From: a virus
Strand: one strand, 5' to 3'
DNA length: 64,000 nt
IMG/VR virus record: IMGVR_UViG_3300004481_000388
Span: 1 to 64,000 of that record
The stretch's first letter is position 1, and each line of letters starts with the position of its first letter. This document shows, one piece after another, positions 1 through 64,000 of this stretch. Made by a program: the position numbers and the translations under genes. The notes under the pieces are model-generated. The model made no database searches. It was not told the origin of the DNA and saw only the letters and a list, made by a program, of their open reading frames with translations.

Positions 1-788
1 GGCCTTGGGACGATGAGGATTCCCGCCTCTTTGAGATACCCCTAAATGAAAAGGACGCATCTAACTGGTTCTACCGAGCCACTGAACCTGACCCGAATAA
101 ACGCCGCTACATCTCCATCTTAGGAGAGCACGCGGCCTACCGTGGCGCTACGTCGCTAGGCATCCCTGCGTGGTATACCACTATCGCACGTCTTATGCCT
201 CTCACCGACTCTGAAACGTTCCTCGAATCCCAGCAAGAGAACGCTATGGCAGCATTCACCCGTGGGGGAACACAATCCTTTAACTACTTCCTCCGTGGCG
301 GAACAAGTGGCCCACTCCTTCACACTGTCCCCGTCCTTCTCACAGGCGCAGAGATAGGGCTTAACGTACAACCAGACCCCGTAGGGGGTGGATTCGAGTT
401 CAAACTCTACTCCCCCGTAGCTGGTGCCCCCTTCGATGACTCCCAACTTCTCCGTCGTTTATGGGCAGCAGCAGAGGGGTTGAACGGGTTCGGTAGTAGC
501 GCCTTATCCGTTCTCGAACTCTCACACGACGACCACCGAAAGCCCGAAAACACCATCACAGCTAATTTCATAAAGATGGTGACAGGGTTAACAGCACCCC
601 ACTTCCTACGCCCACAGGAGAACCCCCAAGCTACCCGCCTAAGATTCGTACAAGCTGAGATACAGGCTATTAAGAACGCCAATCGCCCACGTATCGTAGG
701 GGATTTAGTAGACCAACAAGAGATGGAAAGATTAAAAGAGGAGTTGAACGAACTCAACAAGACTAAAGAAAAGACTAAGAGCAAGTAA
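1..788 (+). CDS. 3' part of a gene entering from upstream of the window; hypothetical protein (C-terminal ~260 aa)
   Basis: Frame 3 is open from nt 3 to TAA 786-788. The listed ORF 195..788 is only the Met-initiated tail of it. Confidence 0.55.
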   Translation, partial: PWDDEDSRLFEIPLNEKDASNWFYRATEPDPNKRRYISILGEHAAYRGATSLGIPAWYTTIARLMPLTDSETFLESQQENAMAAFTRGGTQSFNYFLRGGTSGPLLHTVPVLLTGAEIGLNVQPDPVGGGFEFKLYSPVAGAPFDDSQLLRRLWAAAEGLNGFGSSALSVLELSHDDHRKPENTITANFIKMVTGLTAPHFLRPQENPQATRLRFVQAEIQAIKNANRPRIVGDLVDQQEMERLKEELNELNKTKEKTKSK

Positions 789-846
789 CTACTACCTCCT
801 AGCCCCGATATGCTATAATACCCATAATCACCTAGAAAGGATCGTA

Positions 847-1188
847 ATGCACTTAGCTACTTTACTACTTCAACCAGCCCCTCAGGACGTTATTCACATG
901 CAGCAAATAAACCTCATCATAACCATAACGGGCTTTATTATTCTCCTAGTGACTACCTTTGGCGGGTTCTACTATACACAAGGTAAGACGCAGGAAAAGA
1001 TAAACATACTAGCTGAGCAGTTGAAAGAAGCACATACCAGGATAGATAAACAAGCTATGATGATTACAGAACATGGTAACAACACACGCATTCACATAGA
1101 CCCTGAGAGGGATGAGCGTAGACTTGTAAGGATAGAGGAGAAGTTGGAGGAGTTGGTGAAATTGTTGATTGCTAAGTTTGGTGAGTAA
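847..1188 (+). CDS. small membrane-anchored coiled-coil protein, function unknown
   Basis: ATG lies 6 nt after AAAGGA. One TM helix (INLIITITGFIILLVTTFGGFYY) is followed by a charged helical region. Confidence 0.5.
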   Translation: MHLATLLLQPAPQDVIHMQQINLIITITGFIILLVTTFGGFYYTQGKTQEKINILAEQLKEAHTRIDKQAMMITEHGNNTRIHIDPERDERRLVRIEEKLEELVKLLIAKFGE

Positions 1189-1204
1189 GCTACGTAGACT
1201 TACA

Positions 1205-1221
1205 TGTAAACTTAGTTGACG
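1205..1221 (+). repeat. 17-bp phage repeat, type A copy
   Basis: TGTAAACTTAGTTGACG, 17 nt after the stop of 847..1188. Confidence 0.9.
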
Positions 1222-1256
1222 TTTCGTAGGTGTTATGGGTAGGCGTGATGGGTAGG

Positions 1257-1289
1257 AAAGAGAAAAAGCTGGTGAGTTTCCCCACCAGC
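1257..1289 (-). terminator. intrinsic terminator closing the leftward (minus-strand) arm
   Basis: Minus strand reads GCTGGTG-GGGAAACT-CACCAGC followed by TTTTTCTCTTT. It sits at the convergence point with the plus-strand genes. Confidence 0.6.
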
Positions 1290-1371
1290 CCTGAACGACA
1301 AAGAATGATTCTTGATCTGTTTGAACCAATCGTCTAATTGGTAGTATTATAGCACAAGGAGGGAGGGTGGG

Positions 1372-1683
1372 TCAAGGTTTGGCTAGATTATCTGCCTTAG
1401 TATACTTCTCTAAAAACTCCTCACACGTATCACTGTCTGCGAACTCTACACCCATCCACTCACCAGTCTCTCTACGCTTAAACACATACTGCACATACTC
1501 CTTGCTCGTACCTAATACCTTCACGTCTATACGTTTGTTATAGGGGTTTGATGGTTGTATGTACCACTCACTTCCTATAGGTATATATTTGCACGGGGAT
1601 AAATCATCAGCGACTCTATCTGCTATCATAAGTACACCTACCACCAATAACACGACCCCCACTATCATAAACACATATTCCAT
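1372..1683 (-). CDS. small membrane protein, hypothetical
   Basis: Part of ORF 1372..1716. Internal ATG at 1683 follows AAAGGAG. N-terminal TM helix FMIVGVVLLVVGVLMIA. Confidence 0.55.
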   Translation of the reverse strand: MEYVFMIVGVVLLVVGVLMIADRVADDLSPCKYIPIGSEWYIQPSNPYNKRIDVKVLGTSKEYVQYVFKRRETGEWMGVEFADSDTCEEFLEKYTKADNLAKP

Positions 1684-1716
1684 AACTACTCCTTTCTCTC
1701 TCCTACATTCTACCAC

Positions 1717-2076
1717 TCAAAAATCAATATCCTCAACCCCGCCCACTTCCCTACTCTCTACCTTCTCCCTAGGCGGTTTAGGCAACTTCTCCCACATCAC
1801 CCCTTTCCTCTCCAACTGTCTCCAATACTTCTTCACCATCCAATAGACCTCTCGCTTATCCACATCACTCCACGCTTCCCACCTCATCCTCGACATATAC
1901 TGCCCATAGTGCGAGTCCGTTTTATTAAACCCACGCTTATTCTCTTCCGTCGCGCCATCCTCGTCATCCTCGGCTAACAGGCGTAGGGCGTATAGGAGTT
2001 CTTGCCCTATATATTGCTTAGGGATGTAGTGAGTTTTCTCGTTACTCTCGTTCTTGTCTTGTTGTTTACCATTCAT
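1717..2076 (-). CDS. hypothetical protein
   Basis: 119-aa ORF. ATG preceded by TAAGGAG. Packed in the operon. Confidence 0.6.
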   Translation of the reverse strand: MNGKQQDKNESNEKTHYIPKQYIGQELLYALRLLAEDDEDGATEENKRGFNKTDSHYGQYMSRMRWEAWSDVDKREVYWMVKKYWRQLERKGVMWEKLPKPPREKVESREVGGVEDIDF

Positions 2077-2101
2077 CTCAATTCTCCTTAATTCTATAAT
2101 A

Positions 2102-2120
2102 TGCCATACTCAAGTCCATG
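2102..2120 (-). repeat. degenerate 19-bp phage repeat, type B-like
   Basis: Plus strand TGCCATACTCAAGTCCATG compared with TGTCATACTCAAGTTTACA at 21113. Intergenic. Confidence 0.3.
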
Positions 2121-2128
2121 TTCACATT

Positions 2129-2344
2129 CTATTCACACTCTATATGCCACTGAGTCTCCCCTCCTATCTTACATAACTCCTTACCACATATCGAACATAC
2201 AAACTCCTCATATACAGGAAACCCGCAGTGCATTTTTACTCCTATGTTAGTAGGTATGCCACATACTTGACAGTATGTGGTGTAGTTGTATGACTGGCAT
2301 GGTTCGTCTCGTGACTGGCATGGTTCGTCTCGTGAATCATTCAT
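2129..2344 (-). CDS. small Cys-rich (zinc-ribbon-like) protein with an internal 7-aa tandem duplication
   Basis: CQVCG...CSICG pairs. SRDEPCQ occurs twice, encoded by a perfect 2x21-nt repeat at 2291..2332. ATGA overlap with the polymerase stop. Confidence 0.55.
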   Translation of the reverse strand: MNDSRDEPCQSRDEPCQSYNYTTYCQVCGIPTNIGVKMHCGFPVYEEFVCSICGKELCKIGGETQWHIECE

Positions 2345-4203
2345 ACAACCCCTAACTCCCTCAAATCCACCTTCTTCATATCTTTATAATTTGGCCCTAC
2401 CTCTGCCTCTACGTCACACACCAGACCGTCTAATAACTCTACCGGGCGCATCATCTCCCCTACCACTACTCTCACACATTCCTCCCACAACTCTACCTGG
2501 CACTCGAACACAAGAGAGTCATGCACGTCTAGTATGTAGTAATACCGCTCTAACGCCCCCGTCTCCTCAAGGCGTATGAGAACGTCCTTCTTTACACTAA
2601 ACGCACAGTTAGCAGGGAGAAACGCCTTAGCCTTCTCAGCATCCTCACCACCTATTAACTCCCCTCGTTGGTTATAGGTCATCGCGTCGTGGAACCTTCT
2701 CATCGCGCCAAACGGACTAATCAAGTACCCCTGCTTATAGGCAAGTCTCGTTATAAACTCCTGGTAGTGGAAGATCGCCGGGAATAGCCTCTTCACCACG
2801 TCTATAATCCCCTGTGCGTGCGCCTTTGTAGGGAAGGAGTCGGGGTAGGTTTCGCTCATCTTGTTAGCACCCATGCCGAATCCCACGCCTAGGATAGTAG
2901 GCTTAGCTATCTTACTCCTCGTGTATGTATGATTGTTTTTGATCCATGATAACTTCCCCTTCAGTGTCTTATCATCGTAACTAATCCACAAATCCAACTC
3001 TTTTAGGTGTTCTATCGTCTCTTCTCGTAACTCATCCGTCAGCACCACACTCCCTCTATCCCCATCTACATACACCATCTTATGTATCTTATCTCTCAAG
3101 ATGTACGATGCCACATAGTCGTGTACCCCAAGACGCGATAGCCTCATATACTCAGGACAATCAGCGAGGTAGCCTAACATGAGAGCGTGATACCCTGTGA
3201 AGTCACAGTTCACCAATACCCGTCCCTCTCGCGCCCTAATACATCGCTTGAACTCGTCTGCATCTTCTGTATCACGAGGGATAACCTGTACATTAGGATT
3301 CCTAGAACTAAGCTGACCAGTGGCAGGCATAAAAGTAAAAGTAGAGTGAAGCCTGCCATCCTTACCGTTCGGCATATACCCTTCTGCATACGTACTCCTT
3401 AGCTTCCCTTTCTCCCTGAGCGTACGAATGAGAGAAAATATCGGGTCGTTTGTTTCCTTGTCTAACCTCGCAAGTTCGTCATCATCTAAGCTCTCCTTCT
3501 TCTCCTTGCCCTTTGCCGTCTTCTTAGTCTTCTCTCTTATATCATACCCACATGCCTTGACGTATTCTGTGAGTTGCTGAACACTAGCTGGGTTGAACGG
3601 ATAGACCTTATGTATCCACCCTATATTCCCTTCATCCACAAACCACTCATACTTACTCCCATCCTCTAACCTAGGCCACGTCTCGATCATCTCCCTAAAC
3701 CAGTCCTCGTATTCCCATATAAGCACAGGGTACTTAGCATCGCCATTAGTAGTAAACTCCTTCTTCAACCTTGTCTCACTCGTTGTCCCATTCTTATGCT
3801 TAGTCACCTTAACCTTCCCACTCATCTCCTTTAACTTCTCTGCTATACAATCAGGTAGCTCCTTACACACTACACGCTTTGTAAACTCCCTACCTAGCTC
3901 ACTCCCTCTAAAAGTGACGTGCTCACTAATATCCTCCCTCGTCAACTCCTCATACGCCATCAACCTATACTTGAACTCCTCCAATGCTTCTACGTCTATT
4001 GGTAGCCCCCTCCTTGTCATATCATCCACTATCCCACTAAGCCTAAAGACGTGATTAAACCAGCCCCCAGTAGTCACGTTATCCATATCTCTACGTATCC
4101 TACGTGGGACATCAGGGGAGAGGGTAGTAGAGGAGAGGGGGTTGAGTTTAATGGAGGATTGTGAGGAGTGCGAGGATTGTTTGTGGAATTTTATTTTAAT
4201 CAT
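2341..4203 (-). CDS. family A DNA polymerase, polymerase domain only
   Basis: 620 aa. Motif B-like RSKIAKPTILGVGFGMG, motif C VHDSLVFE, motif A region VNCDFTGYHAL. No exonuclease motifs in this ORF. Confidence 0.8.
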   Translation of the reverse strand: MIKIKFHKQSSHSSQSSIKLNPLSSTTLSPDVPRRIRRDMDNVTTGGWFNHVFRLSGIVDDMTRRGLPIDVEALEEFKYRLMAYEELTREDISEHVTFRGSELGREFTKRVVCKELPDCIAEKLKEMSGKVKVTKHKNGTTSETRLKKEFTTNGDAKYPVLIWEYEDWFREMIETWPRLEDGSKYEWFVDEGNIGWIHKVYPFNPASVQQLTEYVKACGYDIREKTKKTAKGKEKKESLDDDELARLDKETNDPIFSLIRTLREKGKLRSTYAEGYMPNGKDGRLHSTFTFMPATGQLSSRNPNVQVIPRDTEDADEFKRCIRAREGRVLVNCDFTGYHALMLGYLADCPEYMRLSRLGVHDYVASYILRDKIHKMVYVDGDRGSVVLTDELREETIEHLKELDLWISYDDKTLKGKLSWIKNNHTYTRSKIAKPTILGVGFGMGANKMSETYPDSFPTKAHAQGIIDVVKRLFPAIFHYQEFITRLAYKQGYLISPFGAMRRFHDAMTYNQRGELIGGEDAEKAKAFLPANCAFSVKKDVLIRLEETGALERYYYILDVHDSLVFECQVELWEECVRVVVGEMMRPVELLDGLVCDVEAEVGPNYKDMKKVDLRELGVV

Positions 4204-4204
4204 A

Positions 4205-4372
4205 TTAACGAGGTGTTACGGCCTTTAGTATAGCCACTAATAGAATAATAACAGCAGCGCCGATACAGCTAACCAGCCCCACCATACCTAATGCTATAGT
4301 AATAAGATTGGTTATTAGCTTATCTATCTGTGCCAAGTTCTCGTTCAATGTATTAAATTCATCTGGTGTCAT
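4205..4372 (-). CDS. 55-aa single-pass membrane protein between the two polymerase genes (below the ORF-track size cut-off)
   Basis: ATG 4370-4372 to TAA 4205-4207. Product MTPDEFNTLNENLAQIDKLITNLITIALGMVGLVSCIGAAVIILLVAILKAVTPR. Confidence 0.45.
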   Translation of the reverse strand: MTPDEFNTLNENLAQIDKLITNLITIALGMVGLVSCIGAAVIILLVAILKAVTPR

Positions 4373-4376
4373 AATA

Positions 4377-4393
4377 TGTAAACCTAGTTGACG
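4377..4393 (+). repeat. 17-bp phage repeat, type A copy (opposite to local gene orientation)
   Basis: TGTAAACCTAGTTGACG, between the exonuclease gene stop and the 55-aa ORF. Confidence 0.85.
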
Positions 4394-4399
4394 TTTTCC

Positions 4400-5563
4400 T
4401 TATAGCCCCATAATCCCCAGTTCCTTGCACCTCTTTAACAAGGGTTCATAAATCCACCACAACGAGTCCACGTCCACAGCCCCGTAAAACTCAGGGTGCT
4501 CACTTGAATAATGTTTCCAAGGGAACGGGAAGGAGAAGAACGACGCGCTATATTGCAACCCCGCAGGTAAATCCCCCTGATACCAGTGCCATAGAGTCAT
4601 CAAGTCCCAGTCCTCCCCTTCTATCCTCACATCTGCACGGTTGAGAATGGGTTTATCAAACCTCCACCCGTTCCACGATAGCTTACGGTTAGGCCCACCC
4701 ATTAGCCTACGTATATCGGGAATATACTCGTCACTCCACGGTACCACTACCCCGCGCCTTTTCCCTTGAGAGAACTGAAACTGTGTGATCTTATCCACAC
4801 TACTATCTATCTCCTCTTCGTCCTCTGTCTTAATACTTTCACTTGTTTCAATATCGTAGGCCACTAGGGTATCTACACGAGAGAGGGCGTCACTAACAAG
4901 GTGACTGAACTCCAAAGGACTAGGATTAAGAATATAATCGTTGGTGTATTCCTCGAATGGATCAATAACATATCTCTCCCCACGTACGGCGCGTCCTTGT
5001 GCCACATCAAGTGCGAGTTTTATATCCTCACCTAACACGCCAAGTAGTTCCTTATTCCCTCGTGCTATGAAGGATGGGTGATAGGACGGCACAACAGGGA
5101 GTTGATACCTCTGACTCCAAAGTACATACCCCCTTAGTATACTCACCGTCTTTTTCTTTCCTACCATCCCAGTTAGGTACTTCAACGCTAATCCACCTAG
5201 TGCTATTAGACAATTAGGCTTGTATTTCTCTACTTCTTTATCTAGGTATTGGGAGCAATGAGTAATAGCTACTATTTCATAGGGCATTTTCTCTAGTAAG
5301 TTATTGGGGGGTTGGCAGCGACATAAATTAGTAATGCTAAGGTCACGTCTTGATACTCGCTGGTTAGCAAGAGCGCGTTCTAATACACTACCTGCTTGAG
5401 CATAAGGGCGAAAGGGTAGTCCATCCCTCTTCTCATTATCCCCACTTGCTTCTCCTACTATCATAGCACGTAGAGAGCCTGTACCCTCGACTGCTGTAAA
5501 ACCATTTGTATATTTATCAAGTGGGCAACCTTGACAGGTACTAGGATGAGGATTCAGTGCCAT
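4400..5563 (-). CDS. family-4 UDG-like domain fused to a DnaQ-type 3'-5' exonuclease (proofreading half of a split PolA)
   Basis: N-terminus: CQGC, GEASGDNEKRDGLPFRP, CRC, HC, HPSF (UDG family 4 / Fe-S pattern). C-terminus: Exo I YDIETSE, Exo II NGWRFD, Exo III YGAVDVD. Confidence 0.75.
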   Translation of the reverse strand: MALNPHPSTCQGCPLDKYTNGFTAVEGTGSLRAMIVGEASGDNEKRDGLPFRPYAQAGSVLERALANQRVSRRDLSITNLCRCQPPNNLLEKMPYEIVAITHCSQYLDKEVEKYKPNCLIALGGLALKYLTGMVGKKKTVSILRGYVLWSQRYQLPVVPSYHPSFIARGNKELLGVLGEDIKLALDVAQGRAVRGERYVIDPFEEYTNDYILNPSPLEFSHLVSDALSRVDTLVAYDIETSESIKTEDEEEIDSSVDKITQFQFSQGKRRGVVVPWSDEYIPDIRRLMGGPNRKLSWNGWRFDKPILNRADVRIEGEDWDLMTLWHWYQGDLPAGLQYSASFFSFPFPWKHYSSEHPEFYGAVDVDSLWWIYEPLLKRCKELGIMGL

Positions 5564-5697
5564 ATAGTAATTGTATGCTATTTGCTACTTCAGTGTTTGA
5601 TTGTGCTAATGCTATACCTGTTAGGATTATTACTCTAGCTGTTTTGGATTCAGGTAACGTTTGGCCTACATGCTTCTTATAGAATTTTAGTGCAGTT

Positions 5698-5961
5698 TTA
5701 TATTTGTGGGTTTACCTCACCACAATCTAAACACATCACATTCCTCCCATAGTTCCTCAATGTATTATGAGTACAGCCAGAGCAAGAATGTGTATAGGTA
5801 ACAGTAGGAAGTACGATAGAAGAGTCACTATGTAACTCCTTCATGCCATACCACAAGTTCTCCAACATCTGCGCTGTCCATTCATTAGGATTGAGATTGA
5901 ACTCCTCGGTTAAGTCTGAGATGACAGCACGTATACGGTTAGCTAGTTCTTGTTTAGTCAT
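5698..5961 (-). CDS. hypothetical Cys-rich protein
   Basis: Part of ORF 5698..6021. ATG at 5961 follows GGAGGTGGGG and avoids overlap with the dut stop. CSGC...CLDCG. Confidence 0.55.
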   Translation of the reverse strand: MTKQELANRIRAVISDLTEEFNLNPNEWTAQMLENLWYGMKELHSDSSIVLPTVTYTHSCSGCTHNTLRNYGRNVMCLDCGEVNPQI

Positions 5962-5974
5962 AACCCCACCTCCT

Positions 5975-6583
5975 TCACTCCCCACTACTCCCAAAACCCC
6001 TACCCCCCCTATTACTTCCACTCAACGCATCCCCCTCTCCCACCTCCGCGACCTCACACCTACTCGCTCTCTCAAGTATCAATTGCGCTATCTTCATCCC
6101 ATCCCTTACCTCTACCCACTCCTTCCCACAGTTCACCAACACCACCATCACTTCCCCACGATAACTGGGGTCAATCACCCCCCCAAGTACCTGCACCCCC
6201 TTACTCCCTAGTCCACTACGAGGGGCAACACGCCCATAAAACCCTTCTGGTATCTCCACACATATTCCAGTACGTACTCTTACTGGTTGGTTCTCTAGTA
6301 ACGCTAGACCCCACGTATCTACTGCATACAAGTCCAATCCTATGTCTCCCTCATTCGCGTACGCTGGGAGTTTCGCTTGAGAGTGAATACGCTTTACCTT
6401 AAGCGTTGGGAGTGGTGCTTCCTTACTACCCTCTACCCCTTTCCACGTCTCGTTAAGCGCCGCTACTCTAGCTTTCTCCTCAGGACTAATCTCCTTTGCC
6501 CTCTCCCAGTTCTCCTTCACCATCTCTACTCTCTCCTCACTACTCGCTAATACTACTCTTGGTGGTTTATTTCCTTGTGCCAT
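5975..6583 (-). CDS. dut: trimeric dUTPase with an N-terminal extension
   Basis: All five dUTPase motifs are present: DIGLDLYA, PRSGLGSKG, GVIDPSYRGE, KIAQL, RGGRGFGSSG. Confidence 0.9.
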   Translation of the reverse strand: MAQGNKPPRVVLASSEERVEMVKENWERAKEISPEEKARVAALNETWKGVEGSKEAPLPTLKVKRIHSQAKLPAYANEGDIGLDLYAVDTWGLALLENQPVRVRTGICVEIPEGFYGRVAPRSGLGSKGVQVLGGVIDPSYRGEVMVVLVNCGKEWVEVRDGMKIAQLILERASRCEVAEVGEGDALSGSNRGGRGFGSSGE

Positions 6584-6615
6584 AAATTTATCCTTTCCTT
6601 TTGTTGTATGTTATA

Positions 6616-6634
6616 TGTCAGACTCAAGTTTACA
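6616..6634 (-). repeat. 19-bp phage repeat, type B copy
   Basis: Minus strand TGTAAACTTGAGTCTGACA, 32 nt upstream of the dut start. Confidence 0.8.
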
Positions 6635-6645
6635 ATTTATACTTA

Positions 6646-9354
6646 CTACGCGAACCTTAACACACGGGGGTCACACTTCACCCTCTCAGCTAACAACTTC
6701 GGTGTCCCCTTAATCTTAATCCCCTCCAAATTCTTAGCCCTACTAAGCGCCACATATACCATCCCAGGACTTGTGAAGAAGTTATGCCCAATGTCCACCT
6801 GTATCTTCTCAAGACTCAAGCCTTGCGTATTATGAGTGACTATTCCGTTAGCTACGAATACGTGCTCATCCTCCACTGATATATCTATCATAGGAATGTC
6901 TATGCCAAGATCAGTTACGCTCTTGACGTTATCCCAGTCACCTCGTCTAAATAAGATACGGTTGGGATTTAGTTGCTCTAGCTTCTCCTTCTTATAAGGG
7001 CGTGAGAAGCCTACATAAGTCTTGAACGCATCCAACCCCTCTGCGTTAACCCTAATCTGGTAGTAGGGGTTAACGTCTCCTTGATACTCACTGCGTCTAG
7101 TTGGTATGCCTAATGACTCTAGTAATATCTGTACTTGAAGTGATAGACGCTTAGAGGATGTAGCGTATAGCACGTACGATCTACCCACGCTTCCATCAGT
7201 ATCAAACAAGCCACGAAGAAATGCACATACCCAGGACTTCTTCATAGTAACAGCAAAGGGTACTTCCTTATCTAGTCCTGTTACGTGCTTCAACCCTAAC
7301 CCTTCCAACCATTCTCTAAATGGTAGAGAGGTGGAATGTAACCCTCTATTGTCACCACGTATAGATACCTTTCTACCTAAGTCTCCGAATATACGTACTA
7401 CTTCTGCCTGTAGAAATGGGTCTATTGTAGCTATATGAAGCTGCCCCTCTTTCTTATCGGAGTAGTTACCATCACCTACTATTACCCCCAACAACCAAGC
7501 TATATCGTCTGTGATATTAGGTACGCTAGGGTGTGAGTTATGGATGAGGTTGTTCATACCAAACTGTCCTATACGAACCTTTACTCCTTGAGGTAGTTCC
7601 TTAGTAGGTATAAACCCTTCTGGCGTAAGTAATGGGTGTTCCCCACTACAGATAAGTTCAAATCCTGAATAGGTAGTTACGCGATATGCACGACGTAGGG
7701 TGTTAGTCTTGTCATACGCATTCTCCATTCCTCCTATTCCTGTCTGTACCTTATCTCCATTAACTAACTCACTAATAGGAATAAGCCCACGAGTGGTTAG
7801 CACAAGGGTTTCAGGGGCTACACACTTATGCACACTACTCGCATACGCCAACCTTAATGGCGTGAACAACACCTGCCCCTTCACATACTTCTTATTCATC
7901 GTATTGAGGTAAGGCTTCTCGTTCTCCCTATACTCCGGTTTCCCTTCCTTCCCCAACCGATCCAACGACTTCTCACTACATCCATACCAACTCTCTACCC
8001 ACTCACTCACAATATCCTCCCTTACTACTTGCCCCACTTTCACCCTAGACCCGTTCCTCGCCAGCTTCACCGTTGCTACCTTCTCCTCATCATCCCACGC
8101 CTCAAGCCAACCACAATCCCCGTTGGCGTATGAGAACCGAGGGGAGTCATTAGCTAGGATCATTACGTAACTTCCTATCTTCAAGTTAAGTTCGTAGGGG
8201 ATATTGTTCTTCCACTCGGTACTCTCCTTCCCCCCTACATACCACCTCTTACTCCCTATCTTCACCTTCTCCCCATCCACATTCATAAGAGCTACGTCGT
8301 TGAAGTTATCTACTAACCTATTCACTGGGAATATGGTAGTGCCATCAAACTTGCTATCTAAGTTATCACTAAACTCTACCCCCGCCTCTATCAAACACCT
8401 TACTCCCTCTTCCCCACGCCCCACGCGTATATGATTCAACGCGTCTAATAATAGCGGGTTACTCTGTCTCCACACCTTTGTTAACTTCACTGTGTTAGGC
8501 TCGAATAATTCCTCCCACGAATCTCCTTCAAACGCAAACTTCCCACTCATCGGGTCTTTATTATCCTTCACAGGAGGGAGTTGGAGGAAGTCACCAGTCA
8601 ACCCCAACACAAAAGGCTTCTTCCCCTCAGCATCACGATATTTGTTCATCTCCTTTACGGCTAGTATGATAGTCTCTAGTGCATCAGCCTCGAACATACT
8701 TACCTCGTCAAGTATGATCCCTCCTATCTTACTCCCAATACGTTCGAGATTACGTAGTAACTTCCCTCGAATATACGCGTCTTTGAGGGATTGTGTGTTG
8801 TAGAATCCAAGGCGTGAGTGAATCGTCGTCGTGCCTATATTCACCGCCGCTATCCCCGTAGAGGCTAGTAGTTCCACATCTGCCCCCCCTTCTATCCACT
8901 TATTTAAGAGGTAGGACTTACCACTCCCAGCCACACCCGTCAAAAAAGGCGTGTTCATATTGTTAAGCCGTGAGATCGCACCGTAAGTAGTAATGTTCCC
9001 CTCATCATCGTACTCTCTCGTATCTTCCCCACTCCCATCACACACGTACGTCGCAGGAGCTACCTCACTAACCCCTACTCGCGGCGTAAACCCTCCACCT
9101 ATATGCTCATACACATCAAAGGGCTTATCTACGTCTGGTGAAAACCCCCCCTTAATAATCTCCTCCAATTCCTCAGTAGTAACAGGATTGGTAGCCACTG
9201 GTGGGTTCTCCTCCAACTCCTTCTCCAACCCACGAATAATCGCCGCATCTTTGGCATCTAGTTCCAACTCCCCTATTGTCTTCTTACTTAACCTAATAGT
9301 CCCACCACCTCCCACGCTATCACTATCGAAACCATAATCATTCATGTCGCTCAT
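6646..9354 (-). CDS. SF1 (Pif1/RecD-like) DNA helicase interrupted by an intein
   Basis: Walker A GVAGSGKSYLL, Walker B IILDEVSMF, GDFLQLPPV. Motif V is split as SSVHK | intein | TQGLSLE. Also YVALSRAK. Confidence 0.85.
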   Translation of the reverse strand: MSDMNDYGFDSDSVGGGGTIRLSKKTIGELELDAKDAAIIRGLEKELEENPPVATNPVTTEELEEIIKGGFSPDVDKPFDVYEHIGGGFTPRVGVSEVAPATYVCDGSGEDTREYDDEGNITTYGAISRLNNMNTPFLTGVAGSGKSYLLNKWIEGGADVELLASTGIAAVNIGTTTIHSRLGFYNTQSLKDAYIRGKLLRNLERIGSKIGGIILDEVSMFEADALETIILAVKEMNKYRDAEGKKPFVLGLTGDFLQLPPVKDNKDPMSGKFAFEGDSWEELFEPNTVKLTKVWRQSNPLLLDALNHIRVGRGEEGVRCLIEAGVEFSDNLDSKFDGTTIFPVNRLVDNFNDVALMNVDGEKVKIGSKRWYVGGKESTEWKNNIPYELNLKIGSYVMILANDSPRFSYANGDCGWLEAWDDEEKVATVKLARNGSRVKVGQVVREDIVSEWVESWYGCSEKSLDRLGKEGKPEYRENEKPYLNTMNKKYVKGQVLFTPLRLAYASSVHKCVAPETLVLTTRGLIPISELVNGDKVQTGIGGMENAYDKTNTLRRAYRVTTYSGFELICSGEHPLLTPEGFIPTKELPQGVKVRIGQFGMNNLIHNSHPSVPNITDDIAWLLGVIVGDGNYSDKKEGQLHIATIDPFLQAEVVRIFGDLGRKVSIRGDNRGLHSTSLPFREWLEGLGLKHVTGLDKEVPFAVTMKKSWVCAFLRGLFDTDGSVGRSYVLYATSSKRLSLQVQILLESLGIPTRRSEYQGDVNPYYQIRVNAEGLDAFKTYVGFSRPYKKEKLEQLNPNRILFRRGDWDNVKSVTDLGIDIPMIDISVEDEHVFVANGIVTHNTQGLSLEKIQVDIGHNFFTSPGMVYVALSRAKNLEGIKIKGTPKLLAERVKCDPRVLRFA
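6829..7824 (-). mobile_element. 332-aa intein with a LAGLIDADG homing-endonuclease domain, inserted in helicase motif V
   Basis: Starts with Cys (CVAPETLVLT) and ends with VTHN followed by Thr. Block B is CSGEHPLLT. LAGLIDADG motifs are LLGVIVGDGNY and FLRGLFDTDGSV. Removing it restores VHK-TQGLS. Confidence 0.85.
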
Positions 9355-9384
9355 ATTCTTGTCCTCTCTATGTTATAAGTTAAA

Positions 9385-9401
9385 TGTAAACTAGGTTGAC
9401 A
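9385..9401 (+). repeat. 17-bp phage repeat, type A copy (opposite to local gene orientation)
   Basis: TGTAAACTAGGTTGACA, upstream of the helicase start. Confidence 0.85.
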
Positions 9402-9462
9402 CTCCATACCTCACGAAGCTTCACGAGCATCAACCTAGTCCTATTCCCCCTAATACTTCCCC

Positions 9463-9834
9463 CTAATACTTCATGAGTAGATCACTCTCACTAATCTTAC
9501 TTGCTAGATTGATGAGGAGATATACATCGTTTGTATTATAGAGGGAGGGTTCAGGAGCACGATCCCTGGTAAACTCCTTGCCAAGAAACCTAATACACAC
9601 TGCTAATGCACTACGAATGGCGCGGCCCTGTTCAGTTTGTGTCTGCCCTTCTCGGTAGTTTAGACACGTCACAGCCGCCTCTATTAACTCCTCAGTAGGC
9701 GTAAAGGGGTCATCATCTGGTGGCGTGGTAGCCAGAAGTGGAGTATCCTTTACAGAGGGTTCAGGTGGTTTCGTATCTTCAGGTGGTTTCGTATCTTCAG
9801 GGTCATTCTTAACTGTAATACTATTCTTAGCCAT
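9463..9834 (-). CDS. hypothetical protein with a duplicated EDTKPP repeat
   Basis: 123-aa ORF. SD GAGGAAATAA precedes ATG. Perfect 2x18-nt tandem repeat at 9763..9798. Confidence 0.6.
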   Translation of the reverse strand: MAKNSITVKNDPEDTKPPEDTKPPEPSVKDTPLLATTPPDDDPFTPTEELIEAAVTCLNYREGQTQTEQGRAIRSALAVCIRFLGKEFTRDRAPEPSLYNTNDVYLLINLASKISESDLLMKY

Positions 9835-9843
9835 TTATTTCCT

Positions 9844-9899
<56 letters not shown>

Positions 9900-10188
9900 C
9901 GTTAGTTAGTTAAAGAAGCAAGGAGTAGGGTGTTGTCAACGCTTTTCGCCACTCTCACCCCTTGCACGAGTGTCACGTACAGGAATCTCACAACCTATAC
10001 GTGAGAAAACTATCCACTAGCAATAACGTCAATATGGTCTTTTTTCTACTTCATACTTTTTGTCTCTGATCTATTTCTTACAAAAGACGAGACTAGAAGT
10101 TCCTTTCTAATTGATATAACTCCCTTAGGAGAAGCGTTTTTCCTGAGACGACTTCCCTCAGTTTATTACTCGTCACTCCCACCATCCT

Positions 10189-10617
10189 TCAACTTCTCCC
10201 TCTCAACCTCATCTCCCTCTCCTTCATCCTCTTAAGCACACTCTCCCTACCCCCACCCTTTCCCCCTAATCTCTCAATCAAACTCCTCATATACCAATTT
10301 TGCTTACTCGTAAAGTAGCACGTATCTCCATACTTCTCCCACTTCTCTACTACATCCTTCACAAACCCCCTGTCTCTATCCTCTAACCTATCATCCCCAC
10401 GTTCAAGTGCATCACATAAGAAACCTACTCTATCTCTCAAGTTTATAAGCACCCTTTCCTTACCCCCATCATGTCTCTTACTTCCTGCTTGTTTATTCCT
10501 AACGGTAGCCTTCTCTCTTTTCTTCTTATACTTATTGTTTATTATTGCTCTAGCTAAATGAGGCGCTAATTCTCCGATTGCTCTATATGCTTTATCGTTG
10601 TCAGTATAATTAGGCAT
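10189..10617 (-). CDS. hypothetical basic protein
   Basis: 142-aa ORF with SD GGGGAAGGAATG. Confidence 0.6.
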   Translation of the reverse strand: MPNYTDNDKAYRAIGELAPHLARAIINNKYKKKREKATVRNKQAGSKRHDGGKERVLINLRDRVGFLCDALERGDDRLEDRDRGFVKDVVEKWEKYGDTCYFTSKQNWYMRSLIERLGGKGGGRESVLKRMKEREMRLRGRS

Positions 10618-10639
10618 TCCTTCCCCTCGTTTTTTACAA

Positions 10640-10693
10640 GGGGGCTAGTCCTTCTCTCTCCCTCTTCTCTTTACCCTTAATAGACTAGCCCCC
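10640..10693. other. intergenic hairpin (11-bp perfect arms, 32-nt loop)
   Basis: GGGGGCTAGTC ... GACTAGCCCCC, between the ParB-like gene stop and the next start. Confidence 0.7.
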
Positions 10694-10718
10694 TCCTCTT
10701 TGGCGTGAATGGTTGTTA

Positions 10719-11954
10719 TTACGCTGCCGTCGCTTCTCCCTTCCCTTTAGGCGTAGGTTTCGCTGCCGCCTTCAACTCCTTCGCCTTCTCCTCCAATTTC
10801 TTCGCCTCCGCCATTCTCTTCTCCCGTGCCTCACGCTCCTTTTTCTTCGCAGCTTCTATCTTCTCCTGCTCCCGTTTTTTCGCCGCTAACTCCTTTTCCT
10901 TCTGCGCTTTCTTCGCCGCTAACTCCTTCTCCTTCTTCGCCTTCTCCTCGGCACGTTTCTTCTCCGCTTCTATCTTCTCCTTCTCTTTCGCCTTCGCCTC
11001 TGCCTCTTTCGCCTTTCTATCCTCCTCTTCCCTCTCCGCTACTGCTTCAGGTTCCACTAGATAGAGGAACGGATATTTCTCAACTATCTCCGCTCTCTCC
11101 TCCTTTGTCCCCACCTTACCCGCTAAGAACTTGAGAAGTGGCCGATACGCCTTACCCGTGTCTGGCGCTTCGATAAGGAAATTCAACTCGCTCTTACTCA
11201 ACGGGCGGAATCCCGGTATACTCTCCACCCCATCTCCTTGCTTCCCACCTTCCTTCGTCCCCGTGCTTCCACTCGTCACTCTATCACTCCCCGCCGCCGC
11301 CGCCTTTTCAAGTAAGTCGTTCAGCTTCTTGTCCTGCTTCTCGTGATTCGGCGTACCGTCCTTATTCTCAGTCGCCTTTACTATGTCAATAGCCTTTGTA
11401 CTACTGATCTTCTCATCCCGAATAGCCTGCACAAGCGTCGAACTACACCCAGTTAACTTGATGTAATCGGCGTACAACTGGCGACTACCAATATTAAACA
11501 CCTCCATCACCCGCTTAGCTGAACCGTGCGGGAGTTTCCCTGTTTCTCCATCACGTAAGAGTTCAAGGTAGTCCCGAATCTCGAACGCTACGTCAATCGG
11601 CGCTACCTGTTCTCTATCCGCATTCTCACTAATCTTCAACTCAGCCATTCCCAAGTAGTCAGTCGGCGGGATGTGGTAAACCTTAGCTACAAGACTGTCC
11701 AACACTCCCTCTGCCGCCTTCGTCCGTCGTCTCCCCGCCGCCACCAGATATGTTCCCTCTTCCGGCCCTGGCACAACGACTATATTTTGTAACTGTCCCT
11801 GCACCCGTAACTTCTCCGCGAGGTCAGCGTTACGTGGCTCTTTCACGCGACGATCCCACAGTGGGTGAGACGGGTCTTCCACAAGGATGAGTTGATCTAG
11901 TGGTATATCCAATATTTCTGTTTGATATTTGCCTGCTAGTTTTTCAATTTCCAT
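10719..11954 (-). CDS. ParB N-terminal-domain protein with a long K/E/A-rich repetitive C-terminal tail
   Basis: Part of ORF 10719..12032. ATG 11954 follows AAGGAAAGG. ParB box-like LVAAGRRRTKAAEG. Tail KEKELAAKKAQKEKELAAKK. Confidence 0.65.
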   Translation of the reverse strand: MEIEKLAGKYQTEILDIPLDQLILVEDPSHPLWDRRVKEPRNADLAEKLRVQGQLQNIVVVPGPEEGTYLVAAGRRRTKAAEGVLDSLVAKVYHIPPTDYLGMAELKISENADREQVAPIDVAFEIRDYLELLRDGETGKLPHGSAKRVMEVFNIGSRQLYADYIKLTGCSSTLVQAIRDEKISSTKAIDIVKATENKDGTPNHEKQDKKLNDLLEKAAAAGSDRVTSGSTGTKEGGKQGDGVESIPGFRPLSKSELNFLIEAPDTGKAYRPLLKFLAGKVGTKEERAEIVEKYPFLYLVEPEAVAEREEEDRKAKEAEAKAKEKEKIEAEKKRAEEKAKKEKELAAKKAQKEKELAAKKREQEKIEAAKKKEREAREKRMAEAKKLEEKAKELKAAAKPTPKGKGEATAA

Positions 11955-12011
11955 AATCTTACCTTTCCTTTTACCTTTCCTAATGTTTGTTACTATTCCC
12001 TTACTTGAATT

Positions 12012-12045
12012 GTAGGAGATACAACGTATCATTTGTATCTCCTAC
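12012..12045. other. intergenic hairpin (12-bp perfect arms)
   Basis: GTAGGAGATACA-acgtatcatt-TGTATCTCCTAC, upstream of the ParB-like gene. Confidence 0.7.
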
Positions 12046-12101
12046 GTTAATGATCTTCGCTATAGGGAGATGGGAGGGGGAGATACGATATAGGAGAGGA
12101 A

Positions 12102-12872
12102 CTATTTCCCCTTACCCTTCGCCTCTCCTCCCTCAGTAACAGGCTTGAAGTCCAGCACTACATTTCTCACGCTACTCTTCGCCGTTACCTTAATCTCCTT
12201 CACCACCTCACCTCCATCATCATCCTCCACCGTTACTCTAATCTTCATAGGCTTCTCCCACGACATCTTAGGCACGAGTTTCCCATCCTTCTCCTCCTTA
12301 GGCCAGTCACCACTACTCGTTCCCGTAATCCTCGCAGGCCCACCTTCAACAATCGCGTCATCGGTAATATTAACCGTCTGATCCCCAATCTTCGTATAGA
12401 ACGTAGCCTCGTAATCCACCGACACCCTACAAATAGCCCCGCTCCCACCAATGGTACGCTCTAAAGCCATACATTGATCCTTGTGAGTAACGCCCTTACT
12501 CTCATCACTCGCAACCACCTTACCCCCCAATGCCTTCACAATTCCCATCACCTTACTAGCACCATTCTTAAACAACATGGTAGAGACGTACCCCGAATCC
12601 AACTTCTTCGTATTCTCCTCACCCTCAATCACCTCACCACGAAGGAACGTAAACGCCCATCGCTTCTCTCCATTATCCGTCTTCTTTCTCCCCTCTCCCC
12701 AATGCTTCTTCGGTTGTTCCTCACGAAACTTCCACCGAGTAAGATACACACCAGGAGGAACGAGAGGTGGTGCTGGTGGGATAAACGCATTGGCCTCAGG
12801 GTCAGCCTTAGCCTCGTCCTCGTTCACAAAATTCTCTAAGTTATCAAGATCAAGAAATTTTTCTTCTGCCAT
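12102..12872 (-). CDS. hypothetical protein (possible ssDNA-binding role by position only)
   Basis: 256-aa ORF between the RecA-like and ParB-like genes. No motif recognised. Confidence 0.55.
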   Translation of the reverse strand: MAEEKFLDLDNLENFVNEDEAKADPEANAFIPPAPPLVPPGVYLTRWKFREEQPKKHWGEGRKKTDNGEKRWAFTFLRGEVIEGEENTKKLDSGYVSTMLFKNGASKVMGIVKALGGKVVASDESKGVTHKDQCMALERTIGGSGAICRVSVDYEATFYTKIGDQTVNITDDAIVEGGPARITGTSSGDWPKEEKDGKLVPKMSWEKPMKIRVTVEDDDGGEVVKEIKVTAKSSVRNVVLDFKPVTEGGEAKGKGK

Positions 12873-12968
12873 AATGTTACCTATTGTTACCTTTCAATTG
12901 TGCCCCCCGTTATAGTAGAGGCGGTTGTTGTTAGATGTGCCCCGTGACTAGGGCGAATTAGCGAAGTG

Positions 12969-12985
12969 TGTCAACTAAGTTTACG
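12969..12985 (-). repeat. 17-bp phage repeat, type A copy
   Basis: Minus strand CGTAAACTTAGTTGACA followed by CACTTC. Intergenic. Confidence 0.9.
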
Positions 12986-13093
12986 TATCACCCCCTTTGT
13001 AATACTTCCTTATAATCCACTTTGTACACAGGATGCTAGCTTCATAGATGATAATAGCTACTAACAAAATTAGTAGACTACTAACGAATGCCC

Positions 13094-14158
13094 TCACTTC
13101 TCACCCCCTTTCCCCCTCAACCTCTTCACCTTCTGCCTCATCCCCTCCACCCCGCTCCTCCCATACTTATCCTGATGCTCCAAGTAATCCTTAATACTCT
13201 TCCCCGCGAACTCCCCATGTTGATAGTACCCTTCCTTGTACATGTCGAACCACGTCCTCAACGCCTCTCCGTCTAATCGTGGCTTAGCAAACCAGTTAAC
13301 ATTAGGCGTCTCGGTGGGGTGTGGGGTGAAGTACATACGAAACTCTAACTTCTCCTGCGGCGTACCCTCTCCACTAACGTGCGAGGTAAGGTGAAATATT
13401 TCGCCCACAGCAGCGGGCGTATCCTTAATCAACGCCTTCCCTGCCGTAGCTGGGCCATAGATCGTAGCCCCTTCCTGATCCTCGCCCCTACTCTCTCTCG
13501 CTGTTATCAACCCTCGTGGTACTGGTAGGTTCGATAGGTCAGTAAACGTCTGTCTCGCTATGAACTGTGCTATAGTATAGTTCCCCCTCGTATAATTCGC
13601 AATCGTCTCGCCGTATGTCTTGAACCTCATCCCCCCGTCCTTCGGATCACCTGTTAAGTGCTTCCCTGTCCTCGACACTTCCTGCATGACTAAGTTACAT
13701 AGCGACGTGATACTATCCACCACGTACGCCCCCACCTCTTCCTCATCCTCATGAGAAAAGGGTAGCCATATAATCTCCCCTCCTCGTTCCCTCGGCCACA
13801 ACCCCCTCATCAGCTTACTCGCCATCGCCATCGCACTCTCCCCCTGCCCTACATATACCACGTCTATCAACCCGGCTTCCCGTGCATTCTCAACCGCCAC
13901 CGCTCCCCCTTCATCGCACGATATGTACCTAGTAATCTTCCCATACCTTTCTAGAATATAATCACAAAACTGTAACGCCTCCCACGTCTTCAACGCACCA
14001 CTAGGCCCATATAACATACTCCAATGCGCTTTCGAGTTACGTGGGATGTAGAGTTGCTTCTTCCCTACCCCCTCTCCCTCACTCGTTGTCTCTGTGGTAG
14101 TCTCGCCACCTCCTGTTACTTCCAACTTTAAATCATCGGCTGACAGTTTAATTGCCAA
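13094..14158 (-). CDS. RecA-like / AAA-type NTPase (Sak4-like recombination ATPase candidate)
   Basis: Walker A-like YGPSGALKT, Walker B-like AYVVDSITS. Lies in the replication-recombination module. Confidence 0.45.
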   Translation of the reverse strand: MAIKLSADDLKLEVTGGGETTTETTSEGEGVGKKQLYIPRNSKAHWSMLYGPSGALKTWEALQFCDYILERYGKITRYISCDEGGAVAVENAREAGLIDVVYVGQGESAMAMASKLMRGLWPRERGGEIIWLPFSHEDEEEVGAYVVDSITSLCNLVMQEVSRTGKHLTGDPKDGGMRFKTYGETIANYTRGNYTIAQFIARQTFTDLSNLPVPRGLITARESRGEDQEGATIYGPATAGKALIKDTPAAVGEIFHLTSHVSGEGTPQEKLEFRMYFTPHPTETPNVNWFAKPRLDGEALRTWFDMYKEGYYQHGEFAGKSIKDYLEHQDKYGRSGVEGMRQKVKRLRGKGGEK

Positions 14159-14633
14159 AGCTGCCTCCTTTCAAACCTAGCTTGTTTTGTGTTTTAGGTG
14201 AGGTGCTTAATGTTCTTTCTACACTCCAACCTGCTTTTATTCTATTGTGAATTATGTAGTCGGGTAGAGTTAATTCCTCTGCCCAAGCTGCCATACATTG
14301 AGTCTTGTTGTTAAAGGTAAGCAAAGTATTGTTACTACGATTCCTAGCCTGCTCCTGCTTAGTAGCCCATCTACAGTTTTCCTTACTATAATCTTTGGTA
14401 GTGTCTCTTCTATCCAAGGTATGATTTATAGAAGGTCTATCTCCCATATCTATGTGGAAATTAGCAAACTTATGCCACCTCTTACATACTCTAATACCTT
14501 TGGCCCCATAATAAGGGTAAGAGGTAGAATTTGGGTTGTAACATCTCATCATCATAGTATTCCAGCTACAATACTCTATAGTTCTACTCTTACCGTGAGT
14601 AGTAGCCGCTTGCCTCTTATTACTAATTGCCAT
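14148..14633 (-). CDS. homing-endonuclease-like DNA-binding protein (HNH/AP2-type block), paralog of 15307..16026
   Basis: HTLDRRDTTKDYSKENCRWATKQEQARN plus one KTQCMAAWAEEL helix-turn-helix repeat. Confidence 0.6.
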   Translation of the reverse strand: MAISNKRQAATTHGKSRTIEYCSWNTMMMRCYNPNSTSYPYYGAKGIRVCKRWHKFANFHIDMGDRPSINHTLDRRDTTKDYSKENCRWATKQEQARNRSNNTLLTFNNKTQCMAAWAEELTLPDYIIHNRIKAGWSVERTLSTSPKTQNKLGLKGGSFGN

Positions 14634-15069
14634 CTCTCTTAACTCCTTTCATATTATCAATGTCATCTAACATAAAACTCCTTGGAGTGGGGAGGATAGG
14701 CGTGGGGAGGATAAGTGGCGGCTTCTGTGCTTTTGATGTTTGAGAAGTGTCAACTAAGTTTACACCTCCCTCTCCCCCCTCTCCACTATCATCATCCTCA
14801 CTAAACTGTATCTCCGCAATATTTCCACTCTCGTCCGTCTCCACAATAGGGTTATTTCCTCTCATCACGCTCAAGAGGGAATGTCCACTTATCTGCGCTG
14901 CTGATAGCCCACCGTACTCACTTCTACACTCCTCGTCGCTAGGGTCTGAGGTATAGTGAACGATGATAATAGGCACGCCCATCTCTCGCATAAGGGAGAG
15001 AGTAGGGTGGGCACCTATACGTGAGTCGTCTAGGGGGATGTCCTCTAGGGTTATTGTTACTTTTGGCAT
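14623..15069 (-). CDS. hypothetical acidic protein; carries an in-frame copy of the 17-bp repeat
   Basis: Part of ORF 14623..15090. ATG 15069 follows GGAGGAG. Contains GGVNLVDTSQ. Confidence 0.55.
   Translation of the reverse strand: MPKVTITLEDIPLDDSRIGAHPTLSLMREMGVPIIIVHYTSDPSDEECRSEYGGLSAAQISGHSLLSVMRGNNPIVETDESGNIAEIQFSEDDDSGEGGEGGVNLVDTSQTSKAQKPPLILPTPILPTPRSFMLDDIDNMKGVKRDGN
14749..14765 (-). repeat. 17-bp phage repeat, type A copy, inside a CDS
   Basis: Minus strand TGTAAACTTAGTTGACA followed by CTTC. Translated as VNLVDT. Confidence 0.9.
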
Positions 15070-15070
15070 A

Positions 15071-15310
15071 CTAATCCCACTCCTCCTCATTAGCTACTTT
15101 TTGTGCCATAAACACCACCACAGCCCTCTCCTCCTTACTCAACCTAGCCCACTGATTCACCACCTGATAAGGTACGTAATTGCGCCAGTCGTGCACCATA
15201 CCAGCATTATCAAATTCAGGGTTGTCTAGGTCTACGTTTGGGGGAGGGTTACGAATAGTATTTAGTTCGTGCTCTATTACCTCTTCAGGCGTCATTTTGA
15301 TTATATTCAT
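15071..15310 (-). CDS. hypothetical protein
   Basis: 79-aa ORF, start overlaps the upstream gene end. Confidence 0.55.
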   Translation of the reverse strand: MNIIKMTPEEVIEHELNTIRNPPPNVDLDNPEFDNAGMVHDWRNYVPYQVVNQWARLSKEERAVVVFMAQKVANEEEWD

Positions 15311-16026
15311 ATCTTACTCCTCCTTCTTGGTTTAGTTAAAGCATCTTCTATTGACCAACCTAAACGTAGGCGATCTCTTATTATACTCACAGTTAAGTTA
15401 ACCTCCTTTGCCCACTCGCTTATATGTTTAGTTTCTCCTTTATACTTTAAATAGGTAGCATTATCTTTATTGAGATGTCCCTTGCCATTATCAAAGTTAA
15501 ATACATCTTCCAACACCCAGCCTGCATCTATACGCCTAGATATGGTATAAGATGGTATACCTGTTTCCTCTGCCCAAGCTGTTATAGATTGAGTCTTATT
15601 CCTATATGTCACTAGCCTCTTACTAGGCCTAACAGGAATAGTTAGTGCCTTAGCTACAGACATTTTCTTCAGTCTGCTATGTATTACAGCAGCACTTACC
15701 CCCAACTCCTCTGCCCAAGCTGCTACACATTGAGTCTTACCCTTGAATTTGAGTATTCTATTTGTAGATGTATTCCTAGCCTGCTCTATCTTAGTAGCCC
15801 ACCTAACATTCTCCTTATAGTACCCTTTGTTGTTATCTACCCTATCAAGTGAGTGCTTAGGAGAAGGAGGATCACCTACGTCTTTGTAAAATGTATTAAA
15901 ATCTAACCACTCCTCACATAGCATGCCTTTATATCTTTGATAGGCTTCGTGGTTAGGATTAAGGCAGCGTCTCTTTAGCCCTTCCCATATATGGTATATC
16001 CTGCTATTACTTAGACCGTGCTTCAT
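15307..16026 (-). CDS. homing-endonuclease-like protein (HNH/AP2-type block plus three HTH repeats)
   Basis: HSLDRVDNNKGYYKENVRWATKIEQARN, then three repeats: KTQCVAAWAEELG, KTQSITAWAEETG, ETKHISEWAKEVN. Confidence 0.65.
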   Translation of the reverse strand: MKHGLSNSRIYHIWEGLKRRCLNPNHEAYQRYKGMLCEEWLDFNTFYKDVGDPPSPKHSLDRVDNNKGYYKENVRWATKIEQARNTSTNRILKFKGKTQCVAAWAEELGVSAAVIHSRLKKMSVAKALTIPVRPSKRLVTYRNKTQSITAWAEETGIPSYTISRRIDAGWVLEDVFNFDNGKGHLNKDNATYLKYKGETKHISEWAKEVNLTVSIIRDRLRLGWSIEDALTKPRRRSKI

Positions 16027-17561
16027 TACTCTCTCCTGATTATCTGTACTAACTCAGCTTCCGCCTCATGATGGGGGATTCGAGGTTTGAATTCAAACTC
16101 AAGCATATTATCACGATAAGTAGAAGAGTTCCAGTCCTGATTAAAAAATACGCATTTGCTTGGGTAACTACAGCTATGCTCATACTGCGGGAATACTCGG
16201 TCTAAATATTTCTCTAGCTCACTTATACTCTTACCTTTGTATTGGTAAGGCTTAAAGGCATCTATTCCTATATTGGTATAGAGGTTATATTTCTGCCTCG
16301 CCCAACTCCTCAACCTCCCCTGATCCCTCCTGAACGGTGGCGCGTTCACAATAAACTCATCCAGCGCACATCCACCATCCTCCCCCACATCACTCTTCAC
16401 CGCGTTAACGAACGCCTCCACTGTCACGCCCTCAAGTTCCCATATATTCGTCCTCTTATACTTCGGCCCTAACTTCCCACTCGAACCATCTGGCTTCGTA
16501 TAGTTATAGTTCATAGCAAACTCCATCCCCCCATTCGCGTCCCTCTTCACATACGGGCGAATGAGGGAACACGACTGCTCCTTCACCCCTGTCTGATTGT
16601 TCTTCCTCCTCTCCCCCTTTATGAGAAAGATCATCTGCACCCCGGCGATTTGCCAGCACGCGTCCTTGCCTAACTTATTATACCTATCCTTAAACCATCC
16701 AGGGATACTATGATACTCACTATCTTCAGGAATAGTATTTTGCCACTCTCTGAAGTAACACGCACATAACTCTGCCCACCACCTCAATCTCTCCTGCACA
16801 CTACACACCTCACTCATCCCCTGCATGTCACTCTCCCCCGCACTGATCTTCCTCCCCTCCCACTCCGCTGCCGTCTTCCACGATAGTACGAACAAGTCAC
16901 CTGTTAGTCGCTGCTCAAGGAGTCCATCAAGTCTCGCCATCCAACCTATCTCATCCCCTCCTTCCCCACTATGCCACCCCACATCCTTTGGTATCTGCGC
17001 CATCTCCCCTAAACTCTCCAACTCCTCCCTCTCCACCTCCCTCACTTCATATTCCTCCAACAACCACGCCAACCCCTTATCACTCACATAATAGGCCCTC
17101 AGTAGCGCCTCCACTAACGCCATCTGCTCCTTCACCGTGTAATCAACCCAATAATCCCCACCTCTCGCCACCTCACTCCCACCATCCACATCAGGGAGAA
17201 AGGAGTAGTCCTGCCCGTCATTCGCGCCTTGATTAGCGCCTGAAGTGTCAACTAAGTTTACATCCTCTTGTTTGGGGGAGAGTCCTATCTCCTCAAGATC
17301 AAACTGGCTCTTCCCCACTTCCTCAACAAAACGTGCAAGTGCCTTCTCCACACATATACCTATAGGCTCGCCCTTGAGCATGTGTTCCAACCCCTCATGC
17401 ACACACGTACCTACTAACAGAGGCCACGATATGTACTCACTACTTACACCTCCCCCCTCGTGTAAGTAGGAGTAGTAGAACTTTCTAGGACATCTCTGTA
17501 ATGTCTCTGTTCTACTCCTGTCAACAAGTATCTGAAAATCTGTTGGCTTATATCTACTCAT
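16026..17561 (-). CDS. PD-(D/E)XK (RecB/Cas4-like) nuclease with a low-complexity insertion carrying the 17-bp repeat
   Basis: N-terminal CPRKFYYSY and VGTCVHEGLEH, core RLDGL...FVLSWKT, C-terminal Cys pair CSYPSKC. Confidence 0.6.
   Translation of the reverse strand: MSRYKPTDFQILVDRSRTETLQRCPRKFYYSYLHEGGGVSSEYISWPLLVGTCVHEGLEHMLKGEPIGICVEKALARFVEEVGKSQFDLEEIGLSPKQEDVNLVDTSGANQGANDGQDYSFLPDVDGGSEVARGGDYWVDYTVKEQMALVEALLRAYYVSDKGLAWLLEEYEVREVEREELESLGEMAQIPKDVGWHSGEGGDEIGWMARLDGLLEQRLTGDLFVLSWKTAAEWEGRKISAGESDMQGMSEVCSVQERLRWWAELCACYFREWQNTIPEDSEYHSIPGWFKDRYNKLGKDACWQIAGVQMIFLIKGERRKNNQTGVKEQSCSLIRPYVKRDANGGMEFAMNYNYTKPDGSSGKLGPKYKRTNIWELEGVTVEAFVNAVKSDVGEDGGCALDEFIVNAPPFRRDQGRLRSWARQKYNLYTNIGIDAFKPYQYKGKSISELEKYLDRVFPQYEHSCSYPSKCVFFNQDWNSSTYRDNMLEFEFKPRIPHHEAEAELVQIIRRE
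17246..17262 (-). repeat. 17-bp phage repeat, type A copy, inside a CDS
   Basis: Minus strand TGTAAACTTAGTTGACA followed by CTTC. Translated as VNLVDT in the nuclease. Confidence 0.9.
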
Positions 17562-17576
17562 TATAACCTCCTATAC

Positions 17577-17870
17577 TCATAAGTATTTTTGCAGCACAGA
17601 GAAGTGCGCTTTCGGGATTTCTCTGACGTTGTAGACTTTGATTGCCCGACAAGAATCAAACCAATATGATCCATCTTCTTCTTTACCCCAAGGCTCAGGC
17701 TTATCCAAGTCACCATCTGGACTACTCTCCCCCAATGGCGCATTCCAAATAGACGCCTGATACTCTGCCTCCTTTTGTGCCTCATCTAAAGTCTCTTCAA
17801 CAGCAAGTGCTAAGTGGTAATACTCAACCTCACCGTTGACTTCTAGTAGCGTTATTAACCAATAGCGCAT
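17577..17870 (-). CDS. hypothetical protein
   Basis: 97-aa ORF. The alternative-frame ORF 17561..17785 is less gene-like. Confidence 0.55.
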   Translation of the reverse strand: MRYWLITLLEVNGEVEYYHLALAVEETLDEAQKEAEYQASIWNAPLGESSPDGDLDKPEPWGKEEDGSYWFDSCRAIKVYNVREIPKAHFSVLQKYL

Positions 17871-17914
17871 ATAAGTAATTCCTTTCTAACGTACTTATCC
17901 ATACGCCCTGCACA

Positions 17915-17952
17915 AACAAATAAGAGAACGGGGGGAGTACCATTACTCCCCC
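17915..17952 (-). terminator. candidate intrinsic terminator
   Basis: GGGGGAGTA-loop-TACTCCCCC (9-bp GC-rich stem, 4-nt loop), followed on the minus strand by CGTTCTCTTATTTGTTT. Confidence 0.4.
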
Positions 17953-18142
17953 TCGCTCCGTCTCTTGCTTTAGCTTCTTAAACCGCAGTGCCCAACTTGT
18001 TAGATAAGCACTCAAACTTGTGAATTGTATGGTAGGTGTGGTAGCTCAAAGACTACCGATTAAACTCCTTGTTCAACTCTTCCCACTCTCTCACAATGGG
18101 TAAGGAGTGGGAACCATTCTTTGTCGTTCGTTCTGGAAGGAA

Positions 18143-18355
18143 TTATACCATAAGTATTTCACCTTCACAACGTTCAATTCTCATCTCATCACGTAATTTC
18201 TCAACCTCCTCTCTCACCTTAGTACAATCATTCCATCCATCTACCATCTTAGCCTCCTCAAACAACCGATTAACCCACTCCTCATCTGTCCGTAAGCTAC
18301 TAAACTTTTTACTAAAGTAGTTATTAACTACTTTATCGCTGTAATGATGTGACAT
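18143..18355 (-). CDS. hypothetical protein
   Basis: 70-aa ORF, 27 nt downstream of a repeat copy. Confidence 0.55.
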   Translation of the reverse strand: MSHHYSDKVVNNYFSKKFSSLRTDEEWVNRLFEEAKMVDGWNDCTKVREEVEKLRDEMRIERCEGEILMV

Positions 18356-18382
18356 ACTTTCTCCTCTTTGTTATGTGTTATA

Positions 18383-18415
18383 TATCAACTAAGTTTACGC
18401 CTTTAAGTTTACGCC
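18383..18415 (-). repeat. 17-bp phage repeat, type A copy, with a duplicated GTAAAC half
   Basis: Plus strand TATCAACTAAGTTTACGCC-TTT-AAGTTTACGCC. Confidence 0.85.
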
Positions 18416-18424
18416 TTCCCTCTC

Positions 18425-19273
18425 TTACTCCCACTCCCTCACTATCCCCTCATTCCTCTCCACTCTACCCACTTCCCACGGGATAAGTTCGAGTACGCGT
18501 TCTTGCTCACTACGAGCGGTAGGCCACATTCCTTCACGTACTAATACTGCACCATTCCAAACACGCCTAGCTACCTCAATCCACACCCCCTTCACCTTTC
18601 CACCAGCCTCCCCACGGTTGAATATCTGCCTCACATACAGACTCCCTCCTCGTGCCATCACCGTATCCTTCACGCTCTTCACGTTATCCTTTCCTTGAAA
18701 GTACGCACTAACTACCTCGTGTAACGTACGTAGGGTAGGAAAGTCGTTTGTCTCGAAGTCTATATAACTCTGTCGTATCACCTGTAGTATATCCTTCCAC
18801 GCATTAGTTCGTGCTAGTTCTATCACTTCAGGAATAGTAGAAAATGATGGGTGTTTGGATAGTTCGATCAACTCCCCCATGCTCACACTCCACTCCATCC
18901 TAACAATCATCTCCCCACCATCCCACACTACTCCCTTAAAGCGTTTTCGTAGTGCCTGGATAATGTGGTGATACACAGGGATTATACTTACCCGTTTCCT
19001 ATTCTCATTCACCAATTCCCCTAGACTCTTCCCTTTCTCCACCGTCATAGGTACGGAGAGTAGGTGGAACTCTATGGGGAAAGTGAGGATTAACGAATAG
19101 AGGGCGAGTTGATCCCTCTGTTGTATGGCGTCTTGTGTGAGCGCGAATATATGCTTCCTTTGCTCATCACTTGTATGTATGTGATGAATAAGGGGCGTAA
19201 GTTGGGGGTGGTGGAGGGAGTCACGAAGAGGGGGATTGGTAGTATGCTCACATTTATCGAATGATACTTTCAT
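18425..19273 (-). CDS. hypothetical protein
   Basis: 282-aa ORF in the operon. No motif recognised. Confidence 0.6.
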   Translation of the reverse strand: MKVSFDKCEHTTNPPLRDSLHHPQLTPLIHHIHTSDEQRKHIFALTQDAIQQRDQLALYSLILTFPIEFHLLSVPMTVEKGKSLGELVNENRKRVSIIPVYHHIIQALRKRFKGVVWDGGEMIVRMEWSVSMGELIELSKHPSFSTIPEVIELARTNAWKDILQVIRQSYIDFETNDFPTLRTLHEVVSAYFQGKDNVKSVKDTVMARGGSLYVRQIFNRGEAGGKVKGVWIEVARRVWNGAVLVREGMWPTARSEQERVLELIPWEVGRVERNEGIVREWE

Positions 19274-19730
19274 GTCTTACTTTCCTCCCCTTCCCCTCTC
19301 CCTCTCCCCTTTCCTCCCTTTCCTCCCTATACCCTAATATATCCAACGCCCTACTCCACAACCTTCTAGCCCCTATCTGAGCGAAATTCTGATACCCCTG
19401 TTCTATAGATATAGCAAGGCGTCTAAAACTAACCTCACTATCTCTCTCTACCATAGCCTGCGCCCTTTTTATCGCTTGTGCCTTACGTCTCTCCCTTTCC
19501 CTACTCCCCTTTCCCCACTCCTTCCTCTTCACCATCTCCCCTGTGCCTATACCACCCTCTAGCAACTCTTTATACTCCCTCTTATTACCCCGTACTAGGG
19601 GGATGAGTCTCACTCTACTCATCCCATCCTCCCCCTTCTCTACTGAATGAGGTTGCCATCTCGTTGTACTCCTGATACTAGAACCACCACTTCCCTTCGT
19701 CGTGCTACCCCCACGTTTACCTTTGCTCAT
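19254..19730 (-). CDS. hypothetical basic protein
   Basis: 158-aa ORF, R/K/E-rich. Confidence 0.55.
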   Translation of the reverse strand: MSKGKRGGSTTKGSGGSSIRSTTRWQPHSVEKGEDGMSRVRLIPLVRGNKREYKELLEGGIGTGEMVKRKEWGKGSRERERRKAQAIKRAQAMVERDSEVSFRRLAISIEQGYQNFAQIGARRLWSRALDILGYREEREERGEGEGKGRKVRHESIIR

Positions 19731-20017
19731 ACCTCTACCCCCTTTTCTACAATCTCTTTTAGTTGATCCTCTAACTCCCCCAACACTCTATACACCTCCC
19801 TATGATTCGTGCTGTACATCCCCCTCTTGAACACACTCGGAATCTTCTTCTCTAACCACGCTAGAAATAAAGATGCCATAGTAGGCGTGAAGAATTGTGA
19901 GAGTGTTATCATATCTTGTGCTAGTGACTCTTCCCCTTTTTTCACACCCACCCCCTTCCCATCATCCACGCTACCACTACTCCCACTACTCCCACACCTA
20001 CGAGAAACAACCACCAC
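19727..20017 (-). CDS. hypothetical protein (true start may be the internal ATG at 19912)
   Basis: 96-aa ORF. Its N-terminal 35 aa overlap ORF 19942..20199. Confidence 0.5.
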   Translation of the reverse strand: MVVVSRRCGSSGSSGSVDDGKGVGVKKGEESLAQDMITLSQFFTPTMASLFLAWLEKKIPSVFKRGMYSTNHREVYRVLGELEDQLKEIVEKGVEV

Positions 20018-20199
20018 GTCTTAACCCCTCCGGCGCACGATCTACAATAAACCAACTCCCCACGCCCTAGGGAACGTAATGACTCCTTCCTATAATAAGG
20101 CTTCCTCGTTGACCCCATACACCCGTGGCATAGATACGTAGCCCTCATCCTCACACGATTGTTGTTATGATTGAACATACTCATTCTCCTTACTTGCAA
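19942..20199 (-). CDS. zinc-ribbon protein with a C-terminal TM segment
   Basis: CHGC...CRSC, then WWLFLVGVGVVGVVVAWMM. Fills the gap between neighbouring genes. Confidence 0.4.
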   Translation of the reverse strand: MQVRRMSMFNHNNNRVRMRATYLCHGCMGSTRKPYYRKESLRSLGRGELVYCRSCAGGVKTWWLFLVGVGVVGVVVAWMMGRGWV

Positions 20200-20755
20200 A
20201 ATACTTCAATTGCTCTCTGGCCACTATCAACACATTCTTCCTATAATCCCCATAAAACCCCCAACAACTATCTACTACCTCACCCTCTTCATTCTCTATC
20301 TCATACCCCCATATATTTCCAGTAAGCCAGTCATCCAACGTTTCCACCTCATCCTCCACCCTCTTATTACACGCCAGCCATAAAGTCCTACCCCCATAAT
20401 TAGGAAACTCCTCCTTCGCCTTCTTCTTAGTTACATATACATACCCAGCTAACCCACAATCCCACTGTTGATCCGGCCAATTACCACAATTCCACAACCT
20501 AACTGTAATCCCACTATGAATATAGGCCATCAAAGGCGTACACCAAACCACCTCTCCCCTATCAAACGCTTCTATCACCTCCGTAGGATTACTATACACC
20601 TCCTCGCTACTGAACTCGTAATTCCTCGTCCAAGTAACCACATCGCTAAGCTGGTCATATTCCTTATAGGGGTTTTCCCTACCTATCTCATCGTTATATA
20701 TCCTAATAATAAGGCCCCTTAGAGACTCCTCATATACTGCTAATTCGTGATTCAT
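20165..20755 (-). CDS. hypothetical protein
   Basis: 196-aa ORF with ATGA coupling to the upstream gene. Confidence 0.6.
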   Translation of the reverse strand: MNHELAVYEESLRGLIIRIYNDEIGRENPYKEYDQLSDVVTWTRNYEFSSEEVYSNPTEVIEAFDRGEVVWCTPLMAYIHSGITVRLWNCGNWPDQQWDCGLAGYVYVTKKKAKEEFPNYGGRTLWLACNKRVEDEVETLDDWLTGNIWGYEIENEEGEVVDSCWGFYGDYRKNVLIVAREQLKYFASKENEYVQS

Positions 20756-21090
20756 ACCTCCACGCCCCTTTCCTTCATCACCTTCTCATAAACCTCAACC
20801 ACCTTCTCCAACCTCCTCTGATCCTCATACCACTTGGGACTCATACTCTCCCACTTAAACCCGTGTGCTATGTATACCATCTGATACAACAAATGCCGCA
20901 CTATCGCACAATCCTCCCTCGCTGGACTATCCAGCAACCATCTCAGCACTTCATTCAGCGTGTTATTCAGTGCGAGTATATTCACCGCTGACTGTGCAAA
21001 CAACGCATCTCTACACCATCTATATATCCTCAGCGCCTCTTCCTCGTGCCTCTTCTCTCTTTCCTCTTCTGTTTCTACTCTATTAGTCAT
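20752..21090 (-). CDS. hypothetical protein
   Basis: 112-aa ORF, 22 nt downstream of a type B repeat. Confidence 0.6.
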   Translation of the reverse strand: MTNRVETEEEREKRHEEEALRIYRWCRDALFAQSAVNILALNNTLNEVLRWLLDSPAREDCAIVRHLLYQMVYIAHGFKWESMSPKWYEDQRRLEKVVEVYEKVMKERGVEV

Positions 21091-21112
21091 AACTCTTGTC
21101 CTTTCAAAAAAG

Positions 21113-21131
21113 TGTCATACTCAAGTTTACA
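21113..21131 (-). repeat. 19-bp phage repeat, type B copy
   Basis: Minus strand TGTAAACTTGAGTATGACA followed by CTTTT. Confidence 0.85.
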
Positions 21132-21132
21132 T

Positions 21133-21324
21133 CTACCCAAAATAACGTTCTTCACATATATCATCACAACATCTTTGCCACCTATTCTCAGGCGTGAACG
21201 TGCTACCACACCACTTACATTCCCTCTCCTCCTCCTTCCAAGCATCAGGGCACCCTTGCTCGTGACATCTTACGCCGTCAATCATAACCACTTGGCACGA
21301 TTCACATTGTCCGTTTTCTCTCAT
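21133..21324 (-). CDS. small zinc-ribbon protein
   Basis: CESC...CHEQGC...CKWCG...CCDDIC. Confidence 0.55.
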   Translation of the reverse strand: MRENGQCESCQVVMIDGVRCHEQGCPDAWKEEERECKWCGSTFTPENRWQRCCDDICEERYFG

Positions 21325-21539
21325 AAATCCTCACTATCCAAGGTAGTCAACTCAATAACCTTAGTATTTACACTCCCCACTCTATGCTTACCTTTATCTC
21401 GCATAGATTGATAACGCCTAGGAGATAACTTAACCCAAGGCCCAGTAGCTAAGCCTGTACACCTAAACGGCTCACCATTCACTGTTATCCAAGGATCAAA
21501 CTCAAACTTTGCTCCTATTGATAGGTCTTTAAATCTCAT
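21321..21539 (-). CDS. hypothetical protein
   Basis: 72-aa ORF with 4-nt overlaps on both sides. Confidence 0.55.
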   Translation of the reverse strand: MRFKDLSIGAKFEFDPWITVNGEPFRCTGLATGPWVKLSPRRYQSMRDKGKHRVGSVNTKVIELTTLDSEDL

Positions 21540-22084
21540 AAATCCTCCTCAAACGCTTCCTCCATCTCTTCCACGAGCCTCTCAAACACCCCCTCATCCC
21601 TTGCCTCGTTCTCGTTACTTGGAAGTGGGCAGACGTATAGGCACGCCAAGACCTCGTTAGTATCGTCGTGGTAGGCTACGGCAGGCGTCACACCTCCTAC
21701 CCCCAATATCCCCATCGTATTACTATGCCTACAATAATCCAACTCCCACTTCCCTATTACCTCACAAAGCGTCTTCCACCCCACCTCTCCATAATACTTG
21801 GCGTGCCTACAGATAAGCCCATCACCTACGTCATAGTGAGAGTCATACTCAGTACACGTAAAATATTCCCCACGCCCATTAGCCTCTTTCACCACACGCT
21901 CAAGACTCCACGCCCCAAACTTCTCCCCTCTCGGCACGTTAATGTCTCCACATATACTAAACGTCCTCTCACGAACGGGAGTGGGCGTAAGCAAGTGACA
22001 CTCACACGCCCCCTCAAGGCCGGGTAAGTATCGAGAAGTGGTGAAACACGTCACTTCCTGCTCCCTTTCTAATTCTTGTATCAT
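21536..22084 (-). CDS. hypothetical Cys-rich protein
   Basis: 182-aa ORF in the operon. Confidence 0.6.
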   Translation of the reverse strand: MIQELEREQEVTCFTTSRYLPGLEGACECHLLTPTPVRERTFSICGDINVPRGEKFGAWSLERVVKEANGRGEYFTCTEYDSHYDVGDGLICRHAKYYGEVGWKTLCEVIGKWELDYCRHSNTMGILGVGGVTPAVAYHDDTNEVLACLYVCPLPSNENEARDEGVFERLVEEMEEAFEEDL

Positions 22085-22086
22085 AA

Positions 22087-22332
22087 TTACAAACCCTCTA
22101 TAACTTCTCTGAGCCTCTTATACATCTCCTCTCCACTCACCCTTTTCTTCTTATCTGGCTCAATACTATTCAGATACTTACCTGTAGTAACGCTCCATTC
22201 ATTCTCTCTACATACTAAACCTGTAGAGGAGTGATGGAAGGCTACAAGAGTAGTATAGGAGTAGTACAACCTCAACCCCCCTATTTGTACTTCTGCTGTA
22301 TTGGATGTGTAATAAATGCTAGGAATGTTCAT
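22087..22332 (-). CDS. hypothetical protein
   Basis: Part of ORF 22087..22449. ATG 22330-22332 forms an ATGA overlap with the stop of 22329..22619. Confidence 0.55.
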   Translation of the reverse strand: MNIPSIYYTSNTAEVQIGGLRLYYSYTTLVAFHHSSTGLVCRENEWSVTTGKYLNSIEPDKKKRVSGEEMYKRLREVIEGL

Positions 22333-22619
22333 ACTACACCCCCCACACCAACAACAAACAACGCTCCCAACAACACCCTCGCCTTCTCCACCTTCCCCCC
22401 TCTCTCCCGCTCTACCTCCCTCACCTTCTCCCTCCACATCTTCTCCCACTCCCTTTCCTCCTCTATAGCGTCTTTGGTGGTAGAGATGTGGGAAGTGGGT
22501 GAAGTGTCAACTAAGTTTACATTCTCCTCATTTGTGCTTTGTGATTCCCTTTCCTCATTATTAGTGGGATTAGGCGCATTCTTCTTCACGATTCGTACTT
22601 TATTAGATGACTGGTTCAT
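22329..22619 (-). CDS. hypothetical protein with a C-terminal hydrophobic segment; carries an in-frame repeat copy
   Basis: 96-aa ORF. Contains ENVNLVDTSP. C-terminus VLLGALFVVGVGGVV. Confidence 0.5.
   Translation of the reverse strand: MNQSSNKVRIVKKNAPNPTNNEERESQSTNEENVNLVDTSPTSHISTTKDAIEEEREWEKMWREKVREVERERGGKVEKARVLLGALFVVGVGGVV
22505..22521 (-). repeat. 17-bp phage repeat, type A copy, inside a CDS
   Basis: Minus strand TGTAAACTTAGTTGACA followed by CTTC. Confidence 0.9.
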
Positions 22620-22679
22620 ACTGGTGTCCTTTCATTTCTATTCCTTTTTATGTGTGTGGTTTGTGTTCTCCCTTACCCG

Positions 22680-23234
22680 TTACTCTTTATCACTCTTGGG
22701 GAGGATTATAGGCATAATATACTCTCCCTCCCCTTTCCCATTCACAGTGCGAATATGGAACACATATCCATAATATTTATCCCCCGCTTGCTTGACCGAA
22801 CACGATCTCAACCCCGCTTGCTTGACCGAACACGATCTCAACCCCGCCCTCTCTTTCTCATTACTTGCCACTCTCACCACCATCTCCTCCTCTAACACCT
22901 CCCACTGTTCATATTTTCTAATAGGTGTGCCGGGAGGAAGAGTTACGCCCTCTATCTCGTCGTCAGTTACTATAAGCACAGGCATCTTCTGCACAGCCTC
23001 GTTGTACATGCGCTCTTGCTTCAGATCATCCTCTTGGCACTTCTTCACCCTATTTTCAAGCGCCTTTTGTACCGCAAATGGGGTAATGCGAGTAGCAATG
23101 TCCGCAAGAGGACACGCAATAGGTACCCCCAATGTAGCCTTATGCTCGCCTATACGTGCCCACTTATACTCGTCCTCAGCTAAGCGAGCAGACACACTAA
23201 TCTCAATGATGATGTTTCCATTTCCACTATTCAT
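22680..23234 (-). CDS. hypothetical protein with an internal 10-aa tandem duplication
   Basis: 184-aa ORF. AGLRSCSVKQ occurs twice, encoded by a perfect 2x30-nt repeat at 22782..22841. Confidence 0.6.
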   Translation of the reverse strand: MNSGNGNIIIEISVSARLAEDEYKWARIGEHKATLGVPIACPLADIATRITPFAVQKALENRVKKCQEDDLKQERMYNEAVQKMPVLIVTDDEIEGVTLPPGTPIRKYEQWEVLEEEMVVRVASNEKERAGLRSCSVKQAGLRSCSVKQAGDKYYGYVFHIRTVNGKGEGEYIMPIILPKSDKE

Positions 23235-23240
23235 ACTTTC

Positions 23241-23290
23241 TCCTAACTTTTCCTAACTTTTCCTTACTTTTCCTTACTTTTCCTTACTTT
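23241..23290. repeat. 5 x 10-bp tandem repeat (AAAAGTWAGG on the mRNA strand) abutting the start of gene 22680..23234
   Basis: TCCTAACTTT x2 and TCCTTACTTT x3 on the plus strand, read directly. Confidence 0.95.
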
Positions 23291-23351
23291 TTGTGAAAAA
23301 TAACCCTTTTATTTCCAACAATTTACCTTATCACGCACCATCACGCACTCC

Positions 23352-23555
23352 CTAATACCACCTCATCCCTCTCTCCCCTACCCCCTTCTCCTCTTCCCCA
23401 CACACCATCCCCAACCCCTTCCTCACACCTATATCTTCCCCATAACTCACACCCACGAGGAAAGATAGCACGCACATCACGAGGCACACGATCACTACTA
23501 CCATTTCCCTTGTGAGTCGTAACCTCCACAACCGTTCATATTCCTGTTCTGTCAC
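23352..23555 (-). CDS. small membrane protein
   Basis: 67 aa. TM helix VVVIVCLVMCVLSFLVGV. ATGA overlap with the upstream gene. Confidence 0.55.
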   Translation of the reverse strand: MTEQEYERLWRLRLTREMVVVIVCLVMCVLSFLVGVSYGEDIGVRKGLGMVCGEEEKGVGERGMRWY

Positions 23556-23980
23556 AACTCACCCCCTTCCCTTTCCACCCCCGCATTCTCTCTCCTCACC
23601 CTCACCTCCCTAGCAATTTCCACATCCACCCCCATCCCAAACGCCTTCGCCCTCATATTAAACCTCATCAACCCCTCCTCCGTCGCATTCTCCAAATACA
23701 CAACCTCACCCTCTCCCGTCACGTCCCCTCCCTGATCCCTCATACTATTCCACCACGCCACAAACTCCTGCGCGTGGTACTCACTTCTCATCATACACTT
23801 ACTCGCCAAATGCCCTCTCTTCCCCACCTTTGGCCCCAATAGCCAATGAAGGGCGTGAGTCTTCTTATGCGGAGAGAGGGGGATACTCCCCACCCTTTCA
23901 GGCATTATCTCTTCAACTTCACCTACACCACCACCTACACCACCACTTACACCATTCCTACTATCACTCATATTTCCCAT
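23552..23980 (-). CDS. hypothetical protein
   Basis: 142-aa ORF, the first phage-composition gene after the foreign segment. Confidence 0.55.
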   Translation of the reverse strand: MGNMSDSRNGVSGGVGGGVGEVEEIMPERVGSIPLSPHKKTHALHWLLGPKVGKRGHLASKCMMRSEYHAQEFVAWWNSMRDQGGDVTGEGEVVYLENATEEGLMRFNMRAKAFGMGVDVEIAREVRVRRENAGVEREGGEL

Positions 23981-24074
23981 AAACTTATCCTTTCCCTTGG
24001 GGGCTGGTTATTGGATAGTTAGCGTAAGCACACTGGCCTTTCACAGTTTCCATAAGATTCTCCTAAAGTTACCT

Positions 24075-24118
24075 CTCTGCCCAACCCACATTGCAACGGA
24101 GCCCGCGCCGATGGATGT
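24075..24118. repeat. 44-nt GC-rich element, copy B
   Basis: CTCTGCCCAACCCACATTGCAACGGAGCCCGCGCCGATGGATGT, identical to 24509..24552. Confidence 0.95.
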
Positions 24119-24127
24119 GGTTGATAT

Positions 24128-24153
24128 GTGTTCACGAGGCGCCTCGTGAACAC
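24128..24153. other. perfect 26-bp palindrome adjacent to element copy B
   Basis: GTGTTCACGAGGC|GCCTCGTGAACAC. Confidence 0.9.
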
Positions 24154-24292
24154 GGCGTTATGCTGCGCTACGACCTCAGCGTCGGACAATGTTTGCAGTG
24201 TTGGCAAATCCGAAGCGGAAAGCTCCAGTGCCTAACACTGCGAGTTTCGTACTTGTGAATACCGATTGAGCAAAGAAATAAATAAAGAATTT

Positions 24293-24484
24293 TCATACGT
24301 TTTCCTCGCTTAATAGCGTATCCACTTCGTCCCAAAATTCGCCATCAAGTAGCTGTTCGCCGCCTTGTCCCTCAAACTCGAAATGCGCGTTGCGGATTTC
24401 TGCTAGCAGTTTTAGCGCGCGTTGCCCTTTGTCTTTTGTCAATATTGCGTTTTTTTGTTCTTTTAATTTTTCGTAATTATCCAT
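24293..24484 (-). CDS. 63-aa acidic protein of foreign codon usage
   Basis: Internal ATG of ORF 24293..24679. Product MDNYEKLKEQKNAIL...DGEFWDEVDTLLSEENV. AAA/GAA/CGC codons, unlike the rest of the phage. Confidence 0.45.
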   Translation of the reverse strand: MDNYEKLKEQKNAILTKDKGQRALKLLAEIRNAHFEFEGQGGEQLLDGEFWDEVDTLLSEENV

Positions 24485-24508
24485 ATCGAACTTTTTTGAA
24501 AAGTGCCG

Positions 24509-24552
24509 CTCTGCCCAACCCACATTGCAACGGAGCCCGCGCCGATGGATGT
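24509..24552. repeat. 44-nt GC-rich element, copy A
   Basis: Identical to 24075..24118. Read in different frames by the two overlapping listed ORFs, so conservation is at the nucleotide level. Confidence 0.95.
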
Positions 24553-24684
24553 TGTGGTTTACGAGTGCGCGACGGCGCAACTCGTTGAACTTTGTGTTAA
24601 ACCTCCGCACTTGCAAACATCCGTTCGCCCCTTCGATGAGATGGGGCGAACTTTCTCTATTATTCTCCACCAAATACACCCCCC

Positions 24685-24752
24685 AAAAAACAAAAAAAGA
24701 GCGAGTTACAAATGAGGGGAAAGGACATTAACCCCCAAATATAACTCGCTCT
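24685..24752 (-). terminator. intrinsic terminator (minus strand)
   Basis: AGAGCGAGTTA-33 nt-TAACTCGCTCT followed by TTTTTTTGTTTTTT on the minus strand. Confidence 0.65.
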
Positions 24753-24816
24753 TTCTCTGGCACTACTCCTATTAGTCCGGTAGTCTTGGAGTGTGCAAAC
24801 TCTAAGGCGTGAAATG

Positions 24817-24833
24817 TGTCAACTAAGTTTACT
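24817..24833 (-). repeat. 17-bp phage repeat, type A copy
   Basis: Minus strand AGTAAACTTAGTTGACA followed by CATTTC. Its TAA is the stop codon of ORF 24829..24978. Confidence 0.9.
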
Positions 24834-24978
24834 CTTCATGAAATATCCTTATATCATAGATACTTCCTGGGTTATCTTCCCTCCATCTTTTAGCTATGGA
24901 GAAATCTTTCGTACAACCTATTACTCTCCTCACGCCCATAAAATCCGTAACTAGCACGTAATAGATTATAGTACACAT
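24829..24978 (-). CDS. 49-aa hypothetical protein (below the ORF-track cut-off)
   Basis: ATG 24976-24978 follows AAAGGAAAGAGG. Product MCTIIYYVLVTDFMGVRRVIGCTKDFSIAKRWREDNPGSIYDIRIFHEE. Confidence 0.45.
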   Translation of the reverse strand: MCTIIYYVLVTDFMGVRRVIGCTKDFSIAKRWREDNPGSIYDIRIFHEE

Positions 24979-25133
24979 AAATTTACCTCTTTCCTTTCTT
25001 GTTACTTAGTTCATTTTCGTACTTTAATATCTACTCAGTTAGCCTTTGTGCCTCTTGGGGAGTTATATTTATTACCCCACCAAACCTACAACCATTGTTA
25101 ATAGTTAAACGCCACGTTTGATCACTATGAATA

Positions 25134-25179
25134 TACTGCTTATTACTTATCATTGCCTAATAATAAGTAATAAGCAGTA
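25134..25179. other. 17-bp perfect AT-rich inverted repeat with a 12-nt loop
   Basis: TACTGCTTATTACTTAT-cattgcctaata-ATAAGTAATAAGCAGTA. Confidence 0.9.
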
Positions 25180-25277
25180 AGATCATGTAAACCTATTACA
25201 TTATTTATGCTTACAATTAAGCCTTCGTTTATAAAAACGAAATGAGGCAATACTTCATTAGTTTATTTCATATTACG

Positions 25278-25790
25278 CTATCCTCTCTTCCCCTTCCCAA
25301 ACAACTCCCTCGGCACTCTCCCTTCCCTATACTCCCTCCACACATAATTCCCACTACTCGTCTTTTTCCACCTACCATCTACGCGCTTAGAGAACTCCCG
25401 CTCTATACGCCTCTCGTACTCCTCTTTCTCCCTCCCCTCACAGGCACGAATGGCCTCGTTCAATCGCTCCCCTTTCCTCTCCCTTGTACGAACTTCCAAC
25501 AATCGTGCCCCTAAATAGTTCAGTAGGGACAGCCCGCAAGAGAACGTGAGAAAGTACGTCCTGTTCCCGTATGTGAGTCGTGATACACTCACGCCGTTGA
25601 TACGCTTTTGCTTTTCTATCTTTACACTCTTTTCGTGCCTAAGTATCTCAGCGTAACACTTGGCACAGCGCGGCTCCCCTTTCCATATAGTTATGGCATA
25701 TTCCTTACACCGTAACTTTACTTGGTTAGTGGGAGACGTACGCCAGCCCGTGCAAGTGTGCGCGTTAATTGGTAGGTTTTCGTTTTGCAT
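25278..25790 (-). CDS. first gene of the leftward arm; hypothetical Cys-containing basic protein
   Basis: 170-aa ORF, CAKC plus additional Cys, K/R/E-rich C-terminus. Confidence 0.6.
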   Translation of the reverse strand: MQNENLPINAHTCTGWRTSPTNQVKLRCKEYAITIWKGEPRCAKCYAEILRHEKSVKIEKQKRINGVSVSRLTYGNRTYFLTFSCGLSLLNYLGARLLEVRTRERKGERLNEAIRACEGREKEEYERRIEREFSKRVDGRWKKTSSGNYVWREYREGRVPRELFGKGKRG

Positions 25791-25837
25791 AGTGGTTTAG
25801 TGGGGTGCGCGCTAAGTGTGCGCGTTAATTGGTAGGT
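25754..25837. repeat. pair of perfect 24-bp direct repeats (25754..25777 and 25814..25837)
   Basis: AAGTGTGCGCGTTAATTGGTAGGT occurs twice, 60 bp apart. One copy codes residues 5-12 of gene 25278..25790 and the other lies upstream of it. Confidence 0.95.
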
Positions 25838-25841
25838 AGGA

Positions 25842-25858
25842 TGTAAACTTAGTTGACA
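25842..25858 (+). repeat. 17-bp phage repeat, type A copy (plus orientation at the head of the leftward arm)
   Basis: TGTAAACTTAGTTGACA followed by GTTTAC. Confidence 0.9.
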
Positions 25859-25883
25859 GTTTACGTGATTGTTTGTGTGTTTG

Positions 25884-25918
25884 GGAAATAAAAAAGGCTA
25901 GTCATTTGTGACTAGCCT
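25884..25918 (-). terminator. intrinsic terminator of the foreign 26-27 kb transcription unit
   Basis: Minus strand AGGCTAGTCA-caaa-TGACTAGCCT followed by TTTTTTATTT. Confidence 0.75.
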
Positions 25919-26060
25919 ATTGTTTATGTGTGAGTGGTACGCCCTAAAATGATAAGACAGGCTTATCACTTAAGCTAAATACTGCGCTGGAATAAACAGA
26001 GCAAAGATTGCCTGTTTCGAGTAAGACAAGAAACGTGGTGGGCGTATCTTGCATTATTAC

Positions 26061-26297
26061 CTATCCTTTGCAATAGACTTTATTGCAGAGGAAATCGGTA
26101 AACTTGCCTGCCATAGCGCGTTGATTGTCAAGTAACCAATTCATAGCTTGGATTTGTGGCCTTGTGATATTCATTAGATTGTCCTTTCTTGTGTTCGTAC
26201 ATTTGGAGTTTAGCTCAATGTAAAGTCGCTTTTGTAGCTTGACTGTGGGGTTGCCAGTGAGTCGTAACTTGTCGTAACTTGTTGTGATTATTGACAC
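26061..26297 (-). CDS. small hypothetical protein (GTG start, uncertain)
   Basis: 78-aa ORF downstream of the 281-aa gene. An internal Met gives a 37-aa alternative. Confidence 0.3.
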   Translation of the reverse strand: MSIITTSYDKLRLTGNPTVKLQKRLYIELNSKCTNTRKDNLMNITRPQIQAMNWLLDNQRAMAGKFTDFLCNKVYCKG

Positions 26298-26330
26298 TTA
26301 GGGAGTGTCAAGTAAATTCGTGGTCATTCG

Positions 26331-27176
26331 TTAGTCATTCTTCTTTGCGGCTGCTTTATCCCAGTCTTCAATAGCGGAAGACTGGCGGCGTTGAATGGCG
26401 CGGATGGTACGCCCGTAGACGCCGACTTGGACGACTTTCCTCAGATACTCACGCGATAGTTTGCCCTCAAAGAAGTCCACTTCTTCGTCAATTAGCTTAG
26501 TGGCTAATTGTTGCTTGCGTTCGTAGGCAGCAGTGATAATGTCGTCTAGCTTTGCCGCCAGACGTTCCATCGCGCCGTCTTTGTCAAAGCCCGTGAAATT
26601 AACATTGGCAAACCCTCGACGGCCTTCTGTTTCCCAAGGGAGTAATTCAGAAGTCCATTTAGTGGCTTTTTTAGCACCTTGTTCGGTGAAAGCCTTGCGC
26701 TCGTTTTTGGATTTACCATCGGCCAATTCGTTCAGGGCTAACAAGAACGTTGACCCGTTCAATTTGCTAACGTCAAACTTGAGTGGCGCAGTTAGAAATC
26801 TACTGCGCTCGTTATTGATTGATGCTTCAGTATCGGAACTAGCGGAGAAACTATCTGCTAGTTCCACCAGAGATACAAATAAGGTGTCTGTGTCTTTCTC
26901 ATCGCCATTCAAGCGTTCTTTTTTCCATTTGTCGCGTGTATCGGTTAGCAACGAACTGAGTGCCTGTTTGTAGTCACTCAAAGCGTTCTGGGATTCACGT
27001 TCGAGAATACTTTCGGGCGTTGGGATGGTAACCCAAGTAAATCTTAGTAACTCTCTCCTGCCATCCTTAGCCTTACCAGTCGCTTTTTGAGCATTGGCAG
27101 ATGCTTGAGTGTCCTTTGTTGTGAAAGTCGCGTTATTCGTTGAATTTGCCGTTGTGTTGCTTGTTACTTGTGTCAT
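26331..27176 (-). CDS. 281-aa orphan protein of foreign composition
   Basis: Long ORF without the purine-rich coding bias of the phage genes. N-terminus is T/N/S/A-rich. No catalytic motif recognised. Confidence 0.65.
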   Translation of the reverse strand: MTQVTSNTTANSTNNATFTTKDTQASANAQKATGKAKDGRRELLRFTWVTIPTPESILERESQNALSDYKQALSSLLTDTRDKWKKERLNGDEKDTDTLFVSLVELADSFSASSDTEASINNERSRFLTAPLKFDVSKLNGSTFLLALNELADGKSKNERKAFTEQGAKKATKWTSELLPWETEGRRGFANVNFTGFDKDGAMERLAAKLDDIITAAYERKQQLATKLIDEEVDFFEGKLSREYLRKVVQVGVYGRTIRAIQRRQSSAIEDWDKAAAKKND

Positions 27177-27756
27177 ATAGATTGTCCTTTCGTGTGGGGG
27201 TCATTATCCCACATTAGATGATGATTCAAACAGATGCCCTAGGCCAGCCCTTAACACACGCTATGGGCAGGACTAGGAAAATAGAGGACAAGCTACAAAA
27301 GCGGCTTTACATTCAACTAAACTCGAATCTATGTGTGTAACATTACCGCGATATGCACTAGGCGCGAAAGTCGAGGGTTATTCTCTCCTTTGCTTCGGTA
27401 CTGCGACCTGCTACCAGTCGCCTCAAGCCTCCTAAAAGATCATCTTAGGCTTTGCTATTCCCCAGCATACAGAGGTCGCACGAAGCTTTCTATATGTGGT
27501 CTGGGAAACCTAATGCACTCATAAGCCATACAAAGTACGCTTATGAGTATCGCTACGGATTATCAAAGATCATATCCCGCCAGGTAAGGCGTATTACCTG
27601 GCTAGCACCATTGCACGAAGCACCAAAAGCACCAATCCCAAAATGGGACGGCGGCACGATACTATAAAATCCGTATCTGTCAAGTGATGTTTTGAAGAAA
27701 AAGTGAGAAAAGTGCGTAATTACTAGGGAATAAAGGGGTTATGGGCGTGGAACACT

Positions 27757-27854
27757 CAACTGTCCGTGAAACTATCCAACTGTCAGGAAAAGACTCCAAC
27801 TGTCAGAAAAATCTGACACTTAGGTTGTCTAGTGCAAGAAAAATCTGGCGCTTA
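27757..27854. repeat. phased direct repeats (iteron-like)
   Basis: CAACTGTC at 27757, 27777 and 27797 (exact 20-bp period). AGAAAAATCTGRCRCTTA at 27805 and 27837. Confidence 0.85.
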
Positions 27855-27879
27855 ACGTATGATGTACGTTAAGCTGCAT

Positions 27880-27985
27880 TATATTGCGTATGCTTGAGGG
27901 ATATATTGCGCATATAGCAACGCACTATAACGCACACTCATTAACGCATTATATTTCCCATGTCGTACGCAATATATTGCGCATA
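27880..27985. repeat. AT-rich repeat/palindrome cluster
   Basis: ATATATTGCGCATA at 27901 and 27972, a related TATATTGCGTATGC near 27880, the 14-bp palindrome CGCAATATATTGCG at 27968..27981, and TAACGCA repeats. Confidence 0.85.
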
Positions 27986-28178
27986 ACATATACCAGCACC
28001 TCCCACTACCTACCACGTTTGACCACTACCACACACTAGCCGCACACACCCCACGCCCCACGCCACGCCACAAGGGGAGGGGAATAGTGCGATAATTGTC
28101 TCAAGGGTAGCCCCCAACCCCCCATAAAAAAGTGACCTGACACCACACTCTAATTTTTTTTTATTTTTTCTAACCCCA

Positions 28179-28195
28179 CGTCAACTTAGTTGGCT
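28179..28195 (+). repeat. degenerate 17-bp phage repeat
   Basis: CGTCAACTTAGTTGGCT. Confidence 0.5.
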
Positions 28196-28238
28196 CGTTA
28201 AAACTTCCTAATGTACTCTCACCGTATTAGGGGGCAGT

Positions 28239-28579
28239 GGTACAGGTGGTACAGCCTCGGTACAGCCCTTTTTACATACCTGTACCACCCTTATCCCCTT
28301 TATTTTCTTCTATTTATCTCTCTTTTGGTACAGGTGGTACAAGGAAAAGTAATATAATAAGGTAGAATAATGGAGTTTTCCACAGATAGGGGGTAAAATG
28401 GGGATGTTAAAGAGTGTCAAACTGTGGAAATGTGGAAAAACTGTGGAAAACCGATAAATCGAGAGAAGCACAATAGGGGCCGATCTGTACCAGAAAGGCA
28501 AAAAATAGGCTAAATATAGGTAAATAGGGAGGTTAGGGTGGTGCAGAGGGCTGGTACAGGGGTTGTACCAGTGGTACAG
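28239..28579. repeat. GGTACAG iteron cluster (about 10 copies, both orientations)
   Basis: GGTACAG at 28239, 28248, 28259, 28327, 28553 and 28573. CTGTACC at 28280 and 28485. Variants at 28336 and 28563. TGGTACAGGTGGTACA occurs twice. Confidence 0.9.
28421..28450. repeat. TGTGGAAA x3 direct repeats
   Basis: Copies at 28423, 28431 and 28443. Confidence 0.85.
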
Positions 28580-28657
28580 GGGAGAGGTTGAGGAGGCTAA
28601 AGGAGTAGATTTGTTAAAATAGCCTAATAAATAGAGGATGAGAGGGGTAGTTAGTAC

Positions 28658-28684
28658 CCCGTCCGGTATCCTCGACGGGTTTTT
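28658..28684 (+). terminator. candidate intrinsic terminator (plus strand)
   Basis: CCCGTC-10 nt-GACGGG followed by TTTTT. Confidence 0.45.
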
Positions 28685-28802
28685 GGTAGGTTTCAGCTAG
28701 TTTTTGGCATCATTATATATACAAAACCACCAAAACCCCCCCCCAAAACCACCAAAATCATCCCCCAATCCTACCCATAACCATCCTAAACCTAGAAATG
28801 CC

Positions 28803-28831
28803 TTGACTTTACAGTTTAAAAGGCGTAAAAT
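28803..28831 (+). promoter_or_regulatory. sigma70-type promoter for the rightward arm
   Basis: TTGACT (28803-28808), 17-nt spacer, TAAAAT (28826-28831). Confidence 0.6.
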
Positions 28832-28838
28832 AGGTGAG

Positions 28839-28905
28839 TTCGTCGCTCCCTGACTCGGCTTTCAGGACTTCGCACAACCTAAAACGTGCCTCAGGGAGCG
28901 ACGAA
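28839..28905 (+). other. leader hairpin with 15-bp perfect arms and a 37-nt loop
   Basis: TTCGTCGCTCCCTGA ... TCAGGGAGCGACGAA. Starts about 8 nt after the -10 element and ends 1 nt before a repeat copy. Confidence 0.85.
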
Positions 28906-28922
28906 TGTAAACTTAGTTGACA
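28906..28922 (+). repeat. 17-bp phage repeat, type A copy
   Basis: TGTAAACTTAGTTGACA followed by CATTTC, 30 nt before ATG 28953. Confidence 0.9.
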
Positions 28923-28952
28923 CATTTCACAAAAAGGAGAGAGAGGGAGAAT

Positions 28953-29510
28953 ATGAACACATTAGGATATGCACGAAGACCTACTAAGCAAAAGGGTAGG
29001 ACTATTGAACGGGTGATACGTATTGAGGTTAAGCCCCACGCGCCTATTATCTCATTAGGTTCCTTATGTAGTATGTTTGGCGTGAGTAGGAAAACGGTAA
29101 GAGACGTATGCACCGAGCTATGTAAGGAGGAATGTACGAATGAGGGGACTACGGTGTGGTTCCGTGGGGCGTTTTGGGACTATACCTATCATAAGCCGAA
29201 CAAGATGCGTGAGGAGTTATACCTGTCCCCCACGGCATTAGACATACTCACAAGCCCATATACGTTAGATGAGGGAGAGGCAGGGGTAGGGGGGGAAGGG
29301 TATGAGGTGCCTGACGACCCTGAATCCCCTGAAAGTATCACCCCCATTTACCCCTTCACCGAGCTATTAGTAAAAGGCTTTCCTGCAAACGTACGCCCCA
29401 ATCGCCTACAAGGACGTGGGAAGGGGGAGTTCATAGAGGATTGTGACAGGATATTAGACTTCCTTGCCTCACAACTTGACGTAATAAAAAATAAGCCTCC
29501 TGTAGTATAG
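28953..29510 (+). CDS. helix-turn-helix DNA-binding protein, first rightward gene
   Basis: Part of ORF 28917..29510. ATG 28953 follows GGAGAGAGAGGGAG. HTH-like ISLGSLCSMFGVSRKTVRDV. Confidence 0.55.
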   Translation: MNTLGYARRPTKQKGRTIERVIRIEVKPHAPIISLGSLCSMFGVSRKTVRDVCTELCKEECTNEGTTVWFRGAFWDYTYHKPNKMREELYLSPTALDILTSPYTLDEGEAGVGGEGYEVPDDPESPESITPIYPFTELLVKGFPANVRPNRLQGRGKGEFIEDCDRILDFLASQLDVIKNKPPVV

Positions 29511-29596
29511 CGACTCGTTTTGCCCCGGCGTTTGGTGCGTAGGATTCCCCCATAGGGAATAATCCTCACACCTCTTCCCCCATTTTGAGAGGTTAT

Positions 29597-31336
29597 ATGT
29601 CAATTGACGTACTAGCTGGTATAGAACGTGTTTATACTTCCCTAATAGACCGTGCTTGTGAAGAAAGTGGGAGGCCGGGGAAGTGGCTATCCCGCATCCT
29701 CCTAGACCTAAACATTAGCGCCTTAGAACGACCTACCATAGACTCTCTTGCCCACATATTCGCGTATATATATAAAGACGAGCTTAGACATGTTATTAAC
29801 GACGGGGTAGGGAGATTTGTGTGGTGGGACGGGGAGAAGTGGACGATGGGAGAGCAGAAGAAGGTGGCAGAAGGGGTATATGTGAGATTTAGCGCGTTGG
29901 GTAAGTTCTTTCGAGAGGTAGCGAGAAAGGGATGTGGGCCTGATAGTGAGGGGGAGTTTAACCCTGAAACCTCATCAGGGCAGTGGAAGTGGTTAAACCG
30001 TGCCATTGACCGCGTAGGGAGTCCTAAGGATATTAAGGAAATCATCTCCCTCGTTTCACTACAGGGATTACTTAACTCATACGAATACTCTCCTAAGGAA
30101 CATGAACTCGTGGTACGTGTAAAAGAGGGGGGGTATGGTGTACTTGATTTATACGAGGGGGAGGTGCGTGCGTGTAGAAAGGATGAGATGGTGCTTACGT
30201 CAACTAGGTTTACACTTCCTCTAGGGCGTGTAGGAGCGTACGTAGATGAGGGGAGGGTAAGGGGGAGTAAGTTTTATGACTCGCTATCGTATCTTATGGG
30301 GAAGGATGAGAGAGATATGGAGTTTATGGTGAGATTGTTGGGGTATGTGTGTAGTGGGAGCGTGAGTGGGCAGTGGTTTTTTTGGATAGAGGGGGAGACG
30401 AGGAATGGGAAGAGTGTGGTGACTGATCCGTTTTTGGAGTTATTGGGTATAGAAGATGGTGGGTTGGCGATAGGGTTGAATAGCAATACGTTTACAGCTA
30501 GGAGTAATAGCGCGAACGACTTTGCATTAGCGAGGGTAGAGGGGAAGAGGTTTATTAAAGTTAGTGAGCCGCCAGGGAAGGAAGGCGTGGGGTTTATGTT
30601 AGACGAGGAGTTGATTAAGAAGCTGACGGGGGATGGGGCGATGATGGTGAAAGGGTTTTATCAAGCGCCGAAGATGATAAGGGTGACGGGGAAGGTGGTA
30701 TTTGTGTGTAATCACGCGCCTAAGGTTAAGGATTCAAGCGGGGCGGTGAATAGCAGGATGATTAGGGTGAGAACTGCGGGAAAGACAATAGAGGCGGGGG
30801 ATAGGGAAGAGGGAAGAGTGGATCATATCGTGGAATTTGAGCAGGATGTATTAGCGTGGGTTATGTGTAAGGGATATAGGGAGTATAGGTTGAAGGGACT
30901 AGGGGTGCCGGAGAAGTATAGAGGGTGGAATGGAGATAATATGGTAGGGGCACTGTGTAATAATGACACAGTGGAGTTTGTTGAGGATTGCTTAGGATTT
31001 GTGCCGCGTGAGGATAGGGGGCAGGGAGAGAAGGGGAGCGGTAGGAGTTATCCAACGCCGGGGGATGTTTATAGGCTGTATGAGGCGTGGGTGAGTGAGA
31101 CGAAGGTTAAGAAGTCACATTATAGTAGTACGACTCTCATAGACGACGTGATGAGACTCTTGCCGGGGGTGGAGAAAAGACGCGTGAACGGGACGAGGTT
31201 AGTGGGTTTGGTGATGAGGAAGAGGGTGAGTAATAGGGGCGTGTGGATGGAGGAGTTGCGGGTGGAGGATAACAAGGGCGTGGGTAGTGAGATAAGTGAA
31301 GGTAAGGACGAAAAGGAGGCTGATTTATGCAAATAA
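29597..31336 (+). CDS. D5/P4-family SF3 helicase (primase-helicase C-terminal domain)
   Basis: Part of ORF 29585..31336. Walker A GETRNGKS, Walker B-like RFIKVSEP. Adjacent to the iteron region. Confidence 0.7.
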   Translation: MSIDVLAGIERVYTSLIDRACEESGRPGKWLSRILLDLNISALERPTIDSLAHIFAYIYKDELRHVINDGVGRFVWWDGEKWTMGEQKKVAEGVYVRFSALGKFFREVARKGCGPDSEGEFNPETSSGQWKWLNRAIDRVGSPKDIKEIISLVSLQGLLNSYEYSPKEHELVVRVKEGGYGVLDLYEGEVRACRKDEMVLTSTRFTLPLGRVGAYVDEGRVRGSKFYDSLSYLMGKDERDMEFMVRLLGYVCSGSVSGQWFFWIEGETRNGKSVVTDPFLELLGIEDGGLAIGLNSNTFTARSNSANDFALARVEGKRFIKVSEPPGKEGVGFMLDEELIKKLTGDGAMMVKGFYQAPKMIRVTGKVVFVCNHAPKVKDSSGAVNSRMIRVRTAGKTIEAGDREEGRVDHIVEFEQDVLAWVMCKGYREYRLKGLGVPEKYRGWNGDNMVGALCNNDTVEFVEDCLGFVPREDRGQGEKGSGRSYPTPGDVYRLYEAWVSETKVKKSHYSSTTLIDDVMRLLPGVEKRRVNGTRLVGLVMRKRVSNRGVWMEELRVEDNKGVGSEISEGKDEKEADLCK

Positions 31337-31641
31337 TTAGCACGCTACTAGGCACGCTACTAGATATGTACTACGCATCTCGTCGTGCTTATTGTTTTCT
31401 CACGCACAACCCTCAAGGCGCGTGGGTGCGCGTCCCAGGGAGAGTTCATGTAGAGAGGGTAGAAGATGGTGTTATGGCTAAGGATATACGCTATACGTGC
31501 AATATATGTGACTGTGAACACACTATACGAATAACGTGGAAGTGTGATACATTGGCGTGGGCTGGGAGTGAGACTATGACGTGGGAGGGGGTGGTGGTGG
31601 AGGGAGGTGTAAACTTAGTTGACACTTCTAATAAACGATAA
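31327..31641 (+). CDS. hypothetical Cys-rich protein ending in an in-frame repeat copy
   Basis: 104-aa ORF. CNICDC. C-terminus GGVNLVDTSNKR. Confidence 0.55.
   Translation: MQIISTLLGTLLDMYYASRRAYCFLTHNPQGAWVRVPGRVHVERVEDGVMAKDIRYTCNICDCEHTIRITWKCDTLAWAGSETMTWEGVVVEGGVNLVDTSNKR
31608..31624 (+). repeat. 17-bp phage repeat, type A copy
   Basis: TGTAAACTTAGTTGACA followed by CTTC. Confidence 0.9.
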
Positions 31642-31682
31642 TCAAGAAAGGTTAATCAAGAAACGTTAATCAAGAAGAAAGG
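31639..31682. repeat. 3 x 14-bp tandem repeat in the leader of gene 31690..31929
   Basis: TAATCAAGAAAGGT, TAATCAAGAAACGT, TAATCAAGAAGAAAGG. Confidence 0.9.
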
Positions 31683-31689
31683 AATAGTT

Positions 31690-31929
31690 ATGCCAAGAGG
31701 AATAGGTAGTGAAGTTATCGTGAGACAAGGCGTAGTGCGGGATATGACGAGGAGTGGGGGGAGACGGTTGGATGAGTTGACGCCGCAAGAGGTGCAGGAG
31801 GAGGTAGAGAAGATGCGGGTGGAAGGGACAGATGTGATGTTAGGGAGTCAGACACAGCCTATTGCGTATGATGGGAGTTTTGAGGTGGCGAAGAGTGCGG
31901 CGAGGGATGCGCTGAGTGGGAAGTATTAG
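31690..31929 (+). CDS. hypothetical protein
   Basis: 79-aa ORF. Confidence 0.55.
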   Translation: MPRGIGSEVIVRQGVVRDMTRSGGRRLDELTPQEVQEEVEKMRVEGTDVMLGSQTQPIAYDGSFEVAKSAARDALSGKY

Positions 31930-31943
31930 GGGGTGAGGGGATT

Positions 31944-32543
31944 ATGAGTAGTGAGAACGAGAGAGAGCAAGACAAGGACGTAACACAACAAGACGTGAAT
32001 ATAACCATTTCACGTAATATCAAAGGGGCGAGGAGTGAGGAGGAGTGGCGCTCTACTCTCACTCCCAAACCCCCTAGCGTCATCCCCATAGTGGTAGAGA
32101 AGGATGGCGTGCTTGAGGTGGACGGGGTGAGGTTTGATCTCTCATCCATCGTGAGGATACATACGCCGATGAAAACGGAGGAGGTAATTGAGGCGATAGG
32201 GGAGCATGTGAAGGCGCAGATGAGGAAATCCCGCACCTTTAGTACGAATCGTGCGTTTGAGTTGGTGGTGTGGAGAGTGGCTGGGGAGGTAACGTGGAAG
32301 AGTTACGGGGAGAATAGGGCATTCATCGGGGCGAACGGTGGGGTGGTACTGGCTAACGAGGGAGGGGATGTGTGCGTGGAAGGAGAAGGTGAGGGGGGGA
32401 AGGAGTTAGTTAAGGCTATTCATCAAGATAAGGATATGCCGCCAGATGAGGTGAGGAGACGGACAGGGCAGGGGATTCCAGTGCATACAGGGAAGGGGAA
32501 GACGAGAGTGGTGATGGTTCCCTCAGAGCGTATTAAGGAGTGA
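31944..32543 (+). CDS. hypothetical protein
   Basis: 199-aa ORF, SD GGGGTGAGGGG. Confidence 0.6.
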   Translation: MSSENEREQDKDVTQQDVNITISRNIKGARSEEEWRSTLTPKPPSVIPIVVEKDGVLEVDGVRFDLSSIVRIHTPMKTEEVIEAIGEHVKAQMRKSRTFSTNRAFELVVWRVAGEVTWKSYGENRAFIGANGGVVLANEGGDVCVEGEGEGGKELVKAIHQDKDMPPDEVRRRTGQGIPVHTGKGKTRVVMVPSERIKE

Positions 32544-32555
32544 AGGAGGGGGAGT

Positions 32556-32987
32556 ATGTTAGCAAATGGGTTTAAGGTAAAAGAGGGAGATGTGTTTGTT
32601 AATGGGCATAAGAGTTATGTTGCCAAAAATTTTAACTGGTGGTTAGAGAGTAAACACATAAGGGTAACGCCTGAGGAGGCTATGAGTATGACAGAAGTAG
32701 AAAAGGCGATAGATAAGGCCAATAATAACGTCCTACAAGCCATAGAAGAGAGCATTACCTTACATGAGTCTATAGGGGGAGTGGTGACAGCGGAGATTAA
32801 CTGTACCGTTCATTGCCCTACATGCACACAAGTTATGTATAGGTATCAGGATAACACTCTCGCGTGCATTAACCACAAGTGTGATAAGTTCAGGGTGCTA
32901 TATCACCTCCCTCGCGTAATCCTAACCCCAGTCCCACAAAACGCCAAGGAGCAAACTAATGAACATGAAAAAGAACCGAACGTCTAA
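32556..32987 (+). CDS. hypothetical zinc-ribbon protein
   Basis: 143 aa, CPTC...CINHKC. Confidence 0.55.
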   Translation: MLANGFKVKEGDVFVNGHKSYVAKNFNWWLESKHIRVTPEEAMSMTEVEKAIDKANNNVLQAIEESITLHESIGGVVTAEINCTVHCPTCTQVMYRYQDNTLACINHKCDKFRVLYHLPRVILTPVPQNAKEQTNEHEKEPNV

Positions 32988-33711
32988 GAAGCGTATTACC
33001 CGTGGTGTAGAGGGCGTGCTAGAGATAAACGAGCCACGCCTATCCCGCCGCGCCCTTCTCTCCCTCGTCTCTAAACCCATCACCTTCTTCCTCGACCAAT
33101 CAGGCGTAGAGGAGGAGGATGTAGCGATATACTTGGGGATGCATCTTGAAGAGGGCGTGAGGGACGTGGCTAGTGGGAAGAAGACGAACATACGGAAGAT
33201 GCTAGAGGCATTCCTGATAGCGCGGGAGAAGGGCACGTTTGTCTCGTGGGATTTGTTAGCGAGTAAGTACGACGTGAAGCCTAGTCAGTTTATCGCGGCG
33301 GTCACATCGGGCGCGAGTCTGGCGAATATGTCTACGGCAAAGATGACTATTAACATGAATATTAGAGGGGTAGTGAGTAAGGTAGCGGAAAGGGCGCAAG
33401 GGGATGGGAGGAGCGCGAGTCTCGACGCTAAGTTATTCGCGGAGATGGCGGGGCTGACACAGGACGCGCCACAGGTAGTCGTTAACACTAACCAGACGAA
33501 CACGACGAATATGGCGCTAATTGGGGGGTTGCCTCCTAGGGGGGTGGGGAGCGTGCTTAGTGAGGAGGAGTTACGTGGGGTGCATGTGAGGAGTGTAAGG
33601 GAGGCTAGGGAAGCGAGGATGCTACCGGAGAGTGTTGAGGGAGGTGGTGTGGTGATTGAAGGGGAGGTGGTAGAGACACCTATCCTCGACCCCGTTAAGA
33701 GAGATGCGTAA
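32959..33711 (+). CDS. candidate small terminase subunit (by position)
   Basis: 250-aa ORF immediately upstream of the large terminase, with a basic N-terminus. Its stop TAA lies inside a repeat copy. Confidence 0.35.
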   Translation: MNMKKNRTSKKRITRGVEGVLEINEPRLSRRALLSLVSKPITFFLDQSGVEEEDVAIYLGMHLEEGVRDVASGKKTNIRKMLEAFLIAREKGTFVSWDLLASKYDVKPSQFIAAVTSGASLANMSTAKMTINMNIRGVVSKVAERAQGDGRSASLDAKLFAEMAGLTQDAPQVVVNTNQTNTTNMALIGGLPPRGVGSVLSEEELRGVHVRSVREAREARMLPESVEGGGVVIEGEVVETPILDPVKRDA

Positions 33712-33723
33712 ACTTAGTTGACA
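33707..33723 (+). repeat. 17-bp phage repeat, type A copy
   Basis: CGTAAACTTAGTTGACA. Contains the upstream stop codon and the TTG used as the ORF-track start of the terminase gene. Confidence 0.9.
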
Positions 33724-36120
33724 TTTTCACGTCCCACTAGCCTCCACTCCCCACCTACCTACCTTATGTACTCATTCAAATTACTAGAATCGCAACTCTC
33801 CCACTTAAAAGCGTCGTACCACTCTAAAGGCGTAAAGGACTGGAACGTAACCTTCTACTCCCCATCGTATGTACGTGACGCCACTACTCATCTCGAAACG
33901 CTATATGATCGTGAAAAAGGGTGTCAACTACGCCCTCTAACCCCTGATGAACGGGCGTTTGTGGATAATGAACGCCTCCTATCCCGCCTCTATTACCCAT
34001 ACTTTGCCGAACGTTATTGGCACATAGCAGGGACACAGAAGTTCCCTTCCCTCTACCAGCCGAACAAGACGCAGAAGGTAATGAATGCTGTGAGAGCGGA
34101 GATGGAGGAGAAGAGTCAGGCGATAATGATTCAACAGTTGAAGCTACGGCAATTGGGGAGTTCGACGGATACAGAGGCGTGTATAGGGCATAGAAAGGTG
34201 TTTTATGGGGGGTGTGATGCGTTAGTGGCGTCTAGTGACCCGAAGAAGACGAGAAAGTTAGCTGATGAGATGATAAAGGTAGGGTTGAATTGTCTCCCGT
34301 GGTGGATGTTTTTGTGGGAGAAAGACATACGAGAGAGGGGAGAGTTTAATGGGAGGTCTAATGAGTTAGGGATAGTGGGGACGAAGGAGTATGCCAGTGA
34401 TGAACCGTGGATTGTTACGCCGGGGGAGAGAATAGATAGTAAGATCACGCTGCAACACGGGGCGATGATGACGGGTATATCTCGCGGCTCGACTCCTAAC
34501 CCCATCCACTTAACCGAACTCCCCGACTTTGCCAACCCAAGTAGTATCGTCGAAGGTAGTATGTTCAACGCCATACACGAGGACGAGTTCACCTTCGTTA
34601 TCCTTGAGAGTACAGCCGCGATGGCAGGGGACTGGTGGCACGGGTTTTGGAATACGAACGTGGACTTGTGGCCTGATGGGAAGAGTCGTTGGAGGCCGTT
34701 ATTTCTCCCGTGGTATTTGGGGACGGATATATGGCCTACTCCGTTTTGGGTAGAACAGAGAAGGGATATATTAGACAGGTACACGCCCAATGAGAAGACG
34801 ATAGCTCATGCGGAGAGGGCAAGGGTGTACGTGCATAACGACCCACTATTACGTTCGGTGTTGGGGAGTAGGTGGGAGATGCCCAAGGAACAGATGATGT
34901 ATTGGGAGTTCTCAAGGGAGATGGCTATTAAGCAGAACACGGTGAAGGACTGGTTACAGGAGGTAGGGGCGGCTGATCCTGACGAGTGCTTTCAGACAGG
35001 GGGGATGGGGATATTTCCGTATGAGCTTATCACGGATTATAAGAGTAAGAGGCGGGAGGGGATGGAGGTGTTTGTGGTGCAGGGGGAGGACATTCCCGAA
35101 CGCCTCTCATACGTACCCAAAGATATGCGTGAGGGAGGGGAGGAGAAGTCACGACGTATAGTTCGCATCACTCATGCGCATAGTAAGGGTGAGTTCACTA
35201 CGACCCTCATCCCCCTACGTATAGATTCGCCGGATAATATCTCGCCTAATGGGAAGTTGCTTGTGTGGGAGAGGCCACAGGAGGGAGCGAGGTATATCGT
35301 GTCGTACGATGACGCTAAGGGGGTAGAGAAGGATAACGTAGCGATAGAGGTTATTCGAGAGGCCACACTTTATACGAAAGCCGAACAGGTAGCTGAGTGG
35401 GCGGCGAATAACTACTCAGCGTACGATGCGTGGCCTATCCTCCTAACCCTACTCCTATGGTACGGATCACACGCGAAAGATGAGAAGGACAAACCCCTAG
35501 CTGTTGTGGAGTTAGCGTGCCAAGGGGCGATAGTGCAACGTAACATTCAAGAGCGTGGGTGGAAACGCCTGTTTAAGCGCCTAGGGATGAGTCAGGGAAA
35601 GACGACGTTCTTGGGGCTGGGATGGGAGACGACGCCACATAACCGGGAGATTATGATGGCAACACTAGAGAAGTGTGTGTTGGATGAGTGGGTGCAGGTT
35701 AACTCGAAGTGGCTAGTGAGTGAGTTGGATACGCTAGAGAGGAGAAAGGGGGATGGGAAGGTTCAAGCACGCCCTAATGCTCACGACGATAGGGCTATGG
35801 CGTTTACTATTGCCGTCAGTGCCTCCCTCTCCTCTATAGCCCCCCTCTCGTCAAAAACGCAAGGGGAGAAGTATGAGCAGATGCAACGCGCCAAGTTACG
35901 ACGAAAAGACCCCACGAACGAGGACGCAGAGAGAGAGGCTATACTTACGCACTTCACGCCAGGGAGGAGGATAGAGTTGCCAAGCTACTCATCTCCCCCT
36001 ATAATGGCACCCGTAGATAGGGGGAAGAGGGGAGTGAGGGTGAGTGTTGAGGATTATTTACAACAACTCCCCACGAGAACAGGTAAAGGGAGTGGGGAAA
36101 AGGGAGAGAGTAATTTATGA
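33718..36120 (+). CDS. terL: terminase large subunit
   Basis: 800 aa. T4-type Walker A-like LRQLGSST, Walker B-like FVILES, nuclease-domain acidic residues IVSYDDAKG and HDDRAMAFTIAV. The first in-frame ATG is at 33766. Confidence 0.7.
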   Translation: MTFSRPTSLHSPPTYLMYSFKLLESQLSHLKASYHSKGVKDWNVTFYSPSYVRDATTHLETLYDREKGCQLRPLTPDERAFVDNERLLSRLYYPYFAERYWHIAGTQKFPSLYQPNKTQKVMNAVRAEMEEKSQAIMIQQLKLRQLGSSTDTEACIGHRKVFYGGCDALVASSDPKKTRKLADEMIKVGLNCLPWWMFLWEKDIRERGEFNGRSNELGIVGTKEYASDEPWIVTPGERIDSKITLQHGAMMTGISRGSTPNPIHLTELPDFANPSSIVEGSMFNAIHEDEFTFVILESTAAMAGDWWHGFWNTNVDLWPDGKSRWRPLFLPWYLGTDIWPTPFWVEQRRDILDRYTPNEKTIAHAERARVYVHNDPLLRSVLGSRWEMPKEQMMYWEFSREMAIKQNTVKDWLQEVGAADPDECFQTGGMGIFPYELITDYKSKRREGMEVFVVQGEDIPERLSYVPKDMREGGEEKSRRIVRITHAHSKGEFTTTLIPLRIDSPDNISPNGKLLVWERPQEGARYIVSYDDAKGVEKDNVAIEVIREATLYTKAEQVAEWAANNYSAYDAWPILLTLLLWYGSHAKDEKDKPLAVVELACQGAIVQRNIQERGWKRLFKRLGMSQGKTTFLGLGWETTPHNREIMMATLEKCVLDEWVQVNSKWLVSELDTLERRKGDGKVQARPNAHDDRAMAFTIAVSASLSSIAPLSSKTQGEKYEQMQRAKLRRKDPTNEDAEREAILTHFTPGRRIELPSYSSPPIMAPVDRGKRGVRVSVEDYLQQLPTRTGKGSGEKGESNL

Positions 36121-36323
36121 TTAACGCTGAGAGAGGGGATTGGTTAGAGCTAAGCATAGGACACCAACACTTCACAACAGAGATACTTGAGGTAGAAATC
36201 TGTAAGTATGGGAAGATATTCAAACTCAGACAAATTGCGTATGAGATAGATGCTTGGGTTACTGAAGCATTCTTAGACGCATTGTTTGGGGTAAAGATTA
36301 GAAAAGGTAGACTTGACGAGTAA
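36117..36323 (+). CDS. hypothetical protein
   Basis: 68-aa ORF with ATGA overlap with the terL stop. Confidence 0.5.
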   Translation: MINAERGDWLELSIGHQHFTTEILEVEICKYGKIFKLRQIAYEIDAWVTEAFLDALFGVKIRKGRLDE

Positions 36324-36326
36324 TCT

Positions 36327-37046
36327 ATGAAACCAACAAGACGCATCACACAAGCCGAACTACAAGAACGTTACTCTTCCCTCGCGCCTAAACCTATGCG
36401 CTCCTACGAGGAGAGGCAGGAGCATTGGCGCGAGGAAGTGGGGAGGATATGGAATAGAGACACCACCAATGACACCACCAATGACACCACCAATGACCAA
36501 GAGGAGAATGTAAACCAAGTTGACACCCCCACTACTTGCGACTCCTGTGGCGCTACCCTCGTGCGTGGCTCCTACCCCTACTGCCAAGGTTCTCCTGAAG
36601 ACCATACCACACGTCGTTCCCGATGGGCAGCACAGGTAAAGACGATCATCTACACCAACGCTCAAGGGCAGGTCTACTTCCCCACCTCCGCCGACGACGT
36701 TCCCCACGGCAACTACGAGCGCCACGAACTCACCTCTCTCCAACAAGTAGACGCCCTCTCCACTCGCATAGGTATGCACGAGAAGGACAAATACCTAGCC
36801 TCACAGGAACTCGAAAAGCTACAATTCGATAGTGCGATGAAACGTAACATGAAGGAGTTACGAGAGGGGTTCTTTACGGAAGACGCCGAAGGGAATAGGG
36901 TGTATATCGAACCACTCCACCACCAACCACAGTACGTACAAGACGCCGTGAGACAGGCGTATGAGAGGGAGAAGGATTTCTCGTATAACAGGAATTACGA
37001 ACCCATGACGGTACTAAAGGCGGCTCATTGGGATAATGTAAAATAA
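36327..37046 (+). CDS. hypothetical protein with a TTND x3 repeat and an in-frame repeat variant
   Basis: 239 aa. 3x12-nt repeat at 36459..36494. Contains ENVNQVDTPT. CDSCG...YCQG. Confidence 0.6.
   Translation: MKPTRRITQAELQERYSSLAPKPMRSYEERQEHWREEVGRIWNRDTTNDTTNDTTNDQEENVNQVDTPTTCDSCGATLVRGSYPYCQGSPEDHTTRRSRWAAQVKTIIYTNAQGQVYFPTSADDVPHGNYERHELTSLQQVDALSTRIGMHEKDKYLASQELEKLQFDSAMKRNMKELREGFFTEDAEGNRVYIEPLHHQPQYVQDAVRQAYEREKDFSYNRNYEPMTVLKAAHWDNVK
36509..36525 (+). repeat. 17-bp phage repeat, type A variant, inside a CDS
   Basis: TGTAAACCAAGTTGACA. Confidence 0.85.
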
Positions 37047-37052
37047 CATATC

Positions 37053-37069
37053 TGTAAACTTAGTTGACA
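37053..37069 (+). repeat. 17-bp phage repeat, type A copy
   Basis: TGTAAACTTAGTTGACA followed by TAT, 40 nt before ATG 37110. Confidence 0.9.
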
Positions 37070-37109
37070 TATCTCTCTAATCCCTAGCCCCTAAGGAACA
37101 TCACAACTC

Positions 37110-39341
37110 ATGTACTCCATCTACTCGGATCACACTCTCCCTCTAGCCTTACGTAACTGCTTCACGCCTCCAAGTAACGAGCAGGAGACTACTATTCTCA
37201 AATGGCTACGTGAAATGAGGATTAACTACTTGAAGAGTATTGAGGACTCTCCTAACTATAGAAAGTATCAGGAGGCCATGTCACTACTTGCGGGGAAAAG
37301 GGAAGCAGATGATAGGCAGAACCAGAAGCAAGAGGGGGATGGGGAGACAGCGGGGGATATGTCCCCCCTTAGGTTCGAGGCTACAAAGCGAAATATGTTA
37401 GAGATGGTGGCTACATTATCGGACGTAAACCCCGAAGCCTCGTTTTCTACCGAAGACGAATCCTACAAGCCACAGGTGAAGATACTTGATGGGTATTATG
37501 ATGGTTCGTGGAACCACCCTGACACCCGTATTCGTAAGGTGATGTGTGAGCTTATGACATACGCGATATGTAGTGAGGCGTATCTAGAAACGGTGTGGGA
37601 GAGTGACCCTTTTCGGCGTAAACTCCCAGGGCTGAAGTATAACGCGTATAGTATTGAGGAGGTTTATTTCTCAGAGGTGCCGAAGGGAAAGGATATACAG
37701 CAGATACATTGCACGACTATACGACGAGAGGTGCCACTCACTATCGCGTGTATGCTCTACCCCAAGCACGCTTCTCATTTCGTCGTGGATAATACTAAGC
37801 CGTCGTGGATTCGACGTGCCATTGCGGGGGCCCAGAAGTATACGTCGTGGGCACTCCAAGCGTCGTTTGAGGATGAACAAAGGCGTGGGGAGATGAGCCC
37901 CCTATCTACGAAGAGTGGCACAGTGAATATATACTATTCGTATGTGTTAGATATTTCGTATAACAACACAGGCAAGGTGGTAACGATGGGGAGGGGGACG
38001 CCAGGGGAGTATGACGTACCATTCGAGGGGCAGGAGTTAGATACAGGACTGGTAGACCCTACTACACGTACTCCCATAACACGCAAAGCTGACTGTAGTG
38101 ACGCGATGCTATACCCCTACCGTCGTCTCATCATCCACACCGACAAACACATCATATCAGATGGGCCTTCTCCTTGGGCGCACGGCATGACTCCTCTTAC
38201 CCGTCTCGCTCTAGAGGATTGGCCTGTTGACTCTCTAGGGAATTGTACTGCGCTAGAGGGACGTGGACTGGATGACTCCATTGAACGCCTTTATCGTGCT
38301 TTTGAGGACACTATTCTCAACCGCTTATCTCCTAATCTCGAACTCCCTGAAGACTGGGGCGATGACACCATTCGCGCCTTTAACCCCCGCGCCCGTGGGA
38401 AACACATGAAGTCTTCTGGAATAGCAGCGGGGAAGCCTACTCCTATCCTCCCGTATCAATTATACGAGTTACGCCAATATGACTTAGAAGTAGTGAGGAT
38501 GATGAAGGAGGAGCGTGATTTTGTGCAAGGGAAGCCACAGATGCAGGCACTAGCACAAGCTGCTCAAATCCCCTCTACCAAGACGTTCGAGCAGTTTCTC
38601 CAACTAGCAGGCCCATACACTACCCACATCTCCAAGAACGTAGAGGATAGTATACAAGAGAGTGGGATGATGTCGGCGTATCTCATATTCCAATACGCTA
38701 CTGCTAAGAGACGGTTTGACGTGTTAGGGAAGAAGGGGCTCACACAACAGGACTTCTACTACGATCCTAGCATGTTAGAACCCCCCAAAGTCCCATCCCC
38801 CAATGCCCCCTCTCACATGTCCATCTTTCCCACTACCACGATTCAACGCGCTTCGGAGCACGCCAAACGGTTTTACTTCCGTGTGCGTACAGGTTCGGCT
38901 TATAAGTTAACGGACAAGTCTCGCCAACTCCTGATCCTTAACCTCTCTCGTGATCCCCGCTTCCCCATGTCCCCGTGGTTTCTAGCTCGTGCTATGGACA
39001 TAGACCTAGGGGGTGAGCCTAACCTCCCGAATGACTACGAAAAGTACCTCTATCATCTAAAACGTATGAGTGAGTTCCAGGCGCTTATTCAAGCACAAGC
39101 GGCGATGATTCAGGCACAGACGCAGATGGAGATTCAGGAGCAGATGCAGGCGAGACAGGCGATGAATATGATGAGTGGGTTAGGGATGATGGGGGCTATG
39201 GAAGGGGAAGGGGAGCAACCACCCTACCCCCCACCTCCACAAGACCCGACGCAACGAGTAGGTAGACCATCCTCTTACCAAGATAATCCACGACTTGAGG
39301 AGAAAGATGGTGGGGGTAGGACTACGGTGAGTACGTCATAA
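37110..39341 (+). CDS. portal protein (candidate)
   Basis: 743 aa. Sits after the terminase module and before scaffold and capsid. Q/M-rich C-terminal tail. Confidence 0.55.
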   Translation: MYSIYSDHTLPLALRNCFTPPSNEQETTILKWLREMRINYLKSIEDSPNYRKYQEAMSLLAGKREADDRQNQKQEGDGETAGDMSPLRFEATKRNMLEMVATLSDVNPEASFSTEDESYKPQVKILDGYYDGSWNHPDTRIRKVMCELMTYAICSEAYLETVWESDPFRRKLPGLKYNAYSIEEVYFSEVPKGKDIQQIHCTTIRREVPLTIACMLYPKHASHFVVDNTKPSWIRRAIAGAQKYTSWALQASFEDEQRRGEMSPLSTKSGTVNIYYSYVLDISYNNTGKVVTMGRGTPGEYDVPFEGQELDTGLVDPTTRTPITRKADCSDAMLYPYRRLIIHTDKHIISDGPSPWAHGMTPLTRLALEDWPVDSLGNCTALEGRGLDDSIERLYRAFEDTILNRLSPNLELPEDWGDDTIRAFNPRARGKHMKSSGIAAGKPTPILPYQLYELRQYDLEVVRMMKEERDFVQGKPQMQALAQAAQIPSTKTFEQFLQLAGPYTTHISKNVEDSIQESGMMSAYLIFQYATAKRRFDVLGKKGLTQQDFYYDPSMLEPPKVPSPNAPSHMSIFPTTTIQRASEHAKRFYFRVRTGSAYKLTDKSRQLLILNLSRDPRFPMSPWFLARAMDIDLGGEPNLPNDYEKYLYHLKRMSEFQALIQAQAAMIQAQTQMEIQEQMQARQAMNMMSGLGMMGAMEGEGEQPPYPPPPQDPTQRVGRPSSYQDNPRLEEKDGGGRTTVSTS

Positions 39342-39367
39342 CCCACAATAGGCAGTGGTGCGGGGAA

Positions 39368-39386
39368 TGTACCACCTTAGTTGACA
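39368..39386 (+). repeat. 17-bp phage repeat variant with a divergent left half
   Basis: TGTACCACCTTAGTTGACA. Its TTGACA is followed at 18 nt by TCTAAT. Confidence 0.7.
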
Positions 39387-39417
39387 CATCCCCACTCCCT
39401 ATGCTCTAATCCCCCAC

Positions 39418-39499
39418 GGGGAAGCGTTGTTGTTATTGCCGTAGTTTTAGTTGGGTTGTTCAGCGACAATAATACATAGGTCACAACGCTTCTCCTTTT
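39418..39499 (+). terminator. long imperfect hairpin followed by TTTT (terminator, attenuator or small RNA)
   Basis: GGGGAAGCGTTGT ... ACAACGCTTCTCC with an inner stem TTATTG/CAATAA, then TTTTAG. Confidence 0.4.
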
Positions 39500-39508
39500 A
39501 GTAACCCT

Positions 39509-39856
39509 TTGACCTCCAATAAGCACGATGACACAACACGACGAAACGAGAAAAGTATGACACCTTACACTACCCCTCCTCCTCCAATGCCCCCCAAACG
39601 TGGCACCTACTCCCAAAGTACGCCACTCGAACAGGACGCACAAGAAGAGGACGAACTTGCTCTAGGTGTTTCCCGTATCATGAACGCGACTACTTCAGTG
39701 GGTGAGATGGCGGCATCTCTAGCCTCCCTAACCCCTGGAATAGACATATCGAACGAGGTACAGGGCATACTACAACTCGTACAGTCAATAAACGCGAAAG
39801 TCGTAACCCAAGCACCGGAGATGAATGCCAACCCATCGTACCCCTACCAAGGCTAG
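39509..39856 (+). CDS. hypothetical protein
   Basis: 115-aa ORF. Confidence 0.55.
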   Translation: MTSNKHDDTTRRNEKSMTPYTTPPPPMPPKRGTYSQSTPLEQDAQEEDELALGVSRIMNATTSVGEMAASLASLTPGIDISNEVQGILQLVQSINAKVVTQAPEMNANPSYPYQG

Positions 39857-39858
39857 TG

Positions 39859-40164
39859 ATGTTTCCTTTTTATACTACAACGAACACGTTTAATCGTCCT
39901 ACTCTTGGATCATGTACGCTGGAAGCGCGAGTTTCTAATGACTCGATTTTCTTACACATCAACGATCAATTGCCAACCCCCTTATACCCATTCCTTAGCG
40001 AACCTCCTAAAGTAAACTTAGTTGACGTTTGGGAGAAGCTATATGTTGAGGGGAAGCAAGAAAGGAAAAGGCTGGAATATGCCCAAGTTATCGGTAAAGC
40101 GTGCTTCTCTACTCTCACAGGTAAAAGAGAAGGCAGGAGCACGGGCGAAGAAGGAAGACGTTGA
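39859..40164 (+). CDS. hypothetical protein reading through a repeat copy and overlapping the scaffold gene
   Basis: Part of ORF 39856..40164. Contains KVNLVDVWE. Its 3' part overlaps 40022..41254 in another frame. Confidence 0.35.
   Translation: MFPFYTTTNTFNRPTLGSCTLEARVSNDSIFLHINDQLPTPLYPFLSEPPKVNLVDVWEKLYVEGKQERKRLEYAQVIGKACFSTLTGKREGRSTGEEGRR
40011..40027 (+). repeat. 17-bp phage repeat, type A copy
   Basis: AGTAAACTTAGTTGACG. Confidence 0.85.
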
Positions 40165-41254
40165 AGCGTTTGAACGTCTCCTAAGTGAAGACTCCTCTAT
40201 TGGTGACTTTCTTCAGCAACTAATGATGACCACTCCTGACTATACGAAAAGGATGGCACAGGTTGGTGAGCAAATGAAGGCGCTGGAAAAAAGGGAGTCA
40301 GAGTTAGAGTCTTGGAAGGAAAAGACAGAGGCACACTATAACAAGTCCCTCTCATCCTTACAGCAAGTAATCAATACTCACTTAACCACGCTAGAAGCGG
40401 TGAAGAAAAAGGCGTTGACTGAGGGAGGGGCATCAGTGGAAGAGTTGACCGTCCCGGCACAGTTATTGGCTTTTGCTGCTATGCCGATAGACTCCTCAAG
40501 TTCCCTGGGCGAGGGGGGTAAGGGTGGTGAAGGTGGTAGTGGTAAGGAATCTTCCAAGTCTCAATCTCAAGCGCCACAGTCACAAGCTCCACAGTCACAA
40601 GAGAAACAAACGCAAAAAATAGGGGATATGGGAAATAACGAAATAACCGAACAAACCGTACTAAACGCTGCTATTAGTGGCTTTGGTGCTATGTATGACC
40701 TCGAACGTATGCACAGGAAGTTATTCGCGGGGACTGAGCATGAGGACGTGAATTTCTCTGACATCGTGTCTCAAGCACAACAAGAGGGGGTTAGTGTTGC
40801 TGATATATATAACCGCCTCTACAACCCTCAGGCACGCAAAGCCGAACTAGACTCCATAGAACTAGAAAAGGCCATAGAAGCGCGTGCGGAAAAACTCTAT
40901 CAAGAACGTATTTCCAAACACGACCCGTTAACAGGGCAAGGTGGGTTTAATGATTTCACCTCTCTTCTCAATCGTGCTAGTGGAGGGATCAATATGGAAT
41001 CCGTGGCACTAAAGAATAGTGGGTTAGGGAGTACGGTTGTAGGTTCTCAGACTAATTCTCAGACTAACGGGCAGAACGGACAAGGGAGTGGAGAGCAAGT
41101 CACCCACAATATCAACCCATACGGCAACCACGTATTCATTCCCCCCTCTCTTGCTGGGGCTAAAGGACACAATCAACGCAACGCAGAGATACAAGCAGGA
41201 GCGAATGAACTTATGGCTCAACTAGCCGCGTTAACTAACGACGGTAAGGGCTAA
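40022..41254 (+). CDS. scaffolding protein (candidate)
   Basis: 410 aa, coiled-coil and low-complexity Q/S/G-rich (SQAPQSQAPQSQ), directly upstream of the capsid gene. Likely true start is ATG 40043 or 40079. Confidence 0.5.
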   Translation: MTFGRSYMLRGSKKGKGWNMPKLSVKRASLLSQVKEKAGARAKKEDVEAFERLLSEDSSIGDFLQQLMMTTPDYTKRMAQVGEQMKALEKRESELESWKEKTEAHYNKSLSSLQQVINTHLTTLEAVKKKALTEGGASVEELTVPAQLLAFAAMPIDSSSSLGEGGKGGEGGSGKESSKSQSQAPQSQAPQSQEKQTQKIGDMGNNEITEQTVLNAAISGFGAMYDLERMHRKLFAGTEHEDVNFSDIVSQAQQEGVSVADIYNRLYNPQARKAELDSIELEKAIEARAEKLYQERISKHDPLTGQGGFNDFTSLLNRASGGINMESVALKNSGLGSTVVGSQTNSQTNGQNGQGSGEQVTHNINPYGNHVFIPPSLAGAKGHNQRNAEIQAGANELMAQLAALTNDGKG

Positions 41255-41276
41255 CCATGGCAAAGGGGGGATGTGA

Positions 41277-41292
41277 CGTAAAACTGTTGACA
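41277..41292 (+). repeat. phage repeat, degenerate type A
   Basis: CGTAAAACTGTTGACA. Its TTGACA is followed at 18 nt by TCTAAT. Confidence 0.6.
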
Positions 41293-41364
41293 CCCCCCTC
41301 TTCCCTATGGTCTAATCCCACTTTCACGAGCTTCCCCCCACCTTTGCCGGTCAACGGGGGAATT

Positions 41365-41418
41365 GGTTAGGTAAGGGGCACGAGCTAAACGGGGCTGGCT
41401 CACCCCCCTTACCTAACC
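41365..41418 (+). other. hairpin with 14-bp perfect arms in the capsid-gene leader
   Basis: GGTTAGGTAAGGGG-26 nt-CCCCTTACCTAACC. Confidence 0.85.
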
Positions 41419-41528
41419 TCCAAAATCAGCCCCCTCCTACCCCACCTTTAGTAGTCTCCAACCTCCACGCCTTCCACGTCCGAGAAGAGGCTATTTATTC
41501 CCATAAAACTATATTTATAGTCTTTTTA

Positions 41529-41547
41529 CGTAAACCTGAGTATGACA
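41529..41547 (+). repeat. 19-bp phage repeat, type B copy
   Basis: CGTAAACCTGAGTATGACA followed by CTTCC, 49 nt before ATG 41597. Confidence 0.85.
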
Positions 41548-41596
41548 CTTCCAATCTACTAGGTACGTACGAACCCTAACAGAAAAGGATCAAAAC

Positions 41597-42742
41597 ATGG
41601 ATGCAATAAATAATCTAATCTCGGCAGCATCGGCTACCACGTTGAAGGTGCTCTATCCTGGTGCTATGCGTGACTTCTACTTCCGCAACTCCCCTTGGAT
41701 GGCGAGACTACGTGCCTTTGCCACTCAAGCATGGACAGGTGGCTTGTTCCTTGAACTCCCATTTGCATATCAACCCCTTATCGGTGACGCCTATGCTAAG
41801 GGAGGGACGTTCATCACGGATAAGGTGGATGTGATCGCGTCAAATCGCTTCTTCCCTCGCTTTTACTACGTCAACCTGACCCAATTCCTTGCTGACTTAG
41901 CTGTGTTTAATCGTGGCCCCGCAGCTATCGTTGATCGTCTCTCGATTGACTCGAAAGTGGGCGTTAATACGATGAACGAAATGTTGGCGATTGACTTCTG
42001 GCGTCATGGGCAAGGCGTGAGTGGTGGTACAACAGGTAACTCCACAGACCGCTCGCTACGTACTAATGGCGTTGCTGAAGCGGTTAATAACGGTGTAGAC
42101 CCTAGTTGGACTGGTGAATACTTCCAAGTATACGGTGAAACAGATCGTCGTACTACCTCGGCTTATGGGGATTATCAGACCTCTACTCCCATCTTCTGCG
42201 GCAACAGCGATGGGTCAGTAGGCTCCCTTGACTACCTCAAGCTGGATCGTGGCTATAATAACTGCCGCATCAACGCGAAAGAACCTGACATCGGTGTGGG
42301 GAATAAGGAAGTCATTACCCTTATTGAGAACCGCGTCCAACCCATGCAGCGGTTTGAAACTGTCACCGATTTTGTCCTTGGCGTTAGTGGGTTACGCATG
42401 AAGAACGCTATCATTGTGCAGGATGATTACTGCCCCTCACTGGCTAACGGTAAGAGCAAGCCCACGGGTTCCTTCCTCACTAGCACCTTCTCCTCCCCTG
42501 CGACCGTCACAACCTCTTCACGCCTTCCTGCAAGCACAACCATCACAGTAGGAGAAACCTTCTGGTGGTTCACTACCCAGTCATGGAAAGTCACGATGCC
42601 TGATGGTATCTATGGCTTCAACTTTACGGGTTATCAACGCCCGCCTAACGCTGATGTGGTAGTGGGGCAAATTCTTCTAGCTATTACGATGTACTGCGAA
42701 GATGTACGTCTCAACCAGCAATACTATGGTATTGGCTCATAA
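41597..42742 (+). CDS. major capsid protein (candidate)
   Basis: 381 aa, follows the scaffold-like gene, SD AAAAGGA. Confidence 0.55.
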   Translation: MDAINNLISAASATTLKVLYPGAMRDFYFRNSPWMARLRAFATQAWTGGLFLELPFAYQPLIGDAYAKGGTFITDKVDVIASNRFFPRFYYVNLTQFLADLAVFNRGPAAIVDRLSIDSKVGVNTMNEMLAIDFWRHGQGVSGGTTGNSTDRSLRTNGVAEAVNNGVDPSWTGEYFQVYGETDRRTTSAYGDYQTSTPIFCGNSDGSVGSLDYLKLDRGYNNCRINAKEPDIGVGNKEVITLIENRVQPMQRFETVTDFVLGVSGLRMKNAIIVQDDYCPSLANGKSKPTGSFLTSTFSSPATVTTSSRLPASTTITVGETFWWFTTQSWKVTMPDGIYGFNFTGYQRPPNADVVVGQILLAITMYCEDVRLNQQYYGIGS

Positions 42743-42762
42743 CCCCTCCTTCTAGTGGAGTG

Positions 42763-42793
42763 AACGTAAACTTAAACGTAAACTTAGTTGGCA
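42763..42793 (+). repeat. 17-bp phage repeat, type A variant, with a duplicated left half
   Basis: AACGTAAACTTA-AACGTAAACTTA-GTTGGCA. Confidence 0.85.
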
Positions 42794-42827
42794 TTTAACA
42801 CGTAACTAATGGAAAGGATCAAACGAT

Positions 42828-43481
42828 ATGAATAGAATAGTTCACAGAGGGAGTAAGTTCTATCTCAATCAAACGATAGGTACCCTTATTGGCACCACTG
42901 GCCCCTCATCCCCCACAGCAGCAGACCTCGCACAAGGGTTTACTGGACTTCTTGGCGAGAAACATACGTATACGAGGGCGCAGGCACAGGCAGCAACGGA
43001 TACTACCGTGACTGGGTATGGCGCAACTACTAAGTTGGAAGGCGGGACGTATCAGCTAGTCAAGGTAGCGTCTACCATTACAGGTACGCCTGTTCGTGGC
43101 TGTCTTGCGTATTGGCACACCACATCTGCTAACTTAGATACGTTCCAGGTAACGCCTGATGCTGATGCAGGCACCTCTCTCTTCGCAGGCGTATTTATTA
43201 ACGCCCCAGCAGCAGGGGAGTATTGCTGGATTCAAACAGGAGGGCTGGCGTGGTTCCTTGGTGTAGCGGCACCTACAAAGACGGCAGCGGTAGGTGATCT
43301 CCTATTTGCCAGTGTCGTGTCGAATGTGTCCCGCGTGGACAACAAGGCCGATGCTACGGCGATTACGAGCGGGAATTTACGGGGACTTGTGGGGCGTGCT
43401 TATGACGCTCTCCCAGGTTCGGGGGTGTCTCGTGGCTTCCTAATTGCCGTATGTGACTTCCCTGGGGATTTGTTAGCCTAA
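42828..43481 (+). CDS. hypothetical structural-module protein
   Basis: 217-aa ORF, SD GGAAAGGA. Confidence 0.6.
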   Translation: MNRIVHRGSKFYLNQTIGTLIGTTGPSSPTAADLAQGFTGLLGEKHTYTRAQAQAATDTTVTGYGATTKLEGGTYQLVKVASTITGTPVRGCLAYWHTTSANLDTFQVTPDADAGTSLFAGVFINAPAAGEYCWIQTGGLAWFLGVAAPTKTAAVGDLLFASVVSNVSRVDNKADATAITSGNLRGLVGRAYDALPGSGVSRGFLIAVCDFPGDLLA

Positions 43482-43530
43482 TGTACGAGTGCCCCGTCTC
43501 CTACTATTCGCTTAACAGAAAGGAATAAAT

Positions 43531-43845
43531 ATGGCAGTATCATTTACAGCAGAACCAGCCCTGATGGATTATTCAGGAGCTAGGCACAAGGTGGTAATAT
43601 TAGACGGTAACTTAGGAGCATACGCAACTAACGGGGTCGCTATTACCCCGGCACAGTTTGGCCTAGCAGAGTTTACTAGCGTTCGTATTACTCCCAAGGC
43701 AGCGGCTAACATCCTGCTCTACTCGTTTGAGTACGTATGGAGTACAGGGAAAGTAGTGGGTTTGACGAATGCTGATGGGGCGGAGATTGCTAATGCTACT
43801 GATCTAAGTGGCGTGTCTCTCAGGTTTGAGGTAAAGGGAGTCTAA
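43531..43845 (+). CDS. hypothetical structural-module protein
   Basis: 104-aa ORF, SD GAAAGGA. Confidence 0.6.
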   Translation: MAVSFTAEPALMDYSGARHKVVILDGNLGAYATNGVAITPAQFGLAEFTSVRITPKAAANILLYSFEYVWSTGKVVGLTNADGAEIANATDLSGVSLRFEVKGV

Positions 43846-43903
43846 CCCCCCTCCCCCCAAGCAACGGGGCTGATAAACAAGGAACAAATAGGAGGACTAG
43901 GAC

Positions 43904-44953
43904 GTGTCTACTTTTGAATCTCTCTCTCGGCGCTTCCAAGCCCGACTACCTAGTATCAGCCCCGTTCTCGCTGAAGACTTCATATCTAACGCGTGGAAGA
44001 GGATACAAGGGGAGCGGCAGTGGAGTTTTATGCGGCGTCTAGGTACCGTGAACTTCCCCTCATCCCTTACCACAGGTACGTGCTCGGTAACTCGCGGCTC
44101 AACCACTCTCACATTTAACGCAGCAGCTATAGCGGCTATACAAGCAGATACGTCCCTTCCCCTATTAGCATACCGTCAAATTCGCCTCCCTGGTGAGCCT
44201 GACCGCATCTTTCGTATCTCTTTCGTAGACGCCGATTTTGCCACTAACGGGATAGTTACGTTAGAAGACGTGTACCTAGGCACGACCAACACCACTTCAA
44301 CCTATCAACTCTACAACGCCTACAATATCCACCTTAAAGGGGATGGAGGGGTAGAGCAGCGTGTAGGTGCTGTCCTCTACTACCGCTCTCGTTATCTATC
44401 CGCCTCTTATCTCACGGCTAAACACAAGGTAGATCAAGCAAGACTTCACCTAAACGACCCTGGGCGTACGTCTATGGGTATCCCTCGTAACTTTGCCTTC
44501 TCCCATGTTAAGCAGGTAGATATGGGGGACTATACATACGACATACCGTTTTTGGAGTTTTGGCCTCACTGCACCTCTGCACTAACCCTAGAGACGCAAT
44601 ATCTCGTCACCCCTACCTCATTTCGAGAAGACGAAACACAACTAACCCCCTCTCACATAGACGACGAACTAATCTTCCGCGCTGCACTAATAGAGGCATA
44701 TTCGTGGTGTGAGGCTAATAAGATGAACAATCCTGAACTGCGAGGGGTTAATTGGGTATTCCTAAAATCGCAACTCGTAGGCGGGGTGAACGCTATGCAC
44801 GACCCCTCTACCTACTCCCACCTCCTCCATAAGTGCAAGAAAAGGGATGACTCGTATATAAACGACACACTTATCCCGGCTGAACTCTACCGTCGTACCT
44901 TGATAGATGGTAATATGTATCCTACGAGCGTGGTGGTGGGGATTAGGAGTTAA
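43904..44953 (+). CDS. hypothetical structural-module protein
   Basis: 349-aa ORF, GTG start after AGGAGGA. Confidence 0.6.
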   Translation: MSTFESLSRRFQARLPSISPVLAEDFISNAWKRIQGERQWSFMRRLGTVNFPSSLTTGTCSVTRGSTTLTFNAAAIAAIQADTSLPLLAYRQIRLPGEPDRIFRISFVDADFATNGIVTLEDVYLGTTNTTSTYQLYNAYNIHLKGDGGVEQRVGAVLYYRSRYLSASYLTAKHKVDQARLHLNDPGRTSMGIPRNFAFSHVKQVDMGDYTYDIPFLEFWPHCTSALTLETQYLVTPTSFREDETQLTPSHIDDELIFRAALIEAYSWCEANKMNNPELRGVNWVFLKSQLVGGVNAMHDPSTYSHLLHKCKKRDDSYINDTLIPAELYRRTLIDGNMYPTSVVVGIRS

Positions 44954-44973
44954 CCCTCCCTCCCCACGAGAAA

Positions 44974-44990
44974 CGTAAACTTAGTTGACA
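44974..44990 (+). repeat. 17-bp phage repeat, type A copy
   Basis: CGTAAACTTAGTTGACA, 16 nt before ATG 45007. Confidence 0.9.
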
Positions 44991-45006
44991 GATAAGGAGA
45001 AAAGAT

Positions 45007-45306
45007 ATGTCTTGGTCACTCTCAATAGGCCCAACAAAAAAAGAGAACTTACGTGAGGCTATCAACGCTACTTCTATTACTGACTATATTGCTAATTCTG
45101 GCCCGATGCTAGACCAACTCCACGCTGCCTTTGACGCAGCGGAGTTATTAGCAAAGTCCGTCCCTGGCCCCTACATTATCTTGGGGCTATCAGGACACGC
45201 GAATGGCGTAGGATGGCAAAAGAAGGAAGGCACTGCTAATGATACTATTGATGTAAGAGTTACGCAGGTTACTGAAGAAGACTTACATTATTATAAGCAA
45301 ACATAA
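45007..45306 (+). CDS. hypothetical protein
   Basis: 99-aa ORF, SD AAGGAGAA. Confidence 0.6.
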   Translation: MSWSLSIGPTKKENLREAINATSITDYIANSGPMLDQLHAAFDAAELLAKSVPGPYIILGLSGHANGVGWQKKEGTANDTIDVRVTQVTEEDLHYYKQT

Positions 45307-45328
45307 CACAAAACAGAAAGGAAACTTT

Positions 45329-45628
45329 ATGGCACAAGGAAATATGGACTCTCCAATGACCCCAGCGTGGGGGTGTTCGATGACCCCCTCAAACACAGCT
45401 AACCATCTCCCCTCTGGCATTACCCCCCAAAAGCCGATGGAACCAATTGGCACACTCGAAACAGGCGTATCCCTCTCTCCCAAGGAAGGGAATTTCACGC
45501 CATTTCTCGAACAGGATGGGATGCAGAAGTCTAACCTCCCTACACACAAGGCAGGAAGTGTGGGAGGGAAGATGACAAATCTCGACTCCCCTATGACCGA
45601 CACACTCTTGGGGGGCTTGAAAATCTAA
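45329..45628 (+). CDS. hypothetical protein
   Basis: 99-aa ORF, SD GAAAGGAAA. Confidence 0.55.
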   Translation: MAQGNMDSPMTPAWGCSMTPSNTANHLPSGITPQKPMEPIGTLETGVSLSPKEGNFTPFLEQDGMQKSNLPTHKAGSVGGKMTNLDSPMTDTLLGGLKI

Positions 45629-45716
45629 CCTCTCCTCCTCTTTACTAGCCTCTTCACGCCTTTACTAGCCCCGTCAATTCCTTAGCCCCCTCTACTCTAG
45701 CCCCCACTTAGAGAAT

Positions 45717-48700
45717 ATGAAACGTCAACTTAGTTTACACTTCCCCCTATTCCTTATACTTCTCATCTCTTCGCTTTTACTCTCTACTCCCTCCTTAGCA
45801 CAGTCAGTGGTTAAGTACCAAGACTACGCGTCTAAGGGTGGGGTGAGTGCAGTGGTGCAAGGAACCCCCTCCACCAACAAATTCCCGCAAGTGTTTCCAG
45901 GGTGCACTGTAACCGTATATCTAACAGGCACAACGACACTAGCTACGATATACACGAACTCGTCTCTAACCCCTAAAAGTAACCCTTTCACGGCTGATAG
46001 TGAGGGAAGAGTAGAGTTTTATATAGCGCCGGGTAGTTATGATATACGCTATAGTGGGACAGGGATAACTACACCATTTACTAGATCGGCGGTTAATATT
46101 GGGTCAGGCAGCGGAGGAGGGGGCAGTGGTGTAACTACTACACTATATAATCCTCTTCTATATACTTGCGTAGGAGATGGTGTTACAGATGATCGTAACT
46201 GTCTTAACACCCTTGTTAATACGACTATACAACCAGCAGGAGGAAGGCTACTCCTCTCTGCTACATTTCTCATAAACTCTAATCTCAGCATTCCAGCAAA
46301 CGTTCACATAGATGGGCAATCCGTGGGATACATTAAGGTAGCTACGGGCAAGACGCTGACTGTGCTGGGCAGTATGCCACGCTTCCCCTTGCAATATTTC
46401 ACGAACTGCGGGCCAAGTCTCGGCACCGTTGATTTCACTGGTAATTACAAAATCGTCGAAGTGTTTCCCGAATGGTTCGGCGCAGATGCGAGCCTGGCTG
46501 ACAGTGCAGGCTACACCACGAACTATCGGGCGCTTTATGCGGCGATTCATTCGGCGTTTGGTAATCGGGCATCCATATCTGCCGCGACTAATGCCGCGAC
46601 GGTGCAGTTCACCTACACGGGGGCGAAAATCTCTACGGGTGATACGATCCTGATTTCCGGGGCAACGGGGAATTGGGATAATGGTGGTAATACGATTAAC
46701 GGGAGTTGGACGGCTACTGCGACGGGGGATCACACCTTTACAATTCCGAGAGATTCCACCACGTTTGGCCCGCTCACGGGCACGGTCGTCGCACACACCA
46801 GAAAGAACGGCGTCAATACGCAGTTCAACCGCACGCTGGTGCTAAACGGCGAATATTCGATTAACGATGAAATCCCGCTCTATCACGTCCTGGGGTTCTC
46901 AATGCAGGGGGGGAACCAACTCAATCACGGCATCCGGCAGCGCGTCAATGACAAGCGGATATTCGCCGGGGAATCGGTTGCCTACGGAACTTTTAAAAAT
47001 CTGCGGTTCTCAACTTCAGGTACGTTATCTGGTGGGGGGTTACTAGAGATCAACTACGGCGCAACCCAGGGCGACGATCTCAGGCCACAGAATATCACTT
47101 TTCAGGATTGCGTCTTTGATGGGAACTCCTCGGCGCTTGTAGGGGTTTGGATTGCGAAGAGTGGAGGCGGCAGTCAGGGCGACAATATCCGCTTTCTCTA
47201 TTGCTATGGGCGTTCCTTCACGCACTCAGCTATATTACTAGGCGGAAATGGCATTGCCCCCCTGACAGGCTCCTCCTATGCAACCAATGCGATTCAAGTC
47301 ATTGTCGAAGGTGGAGATTATCAAAACAACCCTAAGTACGCACACGCCGGGTATGGCGGTAGCTTCATCATATCCAACGTTTCATACGAGAATCAGGTAC
47401 TAGGGTCGAATGGACGCCCAACGCAGACTGGGGCAGATGTTCACTGCGAAGGGAACTCCTTCCGTTGCAAACTCCTCAATTCCCGCTCTGAATCCTTGCG
47501 CGTCGTGGAGGGCGAGGTGGACATCGAAAATCTCCTCATGTCCTCTAACGGATGGTTGCAAAACTGGTACGACTCAAACGCTGCTACCACGCTCACTGGC
47601 ACCGAAGCCTACGTTGGGCAACTGGTCAGCGGCTCGAAATCGGGCGGGGATGGGAAAGTCTATCGCGTCACGAGAGCCGATAACGTCAACACCGGATACC
47701 GCACGATGACCTCGATCACATTGCCTAATGTCATTGGGGATTCCACTGGTACCTATACAGTCAACGAACTGGCGGGTTTAAAGATTTATGCCCAATTCCA
47801 GAGCAACCTTTTCGTCGCCTTCGCGGGCACAGTCGTATCCAACACCGCGACGACGATCACCGTAGACACCACAGGCAGTGCGTACACGCTCTCGGATTAC
47901 ACTGCCGGGAACACGAAATATATTGTCTATTACCAGCTACCTATCTGGGGCGGCGTAGCGAAGACCACAGCAACAGGGGGGAGTGGCACAGGCAGCGGCG
48001 CGACGATTACGAAAACGGGCGCAGGGTGGACGGTGAACGCCTTCACGGGCTGGCGCGTGTCTCTCCTGGGCAATATTAGTAGTCAAAAGGGAGCCTTACA
48101 ATGGGGCATCATCGCCTCCAATACTGCCGACACGATTACCCTTGATGCAACAGGGTGGCGCTGCGACTATCCGCTCGACTATCTCCATCCTGATTATCAA
48201 ATTGTTGCGGCGGATAACACCTCTGAGTTCTGCGTTGAGCCGAACTGGGGCACGACGACGACCAGCGGCACGCTGATTGACTTTGCCGCGTATGACTACT
48301 ATGCCATTGATGGGGCGAGTCCTGGCACGAATTATCATGTCGGCTACATAAAGAACTCGAACGTGGGCAGTGGGGCGATGGTGCGTACCCTGAGTACAGA
48401 CATTGACGGCTTACAGGTGTCTCGTGCGGATTGGAACCCTGCGGCGGGTCTTTGGGATGACGGATTCCATAGGCGTCATTGGAAGGGCATTGAGGTCATT
48501 CGAGAACGTGGGTTTCAAAAGCCTCTTCCCTGGGTGCCAACGCGCAACGGGTCAACCTCTCCGCTTGGCCCTACCCCGAAAGTCGTTACGTTTGGCACCG
48601 ACTTTATCACCTGGAACCGGGGACTCTACGGAGGTGGTTCAACGCTCACCGATCTAGGGATTGGCCCCGGTGATGGAGCCAACGCGAATAGCACTCTCAA

Positions 48701-49586
48701 CAAAGACATCCTCGCGTTCGCTGGTGGGATGTTCGGCAAACGTAGTGCGCGCGGCACCAATCAAACGGGACTTGATCTCAATCTCGCTCCTGGCGCAGGT
48801 ACGGGTTCAGCCAACGGAGGCAACCTTAACTTCTACTACTTCCCCGCAGGTTCTTCTGGCGTCACCGAGAACACTCGCGCCAATGCTTGGAGAATATCAG
48901 GCTCGGCGGGGCATCTCTTAGGGGTCACGGACAACACCTTCGACATCGGTGCCAACGGTGCCACCAGACCCCGCACAGGTTACTTCGGGACATCTATCGT
49001 CAGTCCTATCGGCACCTTCGCTACATCCATCTCTAGTCCCAAGATCACGAATCTCACCACCAATGGCCTTATCACGACCTCTAGCGGCGACGGAACCCTT
49101 GGGATCACAGTCCCAGCCACGGGCATTCTTACGTTCCTCGCAACCTCCTCTAGCGCGAACCTGGCTTCTGCCCTGACCGACGAAACCGGCACCGGAGCAA
49201 CAGTGTTCGCGGGAAGTCCGACCTTCACGGGCACGACTACGATGGCAACAGCCGCCCCAACAAACATAGTCTCAACCCCTAGTGCCCCGGCTCAACTTAC
49301 AGCCAACACAAACGACTGGGCACCTACTCTTACCCTAATCATCCGTGCCTCTAGTGATGCTGCTAGGAACGTGACTGGGCTGGTAGCGGGGACAAGTGGG
49401 CAAGTCATTTATCTATGGAACGTGGGGGCACAGAACATCGTCCTCATTCATGAGTCTGCTTCTTCTACTACCGCTAATAGGTTCCTCACATCCACTGGGG
49501 TAGACCTAACCCTAGCTGCTAATAAATGTGCGTTGATGTTCTACGACGGCACTACAGCAAGATGGAGAGTGGCGTTGTTGCCCTAA
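45717..49586 (+). CDS. large tail fibre/tailspike-like protein with a pectate-lyase-type beta-helix region and an N-terminal Sec-type signal peptide
   Basis: 1289 aa. N-terminus MKRQLSLHFPLFLILLISSLLLSTPSLAQS. CVGDGVTDDRNC beta-helix signature. Fibre-type motif LASALTDETGTGATVFAGSPTFTG. Confidence 0.7.
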   Translation: MKRQLSLHFPLFLILLISSLLLSTPSLAQSVVKYQDYASKGGVSAVVQGTPSTNKFPQVFPGCTVTVYLTGTTTLATIYTNSSLTPKSNPFTADSEGRVEFYIAPGSYDIRYSGTGITTPFTRSAVNIGSGSGGGGSGVTTTLYNPLLYTCVGDGVTDDRNCLNTLVNTTIQPAGGRLLLSATFLINSNLSIPANVHIDGQSVGYIKVATGKTLTVLGSMPRFPLQYFTNCGPSLGTVDFTGNYKIVEVFPEWFGADASLADSAGYTTNYRALYAAIHSAFGNRASISAATNAATVQFTYTGAKISTGDTILISGATGNWDNGGNTINGSWTATATGDHTFTIPRDSTTFGPLTGTVVAHTRKNGVNTQFNRTLVLNGEYSINDEIPLYHVLGFSMQGGNQLNHGIRQRVNDKRIFAGESVAYGTFKNLRFSTSGTLSGGGLLEINYGATQGDDLRPQNITFQDCVFDGNSSALVGVWIAKSGGGSQGDNIRFLYCYGRSFTHSAILLGGNGIAPLTGSSYATNAIQVIVEGGDYQNNPKYAHAGYGGSFIISNVSYENQVLGSNGRPTQTGADVHCEGNSFRCKLLNSRSESLRVVEGEVDIENLLMSSNGWLQNWYDSNAATTLTGTEAYVGQLVSGSKSGGDGKVYRVTRADNVNTGYRTMTSITLPNVIGDSTGTYTVNELAGLKIYAQFQSNLFVAFAGTVVSNTATTITVDTTGSAYTLSDYTAGNTKYIVYYQLPIWGGVAKTTATGGSGTGSGATITKTGAGWTVNAFTGWRVSLLGNISSQKGALQWGIIASNTADTITLDATGWRCDYPLDYLHPDYQIVAADNTSEFCVEPNWGTTTTSGTLIDFAAYDYYAIDGASPGTNYHVGYIKNSNVGSGAMVRTLSTDIDGLQVSRADWNPAAGLWDDGFHRRHWKGIEVIRERGFQKPLPWVPTRNGSTSPLGPTPKVVTFGTDFITWNRGLYGGGSTLTDLGIGPGDGANANSTLNKDILAFAGGMFGKRSARGTNQTGLDLNLAPGAGTGSANGGNLNFYYFPAGSSGVTENTRANAWRISGSAGHLLGVTDNTFDIGANGATRPRTGYFGTSIVSPIGTFATSISSPKITNLTTNGLITTSSGDGTLGITVPATGILTFLATSSSANLASALTDETGTGATVFAGSPTFTGTTTMATAAPTNIVSTPSAPAQLTANTNDWAPTLTLIIRASSDAARNVTGLVAGTSGQVIYLWNVGAQNIVLIHESASSTTANRFLTSTGVDLTLAANKCALMFYDGTTARWRVALLP
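45723..45739 (+). repeat. 17-bp phage repeat with swapped half-sites, inside the first codons of the fibre gene
   Basis: CGTCAACTTAGTTTACA followed by CTTCC. Encodes RQLSLHF of the signal peptide. Confidence 0.75.
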
Positions 49587-49587
49587 A

Positions 49588-49604
49588 CGTAAACTTAGTT
49601 GACA
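49588..49604 (+). repeat. 17-bp phage repeat, type A copy
   Basis: CGTAAACTTAGTTGACA followed by TAT, 20 nt before ATG 49625. Confidence 0.9.
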
Positions 49605-49624
49605 TATTGCACTAAAGGAGAACC

Positions 49625-51361
49625 ATGAAGAGATTTATATTAACTATTATCTTACTCCCACTTTTACTCATCCTTCTACTTACTACGTCTTTATGGGCAC
49701 AAGGTAGTTCTTCGTCTCACCCTGTTCGTAAAGTAACGTCATTACCTGCTACGTGTACTGCGGTGGGTAGTAGTAATAGTAGTGATTCTGTACTCTACCA
49801 GGGTAGGCTTTATCTATGCACAAGTACGAATACATGGACAGCCGTATCAACAGGCGCAATGGGGATCACTAGCTTGGGAGGGCAGACAGGCGCGACTCAG
49901 ACCTTTGCAAATGATACAAATGTCACTATCTCAAGTAGCGGCGATACTCATACGTTGGGGTGGGCTGGAACACTAGCAGCGGGCAGGCTGAACAGTAATG
50001 TTGTTCAGGCAATCACCAATGATACTAATATTCAAGGCTCAATTACCGCACAGAATTTGACACTAGCTTGGGCTGGAACACTCGCCAAAGCCCGACAGCA
50101 CACAGCAACCGTATATAACGATGCGGCCAATGTCTGGTCAACTGGGTTGCAGGACTTTAATGCAGCTACCATAAAGGTACCTATTAGTATTGGGTATGCC
50201 CCAACGGTAAGCGGCTTGTTTGGCTATGACTCCACGGCGAATGTGTTCACGGGCGGTGCGAATGGGACGAATCGCATCTTCGTGACTCGTGATGCGACAG
50301 AAGCCTTGGCGAACAAAACCCTGGGAGCGACCACCTTCACAGGGAAGCTCTCTGGCTCAGGAGCAGCCCTGGAATTGGATGATGTGAACGGCGTGCAGGC
50401 GTCAGGCGGGATTCGGATGGGTTCAGCGGCCAATAATCACACAAGTCTTGGTTGGGTAGCGGGGCTTATAGGTGTACGAACAACGGGAAAATATGGTTTC
50501 ACATCCTCAGCTACAGATGCCACTGGTACGCAGGATACCTCTTGGTGTCGCAATGCTGCTGGGGTTCACGAATTTAATAGAGGGGCTTGTGGTTCAAATT
50601 TAGGGTTAAAAGTAACCGCTACAGCAAGCGGAGTAAATAACCTCAACATCGCTAGTGCAGCTACTACTGGACACCCTACAATCACAGCAGAGGGCAGTGA
50701 TACTAATATCAACGTGAATCTAGTTCCTAAAGGCTCAGGCGTTGGGCAGGTTAACGGGTCAACAATAGTCACTTCTGACAACACGATCACGAAAACCAAT
50801 CTAACCCTCGACGCCGAAGGGACGGGTAATGTACTCGCGATCCCCGTGAAATTCGGCGTGGCGGCGGCGGGGTGCAATGGAACCACGGCAGGGAACGTCT
50901 TGAACCTGCCCACGTCCGCCGCGCCAACGGCGGCGTGTATCGGCACCACAGTCACGACAGGCTTTTTGGATTACGCTGATGGTTCCACCACAGCCGCGCA
51001 CGGGATTTTTACTCTGCCTAGTGATTGGACTTCGACAGGCGGGGTAGACATTACGCTCTACTACACAGGATCAACCAGTTCCACGAATAACTTTCGGGCG
51101 CAGGTGTCCACGGGATGCGTGGCGGACGGTGAAGATTTAACCGCCCCAACATTCAACACGGCCAGCGCCTCTAACACGGCTGGCCCAACCACAGCAGCGC
51201 AACGCAAGAGCGTGACGTTTACAGGCGTAGCTGTAACGAACTGCGCAGCCTCAGAAACCATGTACGTGAAAATTGAGCGTGTAGGTGCCGATGCAGGCGA
51301 TGCAAATACAGGGAATTTCCGGCTGTTAGAGATGATTGTCACGATTCGGAGGTCAATGTAA
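49625..51361 (+). CDS. second fibre-like protein with an N-terminal Sec-type signal peptide
   Basis: 578 aa. N-terminus MKRFILTIILLPLLLILLLTTSLWAQGSS. G/T/S/A-rich fibre-like composition. Confidence 0.65.
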   Translation: MKRFILTIILLPLLLILLLTTSLWAQGSSSSHPVRKVTSLPATCTAVGSSNSSDSVLYQGRLYLCTSTNTWTAVSTGAMGITSLGGQTGATQTFANDTNVTISSSGDTHTLGWAGTLAAGRLNSNVVQAITNDTNIQGSITAQNLTLAWAGTLAKARQHTATVYNDAANVWSTGLQDFNAATIKVPISIGYAPTVSGLFGYDSTANVFTGGANGTNRIFVTRDATEALANKTLGATTFTGKLSGSGAALELDDVNGVQASGGIRMGSAANNHTSLGWVAGLIGVRTTGKYGFTSSATDATGTQDTSWCRNAAGVHEFNRGACGSNLGLKVTATASGVNNLNIASAATTGHPTITAEGSDTNINVNLVPKGSGVGQVNGSTIVTSDNTITKTNLTLDAEGTGNVLAIPVKFGVAAAGCNGTTAGNVLNLPTSAAPTAACIGTTVTTGFLDYADGSTTAAHGIFTLPSDWTSTGGVDITLYYTGSTSSTNNFRAQVSTGCVADGEDLTAPTFNTASASNTAGPTTAAQRKSVTFTGVAVTNCAASETMYVKIERVGADAGDANTGNFRLLEMIVTIRRSM

Positions 51362-52038
51362 TGCTACGACGAGAGTTTATCAAATCTGCTGCGGCAGGAT
51401 TATTCCTGCCTACATATTCCTGGGGGCAGGATCGCTATGGCGCGAGCATCGGGCGACGCCCGCAGGTAGGGACAGGACTTACGGTGGCCTTCGATGCTGC
51501 GACGAGCAGCACCACCACATCTTTCAGCCATACCTGTACCGGGTCGAACCGACTTTTAATTCTATTTATCAAAACCAAAGACCTGTCAGGCGGTATATCA
51601 GCAACTTACAATAGCGTTAGTTTTAGCGCCAGCGGCAACACTGCTGATATTCAAGGCACAGATTTATCTTTATACCGGGTTTATCTGATGAGCCTAGTAG
51701 CGCCAGCGAGCGGCACCAATACCGTAGCAGTGACCGGCACCGGACTGGTATCGTTTATCACTGCCAGCTTTACGGACGTGCATCAAACTACGGCGCTTGG
51801 AACCATATCAGCACAAACCGCCACCGCTACTGTATCTCCAAGTGGGTACACTTCGGGGGATATGATTATCGGGGCTTCCATAGACACTAGCACAGGAACT
51901 TTGAGTTCCAGCAATACCGCAATCGGTACCTCGACCTCAGGTTTGCTTGGTGGCCGCCGCAGCGATTCCGGTAGCTTAACCTGGACAGGGCACGCAGATG
52001 AAAAAGCAGTTATTGGTGTAGTGGTTAAGCACGCATAG
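51361..52038 (+). CDS. hypothetical protein with a twin-arginine (Tat) signal
   Basis: 225 aa. N-terminus MLRREFIKSAAAGLFLPTYSWGQ. TAATG overlap with the upstream stop. GC-rich composition. Confidence 0.6.
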   Translation: MLRREFIKSAAAGLFLPTYSWGQDRYGASIGRRPQVGTGLTVAFDAATSSTTTSFSHTCTGSNRLLILFIKTKDLSGGISATYNSVSFSASGNTADIQGTDLSLYRVYLMSLVAPASGTNTVAVTGTGLVSFITASFTDVHQTTALGTISAQTATATVSPSGYTSGDMIIGASIDTSTGTLSSSNTAIGTSTSGLLGGRRSDSGSLTWTGHADEKAVIGVVVKHA

Positions 52039-52173
52039 GCAGACGACCGCCTGTCTCACTGTAACGCCCAAAGCCCGCTGATTCCGGCGGGAAGCCAAGC
52101 GCGACTGCCTACGTTGCTATCACGCACCTACTCTTTGCCCCATCAACCTAGCCCTTATAGGACATACACATAT

Positions 52174-52407
52174 ATGAGCAAACAAATTACTTTTCTAATA
52201 GGCGCACTAGGAGTTATCGCAGGAGTGTTGGATAAATTCTCTGACACCTTTGCTGGCTACCCCACAATATCAAAATTCCTTCCCGTAGCTATCGCCATAA
52301 CCCTAGCACTTGTGGCATACTATAACCTCTACTGGAACCCTGATGGCACCCATGCTTCTGAAGCCTATAAGCCAAAAGGTAAGGATGACGAGAATAACGA
52401 GGAGTAA
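52174..52407 (+). CDS. two-TM small membrane protein (holin-like topology)
   Basis: Part of ORF 52114..52407, starting at ATG 52174. TM helices ITFLIGALGVIAGVL and FLPVAIAITLALVAYYNLYW, with a charged C-terminus. Confidence 0.45.
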   Translation: MSKQITFLIGALGVIAGVLDKFSDTFAGYPTISKFLPVAIAITLALVAYYNLYWNPDGTHASEAYKPKGKDDENNEE

Positions 52408-52425
52408 ACGTAAACCAAGTTGACA
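52403..52425 (+). repeat. 17-bp phage repeat, type A variant, with a duplicated GTAAAC
   Basis: AGTAAAC-GTAAACCAAGTTGACA followed by CTTC. The first TAA is the stop codon of the holin-like gene. Confidence 0.85.
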
Positions 52426-52460
52426 CTTCTACTAACACGTAGAAATAAGGAGTCCCAAAT

Positions 52461-53117
52461 ATGTTAGATCGTAGAACTTTTCTTTTAGGTACTATTCCTA
52501 TTACCTTAGCCTTTGTCGCACCTTTATGTGACAAGAGGGGTGGAGTTAAGCCTAGCGAACAACTCACAGCCGCTCGTGCATTTGCTATATTCCCTGTAGC
52601 TCTAGGCGCAGCGAGTGAGGTCATTGAGGTATTGGAGGGGGATAAGGATTGGACAGCCACACAAGCTAGTAAGGCTAATAGGCTGTTAGATGGTGTGTTG
52701 GTGAAGATGGACACGGCTTTTTCTCTCATTACAAGTGGGAAGTTTGATGTTGATACAGTGAGACAACTACTCACAAGTATCCTGGATACGCTTGAGCAGG
52801 GGGTGAAGGATGGAACGTTAGGGGTGAAGAACCCCACTAAGCAACTCTACTTCTCCTCTCTCATTACAGCAGCTAGATCAGTTATCACAAGTATCTATAC
52901 GGTAGCTGATGCACTACAGCCATTACCAAAGGAGATGGAGACGGCACGGGCGCAGGAATCCCTCACGGCAGGGGGTGTGGCGGCTATCGTATCTATCATA
53001 GCCGCAGCGACGGTTGAGATTAAAATTACTCGTGATGAAACGAACGTGAAAGAGTTACAACGTAGGACTAAGGAGAAAAGTGAGGGTGTGCACGCGGTGT
53101 TGAGAAGTCGGTTTTAA
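52461..53117 (+). CDS. hypothetical exported protein (Tat-type signal, possible lipoprotein)
   Basis: 218 aa. N-terminus MLDRRTFLLGTIPITLAFVAPLCDK. Confidence 0.55.
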   Translation: MLDRRTFLLGTIPITLAFVAPLCDKRGGVKPSEQLTAARAFAIFPVALGAASEVIEVLEGDKDWTATQASKANRLLDGVLVKMDTAFSLITSGKFDVDTVRQLLTSILDTLEQGVKDGTLGVKNPTKQLYFSSLITAARSVITSIYTVADALQPLPKEMETARAQESLTAGGVAAIVSIIAAATVEIKITRDETNVKELQRRTKEKSEGVHAVLRSRF

Positions 53118-53229
53118 GGTGGATAATACTACCCGTTTGTGGTAGTATCTCATTGGCAAGCAGACAAAGCAGATACCATACGATGCTTTTTTATCATCTC
53201 CAAAACTCCTTACGGGGAGACTCCTTACG

Positions 53230-53260
53230 GGGAGGAGGAATAAAACCCTCCTCCCTTTTT
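53230..53260 (+). terminator. intrinsic terminator
   Basis: GGGAGGAGG-aataaaac-CCTCCTCCC followed by TTTTT, preceded by the tandem ACTCCTTACGGGGAG x2. Confidence 0.7.
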
Positions 53261-53285
53261 CTTACCCATATATAGGTATAGAAAT

Positions 53286-54719
53286 ATGCAAGGCTACACA
53301 TTCACTCAAACAGTCTCCCAAGTACGTGCCTTACTAGCGGAACGCCTTAATGACCCTTCAATGACTTTCTTCTCTAGTGAGGAATTGACGTTCTATCTAC
53401 AAGAGGCATTAGAGACGTTCAATACACACGCACGCTACTTTCGTACCTTCTCTTCCCTCTCTGTAGCTGCTAATACACAATTCACGTCTCTCCAACTCGC
53501 TAGTTCCTTGGACGAGACTAACGCGCCCTTTATTCCACTAGACAACTACCAATTCTCAGGGCAGCAAGTTCTCAAGTCCCTCCTCTTACATTTAATGGAG
53601 TCACAATCTACCTCTACCATCCCCACACGCACTGGGCACATCTCTGATAACCAGCTTATCTCATGCCTAAACCAAGCGTGTGACAGATTCGCCCAAGAAT
53701 CCCAAGCGTTCATCTATCGTACTGCTACCATATCTACAGTAGCAGGGGTAAGGCGTGTCACTCTCCCTGCTGACGTACACGACGTTCAGCGTATCGAACT
53801 CACTACCATTGACGCTAACGCTCCCATATACATAGTACAGCGGATTACTAAGGACGAGTTAGACAAACTCCTACCCTCTCTCAACACACAAGTAGGGAGG
53901 CCACGTTACTTTACCGTCTCCAATACCCCGGTGCGTAACCTCGATCTCTACCCCACGCCTGATGATACCTACCCCTTAGGTATCTATAGCGTAAACAATC
54001 TAACACACCTAACCCCATATACAACAGGGCTATTCACAGCCGATGAAACCCTTACCTATCCCCGTCAGTGGTGGCCTGCTGTGAAGTTCCTAACCCTCCA
54101 CCTTATATACTCCTTTGACGGCCCACTAAAACACCCTCAACTCTCTGACTACTGCCGTCAAAGATACGAACAATACCTCCTTCTATCGCGCTCGTGGCAC
54201 CCTATCGAACACGCTTATCACAACGGCGCACTCCTCGACGTATGTGGGGTGGAGGAACTGGACTTCCTAGACCCACGGTGGCGCAACCCTACAAACTCCA
54301 CTAGCCCCGTCAAAAAACTCGCGCTACTAGGGCAGAACCTTGTCTTCTTACGTCGCAAGAACGGTGCAACCCCAATCACCCTAACCTTTGACCTAATCCC
54401 CCTAGCTCCCTCACTTACAGCTAACGATCAAATGTTCCCAGTCGGGGAAGACTATCTCTCCTACGTCTTAGACTATGCACAACACATCGCCACTATAAAG
54501 ATGGGAGGTGTGGAGTTCACTACCACCCTACCCCTCTATCAAAACTTCCTTCGTGGATGTGCGAGAGTTAACGACAAGCTCCAACTTGGCGCACTCAGGA
54601 AGGTGATGAATAGTGAGGTAGCGGTAGGACAAAAGCCCCGTAGAACAGATGGACGTGAGGGGTTAGTTCCCACAACCACGTCACAGGAGCAAGATAGCCC
54701 TCAATACGCCCCTCAATAG
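53286..54719 (+). CDS. hypothetical virion/tail-module protein
   Basis: 477-aa ORF. Confidence 0.6.
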   Translation: MQGYTFTQTVSQVRALLAERLNDPSMTFFSSEELTFYLQEALETFNTHARYFRTFSSLSVAANTQFTSLQLASSLDETNAPFIPLDNYQFSGQQVLKSLLLHLMESQSTSTIPTRTGHISDNQLISCLNQACDRFAQESQAFIYRTATISTVAGVRRVTLPADVHDVQRIELTTIDANAPIYIVQRITKDELDKLLPSLNTQVGRPRYFTVSNTPVRNLDLYPTPDDTYPLGIYSVNNLTHLTPYTTGLFTADETLTYPRQWWPAVKFLTLHLIYSFDGPLKHPQLSDYCRQRYEQYLLLSRSWHPIEHAYHNGALLDVCGVEELDFLDPRWRNPTNSTSPVKKLALLGQNLVFLRRKNGATPITLTFDLIPLAPSLTANDQMFPVGEDYLSYVLDYAQHIATIKMGGVEFTTTLPLYQNFLRGCARVNDKLQLGALRKVMNSEVAVGQKPRRTDGREGLVPTTTSQEQDSPQYAPQ

Positions 54720-54740
54720 CCCCTAGCCTGCCCCACAATA

Positions 54741-54757
54741 TGTAAACTAGGTTGACA
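54741..54757 (+). repeat. 17-bp phage repeat, type A copy
   Basis: TGTAAACTAGGTTGACA, only 3 nt before ATG 54761 with no SD in between. Confidence 0.9.
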
Positions 54758-54760
54758 CTT

Positions 54761-57700
54761 ATGGCACAGTTTAACGATACTCCTCCTCAAAGTTACCGTT
54801 TTGGTGTTGGTGGAATGCAAGTCTCCCGTGCTCTCGAATTACTAGAGGAGCATAAGATAGCTTACGGGCGTAATATTCGTAACTACAAAACTGGGGAGAT
54901 ACGCCCCCGTCCAGGGTTAGGCACTTCTCTTTTCAACGGTGCATTAGGAACCACTACCATCCATACGCTACGACGGTTTAATGATCCTACGAGTAACGCC
55001 TACTTTTACATCATCGGCGCGGGAGATAAACTCTATACGCTAAATGAATCTGCTATCCCAGGTGCAGAGTTAGCTAGTGGGTTTAGTGGCTTGCCCTTAC
55101 AACTAGCTTTCATACGCCCCTATCGTAGTGCGTATAACTGGGCGTACATCTCCGACTCTGCTCGTATGGTAAAGATTGGCCCAGCACAGCAGCTACAAAA
55201 CTGGTCTATCCAACCCCTCACTACCCCCCTGAGCGTTCTCTTGGGCACGTTAAACTTCAAAACCATCTCTGATTTTGACAGTACGGGGTCATGGGCGAAT
55301 ACAGGTACAGCGGGGGCGCTAAGCGTGTCTACTCGCATCTCTTTCACCATCCCAGCCTCGTCTATCCTATACGACGTGGGCTCGACAGGGTGGGCGAATA
55401 TAATCCCCACAACCCTAGATGATAACTTCCAACCCGGTGTCTCACTCGTTTATAACAGCGGAGGAGGTACAGAAGAGCGTGCACTTATCTCTCAGGTGTT
55501 TAAGGCTAGTGGCTCGACTACCGTAAAAGCGATACGATATGACTCAGGATCAACGGGACGATGTATTATCCAACTCGAAAACCCGTATGACATGGTTCTC
55601 GAAAAGGACGGTACGGTTAAGCTCACTACCTCAGGAGGCGCGTCTAGTGAGTTCTGCCGGATTATAGACGTAATCTCATCTCCCATAAATAAACCAGCGA
55701 TAATTGTGTCAACCACGTTGACGCATACTACCTCATCTACGTGTGAGGCTGTACGCTCCTATCGCACATACCTACAAAACACGCACGCGGCGGGGGAAAC
55801 AGTAGCAGGGAGTTATATGAGGTCTACAGTGAGTAGTGGGACTGGGTATATTACGCTCACTACCTCTCTCGACCTCTCAACCTCTTCTACGCCCGCTGTC
55901 TCCCCCTTTTGTGACCGTGACACAATACACTTATCTATTAGGGTAAGTAACCCTGCGAATATTACTGAAATCATTCTACAGTTAGACGTTGATAGGGCGA
56001 CTAATGACTTCACGAAGAACTACTATCAATATACGATTCAGCCAGCCGCGTTAACAACAAGCGCGACGGCACTAACGGCAGCACAGGTGGATTTACAAAG
56101 AGAGCAGATACTTGTAGGGTATAGGGTACCTGATAACTACTCATCCTATTACGATTACGATAGGAGTTATGGGTATGATGGGAATAATTACTACTCAGGG
56201 TCGCCTGGGCAAGTAGACTACTCTCTTCGCTCCCCCCAAGGCGCGTATCAGGAACCAGTCTACGAATACGGCACGATCTCTAACCCATCAGGTGTGAGTG
56301 ACGCGGCTACGGGAAGTAGTCAGTGGACGGAACTTGTAGTGCGCCTATCGGACTTCAAGCGTATTGGTAGTGACACGTCTCGTGGGTGGAAGGATGTAGC
56401 AGCGTTACAGGTTAAGGTGGTGTGTACTGCGAGTGTAGACGTGGATATAGACTCGTGGTATATCGGGGGAACGGGGCAACTCAATAACGCGAATATAGGG
56501 CAACCTATTAACTACGTAGCGACGTGCTATAACGACCTCACTGGCGATGAGTCCCTACCCTGCCCACCACTTCGTAGCGGGTTGAAGGTGAATCTCGCTA
56601 CTGCCACCCTCACTATTACACAATCACTAGACACACAAGTAACGAGGTATAAGTTCTATCGTATTGGAGGGCTACTTAACCAATTTACATACATAGGGAG
56701 CGTACCTCATAAGAACGCATCTTCCACCACTACGTTCATAGATAACTTCCCTGATGAGGACGTAGTAGCTAACCCCCCACTGTCTCGTGACAATTACCCC
56801 GTCTTTCCCCAACTAGACATTCCTCGTAGTGGCACAGCTACCATCGTAGGTAACATCCTCACTAGAACAGGAGGCACAGACACTTTCAACACTTCATGGG
56901 CGGCAGGCTCACGTATTACCATTACAGACGAATCAACTGGCCTTTCATTCGACACCAACCTATACTCCTCCCCTATCTCCACTACTCTCGTGGAACTAGA
57001 AGAGAGCTTACCATTCACATCTGCTACGTCTCTGAAATGGAAAATAAATGAGCCTGTCTTACTTGGGCAACCTGTGCGTGCGATCTTTGGCCCCTACACC
57101 TCAGGGCTAGACCTCCCTGTTATATTCGGCCTAGGGTGTATGTATCAGGCAGGTACGCTGTTTTGGACGAACAAGGGAATGCCTGGAAGCGCGTCTCTCA
57201 ATAACCAAGTAGAGGTAACTACGCCCGAAGAACCACTAATAGGTGGCTTTTTGTATGATACACAAGCATTCGTCTTCTCCACCGAACGACTCTTTCATAT
57301 CACGCAAGTTCCTACCGAGGATGGGTCGCTGATGTTCCAGCCGAACGAGGTGGCTAATTCTAAGGGGCTTATCTCCCCTTCATGTGTATCGGTAGGTCAA
57401 GTAGCAGTGTTCGTAGGGAAGGATGGAGTTTACGTAACTACCGGGGGGCAACCTCGTAGTATCACAGACCGTGATCTCTACACCATATTCCCACATGACT
57501 CACAAGCGGGTGTTGCTAGTGGCCCACAGAATGAACTCCTCCCACTAGACCTCTCTCTAGCCTCATCGTTCCATCTCACTCATCATAACGACTTCTTCTA
57601 CCTATCGTACATAAACACGTCTGCCCAGCGCCGCATCCTCGTGTTCGACGTATCCAAAATAATCAGTGGGCTGGCTACGACGGATGATGTAGGGGGATGG

Positions 57701-58804
57701 GTGAGTATTGACGACTACACTCCACAAGTTAACTTCCTCTATTCCGAAGAAGGTGTCACTAACCCACTACTCCTAGCCGCTGGGAACGACGGGAAGGTGT
57801 ATGTACTAAACGCTTCTACTGACGTTGGTGGCGCGTTCACTTGGGAGGTAGAGTCACGAGGGTTCAACCTTGGCGCTCCTGACACCATCAAAACCTTATC
57901 AGCAGTGGGTGTGAAGGCTAAACCTAACGGCGCTACTATCACTACTAGAGTACGTATCAACAACCTCACTACTACGACTTCTCTGGGTACGTTCACAGGC
58001 ACGGACGATGCCTGGTACAAGGTATCTACTGACACAACTGATGGAGATATAGTATGTGATTCTTACTCCATCCGTCTAAGTGGAACCTCACACGCTACAC
58101 AAGTCCCTACCCTCCTGGCTCTCTCCTTTGGTGTAGAGTTAGGTGGGGAAGTTACGGGGGTAGCGTGGACTCAGAGGGATAACTTAGGGGATAGTGGGGC
58201 GAAATGGGTACAAGGGGTAGAGGTTGAGGCGAATACTAATGGCGTGAATAAACAATACACGATCATCTATGACGATAATCAAACAGGCCCTACGATCACA
58301 CTTAACCACGCTTCACGGTCAATCAAGCCCTACACCTTCACGCCCTTTATCGCTCATACCATACGTCTCCAACCCCTCACTGCCACAAAGATAGAGTTGT
58401 ATGATATGCGCTGGATATGGGAACCGGAACCAGATTTAGCACGTAATTGGGTGCCACAACCCACTTCCTTCGACATCCCCGGCTGGCATCATATACGCTC
58501 GTGCTTCATCGCTCTACGTAGCACCTCTACCGTAACTCTCACAATCGTAGTAAAGGGGGATAACGACTCCTCCCGTACATATACCTACGACATTCCCTCC
58601 ACTTCGGGCGAACATTTACGTGTATATCTCCCGCTTAACTCCATAAAGGGTACTATCACCTCCCTCTCTCTCTCTTCCTCTACTGGCTTTCGTGTGTATC
58701 AAAAGGATATAGAGTTTCACGTAAAACCTTGGGGAAGCAACTCTTCGTATGGTATAATTAAGCCCTTCGGACAAATTAGTAGGATTAAGGGAGCAACTAT
58801 TTAA
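54761..58804 (+). CDS. very large virion structural protein (tail/baseplate-like)
   Basis: Part of ORF 54752..58804, about 1347 aa, T/S/G-rich. No enzymatic motif recognised. Confidence 0.6.
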   Translation: MAQFNDTPPQSYRFGVGGMQVSRALELLEEHKIAYGRNIRNYKTGEIRPRPGLGTSLFNGALGTTTIHTLRRFNDPTSNAYFYIIGAGDKLYTLNESAIPGAELASGFSGLPLQLAFIRPYRSAYNWAYISDSARMVKIGPAQQLQNWSIQPLTTPLSVLLGTLNFKTISDFDSTGSWANTGTAGALSVSTRISFTIPASSILYDVGSTGWANIIPTTLDDNFQPGVSLVYNSGGGTEERALISQVFKASGSTTVKAIRYDSGSTGRCIIQLENPYDMVLEKDGTVKLTTSGGASSEFCRIIDVISSPINKPAIIVSTTLTHTTSSTCEAVRSYRTYLQNTHAAGETVAGSYMRSTVSSGTGYITLTTSLDLSTSSTPAVSPFCDRDTIHLSIRVSNPANITEIILQLDVDRATNDFTKNYYQYTIQPAALTTSATALTAAQVDLQREQILVGYRVPDNYSSYYDYDRSYGYDGNNYYSGSPGQVDYSLRSPQGAYQEPVYEYGTISNPSGVSDAATGSSQWTELVVRLSDFKRIGSDTSRGWKDVAALQVKVVCTASVDVDIDSWYIGGTGQLNNANIGQPINYVATCYNDLTGDESLPCPPLRSGLKVNLATATLTITQSLDTQVTRYKFYRIGGLLNQFTYIGSVPHKNASSTTTFIDNFPDEDVVANPPLSRDNYPVFPQLDIPRSGTATIVGNILTRTGGTDTFNTSWAAGSRITITDESTGLSFDTNLYSSPISTTLVELEESLPFTSATSLKWKINEPVLLGQPVRAIFGPYTSGLDLPVIFGLGCMYQAGTLFWTNKGMPGSASLNNQVEVTTPEEPLIGGFLYDTQAFVFSTERLFHITQVPTEDGSLMFQPNEVANSKGLISPSCVSVGQVAVFVGKDGVYVTTGGQPRSITDRDLYTIFPHDSQAGVASGPQNELLPLDLSLASSFHLTHHNDFFYLSYINTSAQRRILVFDVSKIISGLATTDDVGGWVSIDDYTPQVNFLYSEEGVTNPLLLAAGNDGKVYVLNASTDVGGAFTWEVESRGFNLGAPDTIKTLSAVGVKAKPNGATITTRVRINNLTTTTSLGTFTGTDDAWYKVSTDTTDGDIVCDSYSIRLSGTSHATQVPTLLALSFGVELGGEVTGVAWTQRDNLGDSGAKWVQGVEVEANTNGVNKQYTIIYDDNQTGPTITLNHASRSIKPYTFTPFIAHTIRLQPLTATKIELYDMRWIWEPEPDLARNWVPQPTSFDIPGWHHIRSCFIALRSTSTVTLTIVVKGDNDSSRTYTYDIPSTSGEHLRVYLPLNSIKGTITSLSLSSSTGFRVYQKDIEFHVKPWGSNSSYGIIKPFGQISRIKGATI

Positions 58805-58832
58805 CCTCCCTCACGATAAAAGGAACTAGAAA

Positions 58833-59204
58833 ATGCCAACATCACTCATCACATTCGCTAACGATGCCACGGTACTAGACGTAACCGCAAATACCTTCAA
58901 CCTCTATTCCCTCCTCACAGTAGCAGGGGCTAACCGTGGCTACTCTGCCTCTAAGACGTTTAGTGAGGACGAGATAGGCAAACTAGCCTCTATGGTATTC
59001 CTGGGATGTCCTGATGATTCAGTAAACCTTATCTACGTAGCCGATGACTCAGGGGTAGCCACTACGCACTACTTTAAGAAGCTCAAACCAGATGGGGATA
59101 TGTGGGACGTTACACAATTAGCCAACGCCATCTCACTCAAGAACCTATGGTTTCGCCCAGCAGCTACAGGGAGTAAACTAGCCGTCTATTTTCGTTTCTT
59201 CTAA
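58833..59204 (+). CDS. hypothetical virion-module protein
   Basis: 123-aa ORF, SD AAAGGAA. Confidence 0.6.
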   Translation: MPTSLITFANDATVLDVTANTFNLYSLLTVAGANRGYSASKTFSEDEIGKLASMVFLGCPDDSVNLIYVADDSGVATTHYFKKLKPDGDMWDVTQLANAISLKNLWFRPAATGSKLAVYFRFF

Positions 59205-59229
59205 GCCTATTCACACGTTATTTGTTATC

Positions 59230-59246
59230 TGTAAACTTAGTTGACA
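59230..59246 (+). repeat. 17-bp phage repeat, type A copy
   Basis: TGTAAACTTAGTTGACA followed by TAT, 10 nt before ATG 59257 with no SD. Confidence 0.9.
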
Positions 59247-59256
59247 TATTCTCTAT

Positions 59257-59724
59257 ATGAGTACCTATATTCCCCCCAAACACGGCTTTACTGACGAAAC
59301 ATACCGCGTCATCTTAGAGTTGTCGAAGAGGGTAGGTGAGTTGGAGAATAGGTTAAGGGCGCAGGGAAGTGGGGGTGGGAAGGGTGGTGAAAGGGTAGGG
59401 GGGTTGAGTGATAGAGTTAGTATTCCAGCGGCTAGTGATCCTAACGCACAGGCAGCGGTATATGGTATAGGGATCAATCCTAATGTGCCGAATATTAGCA
59501 TTAGTGGTACAGGGGTGGGGGCGGCGTTTGGCACCTCCCCTTCGTTCTCTATGTCTATTAGTAACGCGTCTACGTTTCGTGGTGCTATTAGTGCAGCGGC
59601 TAAGGCGAATCCGGCAATAGTGGCGGCGACTATACCACTGGCGAAGATTACAGGTGGGGGAGTAGATGGAAGTATTACGGTTAATGCAGAGGGGATAGTT
59701 ACGGCGTATGTAGCGCCGACATAA
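59257..59724 (+). CDS. hypothetical G/A-rich virion-module protein
   Basis: 155-aa ORF. Confidence 0.55.
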   Translation: MSTYIPPKHGFTDETYRVILELSKRVGELENRLRAQGSGGGKGGERVGGLSDRVSIPAASDPNAQAAVYGIGINPNVPNISISGTGVGAAFGTSPSFSMSISNASTFRGAISAAAKANPAIVAATIPLAKITGGGVDGSITVNAEGIVTAYVAPT

Positions 59725-59773
59725 CACCTAAAACAATATAGACCCTAAAACAGTATAGATAGGAGTAGATGAA

Positions 59774-59917
59774 ATGATTACATTACACGTACTAAATGAA
59801 TTGTGGTATAGACTGTCTGTAGACAGTGAAAAACCTAATTTATTATTGGTAGATAAAGATGAGATAAGTAAGAGATTGTGCCCTGATACTATAGGTATAG
59901 ATGGGCAGTTTAGATAG
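59774..59917 (+). CDS. 47-aa ORF in an AT-rich insert (below the ORF-track cut-off)
   Basis: ATG follows TAGGAGTAG. Product MITLHVLNELWYRLSVDSEKPNLLLVDKDEISKRLCPDTIGIDGQFR. Confidence 0.35.
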   Translation: MITLHVLNELWYRLSVDSEKPNLLLVDKDEISKRLCPDTIGIDGQFR

Positions 59918-59923
59918 GCAACT

Positions 59924-60034
59924 ATGATAGCAATACCTAAGTTGTGTGAGTTAACTGGTATGGAGGCTATGATGGTTAATTATAAAGCTAACAAAACTGG
60001 CGGCATTAAGAATGGTGATGTAATAGTAATTTAA
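59924..60034 (+). CDS. 36-aa ORF in an AT-rich insert
   Basis: Product MIAIPKLCELTGMEAMMVNYKANKTGGIKNGDVIVI. Confidence 0.25.
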   Translation: MIAIPKLCELTGMEAMMVNYKANKTGGIKNGDVIVI

Positions 60035-60039
60035 GTTCT

Positions 60040-60540
60040 ATGACATACGCACAAGCAGATATGCAACAACCAAAGCCCGAAGTTCTGAAGGTAAGTAATG
60101 GGGTACGATACGTCCTACTCCCAGGCTCATTGAATCACCTAGCCCAGTTCCCCGATGACCCCATCATCTTCCCACAGGAGTTCCTTATACTCGCGGCGTT
60201 TAATGAAGTGGGCGAGTTATTAGGGAGGACAATGTGGGTTAACCTTCCTCATATTGAGGGGACACAGGTGAGGGAGGATATGGAGGGGACTAGGGTAGCG
60301 TATAATCTAGTCTCTTTGATTGAGGAGCAGATAAAGAGTAGCGGTAGAGATTATACGTGGGCATTTGTGCAGGATGGGGACTTGGACGTAGAGAATTATA
60401 TGTCACGATTAGGATACTTAAAAGTACCTATTCAAGTATGGGTAAAAAATAATAGAGATGAGGGAAATGAGGAAGTGAAGAAGATGATACGTGATGCTAA
60501 TAAAGCTATAAGGAAAAAACGTAAGAAAGAGGGTAGATAA
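60040..60540 (+). CDS. GNAT-like acetyltransferase-fold protein (tentative)
   Basis: 166 aa. Beta4-motif A-like IEGTQVREDMEGTRVAYNLV and a C-terminal ENYMSRLGYLKV pattern. AT-rich, unlike its neighbours. Confidence 0.4.
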   Translation: MTYAQADMQQPKPEVLKVSNGVRYVLLPGSLNHLAQFPDDPIIFPQEFLILAAFNEVGELLGRTMWVNLPHIEGTQVREDMEGTRVAYNLVSLIEEQIKSSGRDYTWAFVQDGDLDVENYMSRLGYLKVPIQVWVKNNRDEGNEEVKKMIRDANKAIRKKRKKEGR

Positions 60541-60542
60541 TC

Positions 60543-61256
60543 ATGCCAGTTTTACCATTCATTCCAGCAATCGTAGGAGGAGTTACTTCCGTCGTTAGTG
60601 CGGTGAAGAACTCGAACGCACAGAAGAAGCAACTCGCACTACAGCAACAGGCAGTTGATAAGCAGAACCAAGTGATAGATCAACAGATGGAAGGCTCTAA
60701 GTTAGCATACGACTACGCTAAAGAGTTCTTTCCTAAGATCAACGAATACCTCTCCCCTGTAGGTAATCGCGCTAAACGTATCTTCACTGGGGACGCTACA
60801 GCGATTAACGAAGAGATACGCCCTGAAATGGACAACTATCTCAATTCGGTGAGGCAACAGGAACAATATCTCAACGCTTACTCCTCTCGTGGCACTACAG
60901 GCACGAGACTTATTGATTCGTTCTTTCGTAAAAGTGCTGATGTAGCAAATATGCGCTCACAAGCACGTTCAAACGCCGGGAACACGCTACAGAACTTAGG
61001 CTCTATCTATGCCAACATCGCTAGTGCTAACCTTGCCAACGCTAGTGGTTCATCGGCTAGTGCTAGTAACGCCTTAACCGCGCAACAGTCTATTGCAGCG
61101 GGGCAACTAAACTCGCTCAGGAGTGAGGGGCAAGGAATTGGTAGGTCTATAGGCCAGCTACTAGGCTTGTTTAACTGGCGAGCGAAATCCCTAGGGGACT
61201 TCTTCGGTACGAGTGGGAGTAGTGGACGGCCAAGAGTGGTGGGTAGTGGTGGGTAG
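60543..61256 (+). CDS. internal virion/ejection-type protein (candidate)
   Basis: 237 aa. Hydrophobic N-terminus MPVLPFIPAIVGGVTSVVSAV, then Q/N/S/A-rich. Confidence 0.5.
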   Translation: MPVLPFIPAIVGGVTSVVSAVKNSNAQKKQLALQQQAVDKQNQVIDQQMEGSKLAYDYAKEFFPKINEYLSPVGNRAKRIFTGDATAINEEIRPEMDNYLNSVRQQEQYLNAYSSRGTTGTRLIDSFFRKSADVANMRSQARSNAGNTLQNLGSIYANIASANLANASGSSASASNALTAQQSIAAGQLNSLRSEGQGIGRSIGQLLGLFNWRAKSLGDFFGTSGSSGRPRVVGSGG

Positions 61257-61301
61257 TGGTGGTGGTATAGATAATGGTGGGGTGTATGTCGGGGAGTAAA
61301 A

Positions 61302-61320
61302 CGTAAACTTGAGTATGACA
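61302..61320 (+). repeat. 19-bp phage repeat, type B copy
   Basis: CGTAAACTTGAGTATGACA followed by CTTTT, 20 nt before ATG 61341. Confidence 0.85.
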
Positions 61321-61340
61321 CTTTTGTAAGGTAGGTAGAG

Positions 61341-61550
61341 ATGGAACAAGTAAGAGAGAAGATAGATTTGAGTAATAAGGGTAGAGAGGACTGGACAAGT
61401 GAGGAGAAAGCGACTGTCTCCTCGTGGAGTATATCTAAGTGTAGTCATTGTAGCTGTCCCTATCTACGAGTTAACTATATGGGGCCAACCTACCTCAGAT
61501 ACGCGTGTAATAATTGTCACAACCTTACTGTGTTGGTAGGTAACGAATAG
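61341..61550 (+). CDS. small zinc-ribbon protein
   Basis: 69 aa, CSHCSC...CNNCHN. Confidence 0.5.
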   Translation: MEQVREKIDLSNKGREDWTSEEKATVSSWSISKCSHCSCPYLRVNYMGPTYLRYACNNCHNLTVLVGNE

Positions 61551-61564
61551 AATAGGAGAAATTT

Positions 61565-62854
61565 ATGGGCATATTAGGTGGTATTGCGGAAGGAATACTT
61601 GAACGCCCTCTACAAGAACGATCCCAGCAGGACGCGTTTAACCTCCAAAAGCGTCAGGCTAGGTATAAGCACGCGTTTGACACCTTAGACGATATACGCG
61701 AGGAGGATTTACCCCTTGCTATACAGGCACTAGATGAGCTAACGCAAGCTAAAACGCCTGAGAAGGAAGACGCGGCGTATGGGAGATTCGTCTCTCTCCT
61801 TCGTACTGAGGATTATGGGAGGGAGCAACAAACGGGCGAGCATAACGCAGCGGTGGGGGGACAAGTGGGTGCGAGTAGTCGTCCTCGTATTGCTATGGAT
61901 GAGGGTATGAACGCCGAACTCTCTAACCCCCAGGGACTCATAACGCGTCCTACTAATGACTACGCACAGGGGGGGATACGGTTGAAGAGTAGTGAGGGAG
62001 AGATGGGAAGGAAGCTGAAGTTTTACGAGGCACAGCAGGAGGCGCAGACTCGTCGTGCGTTATTAGTAGAGCAAGAACGTCGCCGTACCACTCTCGACAA
62101 ACTCCAAGCACAGTCTGAGCAGTTAGGGGTTCAAGGCGTGAAGGAAGGGGTAGATGATAACGGGAATCAGGTGATTACGTACTTCGATAAGAAGACAGGG
62201 CAGCATCATTCCTTTACTAACAACGGTGTCACTCCTGCCCAGAAAATGATTAGTGATAACCGCTTGGCGTATCAGGAGGAACGGGATACTGAGTTACTTA
62301 GAGAGCATGCAAGACAGTTTAACGCCAATCTTAATCTCAAGAACCGCGAACTCGCAGTAGACACGAGGTTCAAGGAAGCGCAGATGGAGGATATGAAACA
62401 GAAACTCCTTCTCCAACAAACAGGCGCTAATCGTGACACTACTGAACGTGAGATAGACTCTCTCTTTGACCAGTACAAACTAGCCAACTCCACCATTCTT
62501 GACGAGATTAAGAGTACATTTGAGCAGGAAAAGGCGGTACAAGCGAATCTTATCTTGCCAGACGCGCAGAAGATTCAACAACTCCAAGCTCTACAGACAA
62601 GGCGTGAGGAGTTGGAGAAGAAGAGGGTGGAGATATGGAGACGGGTGGAACAAGAGGCTGATAAGTTGCGCAAGGGTAAGGCAGAAACGAAGAAGAAGGT
62701 GGGGCAGATAACCAGCACTCCTACTCCCAAGGCGTCCTCCTCGTCTACAGGGGGGAACAAGGCCACGACTCCGCAACTCGCTACCCCACAGCTTAACAAG
62801 GGGGAGTATCGTAATATCTTCAAACGCCTCGACAAGAGCATACCTAAAAAGTAA
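61565..62854 (+). CDS. coiled-coil internal virion protein (candidate)
   Basis: 429 aa, Q/E/K/R-rich helical. Confidence 0.55.
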   Translation: MGILGGIAEGILERPLQERSQQDAFNLQKRQARYKHAFDTLDDIREEDLPLAIQALDELTQAKTPEKEDAAYGRFVSLLRTEDYGREQQTGEHNAAVGGQVGASSRPRIAMDEGMNAELSNPQGLITRPTNDYAQGGIRLKSSEGEMGRKLKFYEAQQEAQTRRALLVEQERRRTTLDKLQAQSEQLGVQGVKEGVDDNGNQVITYFDKKTGQHHSFTNNGVTPAQKMISDNRLAYQEERDTELLREHARQFNANLNLKNRELAVDTRFKEAQMEDMKQKLLLQQTGANRDTTEREIDSLFDQYKLANSTILDEIKSTFEQEKAVQANLILPDAQKIQQLQALQTRREELEKKRVEIWRRVEQEADKLRKGKAETKKKVGQITSTPTPKASSSSTGGNKATTPQLATPQLNKGEYRNIFKRLDKSIPKK

Positions 62855-62862
62855 GCCTAGTC

Positions 62863-62879
62863 TGTAAACTAAGTTGACA
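62863..62879 (+). repeat. 17-bp phage repeat, type A copy
   Basis: TGTAAACTAAGTTGACA followed by CTTC, 42 nt before ATG 62922. Confidence 0.9.
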
Positions 62880-62921
62880 CTTCAGCCCCTCCTTTCCTCT
62901 AGCCCCTCCTAGTATAAAGTT

Positions 62922-64000
62922 ATGACTCCACAAACATCCACTCCCGCTCGCCCCCGTCGTACAGCTAACCCTAAGGTATATACGCTTGACCCTCAAGCCG
63001 CATTGGACTTACAAGAGGGGGATGAGGTTGATCTTGAGAAGTTCACGGACGATCTTATTTCCCAATCTCCTATGACGAAGGAGATGGGGCAGGATAAGGC
63101 GCGTAGGTTATTTCGTGCGATGTTTGAGACGGAGAGTAATAACGACCCTAACGTGCGGGATAGCCAAAAGGGGGCGAGGGGGATGGAACAGGTGATGGAG
63201 TCTCTAGCTGATGAGTACGGGCTAGATAGGAACGATCCAGTTCAACGCCGCTTCATCGCCATAGACTATCTCTCGCGGGGGTGGAAGTACGCATCTCGTT
63301 ACACCGAAGACCCGATTGAGCGGGCAGGGGTGGCCGTGAGTTTTTATCACGGGGGAGAGGGTGCGCTCAAGAACCTTATCAAGCAAGATGGGTTACTATC
63401 GCGTACAAGTGATGGTGGAATTACGACGAATGACCATGTTATGAAGGTGTTGGGGGAGTGGGATAGGTTAGAGGGAGAGGCGTTAGGGGAGATGTCAGGG
63501 GAGGAGACGGATGATTCTAACTACATCATGAAGGGGGATGAGCCTATTCTAAAGATGGAAGGATTAGCTGACTCCACTATTCCTATCTCGAAAATGGAGG
63601 GCACAGACTCCCCACTCGTAGCCTCACCTCTCACTCCCGAAGAAGTACGCATGAGGAAGGAGACGAATCGTGGAATACAAGTACGGAATTTATGGCTCAA
63701 GGCCGACAACCCCAACGCCTACCCCGACGCACAGCAATTAACCTCCCTCATCCGTCGCACCTTTCCTGTGGAGAAGCGCGCGGCGTTTGACCGTGCTCTA
63801 CAGACATATTATGAAGAGGGAGTGGAGACATGGGCACACACTTCCCCTGAAGCAGTAGCACGGCATTCTAAGATCACCAAAGATGAGCAAGGTAACGATC
63901 AACTCTTAGTTAACGCCGTAGTCTATCCTGATTTCGATAAGGTGGTGGATACGTTCTACTCTCAGGGGGATGAGGCAGGGAGGGAGATGATACGTGCGAA
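62922..64000 (+). CDS. internal virion protein with an N-terminal lytic transglycosylase (SLT) domain; truncated by the window edge
   Basis: Absent from the ORF track because it has no stop. Translated by hand from ATG 62922, open to nt 64000. SLT motifs FETES, GARGMEQVM, SFYHGGEG. Confidence 0.7.
   Translation, partial: MTPQTSTPARPRRTANPKVYTLDPQAALDLQEGDEVDLEKFTDDLISQSPMTKEMGQDKARRLFRAMFETESNNDPNVRDSQKGARGMEQVMESLADEYGLDRNDPVQRRFIAIDYLSRGWKYASRYTEDPIERAGVAVSFYHGGEGALKNLIKQDGLLSRTSDGGITTNDHVMKVLGEWDRLEGEALGEMSGEETDDSNYIMKGDEPILKMEGLADSTIPISKMEGTDSPLVASPLTPEEVRMRKETNRGIQVRNLWLKADNPNAYPDAQQLTSLIRRTFPVEKRAAFDRALQTYYEEGVETWAHTSPEAVARHSKITKDEQGNDQLLVNAVVYPDFDKVVDTFYSQGDEAGREMIRA

Follow-up and report, generated by a model that had tools for sequence, protein, structure and literature searches.

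Predicted export signals on the tailspike and fibre proteins of a soil phage and its relatives

The tailspike-type protein and two further tail-type proteins of a soil phage begin with N-termini that are predicted to work as export signals. They were studied in a window of 64,000 nucleotides (positions 1 to 64,000 of IMG/VR virus record IMGVR_UViG_3300004481_000388). A first-pass annotation had reported export signals on four late-module proteins, two of them fibre-like, and had considered such signals unexpected on fibre and spike proteins. Their presence is borne out by the n, h and c regions, by the clustering of the genes and by comparison with homologues, and the view that they are unexpected is upheld; each of the four explanations offered there was reasonable. 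The number of exported tail-type proteins rises from two to three, as the product of 51361 also has a predicted minor-tail-protein fold. Bearing such signals, the spikes and fibres probably leave the cytoplasm, which is the site of particle assembly. The reading preferred here, to which we give about an even chance, is that the spikes would mature in the periplasm and dock on the particles during lysis. The features concerned are the following (a slash marks the predicted cleavage site).

45717..49586, plus strand: F1, tailspike-type protein, 1289 aa, N-terminus MKRQLSLHFPLFLILLISSLLLSTPSLA/QS
45717..45800, plus strand: Sec-type signal peptide of F1, 28 aa; n-region MKR, long h-region, c-region SLA/Q
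45801..46100, plus strand: predicted particle-docking ('head-binding') domain of F1, residues 29-128
49625..51361, plus strand: F2, fibre-like protein, 578 aa, N-terminus MKRFILTIILLPLLLILLLTTSLWA/QG
49625-49699, plus strand: Sec signal of F2, cleavage LWA/QG
50878..52064, plus strand: cassette exchanged between the window and its relative L001 (F2 C-terminal tip domain and the whole T1 gene)
51361..52038, plus strand: T1, predicted all-beta protein with minor-tail-protein fold, 225 aa, N-terminus MLRREFIKSAAAGLFLPTYSWG/QD
51361-51429, plus strand: twin-arginine-type signal of T1, LRREFIK...SWG/Q
52174..52407, plus strand: holin-like small membrane protein, 77 aa; two hydrophobic stretches, acidic/basic C-terminus
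52461..53117, plus strand: T2, lipoprotein-like, 218 aa, MLDRRTFLLGTIPITLAFVAPLC, RR-containing signal, Cys23
53286..54719, plus strand: adaptor protein (SU10_adaptor family; Pfam PF24175, E 1.4e-18), which defines the tail module
54752..58804, plus strand: nozzle-like virion structural protein, 1350 aa (PHROG 3287 'virion structural protein')

Export signals are clustered in the late genes

The signal-bearing genes (45717, 49625, 51361 and 52461), whose coordinates and N-termini as first annotated match the window sequence exactly, are four of five consecutive late genes. Signals were called with a heuristic of our own (hydrophobicity, charge and the residues at -3 and -1) together with comparative evidence. 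Among the approximately 80 ORFs of the window a signal-peptide-type N-terminus was limited to these four, the remaining hydrophobic matches being three small membrane proteins; the chance of finding four such genes within five consecutive ones is about 2.4e-4. The n, h and c regions were canonical in 45717, 49625 and 51361. The motif RR.F[LIVM] was present in the first 15 residues of 2 of the 297 six-frame ORFs of the window, exactly 51361 and 52461. The twin-arginine motifs behind the earlier Tat label on these two proteins are therefore good; the pathway is insecure, since neither protein had a match at E<=0.1 in the Pfam and NCBIfam scans, which we assume to include TAT-signal models, and their orthologues have Sec-type signals. 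In both families export appears to be conserved and the pathway (Sec or Tat) not. We infer that all four N-termini function in export and direct their proteins out of the cytoplasm, those of 45717, 49625 and 51361 presumably being cleaved.

F1 is a probable tailspike orthologue with an added signal

In F1 the signal peptide is followed by the docking domain, a Gly-rich linker, a beta-helix-like region with GDGVTDD and a C-terminal tail-fibre tip; GDGVTDD and LASALTDETGTGATVF, the signatures reported earlier, were both found in this protein. The docking domain was modelled with AF2 (pLDDT 94.9); in Foldseek this model best matched 9vyg, a tailspike in the tail complex of Pan3, and 7eeq, the head-binding domain of the Pam1 tailspike (probability 1.00 for each, TM 0.54-0.58). 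A search of the PDB with the profile of the domain gave E=6e-4. With the same domain tblastn retrieved tailspike N-termini of cultured phages and gp12 of Tunturi_1, and the C-terminal 100 aa of F1 match proteins annotated as tail fibres in phages of Bradyrhizobium and of spring water. The gene occupies a syntenic slot adjoining the adaptor and nozzle genes. Judged from sequence and model, F1 is a true tailspike orthologue and more than fibre-like. Signal-like N-termini were present in 116 of the 150 top-ranking representative homologues of F1 residues 1-700. Orthologues that lack a signal have their initiator Met (e.g. MALIKVQGI, MQKIQGW) aligned with the predicted mature end, QSVVKYQDY.

Related loci were compared in 54 IMG/VR contigs, where the slot is flanked either by a conserved head-proximal gene and the adaptor gene or by the adaptor and nozzle genes. 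The docking-domain gene in this slot has a signal in about 17-20 of the contigs and none in about 7-9, which suggests that the signals are additions to tail proteins. For the window, and for about two thirds of the family, no docking-domain spike was seen apart from the signal-bearing one; one contig (L044) has both forms side by side. The close relatives L022 and L023 differ in the presence of the signal (L023 and also L042 are without it), indicating that it is not essential for this tail design. Across representatives of 50%-identity clusters the docking domain has about 50-70% identity, and it is equally conserved in the signal-bearing and the signal-less forms. A structural locus of a signal-type phage contains 2-5 large ORFs with signals, that of a signal-less type mostly none.

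Most related loci, and the Tunturi phages, encode a homologue of the adaptor. The nozzle-like protein is homologous to Tunturi_1 gp31 and is kept beside the adaptor gene in related contigs. Tunturi_1, a cultured, plaque-forming Acidobacteria phage, has Sec signals on gp12, gp13, gp14, gp16 and gp17. In gp12 the signal precedes an F1-type docking domain with a Cys pair; in gp14 and gp17 it is directly followed by beta-helix-like sequence, without a docking domain. The Tunturi_1 paper is silent on these five signals.

Signals of F2 and T1 are maintained or replaced

F2 consists of the Sec signal, an N-terminal two-Cys motif (LPATC...C..NTW), a repeat region and a four-Cys C-terminal domain. Its first 74 codons differ between the window and L001 by 11 synonymous substitutions, 4 of them inside the signal, and by no non-synonymous one, which points to purifying selection on the signal in this pair. 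In divergent homologues signals are kept in about half of the F2 matches. F2-type C-terminal domains also occur on large Acidobacteria and small Bdellovibrionales MAG contigs.

Structure prediction, which the first-pass annotation had proposed for 51361..52038, gave an AF2 model with pLDDT 78. After the signal a disordered linker extends to about residue 40. BFVD matches to 'minor tail protein' (E up to 1e-9, TM about 0.7) assign to the modelled domain the same fold as that of minor tail proteins from actinophages. The sequences flanking the exchanged cassette are 94-96% identical between the window and L001, whereas inside it no nucleotide similarity was found. The signal of T1 is Tat-type in the window, Sec-type in this 95% identical relative and absent from other phages; members of the homologue family either carry a Sec-type signal or start directly at the domain with MAIAFDA. 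In L002 the Tat-type signal of T1 is found on a different mature domain. Such swaps, in T1 and in T2, suggest that the selected property is export and not the signal sequence.

T2 probably belongs to the lysis genes

The two hydrophobic stretches and charged C-terminus of the holin-like gene reported within the cluster were confirmed; the protein is 98.7% identical in L001 and had no family match in Pfam, NCBIfam and PHROG searches. T2 has an atypical lipobox (A-P-L-C) and a putative periplasmic domain that looks helical by eye. Residues 167-183 form a C-terminal segment of only moderate hydrophobicity (mean Kyte-Doolittle 1.96), and a basic tail comes after it. The T2 homologues P0138, P0139 and P0140 retain both this segment and the Cys, which in them follows a Sec-type lipoprotein signal. 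This architecture resembles that of a unimolecular spanin, and T2 is probably a spanin-like lysis protein. Its signal, counted earlier among the anomalies, is therefore ordinary and is to be expected in such a layout beside a holin-like gene. Apart from an SLT domain, which belongs to a probable internal virion protein, no endolysin was found in the window, so that the lysis cassette is incomplete as seen.

Cysteines accompany the signals

A covarying Cys pair of the docking domain was present in 36 of 93 signal-bearing copies versus none of 16 signal-less ones (p=0.0011), and the four-Cys end domain of F2 was accompanied by signal-like N-termini in all 21 homologues (p=7e-7). In L012 both members of a pair of T1-like and beta-helix genes have signals; in L014 neither has one, and extra cysteines are confined to the L012 form. 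This distribution suggests that the presence of a signal is coherent with the compartment of the protein.

Discussion

In the proposed pathway F1 and the Cys-containing F2 would be exported via Sec, and T1 via Tat in the window phage and via Sec in its close relative. Signal peptidase I would cut at A/Q or G/Q, giving a new N-terminus in register with the signal-less orthologues. Folding and trimerization would take place in the periplasm, where the conserved Cys pairs can form disulfides, and spike-less particles would be assembled in the cytoplasm. T2 and the adjoining 77-aa protein, to judge from their architecture, would be lysis machinery. Once the holin and a muralytic enzyme had breached the inner membrane and the wall, particles would reach the periplasmic spike pool while the outer membrane was still intact; the F1 docking domain would bind adaptor or nozzle and the spanin would then free the phage. 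Docking this late would be inefficient through dilution at lysis, unless it occurred before the outer membrane breaks. Prior to lysis the pool may double as free enzyme acting on envelope polysaccharide. P22 heads take up purified tailspikes in vitro, and late addition of spikes is thus biochemically feasible.

The main alternative, which we consider less probable, is that the exported spike, fibre and beta-sandwich proteins never join the particle and act unattached, in the periplasm or after secretion, as enzymes or binders. F1 would then be a phage-borne counterpart of Pantoea WceF that keeps its docking domain for trimer stability only. Possible roles are the trimming of nascent EPS, capsule or O-antigen (escape of progeny, no re-adsorption to debris) or a block of superinfection. 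WceF, a chromosomal, Tat-exported, EPS-cleaving enzyme whose P22-like head domain is needed for solubility, demonstrates that a signal, a head-like domain and a beta-helix work unattached (PMC7949094); retention of the docking domain alone would by this precedent not prove docking. The domain organization of Tunturi_1 gp14 and gp17 fits free proteins, as do the L044 pair, with one free and one virion copy, and the relatives L023 and L042 that manage without signals. Moron-type genes with export signals inside tail modules, such as lambda lom, phi80 cor and T5 llp, are well known and offer a further precedent. However, the window, Tunturi_1 and about two thirds of the family have a signal on their sole docking-domain protein; if it were exported and never docked, those virions would be without a spike bearing that domain. 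The equal conservation of this domain in both forms also argues against free proteins, as does the position of the gene, which keeps precisely to the structural slot flanked by adaptor and nozzle. Moreover, in a diderm Sec or Tat alone leads no further than the periplasm, and the exported proteins showed no signal for secretion across the outer membrane.

Other readings tether the proteins to the inner membrane, keep the virion proteins in the cytoplasm or assign the genes to the cell. Uncleaved hydrophobic N-termini, either as inner-membrane anchors (an earlier suggestion) or ignored by Sec/Tat late in infection with normal cytoplasmic assembly, appear improbable. The h-region of F1, with about 20 residues, is nearer to an anchor than to a typical signal, T2 has no good signal peptidase I or II site, TAT-signal models gave no match, and cleavage in the preferred reading is itself deduced from sequence. 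Against this, small residues at -3 and -1 and canonical c-regions stand exactly where the signal-less orthologues of 45717, 49625 and 51361 have their Met, which disfavours anchors for these three; positive n-regions would put the bulk of the protein outside, the Cys pairs are specific to signal-bearing copies, Sec and Tat signals are swapped on orthologous mature domains, and purifying selection appears to keep the signals. Very improbable is the synthesis of two products per gene, a long exported form from the annotated ATG and a short cytoplasmic form from an internal start that the virions take. F1 does have an in-frame GTG two codons past the predicted cleavage site, and signal-less orthologues start exactly at the domain boundary. 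However, an in-frame ATG, GTG or TTG near the boundary occurs in only 7 of 23 signal-type genes of related contigs, a Shine-Dalgarno-like motif upstream of it in none of the 23 (AAGGAG or GGAGG precedes the F2, T1 and T2 starts in the window phage), and codons 20-45 of F2 contain no candidate start. Least probable of all, the genes could be bacterial cell-surface fibre genes, captured by or mis-binned with phage DNA and serving the cell or a lysogen outside the lytic cycle. Bdellovibrio MAT adhesins likewise have a signal, a conserved beta-rich N-domain, a trimeric fibre and a variable tip, and the bacterial contigs with F2-type C-terminal domains are in line with such an origin. Capture from host cell-surface proteins, also raised in the first-pass annotation, is disfavoured by the phage head-binding domain directly after the F1 signal and by the tail-gene slot; the window, the 54 viral contigs and the Tunturi phages, which are cultured and lytic, all have these genes inside a contiguous phage structural module, and no integrase was noticed in the window.

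Addition of tail components outside the cytoplasm is not known for any tailed phage. Export of the spikes, in the soil phage studied here as well as in about two thirds of its relatives, cultured Acidobacteria phages among them, would lie outside every described assembly pathway of tailed phages.

Predicted export signals in the late region

The genes and sites considered are the following; the arrow in sequence motifs marks a predicted cleavage site.

Features of the late region and of related loci
45717-49586, plus strand: F1, 1289 aa, tailspike orthologue with a predicted Sec signal
49625-51361, plus strand: F2, 578 aa, with a predicted Sec signal and a C-terminal tip domain
51361-52038, plus strand: T1, 225 aa, with a predicted signal and a minor-tail-protein fold
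52174-52407, plus strand: holin-like gene, 77 aa
52461-53117, plus strand: T2, 218 aa, probable lysis protein with a predicted signal
53286-54719, plus strand: SU10-type adaptor (PF24175, E 1.4e-18)
45798-45803: predicted site with Gln at +1, window
49697-49702: predicted site with Gln at +1, window
51427-51432: predicted site with Gln at +1, window
10371-10440 and 13940-14005 of L072 (the cultured phage Tunturi_1): predicted sites with Gln at +1
3743-3810 and 4192-4260 of L010 (a related viral contig): predicted sites with Gln at +1

The first-pass annotation had assigned export signals to F1, F2, T1 and T2, and the four ORFs and their N-termini were recovered exactly as it gave them. Among the ~80 listed genes, signal-type N-termini (charged n-region, then an uncharged hydrophobic stretch) were found on these four only, the remaining hydrophobic matches being three small membrane proteins. 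The chance of four such genes falling inside five consecutive genes is ~2e-4. The Sec-type signals that had been described for F1 (MKR, ~20 hydrophobic residues, SLA↓Q) and F2 (MKR, ~19 hydrophobic residues, LWA↓Q) indeed possess the charged n-region, the hydrophobic h-region and the small residues at -3 and -1. When the window was compared with the related contig L001 (94-96% DNA identity), the first 74 codons of F2 contained 11 synonymous and no non-synonymous differences, and four of the synonymous ones were situated inside the signal. The view that these predicted signals are functional and selected is supported.

The Tat label given to T1 and T2 was borne out in part. T1 contains L-R-R-E-F-I-K and T2 D-R-R-T-F-L-L (model motif S/T-R-R-x-F-L-K), and RR.F[LIVM] in the first 15 residues was present in 2 of the 297 six-frame ORFs of the window, precisely those at 51361 and 52461. 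A TAT-signal profile did not match either protein in Pfam or NCBIfam at E<=0.1 (libraries assumed to include TAT-signal models); this is a weak negative, because short models are easily lost to HMMER filters. Nor was the Tat character conserved among orthologues: Sec-type signals lacking the arginine pair are present on the T1 orthologue of L001 and on two T2 homologues, P0138 and P0139, while the distant relative L002 keeps an RR signal. It is supported that export, and not a particular pathway, would be the conserved property.

The tailspike F1 and its docking domain

F1 had been described as fibre-like, and profile, fold and tblastn evidence together with its slot in the tail module now specify it as a tailspike orthologue. 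A search with F1 residues 1-700 against 1.84 billion cluster representatives returned 3284 matches. A signal-like start was seen in 116 of the best 150 of these, with a conserved domain of ~100 residues directly after it (the docking domain, residues 29-128 in F1), and a minority of the best 150 had their Met start exactly at this domain. Its consensus is ..K.QGYAE.GG...FP.CTVTVY..GT.TLATIYSD..GTPK.NPFTA...G...FY...G.YDI.FSGTGI.TPFT. The docking-domain profile matched, in the PDB, the N-terminal part of the tailspike in the tail complex of the cyanopodophage Pan3 (9vyg, E 6e-4) and the 'tailspike head-binding domain' of Pam1 (7eeq, E 7e-3). The same Pan3 and Pam1 chains were the top three Foldseek hits of its AlphaFold model (pLDDT 94.9), with probability 1.00, TM 0.54-0.58 and, for 9vyg, an rmsd of 2.4-2.6 Å. 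With a signal-less family member as query, tblastn retrieved the N-termini of annotated tailspikes and EPS depolymerases of Serratia, Erwinia, Escherichia, Klebsiella and Pantoea phages. The body of F1 contains the GDGVTDD motif; searches of Pfam, PHROG and NCBIfam gave no beta-helix or pectate lyase model for it, and some F1 homologues carry PF12708 or PF13229. No family was assigned to F1, F2 or T1 by any of these three libraries.

F1 resembles the podovirus tailspikes (Pam1 7EEQ, Pan3 9VYG, and those of Serratia phage MTx, Erwinia phage Cronus and E. coli phage ECO1230-10) in its N-terminal head-binding domain, in the beta-helix-like body and fibre tip that follow, and in a gene position adjoining the adaptor and nozzle genes. 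It differs from them in its start: the three matched structure chains are signal-free and align from about chain residue 20, whereas in F1 and most of its family a predicted cleavable Sec signal precedes the domain, which often contains a pair of cysteines. The predicted +1 residue of the signal-bearing forms coincides with the Met start position of the signal-less orthologues: cleavage as predicted would give QSVVKYQDY... or K[IL]QGW..., and the signal-less proteins begin in the same register with MALIKVQG... or MQKIQGW.... Judged from these alignments, the F1 signal is a pure add-on whose predicted removal recreates an ordinary N-terminus, and F1 itself is a true orthologue of the tailspikes, preceded by an added signal.

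F2, T1 and an exchanged cassette

Nearly all F2 homologues that share more than the central repeats with F2 have Sec signals ending in A↓Q or G↓Q. The genome collection was scanned for F2 with a trimmed C-terminal alignment, and four of the seven matches to the C-terminal domain were Acidobacteria MAGs, including both matches on contigs above 200 kb.

The mature domain of T1 starts near residue 41. Its homologues begin either with Sec-type signals (P0125, P0126 and P0128) or with an unextended MAIAFDA... start. The T1 orthologue of L001 has the Sec signal MKKFFFLFALLLAQSSLA↓QP in place of the RR signal, and in L002 a nearly identical RR signal, MLRREFIKTMTAAGASLFLPEYSWGQ, precedes an unrelated lectin-like domain. 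The structure prediction that the first-pass annotation had proposed for 51361-52038 yielded a model (pLDDT 78) with a minor-tail-protein fold. It gave 54 BFVD matches at E<=1e-3 (best 1.6e-9, TM 0.6-0.7), many of them a Mycobacterium or Gordonia phage 'minor tail protein'; against the PDB neither the T1 profile nor the model had a significant match. The candidate role of T1 as an exported endolysin is unlikely, given this fold and the presence of its homologues in tail modules.

The sole break in the 94-96% DNA identity between the window and L001 lies at 50878-52064 of the window and 4499-5740 of L001. The exchanged cassette of 1.2 kb consists of the C-terminal tip domain of F2 and the whole T1 gene, which are completely replaced, and with it the T1 signal changes between the Tat type and the Sec type. 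The exchange of the F2 tip and T1 as one unit suggests that T1 works with the F2 tip. Joint exchange of a tip and a downstream adhesin or chaperone is also a feature of the T4 gp37-gp38, Mu S-U and P2 H-G cassettes. F2 and T1 differ from these in that both carry signals, and T1 in its beta-sandwich minor-tail-protein fold, which is not the known Tfa or gp38 fold.

Distribution of the signal among related contigs

When IMG/VR was scanned with the docking-domain alignment, 54 viral contigs were obtained, many of 57-68 kb; scans of IMG/VR with the single F2 or adaptor protein found nothing. By blastp against the window proteins the contigs have a common backbone of terminase, portal, capsid protein, homologues of the 42828 and 43904 products, adaptor and nozzle-like protein. 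The docking-domain gene is located directly before the adaptor gene or between the adaptor and nozzle genes. In this slot the spike has a signal in ~17-20 contigs (e.g. L019, L021, L022, L027, L036 and L039) and none in ~7-9 (e.g. L023, L026, L031, L033, L034, L042 and L063). L044 contains both forms next to each other just upstream of the adaptor (9926-12055 and 12059-14215), a natural pairwise comparison of a signal-bearing and a signal-less docking-domain spike. Among 30 related viral contigs the signal trait was present in about two thirds. It switches between close relatives, as L022 (signal) and L023 (none) have nearly identical capsid protein N-termini.

A signal-less isoform arising from internal starts received no support, since a start plus Shine-Dalgarno motif was found in 0 of 23 genes, and host GC does not account for the presence of the signal, the signal and signal-less loci having the same GC (0.54 vs 0.55).

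In some contigs the longest ORF of the spike gene begins well upstream of the signal (9731-14119 in L018/L020, 9743-14728 in L030 and 9860-15514 in L035), and the signals there would be missed by gene calling that automatically picks the first start. L011, a contig of another phage type (HK97-type capsid, Phage_tail_S), encodes at 6626-12648 four signal-bearing proteins of 1049, 260, 103 and 240 aa among the head-tail connector genes, one of which is a T1 homologue. This indicates that exported late proteins are not confined to podoviruses with an SU10-type adaptor.

Signals, cysteines and neighbouring genes

The 110 docking domains aligned by HMM include 93 signal-bearing ones, and 37 of these have a Cys at column 10, in 36 cases together with a Cys at column 35. 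The pair was absent from all 16 signal-less docking domains (Fisher p=0.0011). All F2 homologues with a C-terminal domain of four near-invariant cysteines had signals (21/21), against 45 of the 102 without this domain (p=7e-7), and proteins with the motif LPxxC...C..NxW had them in 18 of 20 cases. A gene pair encoding a T1-like protein and a beta-helix protein occurs with both members signal-bearing in L012 and with neither in L014; the helix of the signal form has an extra C-x5-C. Phages of the signal type have 2-5 signal-bearing ORFs (>=150 aa) per 20-kb structural locus, whereas five of the seven loci of the signal-less type have none. We read this as a coordinated compartment change that a set of interacting tail proteins would have undergone.

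T2 and the holin-like gene

The T2 homologues P0138, P0139 and P0140 have Sec-type lipoprotein signals and a conserved Cys, which is kept in all four homologues. P0138 (TVAC) and P0140 (FTAC) have a good lipobox, and those of the window copy (APLC) and of P0139 (APSC) are atypical. The periplasmic domain of ~140 aa is strongly conserved in the homologues and appears helical by eye. Towards the C-terminus (residues 167-183) lies a conserved hydrophobic segment rich in Ala and Gly, with a mean Kyte-Doolittle value of 1.96 and a basic tail after it. The holin-like protein, a candidate class II holin, has two hydrophobic stretches (peaks 2.03 and 2.17) and ends in KPKGKDDENNEE. In PHROG, Pfam and NCBIfam, T2 matched no spanin family and the holin-like gene no family.

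A role in lysis is probable for T2 and the holin-like gene, whose layout resembles that of a holin and a unimolecular spanin. With the unimolecular spanins of the T1 gp11 type T2 shares a putative lipoprotein-type signal at its N-terminus, together with a conserved Cys, and a hydrophobic segment near the C-terminus; its gene directly follows that of a small holin-like protein with two putative TM segments. It is unlike them in the absence of a sequence match to the family, in its periplasmic domain of ~140 aa, in the atypical APLC lipobox with an RR n-region and in the lack of an adjoining endolysin gene. A signal on a spanin-like protein is expected.

An endolysin family was not detected anywhere in the 64-kb window. 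The only muralytic domain is the SLT transglycosylase of the truncated last ORF (62922-64000), which resembles an internal virion (ejection) protein. The lysin may be encoded in the ~5 kb by which the 69-kb contig exceeds the window, or may be novel. In L013, an unrelated siphovirus-like contig, the T2-type domain of P0140 is found within one ORF of 359 aa (10001-11080). Upstream of this domain and in frame with it are several hydrophobic stretches that may span the membrane, and a start at an internal Met would yield a perfect lipoprotein signal; P0140 is a fusion of holin and spanin, or else an artefact of gene calling.

Genome setting, cultured relatives and host

The window genome is that of a divergent tailed phage. 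The left arm (minus strand, 1 to ~27 kb) contains replication genes, whose products are a family A DNA polymerase, a UDG-like protein, a dUTPase, an intein-containing PIF1-type helicase and a PD-(D/E)XK nuclease. Genes on the plus strand make up the right arm from ~29 kb onwards. They code for a primase-like protein, a probable large terminase, the portal and the major capsid protein and are followed by the F1-T2 region, downstream of which are the SU10-type adaptor, a nozzle-like structural protein of 1350 aa and T7 gp14-like and SLT-containing internal proteins. The helicase gene (6646-9354, minus strand) is interrupted by the intein, with a LAGLIDADG homing endonuclease (Pfam PIF1, Intein_splicing, LAGLIDADG_3 and Hom_end). 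GC skew is strongly negative in the left arm (to -0.48) and positive from ~28 kb (to +0.53 at 30-32 kb), and its switch near 26-29 kb matches two arms transcribed divergently. The intergenic region at ~27.2-28.9 kb may contain an origin or early promoters.

The nearest cultured phages are Tunturi_1 and Tunturi_2, podoviruses of Acidobacteriota with genomes of 63 kb. Tunturi_1 gp12 (1190 aa, annotated 'hypothetical protein') has the N-terminus MKKFIQLALLFILPAAASA↓QT, followed by the same docking domain including the cysteine pair. Its gp13, gp14 ('tail spike protein'), gp16 and gp17 ('virion structural protein') have Sec signals too, mostly ending in A↓Q. The lysis cassette of Tunturi_1 has a corresponding position, flanked by the spikes and the adaptor. 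In the paper on the Tunturi phages the terms 'signal peptide' and 'mass spectrometry' are both absent.

Gln is predicted at +1 in F1, F2 and T1 (SWG↓Q), in the T1 orthologue of L001, in many homologues and in Tunturi_1 gp12, gp13, gp16 and gp17. Nearly all predicted signal peptidase I sites in the window, the relatives and Tunturi_1 are of this A↓Q or G↓Q form. The Q-rule, by which substrates of signal peptidase I have Gln at +1, was described as specific for Bacteroidetes (PMC5837995). A Bacteroidota host deduced from this rule finds no support in the Acidobacteriota-infecting relatives, the Acidobacteria MAG matches and the use of Shine-Dalgarno sites, which are present upstream of F2, T1 and T2; the relatives and these sites indicate Acidobacteriota hosts. 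The Q-rule may extend to Acidobacteriota, or these phages may have a mixed host range.

Discussion

The N-termini described here are very probably genuine export signals on tail-type proteins. The sequence data support the tail-type assignment of the predicted exported proteins as well as a cleavage register that would leave a normal N-terminus. In the route that we propose, spikes, fibres and accessory tail proteins would be exported to the periplasm, where they would fold and acquire disulfides. Spike-less particles would gain their spikes once the holin and a muralytic enzyme had merged cytoplasm and periplasm, before disruption of the outer membrane. This full periplasm-then-dock model is advanced tentatively, with a chance that we place a little below even. 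That the soil podovirus family as a whole (~57 to 68 kb, including Tunturi_1 and Tunturi_2) makes use of periplasmic export and disulfides and attaches spikes to spike-less particles only during lysis is a possibility towards which we are somewhat more reserved. The attachment step is favoured because the sole docking-domain protein is signal-bearing in most family members, including the window and Tunturi_1, and because the docking domain is conserved as strongly as in the signal-less phages.

The main rival explanation is that the signal-bearing spike is a free exported enzyme and not a part of the virion. WceF of Pantoea stewartii gives substance to this alternative: by architecture it resembles F1 in combining an export signal (Tat) and a tailspike head-like N-domain, which is P22-like, with a trimeric beta-helix, and it cleaves EPS without any virion (PMC7949094). 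Export of a tailspike fold, and its function outside the cytoplasm, are thereby shown to be possible, and the head domain of WceF was possibly retained for stability (PMC7949094). WceF is encoded on the chromosome in an EPS biosynthesis cluster (PMC7949094), whereas F1 occupies the tail-gene slot of a lytic-type phage and has signal-less orthologues in sister phages. A cellular parallel of another kind is provided by the MAT fibre adhesins of Bdellovibrio bacteriovorus (PMC10769870), which, compared by architecture, share with F1 a signal peptide, a conserved beta-rich N-domain of ~130 aa, a long trimeric phage-fibre-like shaft and swappable tips. These are displayed on the predator surface and their N-domain was reported to be without a PDB homologue (PMC10769870), whereas that of F1 matches phage head-binding domains. 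Both kinds of use could be present together.

To our knowledge, tailed-phage assembly is presented in textbooks as entirely cytoplasmic. Export signals of phages are known on endolysins, spanins, coat proteins of filamentous phages and moron or exclusion proteins. Signals of the Sec or lipoprotein type on late-region phage genes, as seen here, are also found in lambda Lom and Bor, phi80 and N15 Cor, T5 Llp and proteins of Porphyromonas phages (PMC10367356), the latter including signal-bearing proteins that obey the Q-rule with Gln at +1 (PMC10367356). These moron, exclusion and Porphyromonas phage proteins are small accessory membrane proteins or of unknown function, and not orthologues of tail spikes, fibres or minor tail proteins as F1, F2 and T1 are. 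A literature search for signal peptides on tailspike, fibre or minor tail protein orthologues of tailed phages found no description. The export signals on tailspikes and fibres stand a substantial chance of reflecting a new assembly route.

In practice the trait is of relevance to annotation, where signal-bearing 'hypothetical proteins' of late modules may turn out to be spikes, to depolymerase mining, and to host prediction, since +1 Gln occurs outside Bacteroidota. As Tunturi_1, Tunturi_2 and their host are cultured, the export question is directly testable. Either outcome would be new for tailed phages: spikes supplied from the periplasm, or, in many of these phages, the only docking-competent spike diverted as a free envelope-modifying enzyme. 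If the proposed route is true, it would represent the first extracytoplasmic assembly step in a tailed bacteriophage, with oxidatively stabilised receptor-binding proteins. Spikes supplied from the periplasm would couple maturation to lysis, and their stabilisation by disulfides would suit them to harsh soils.
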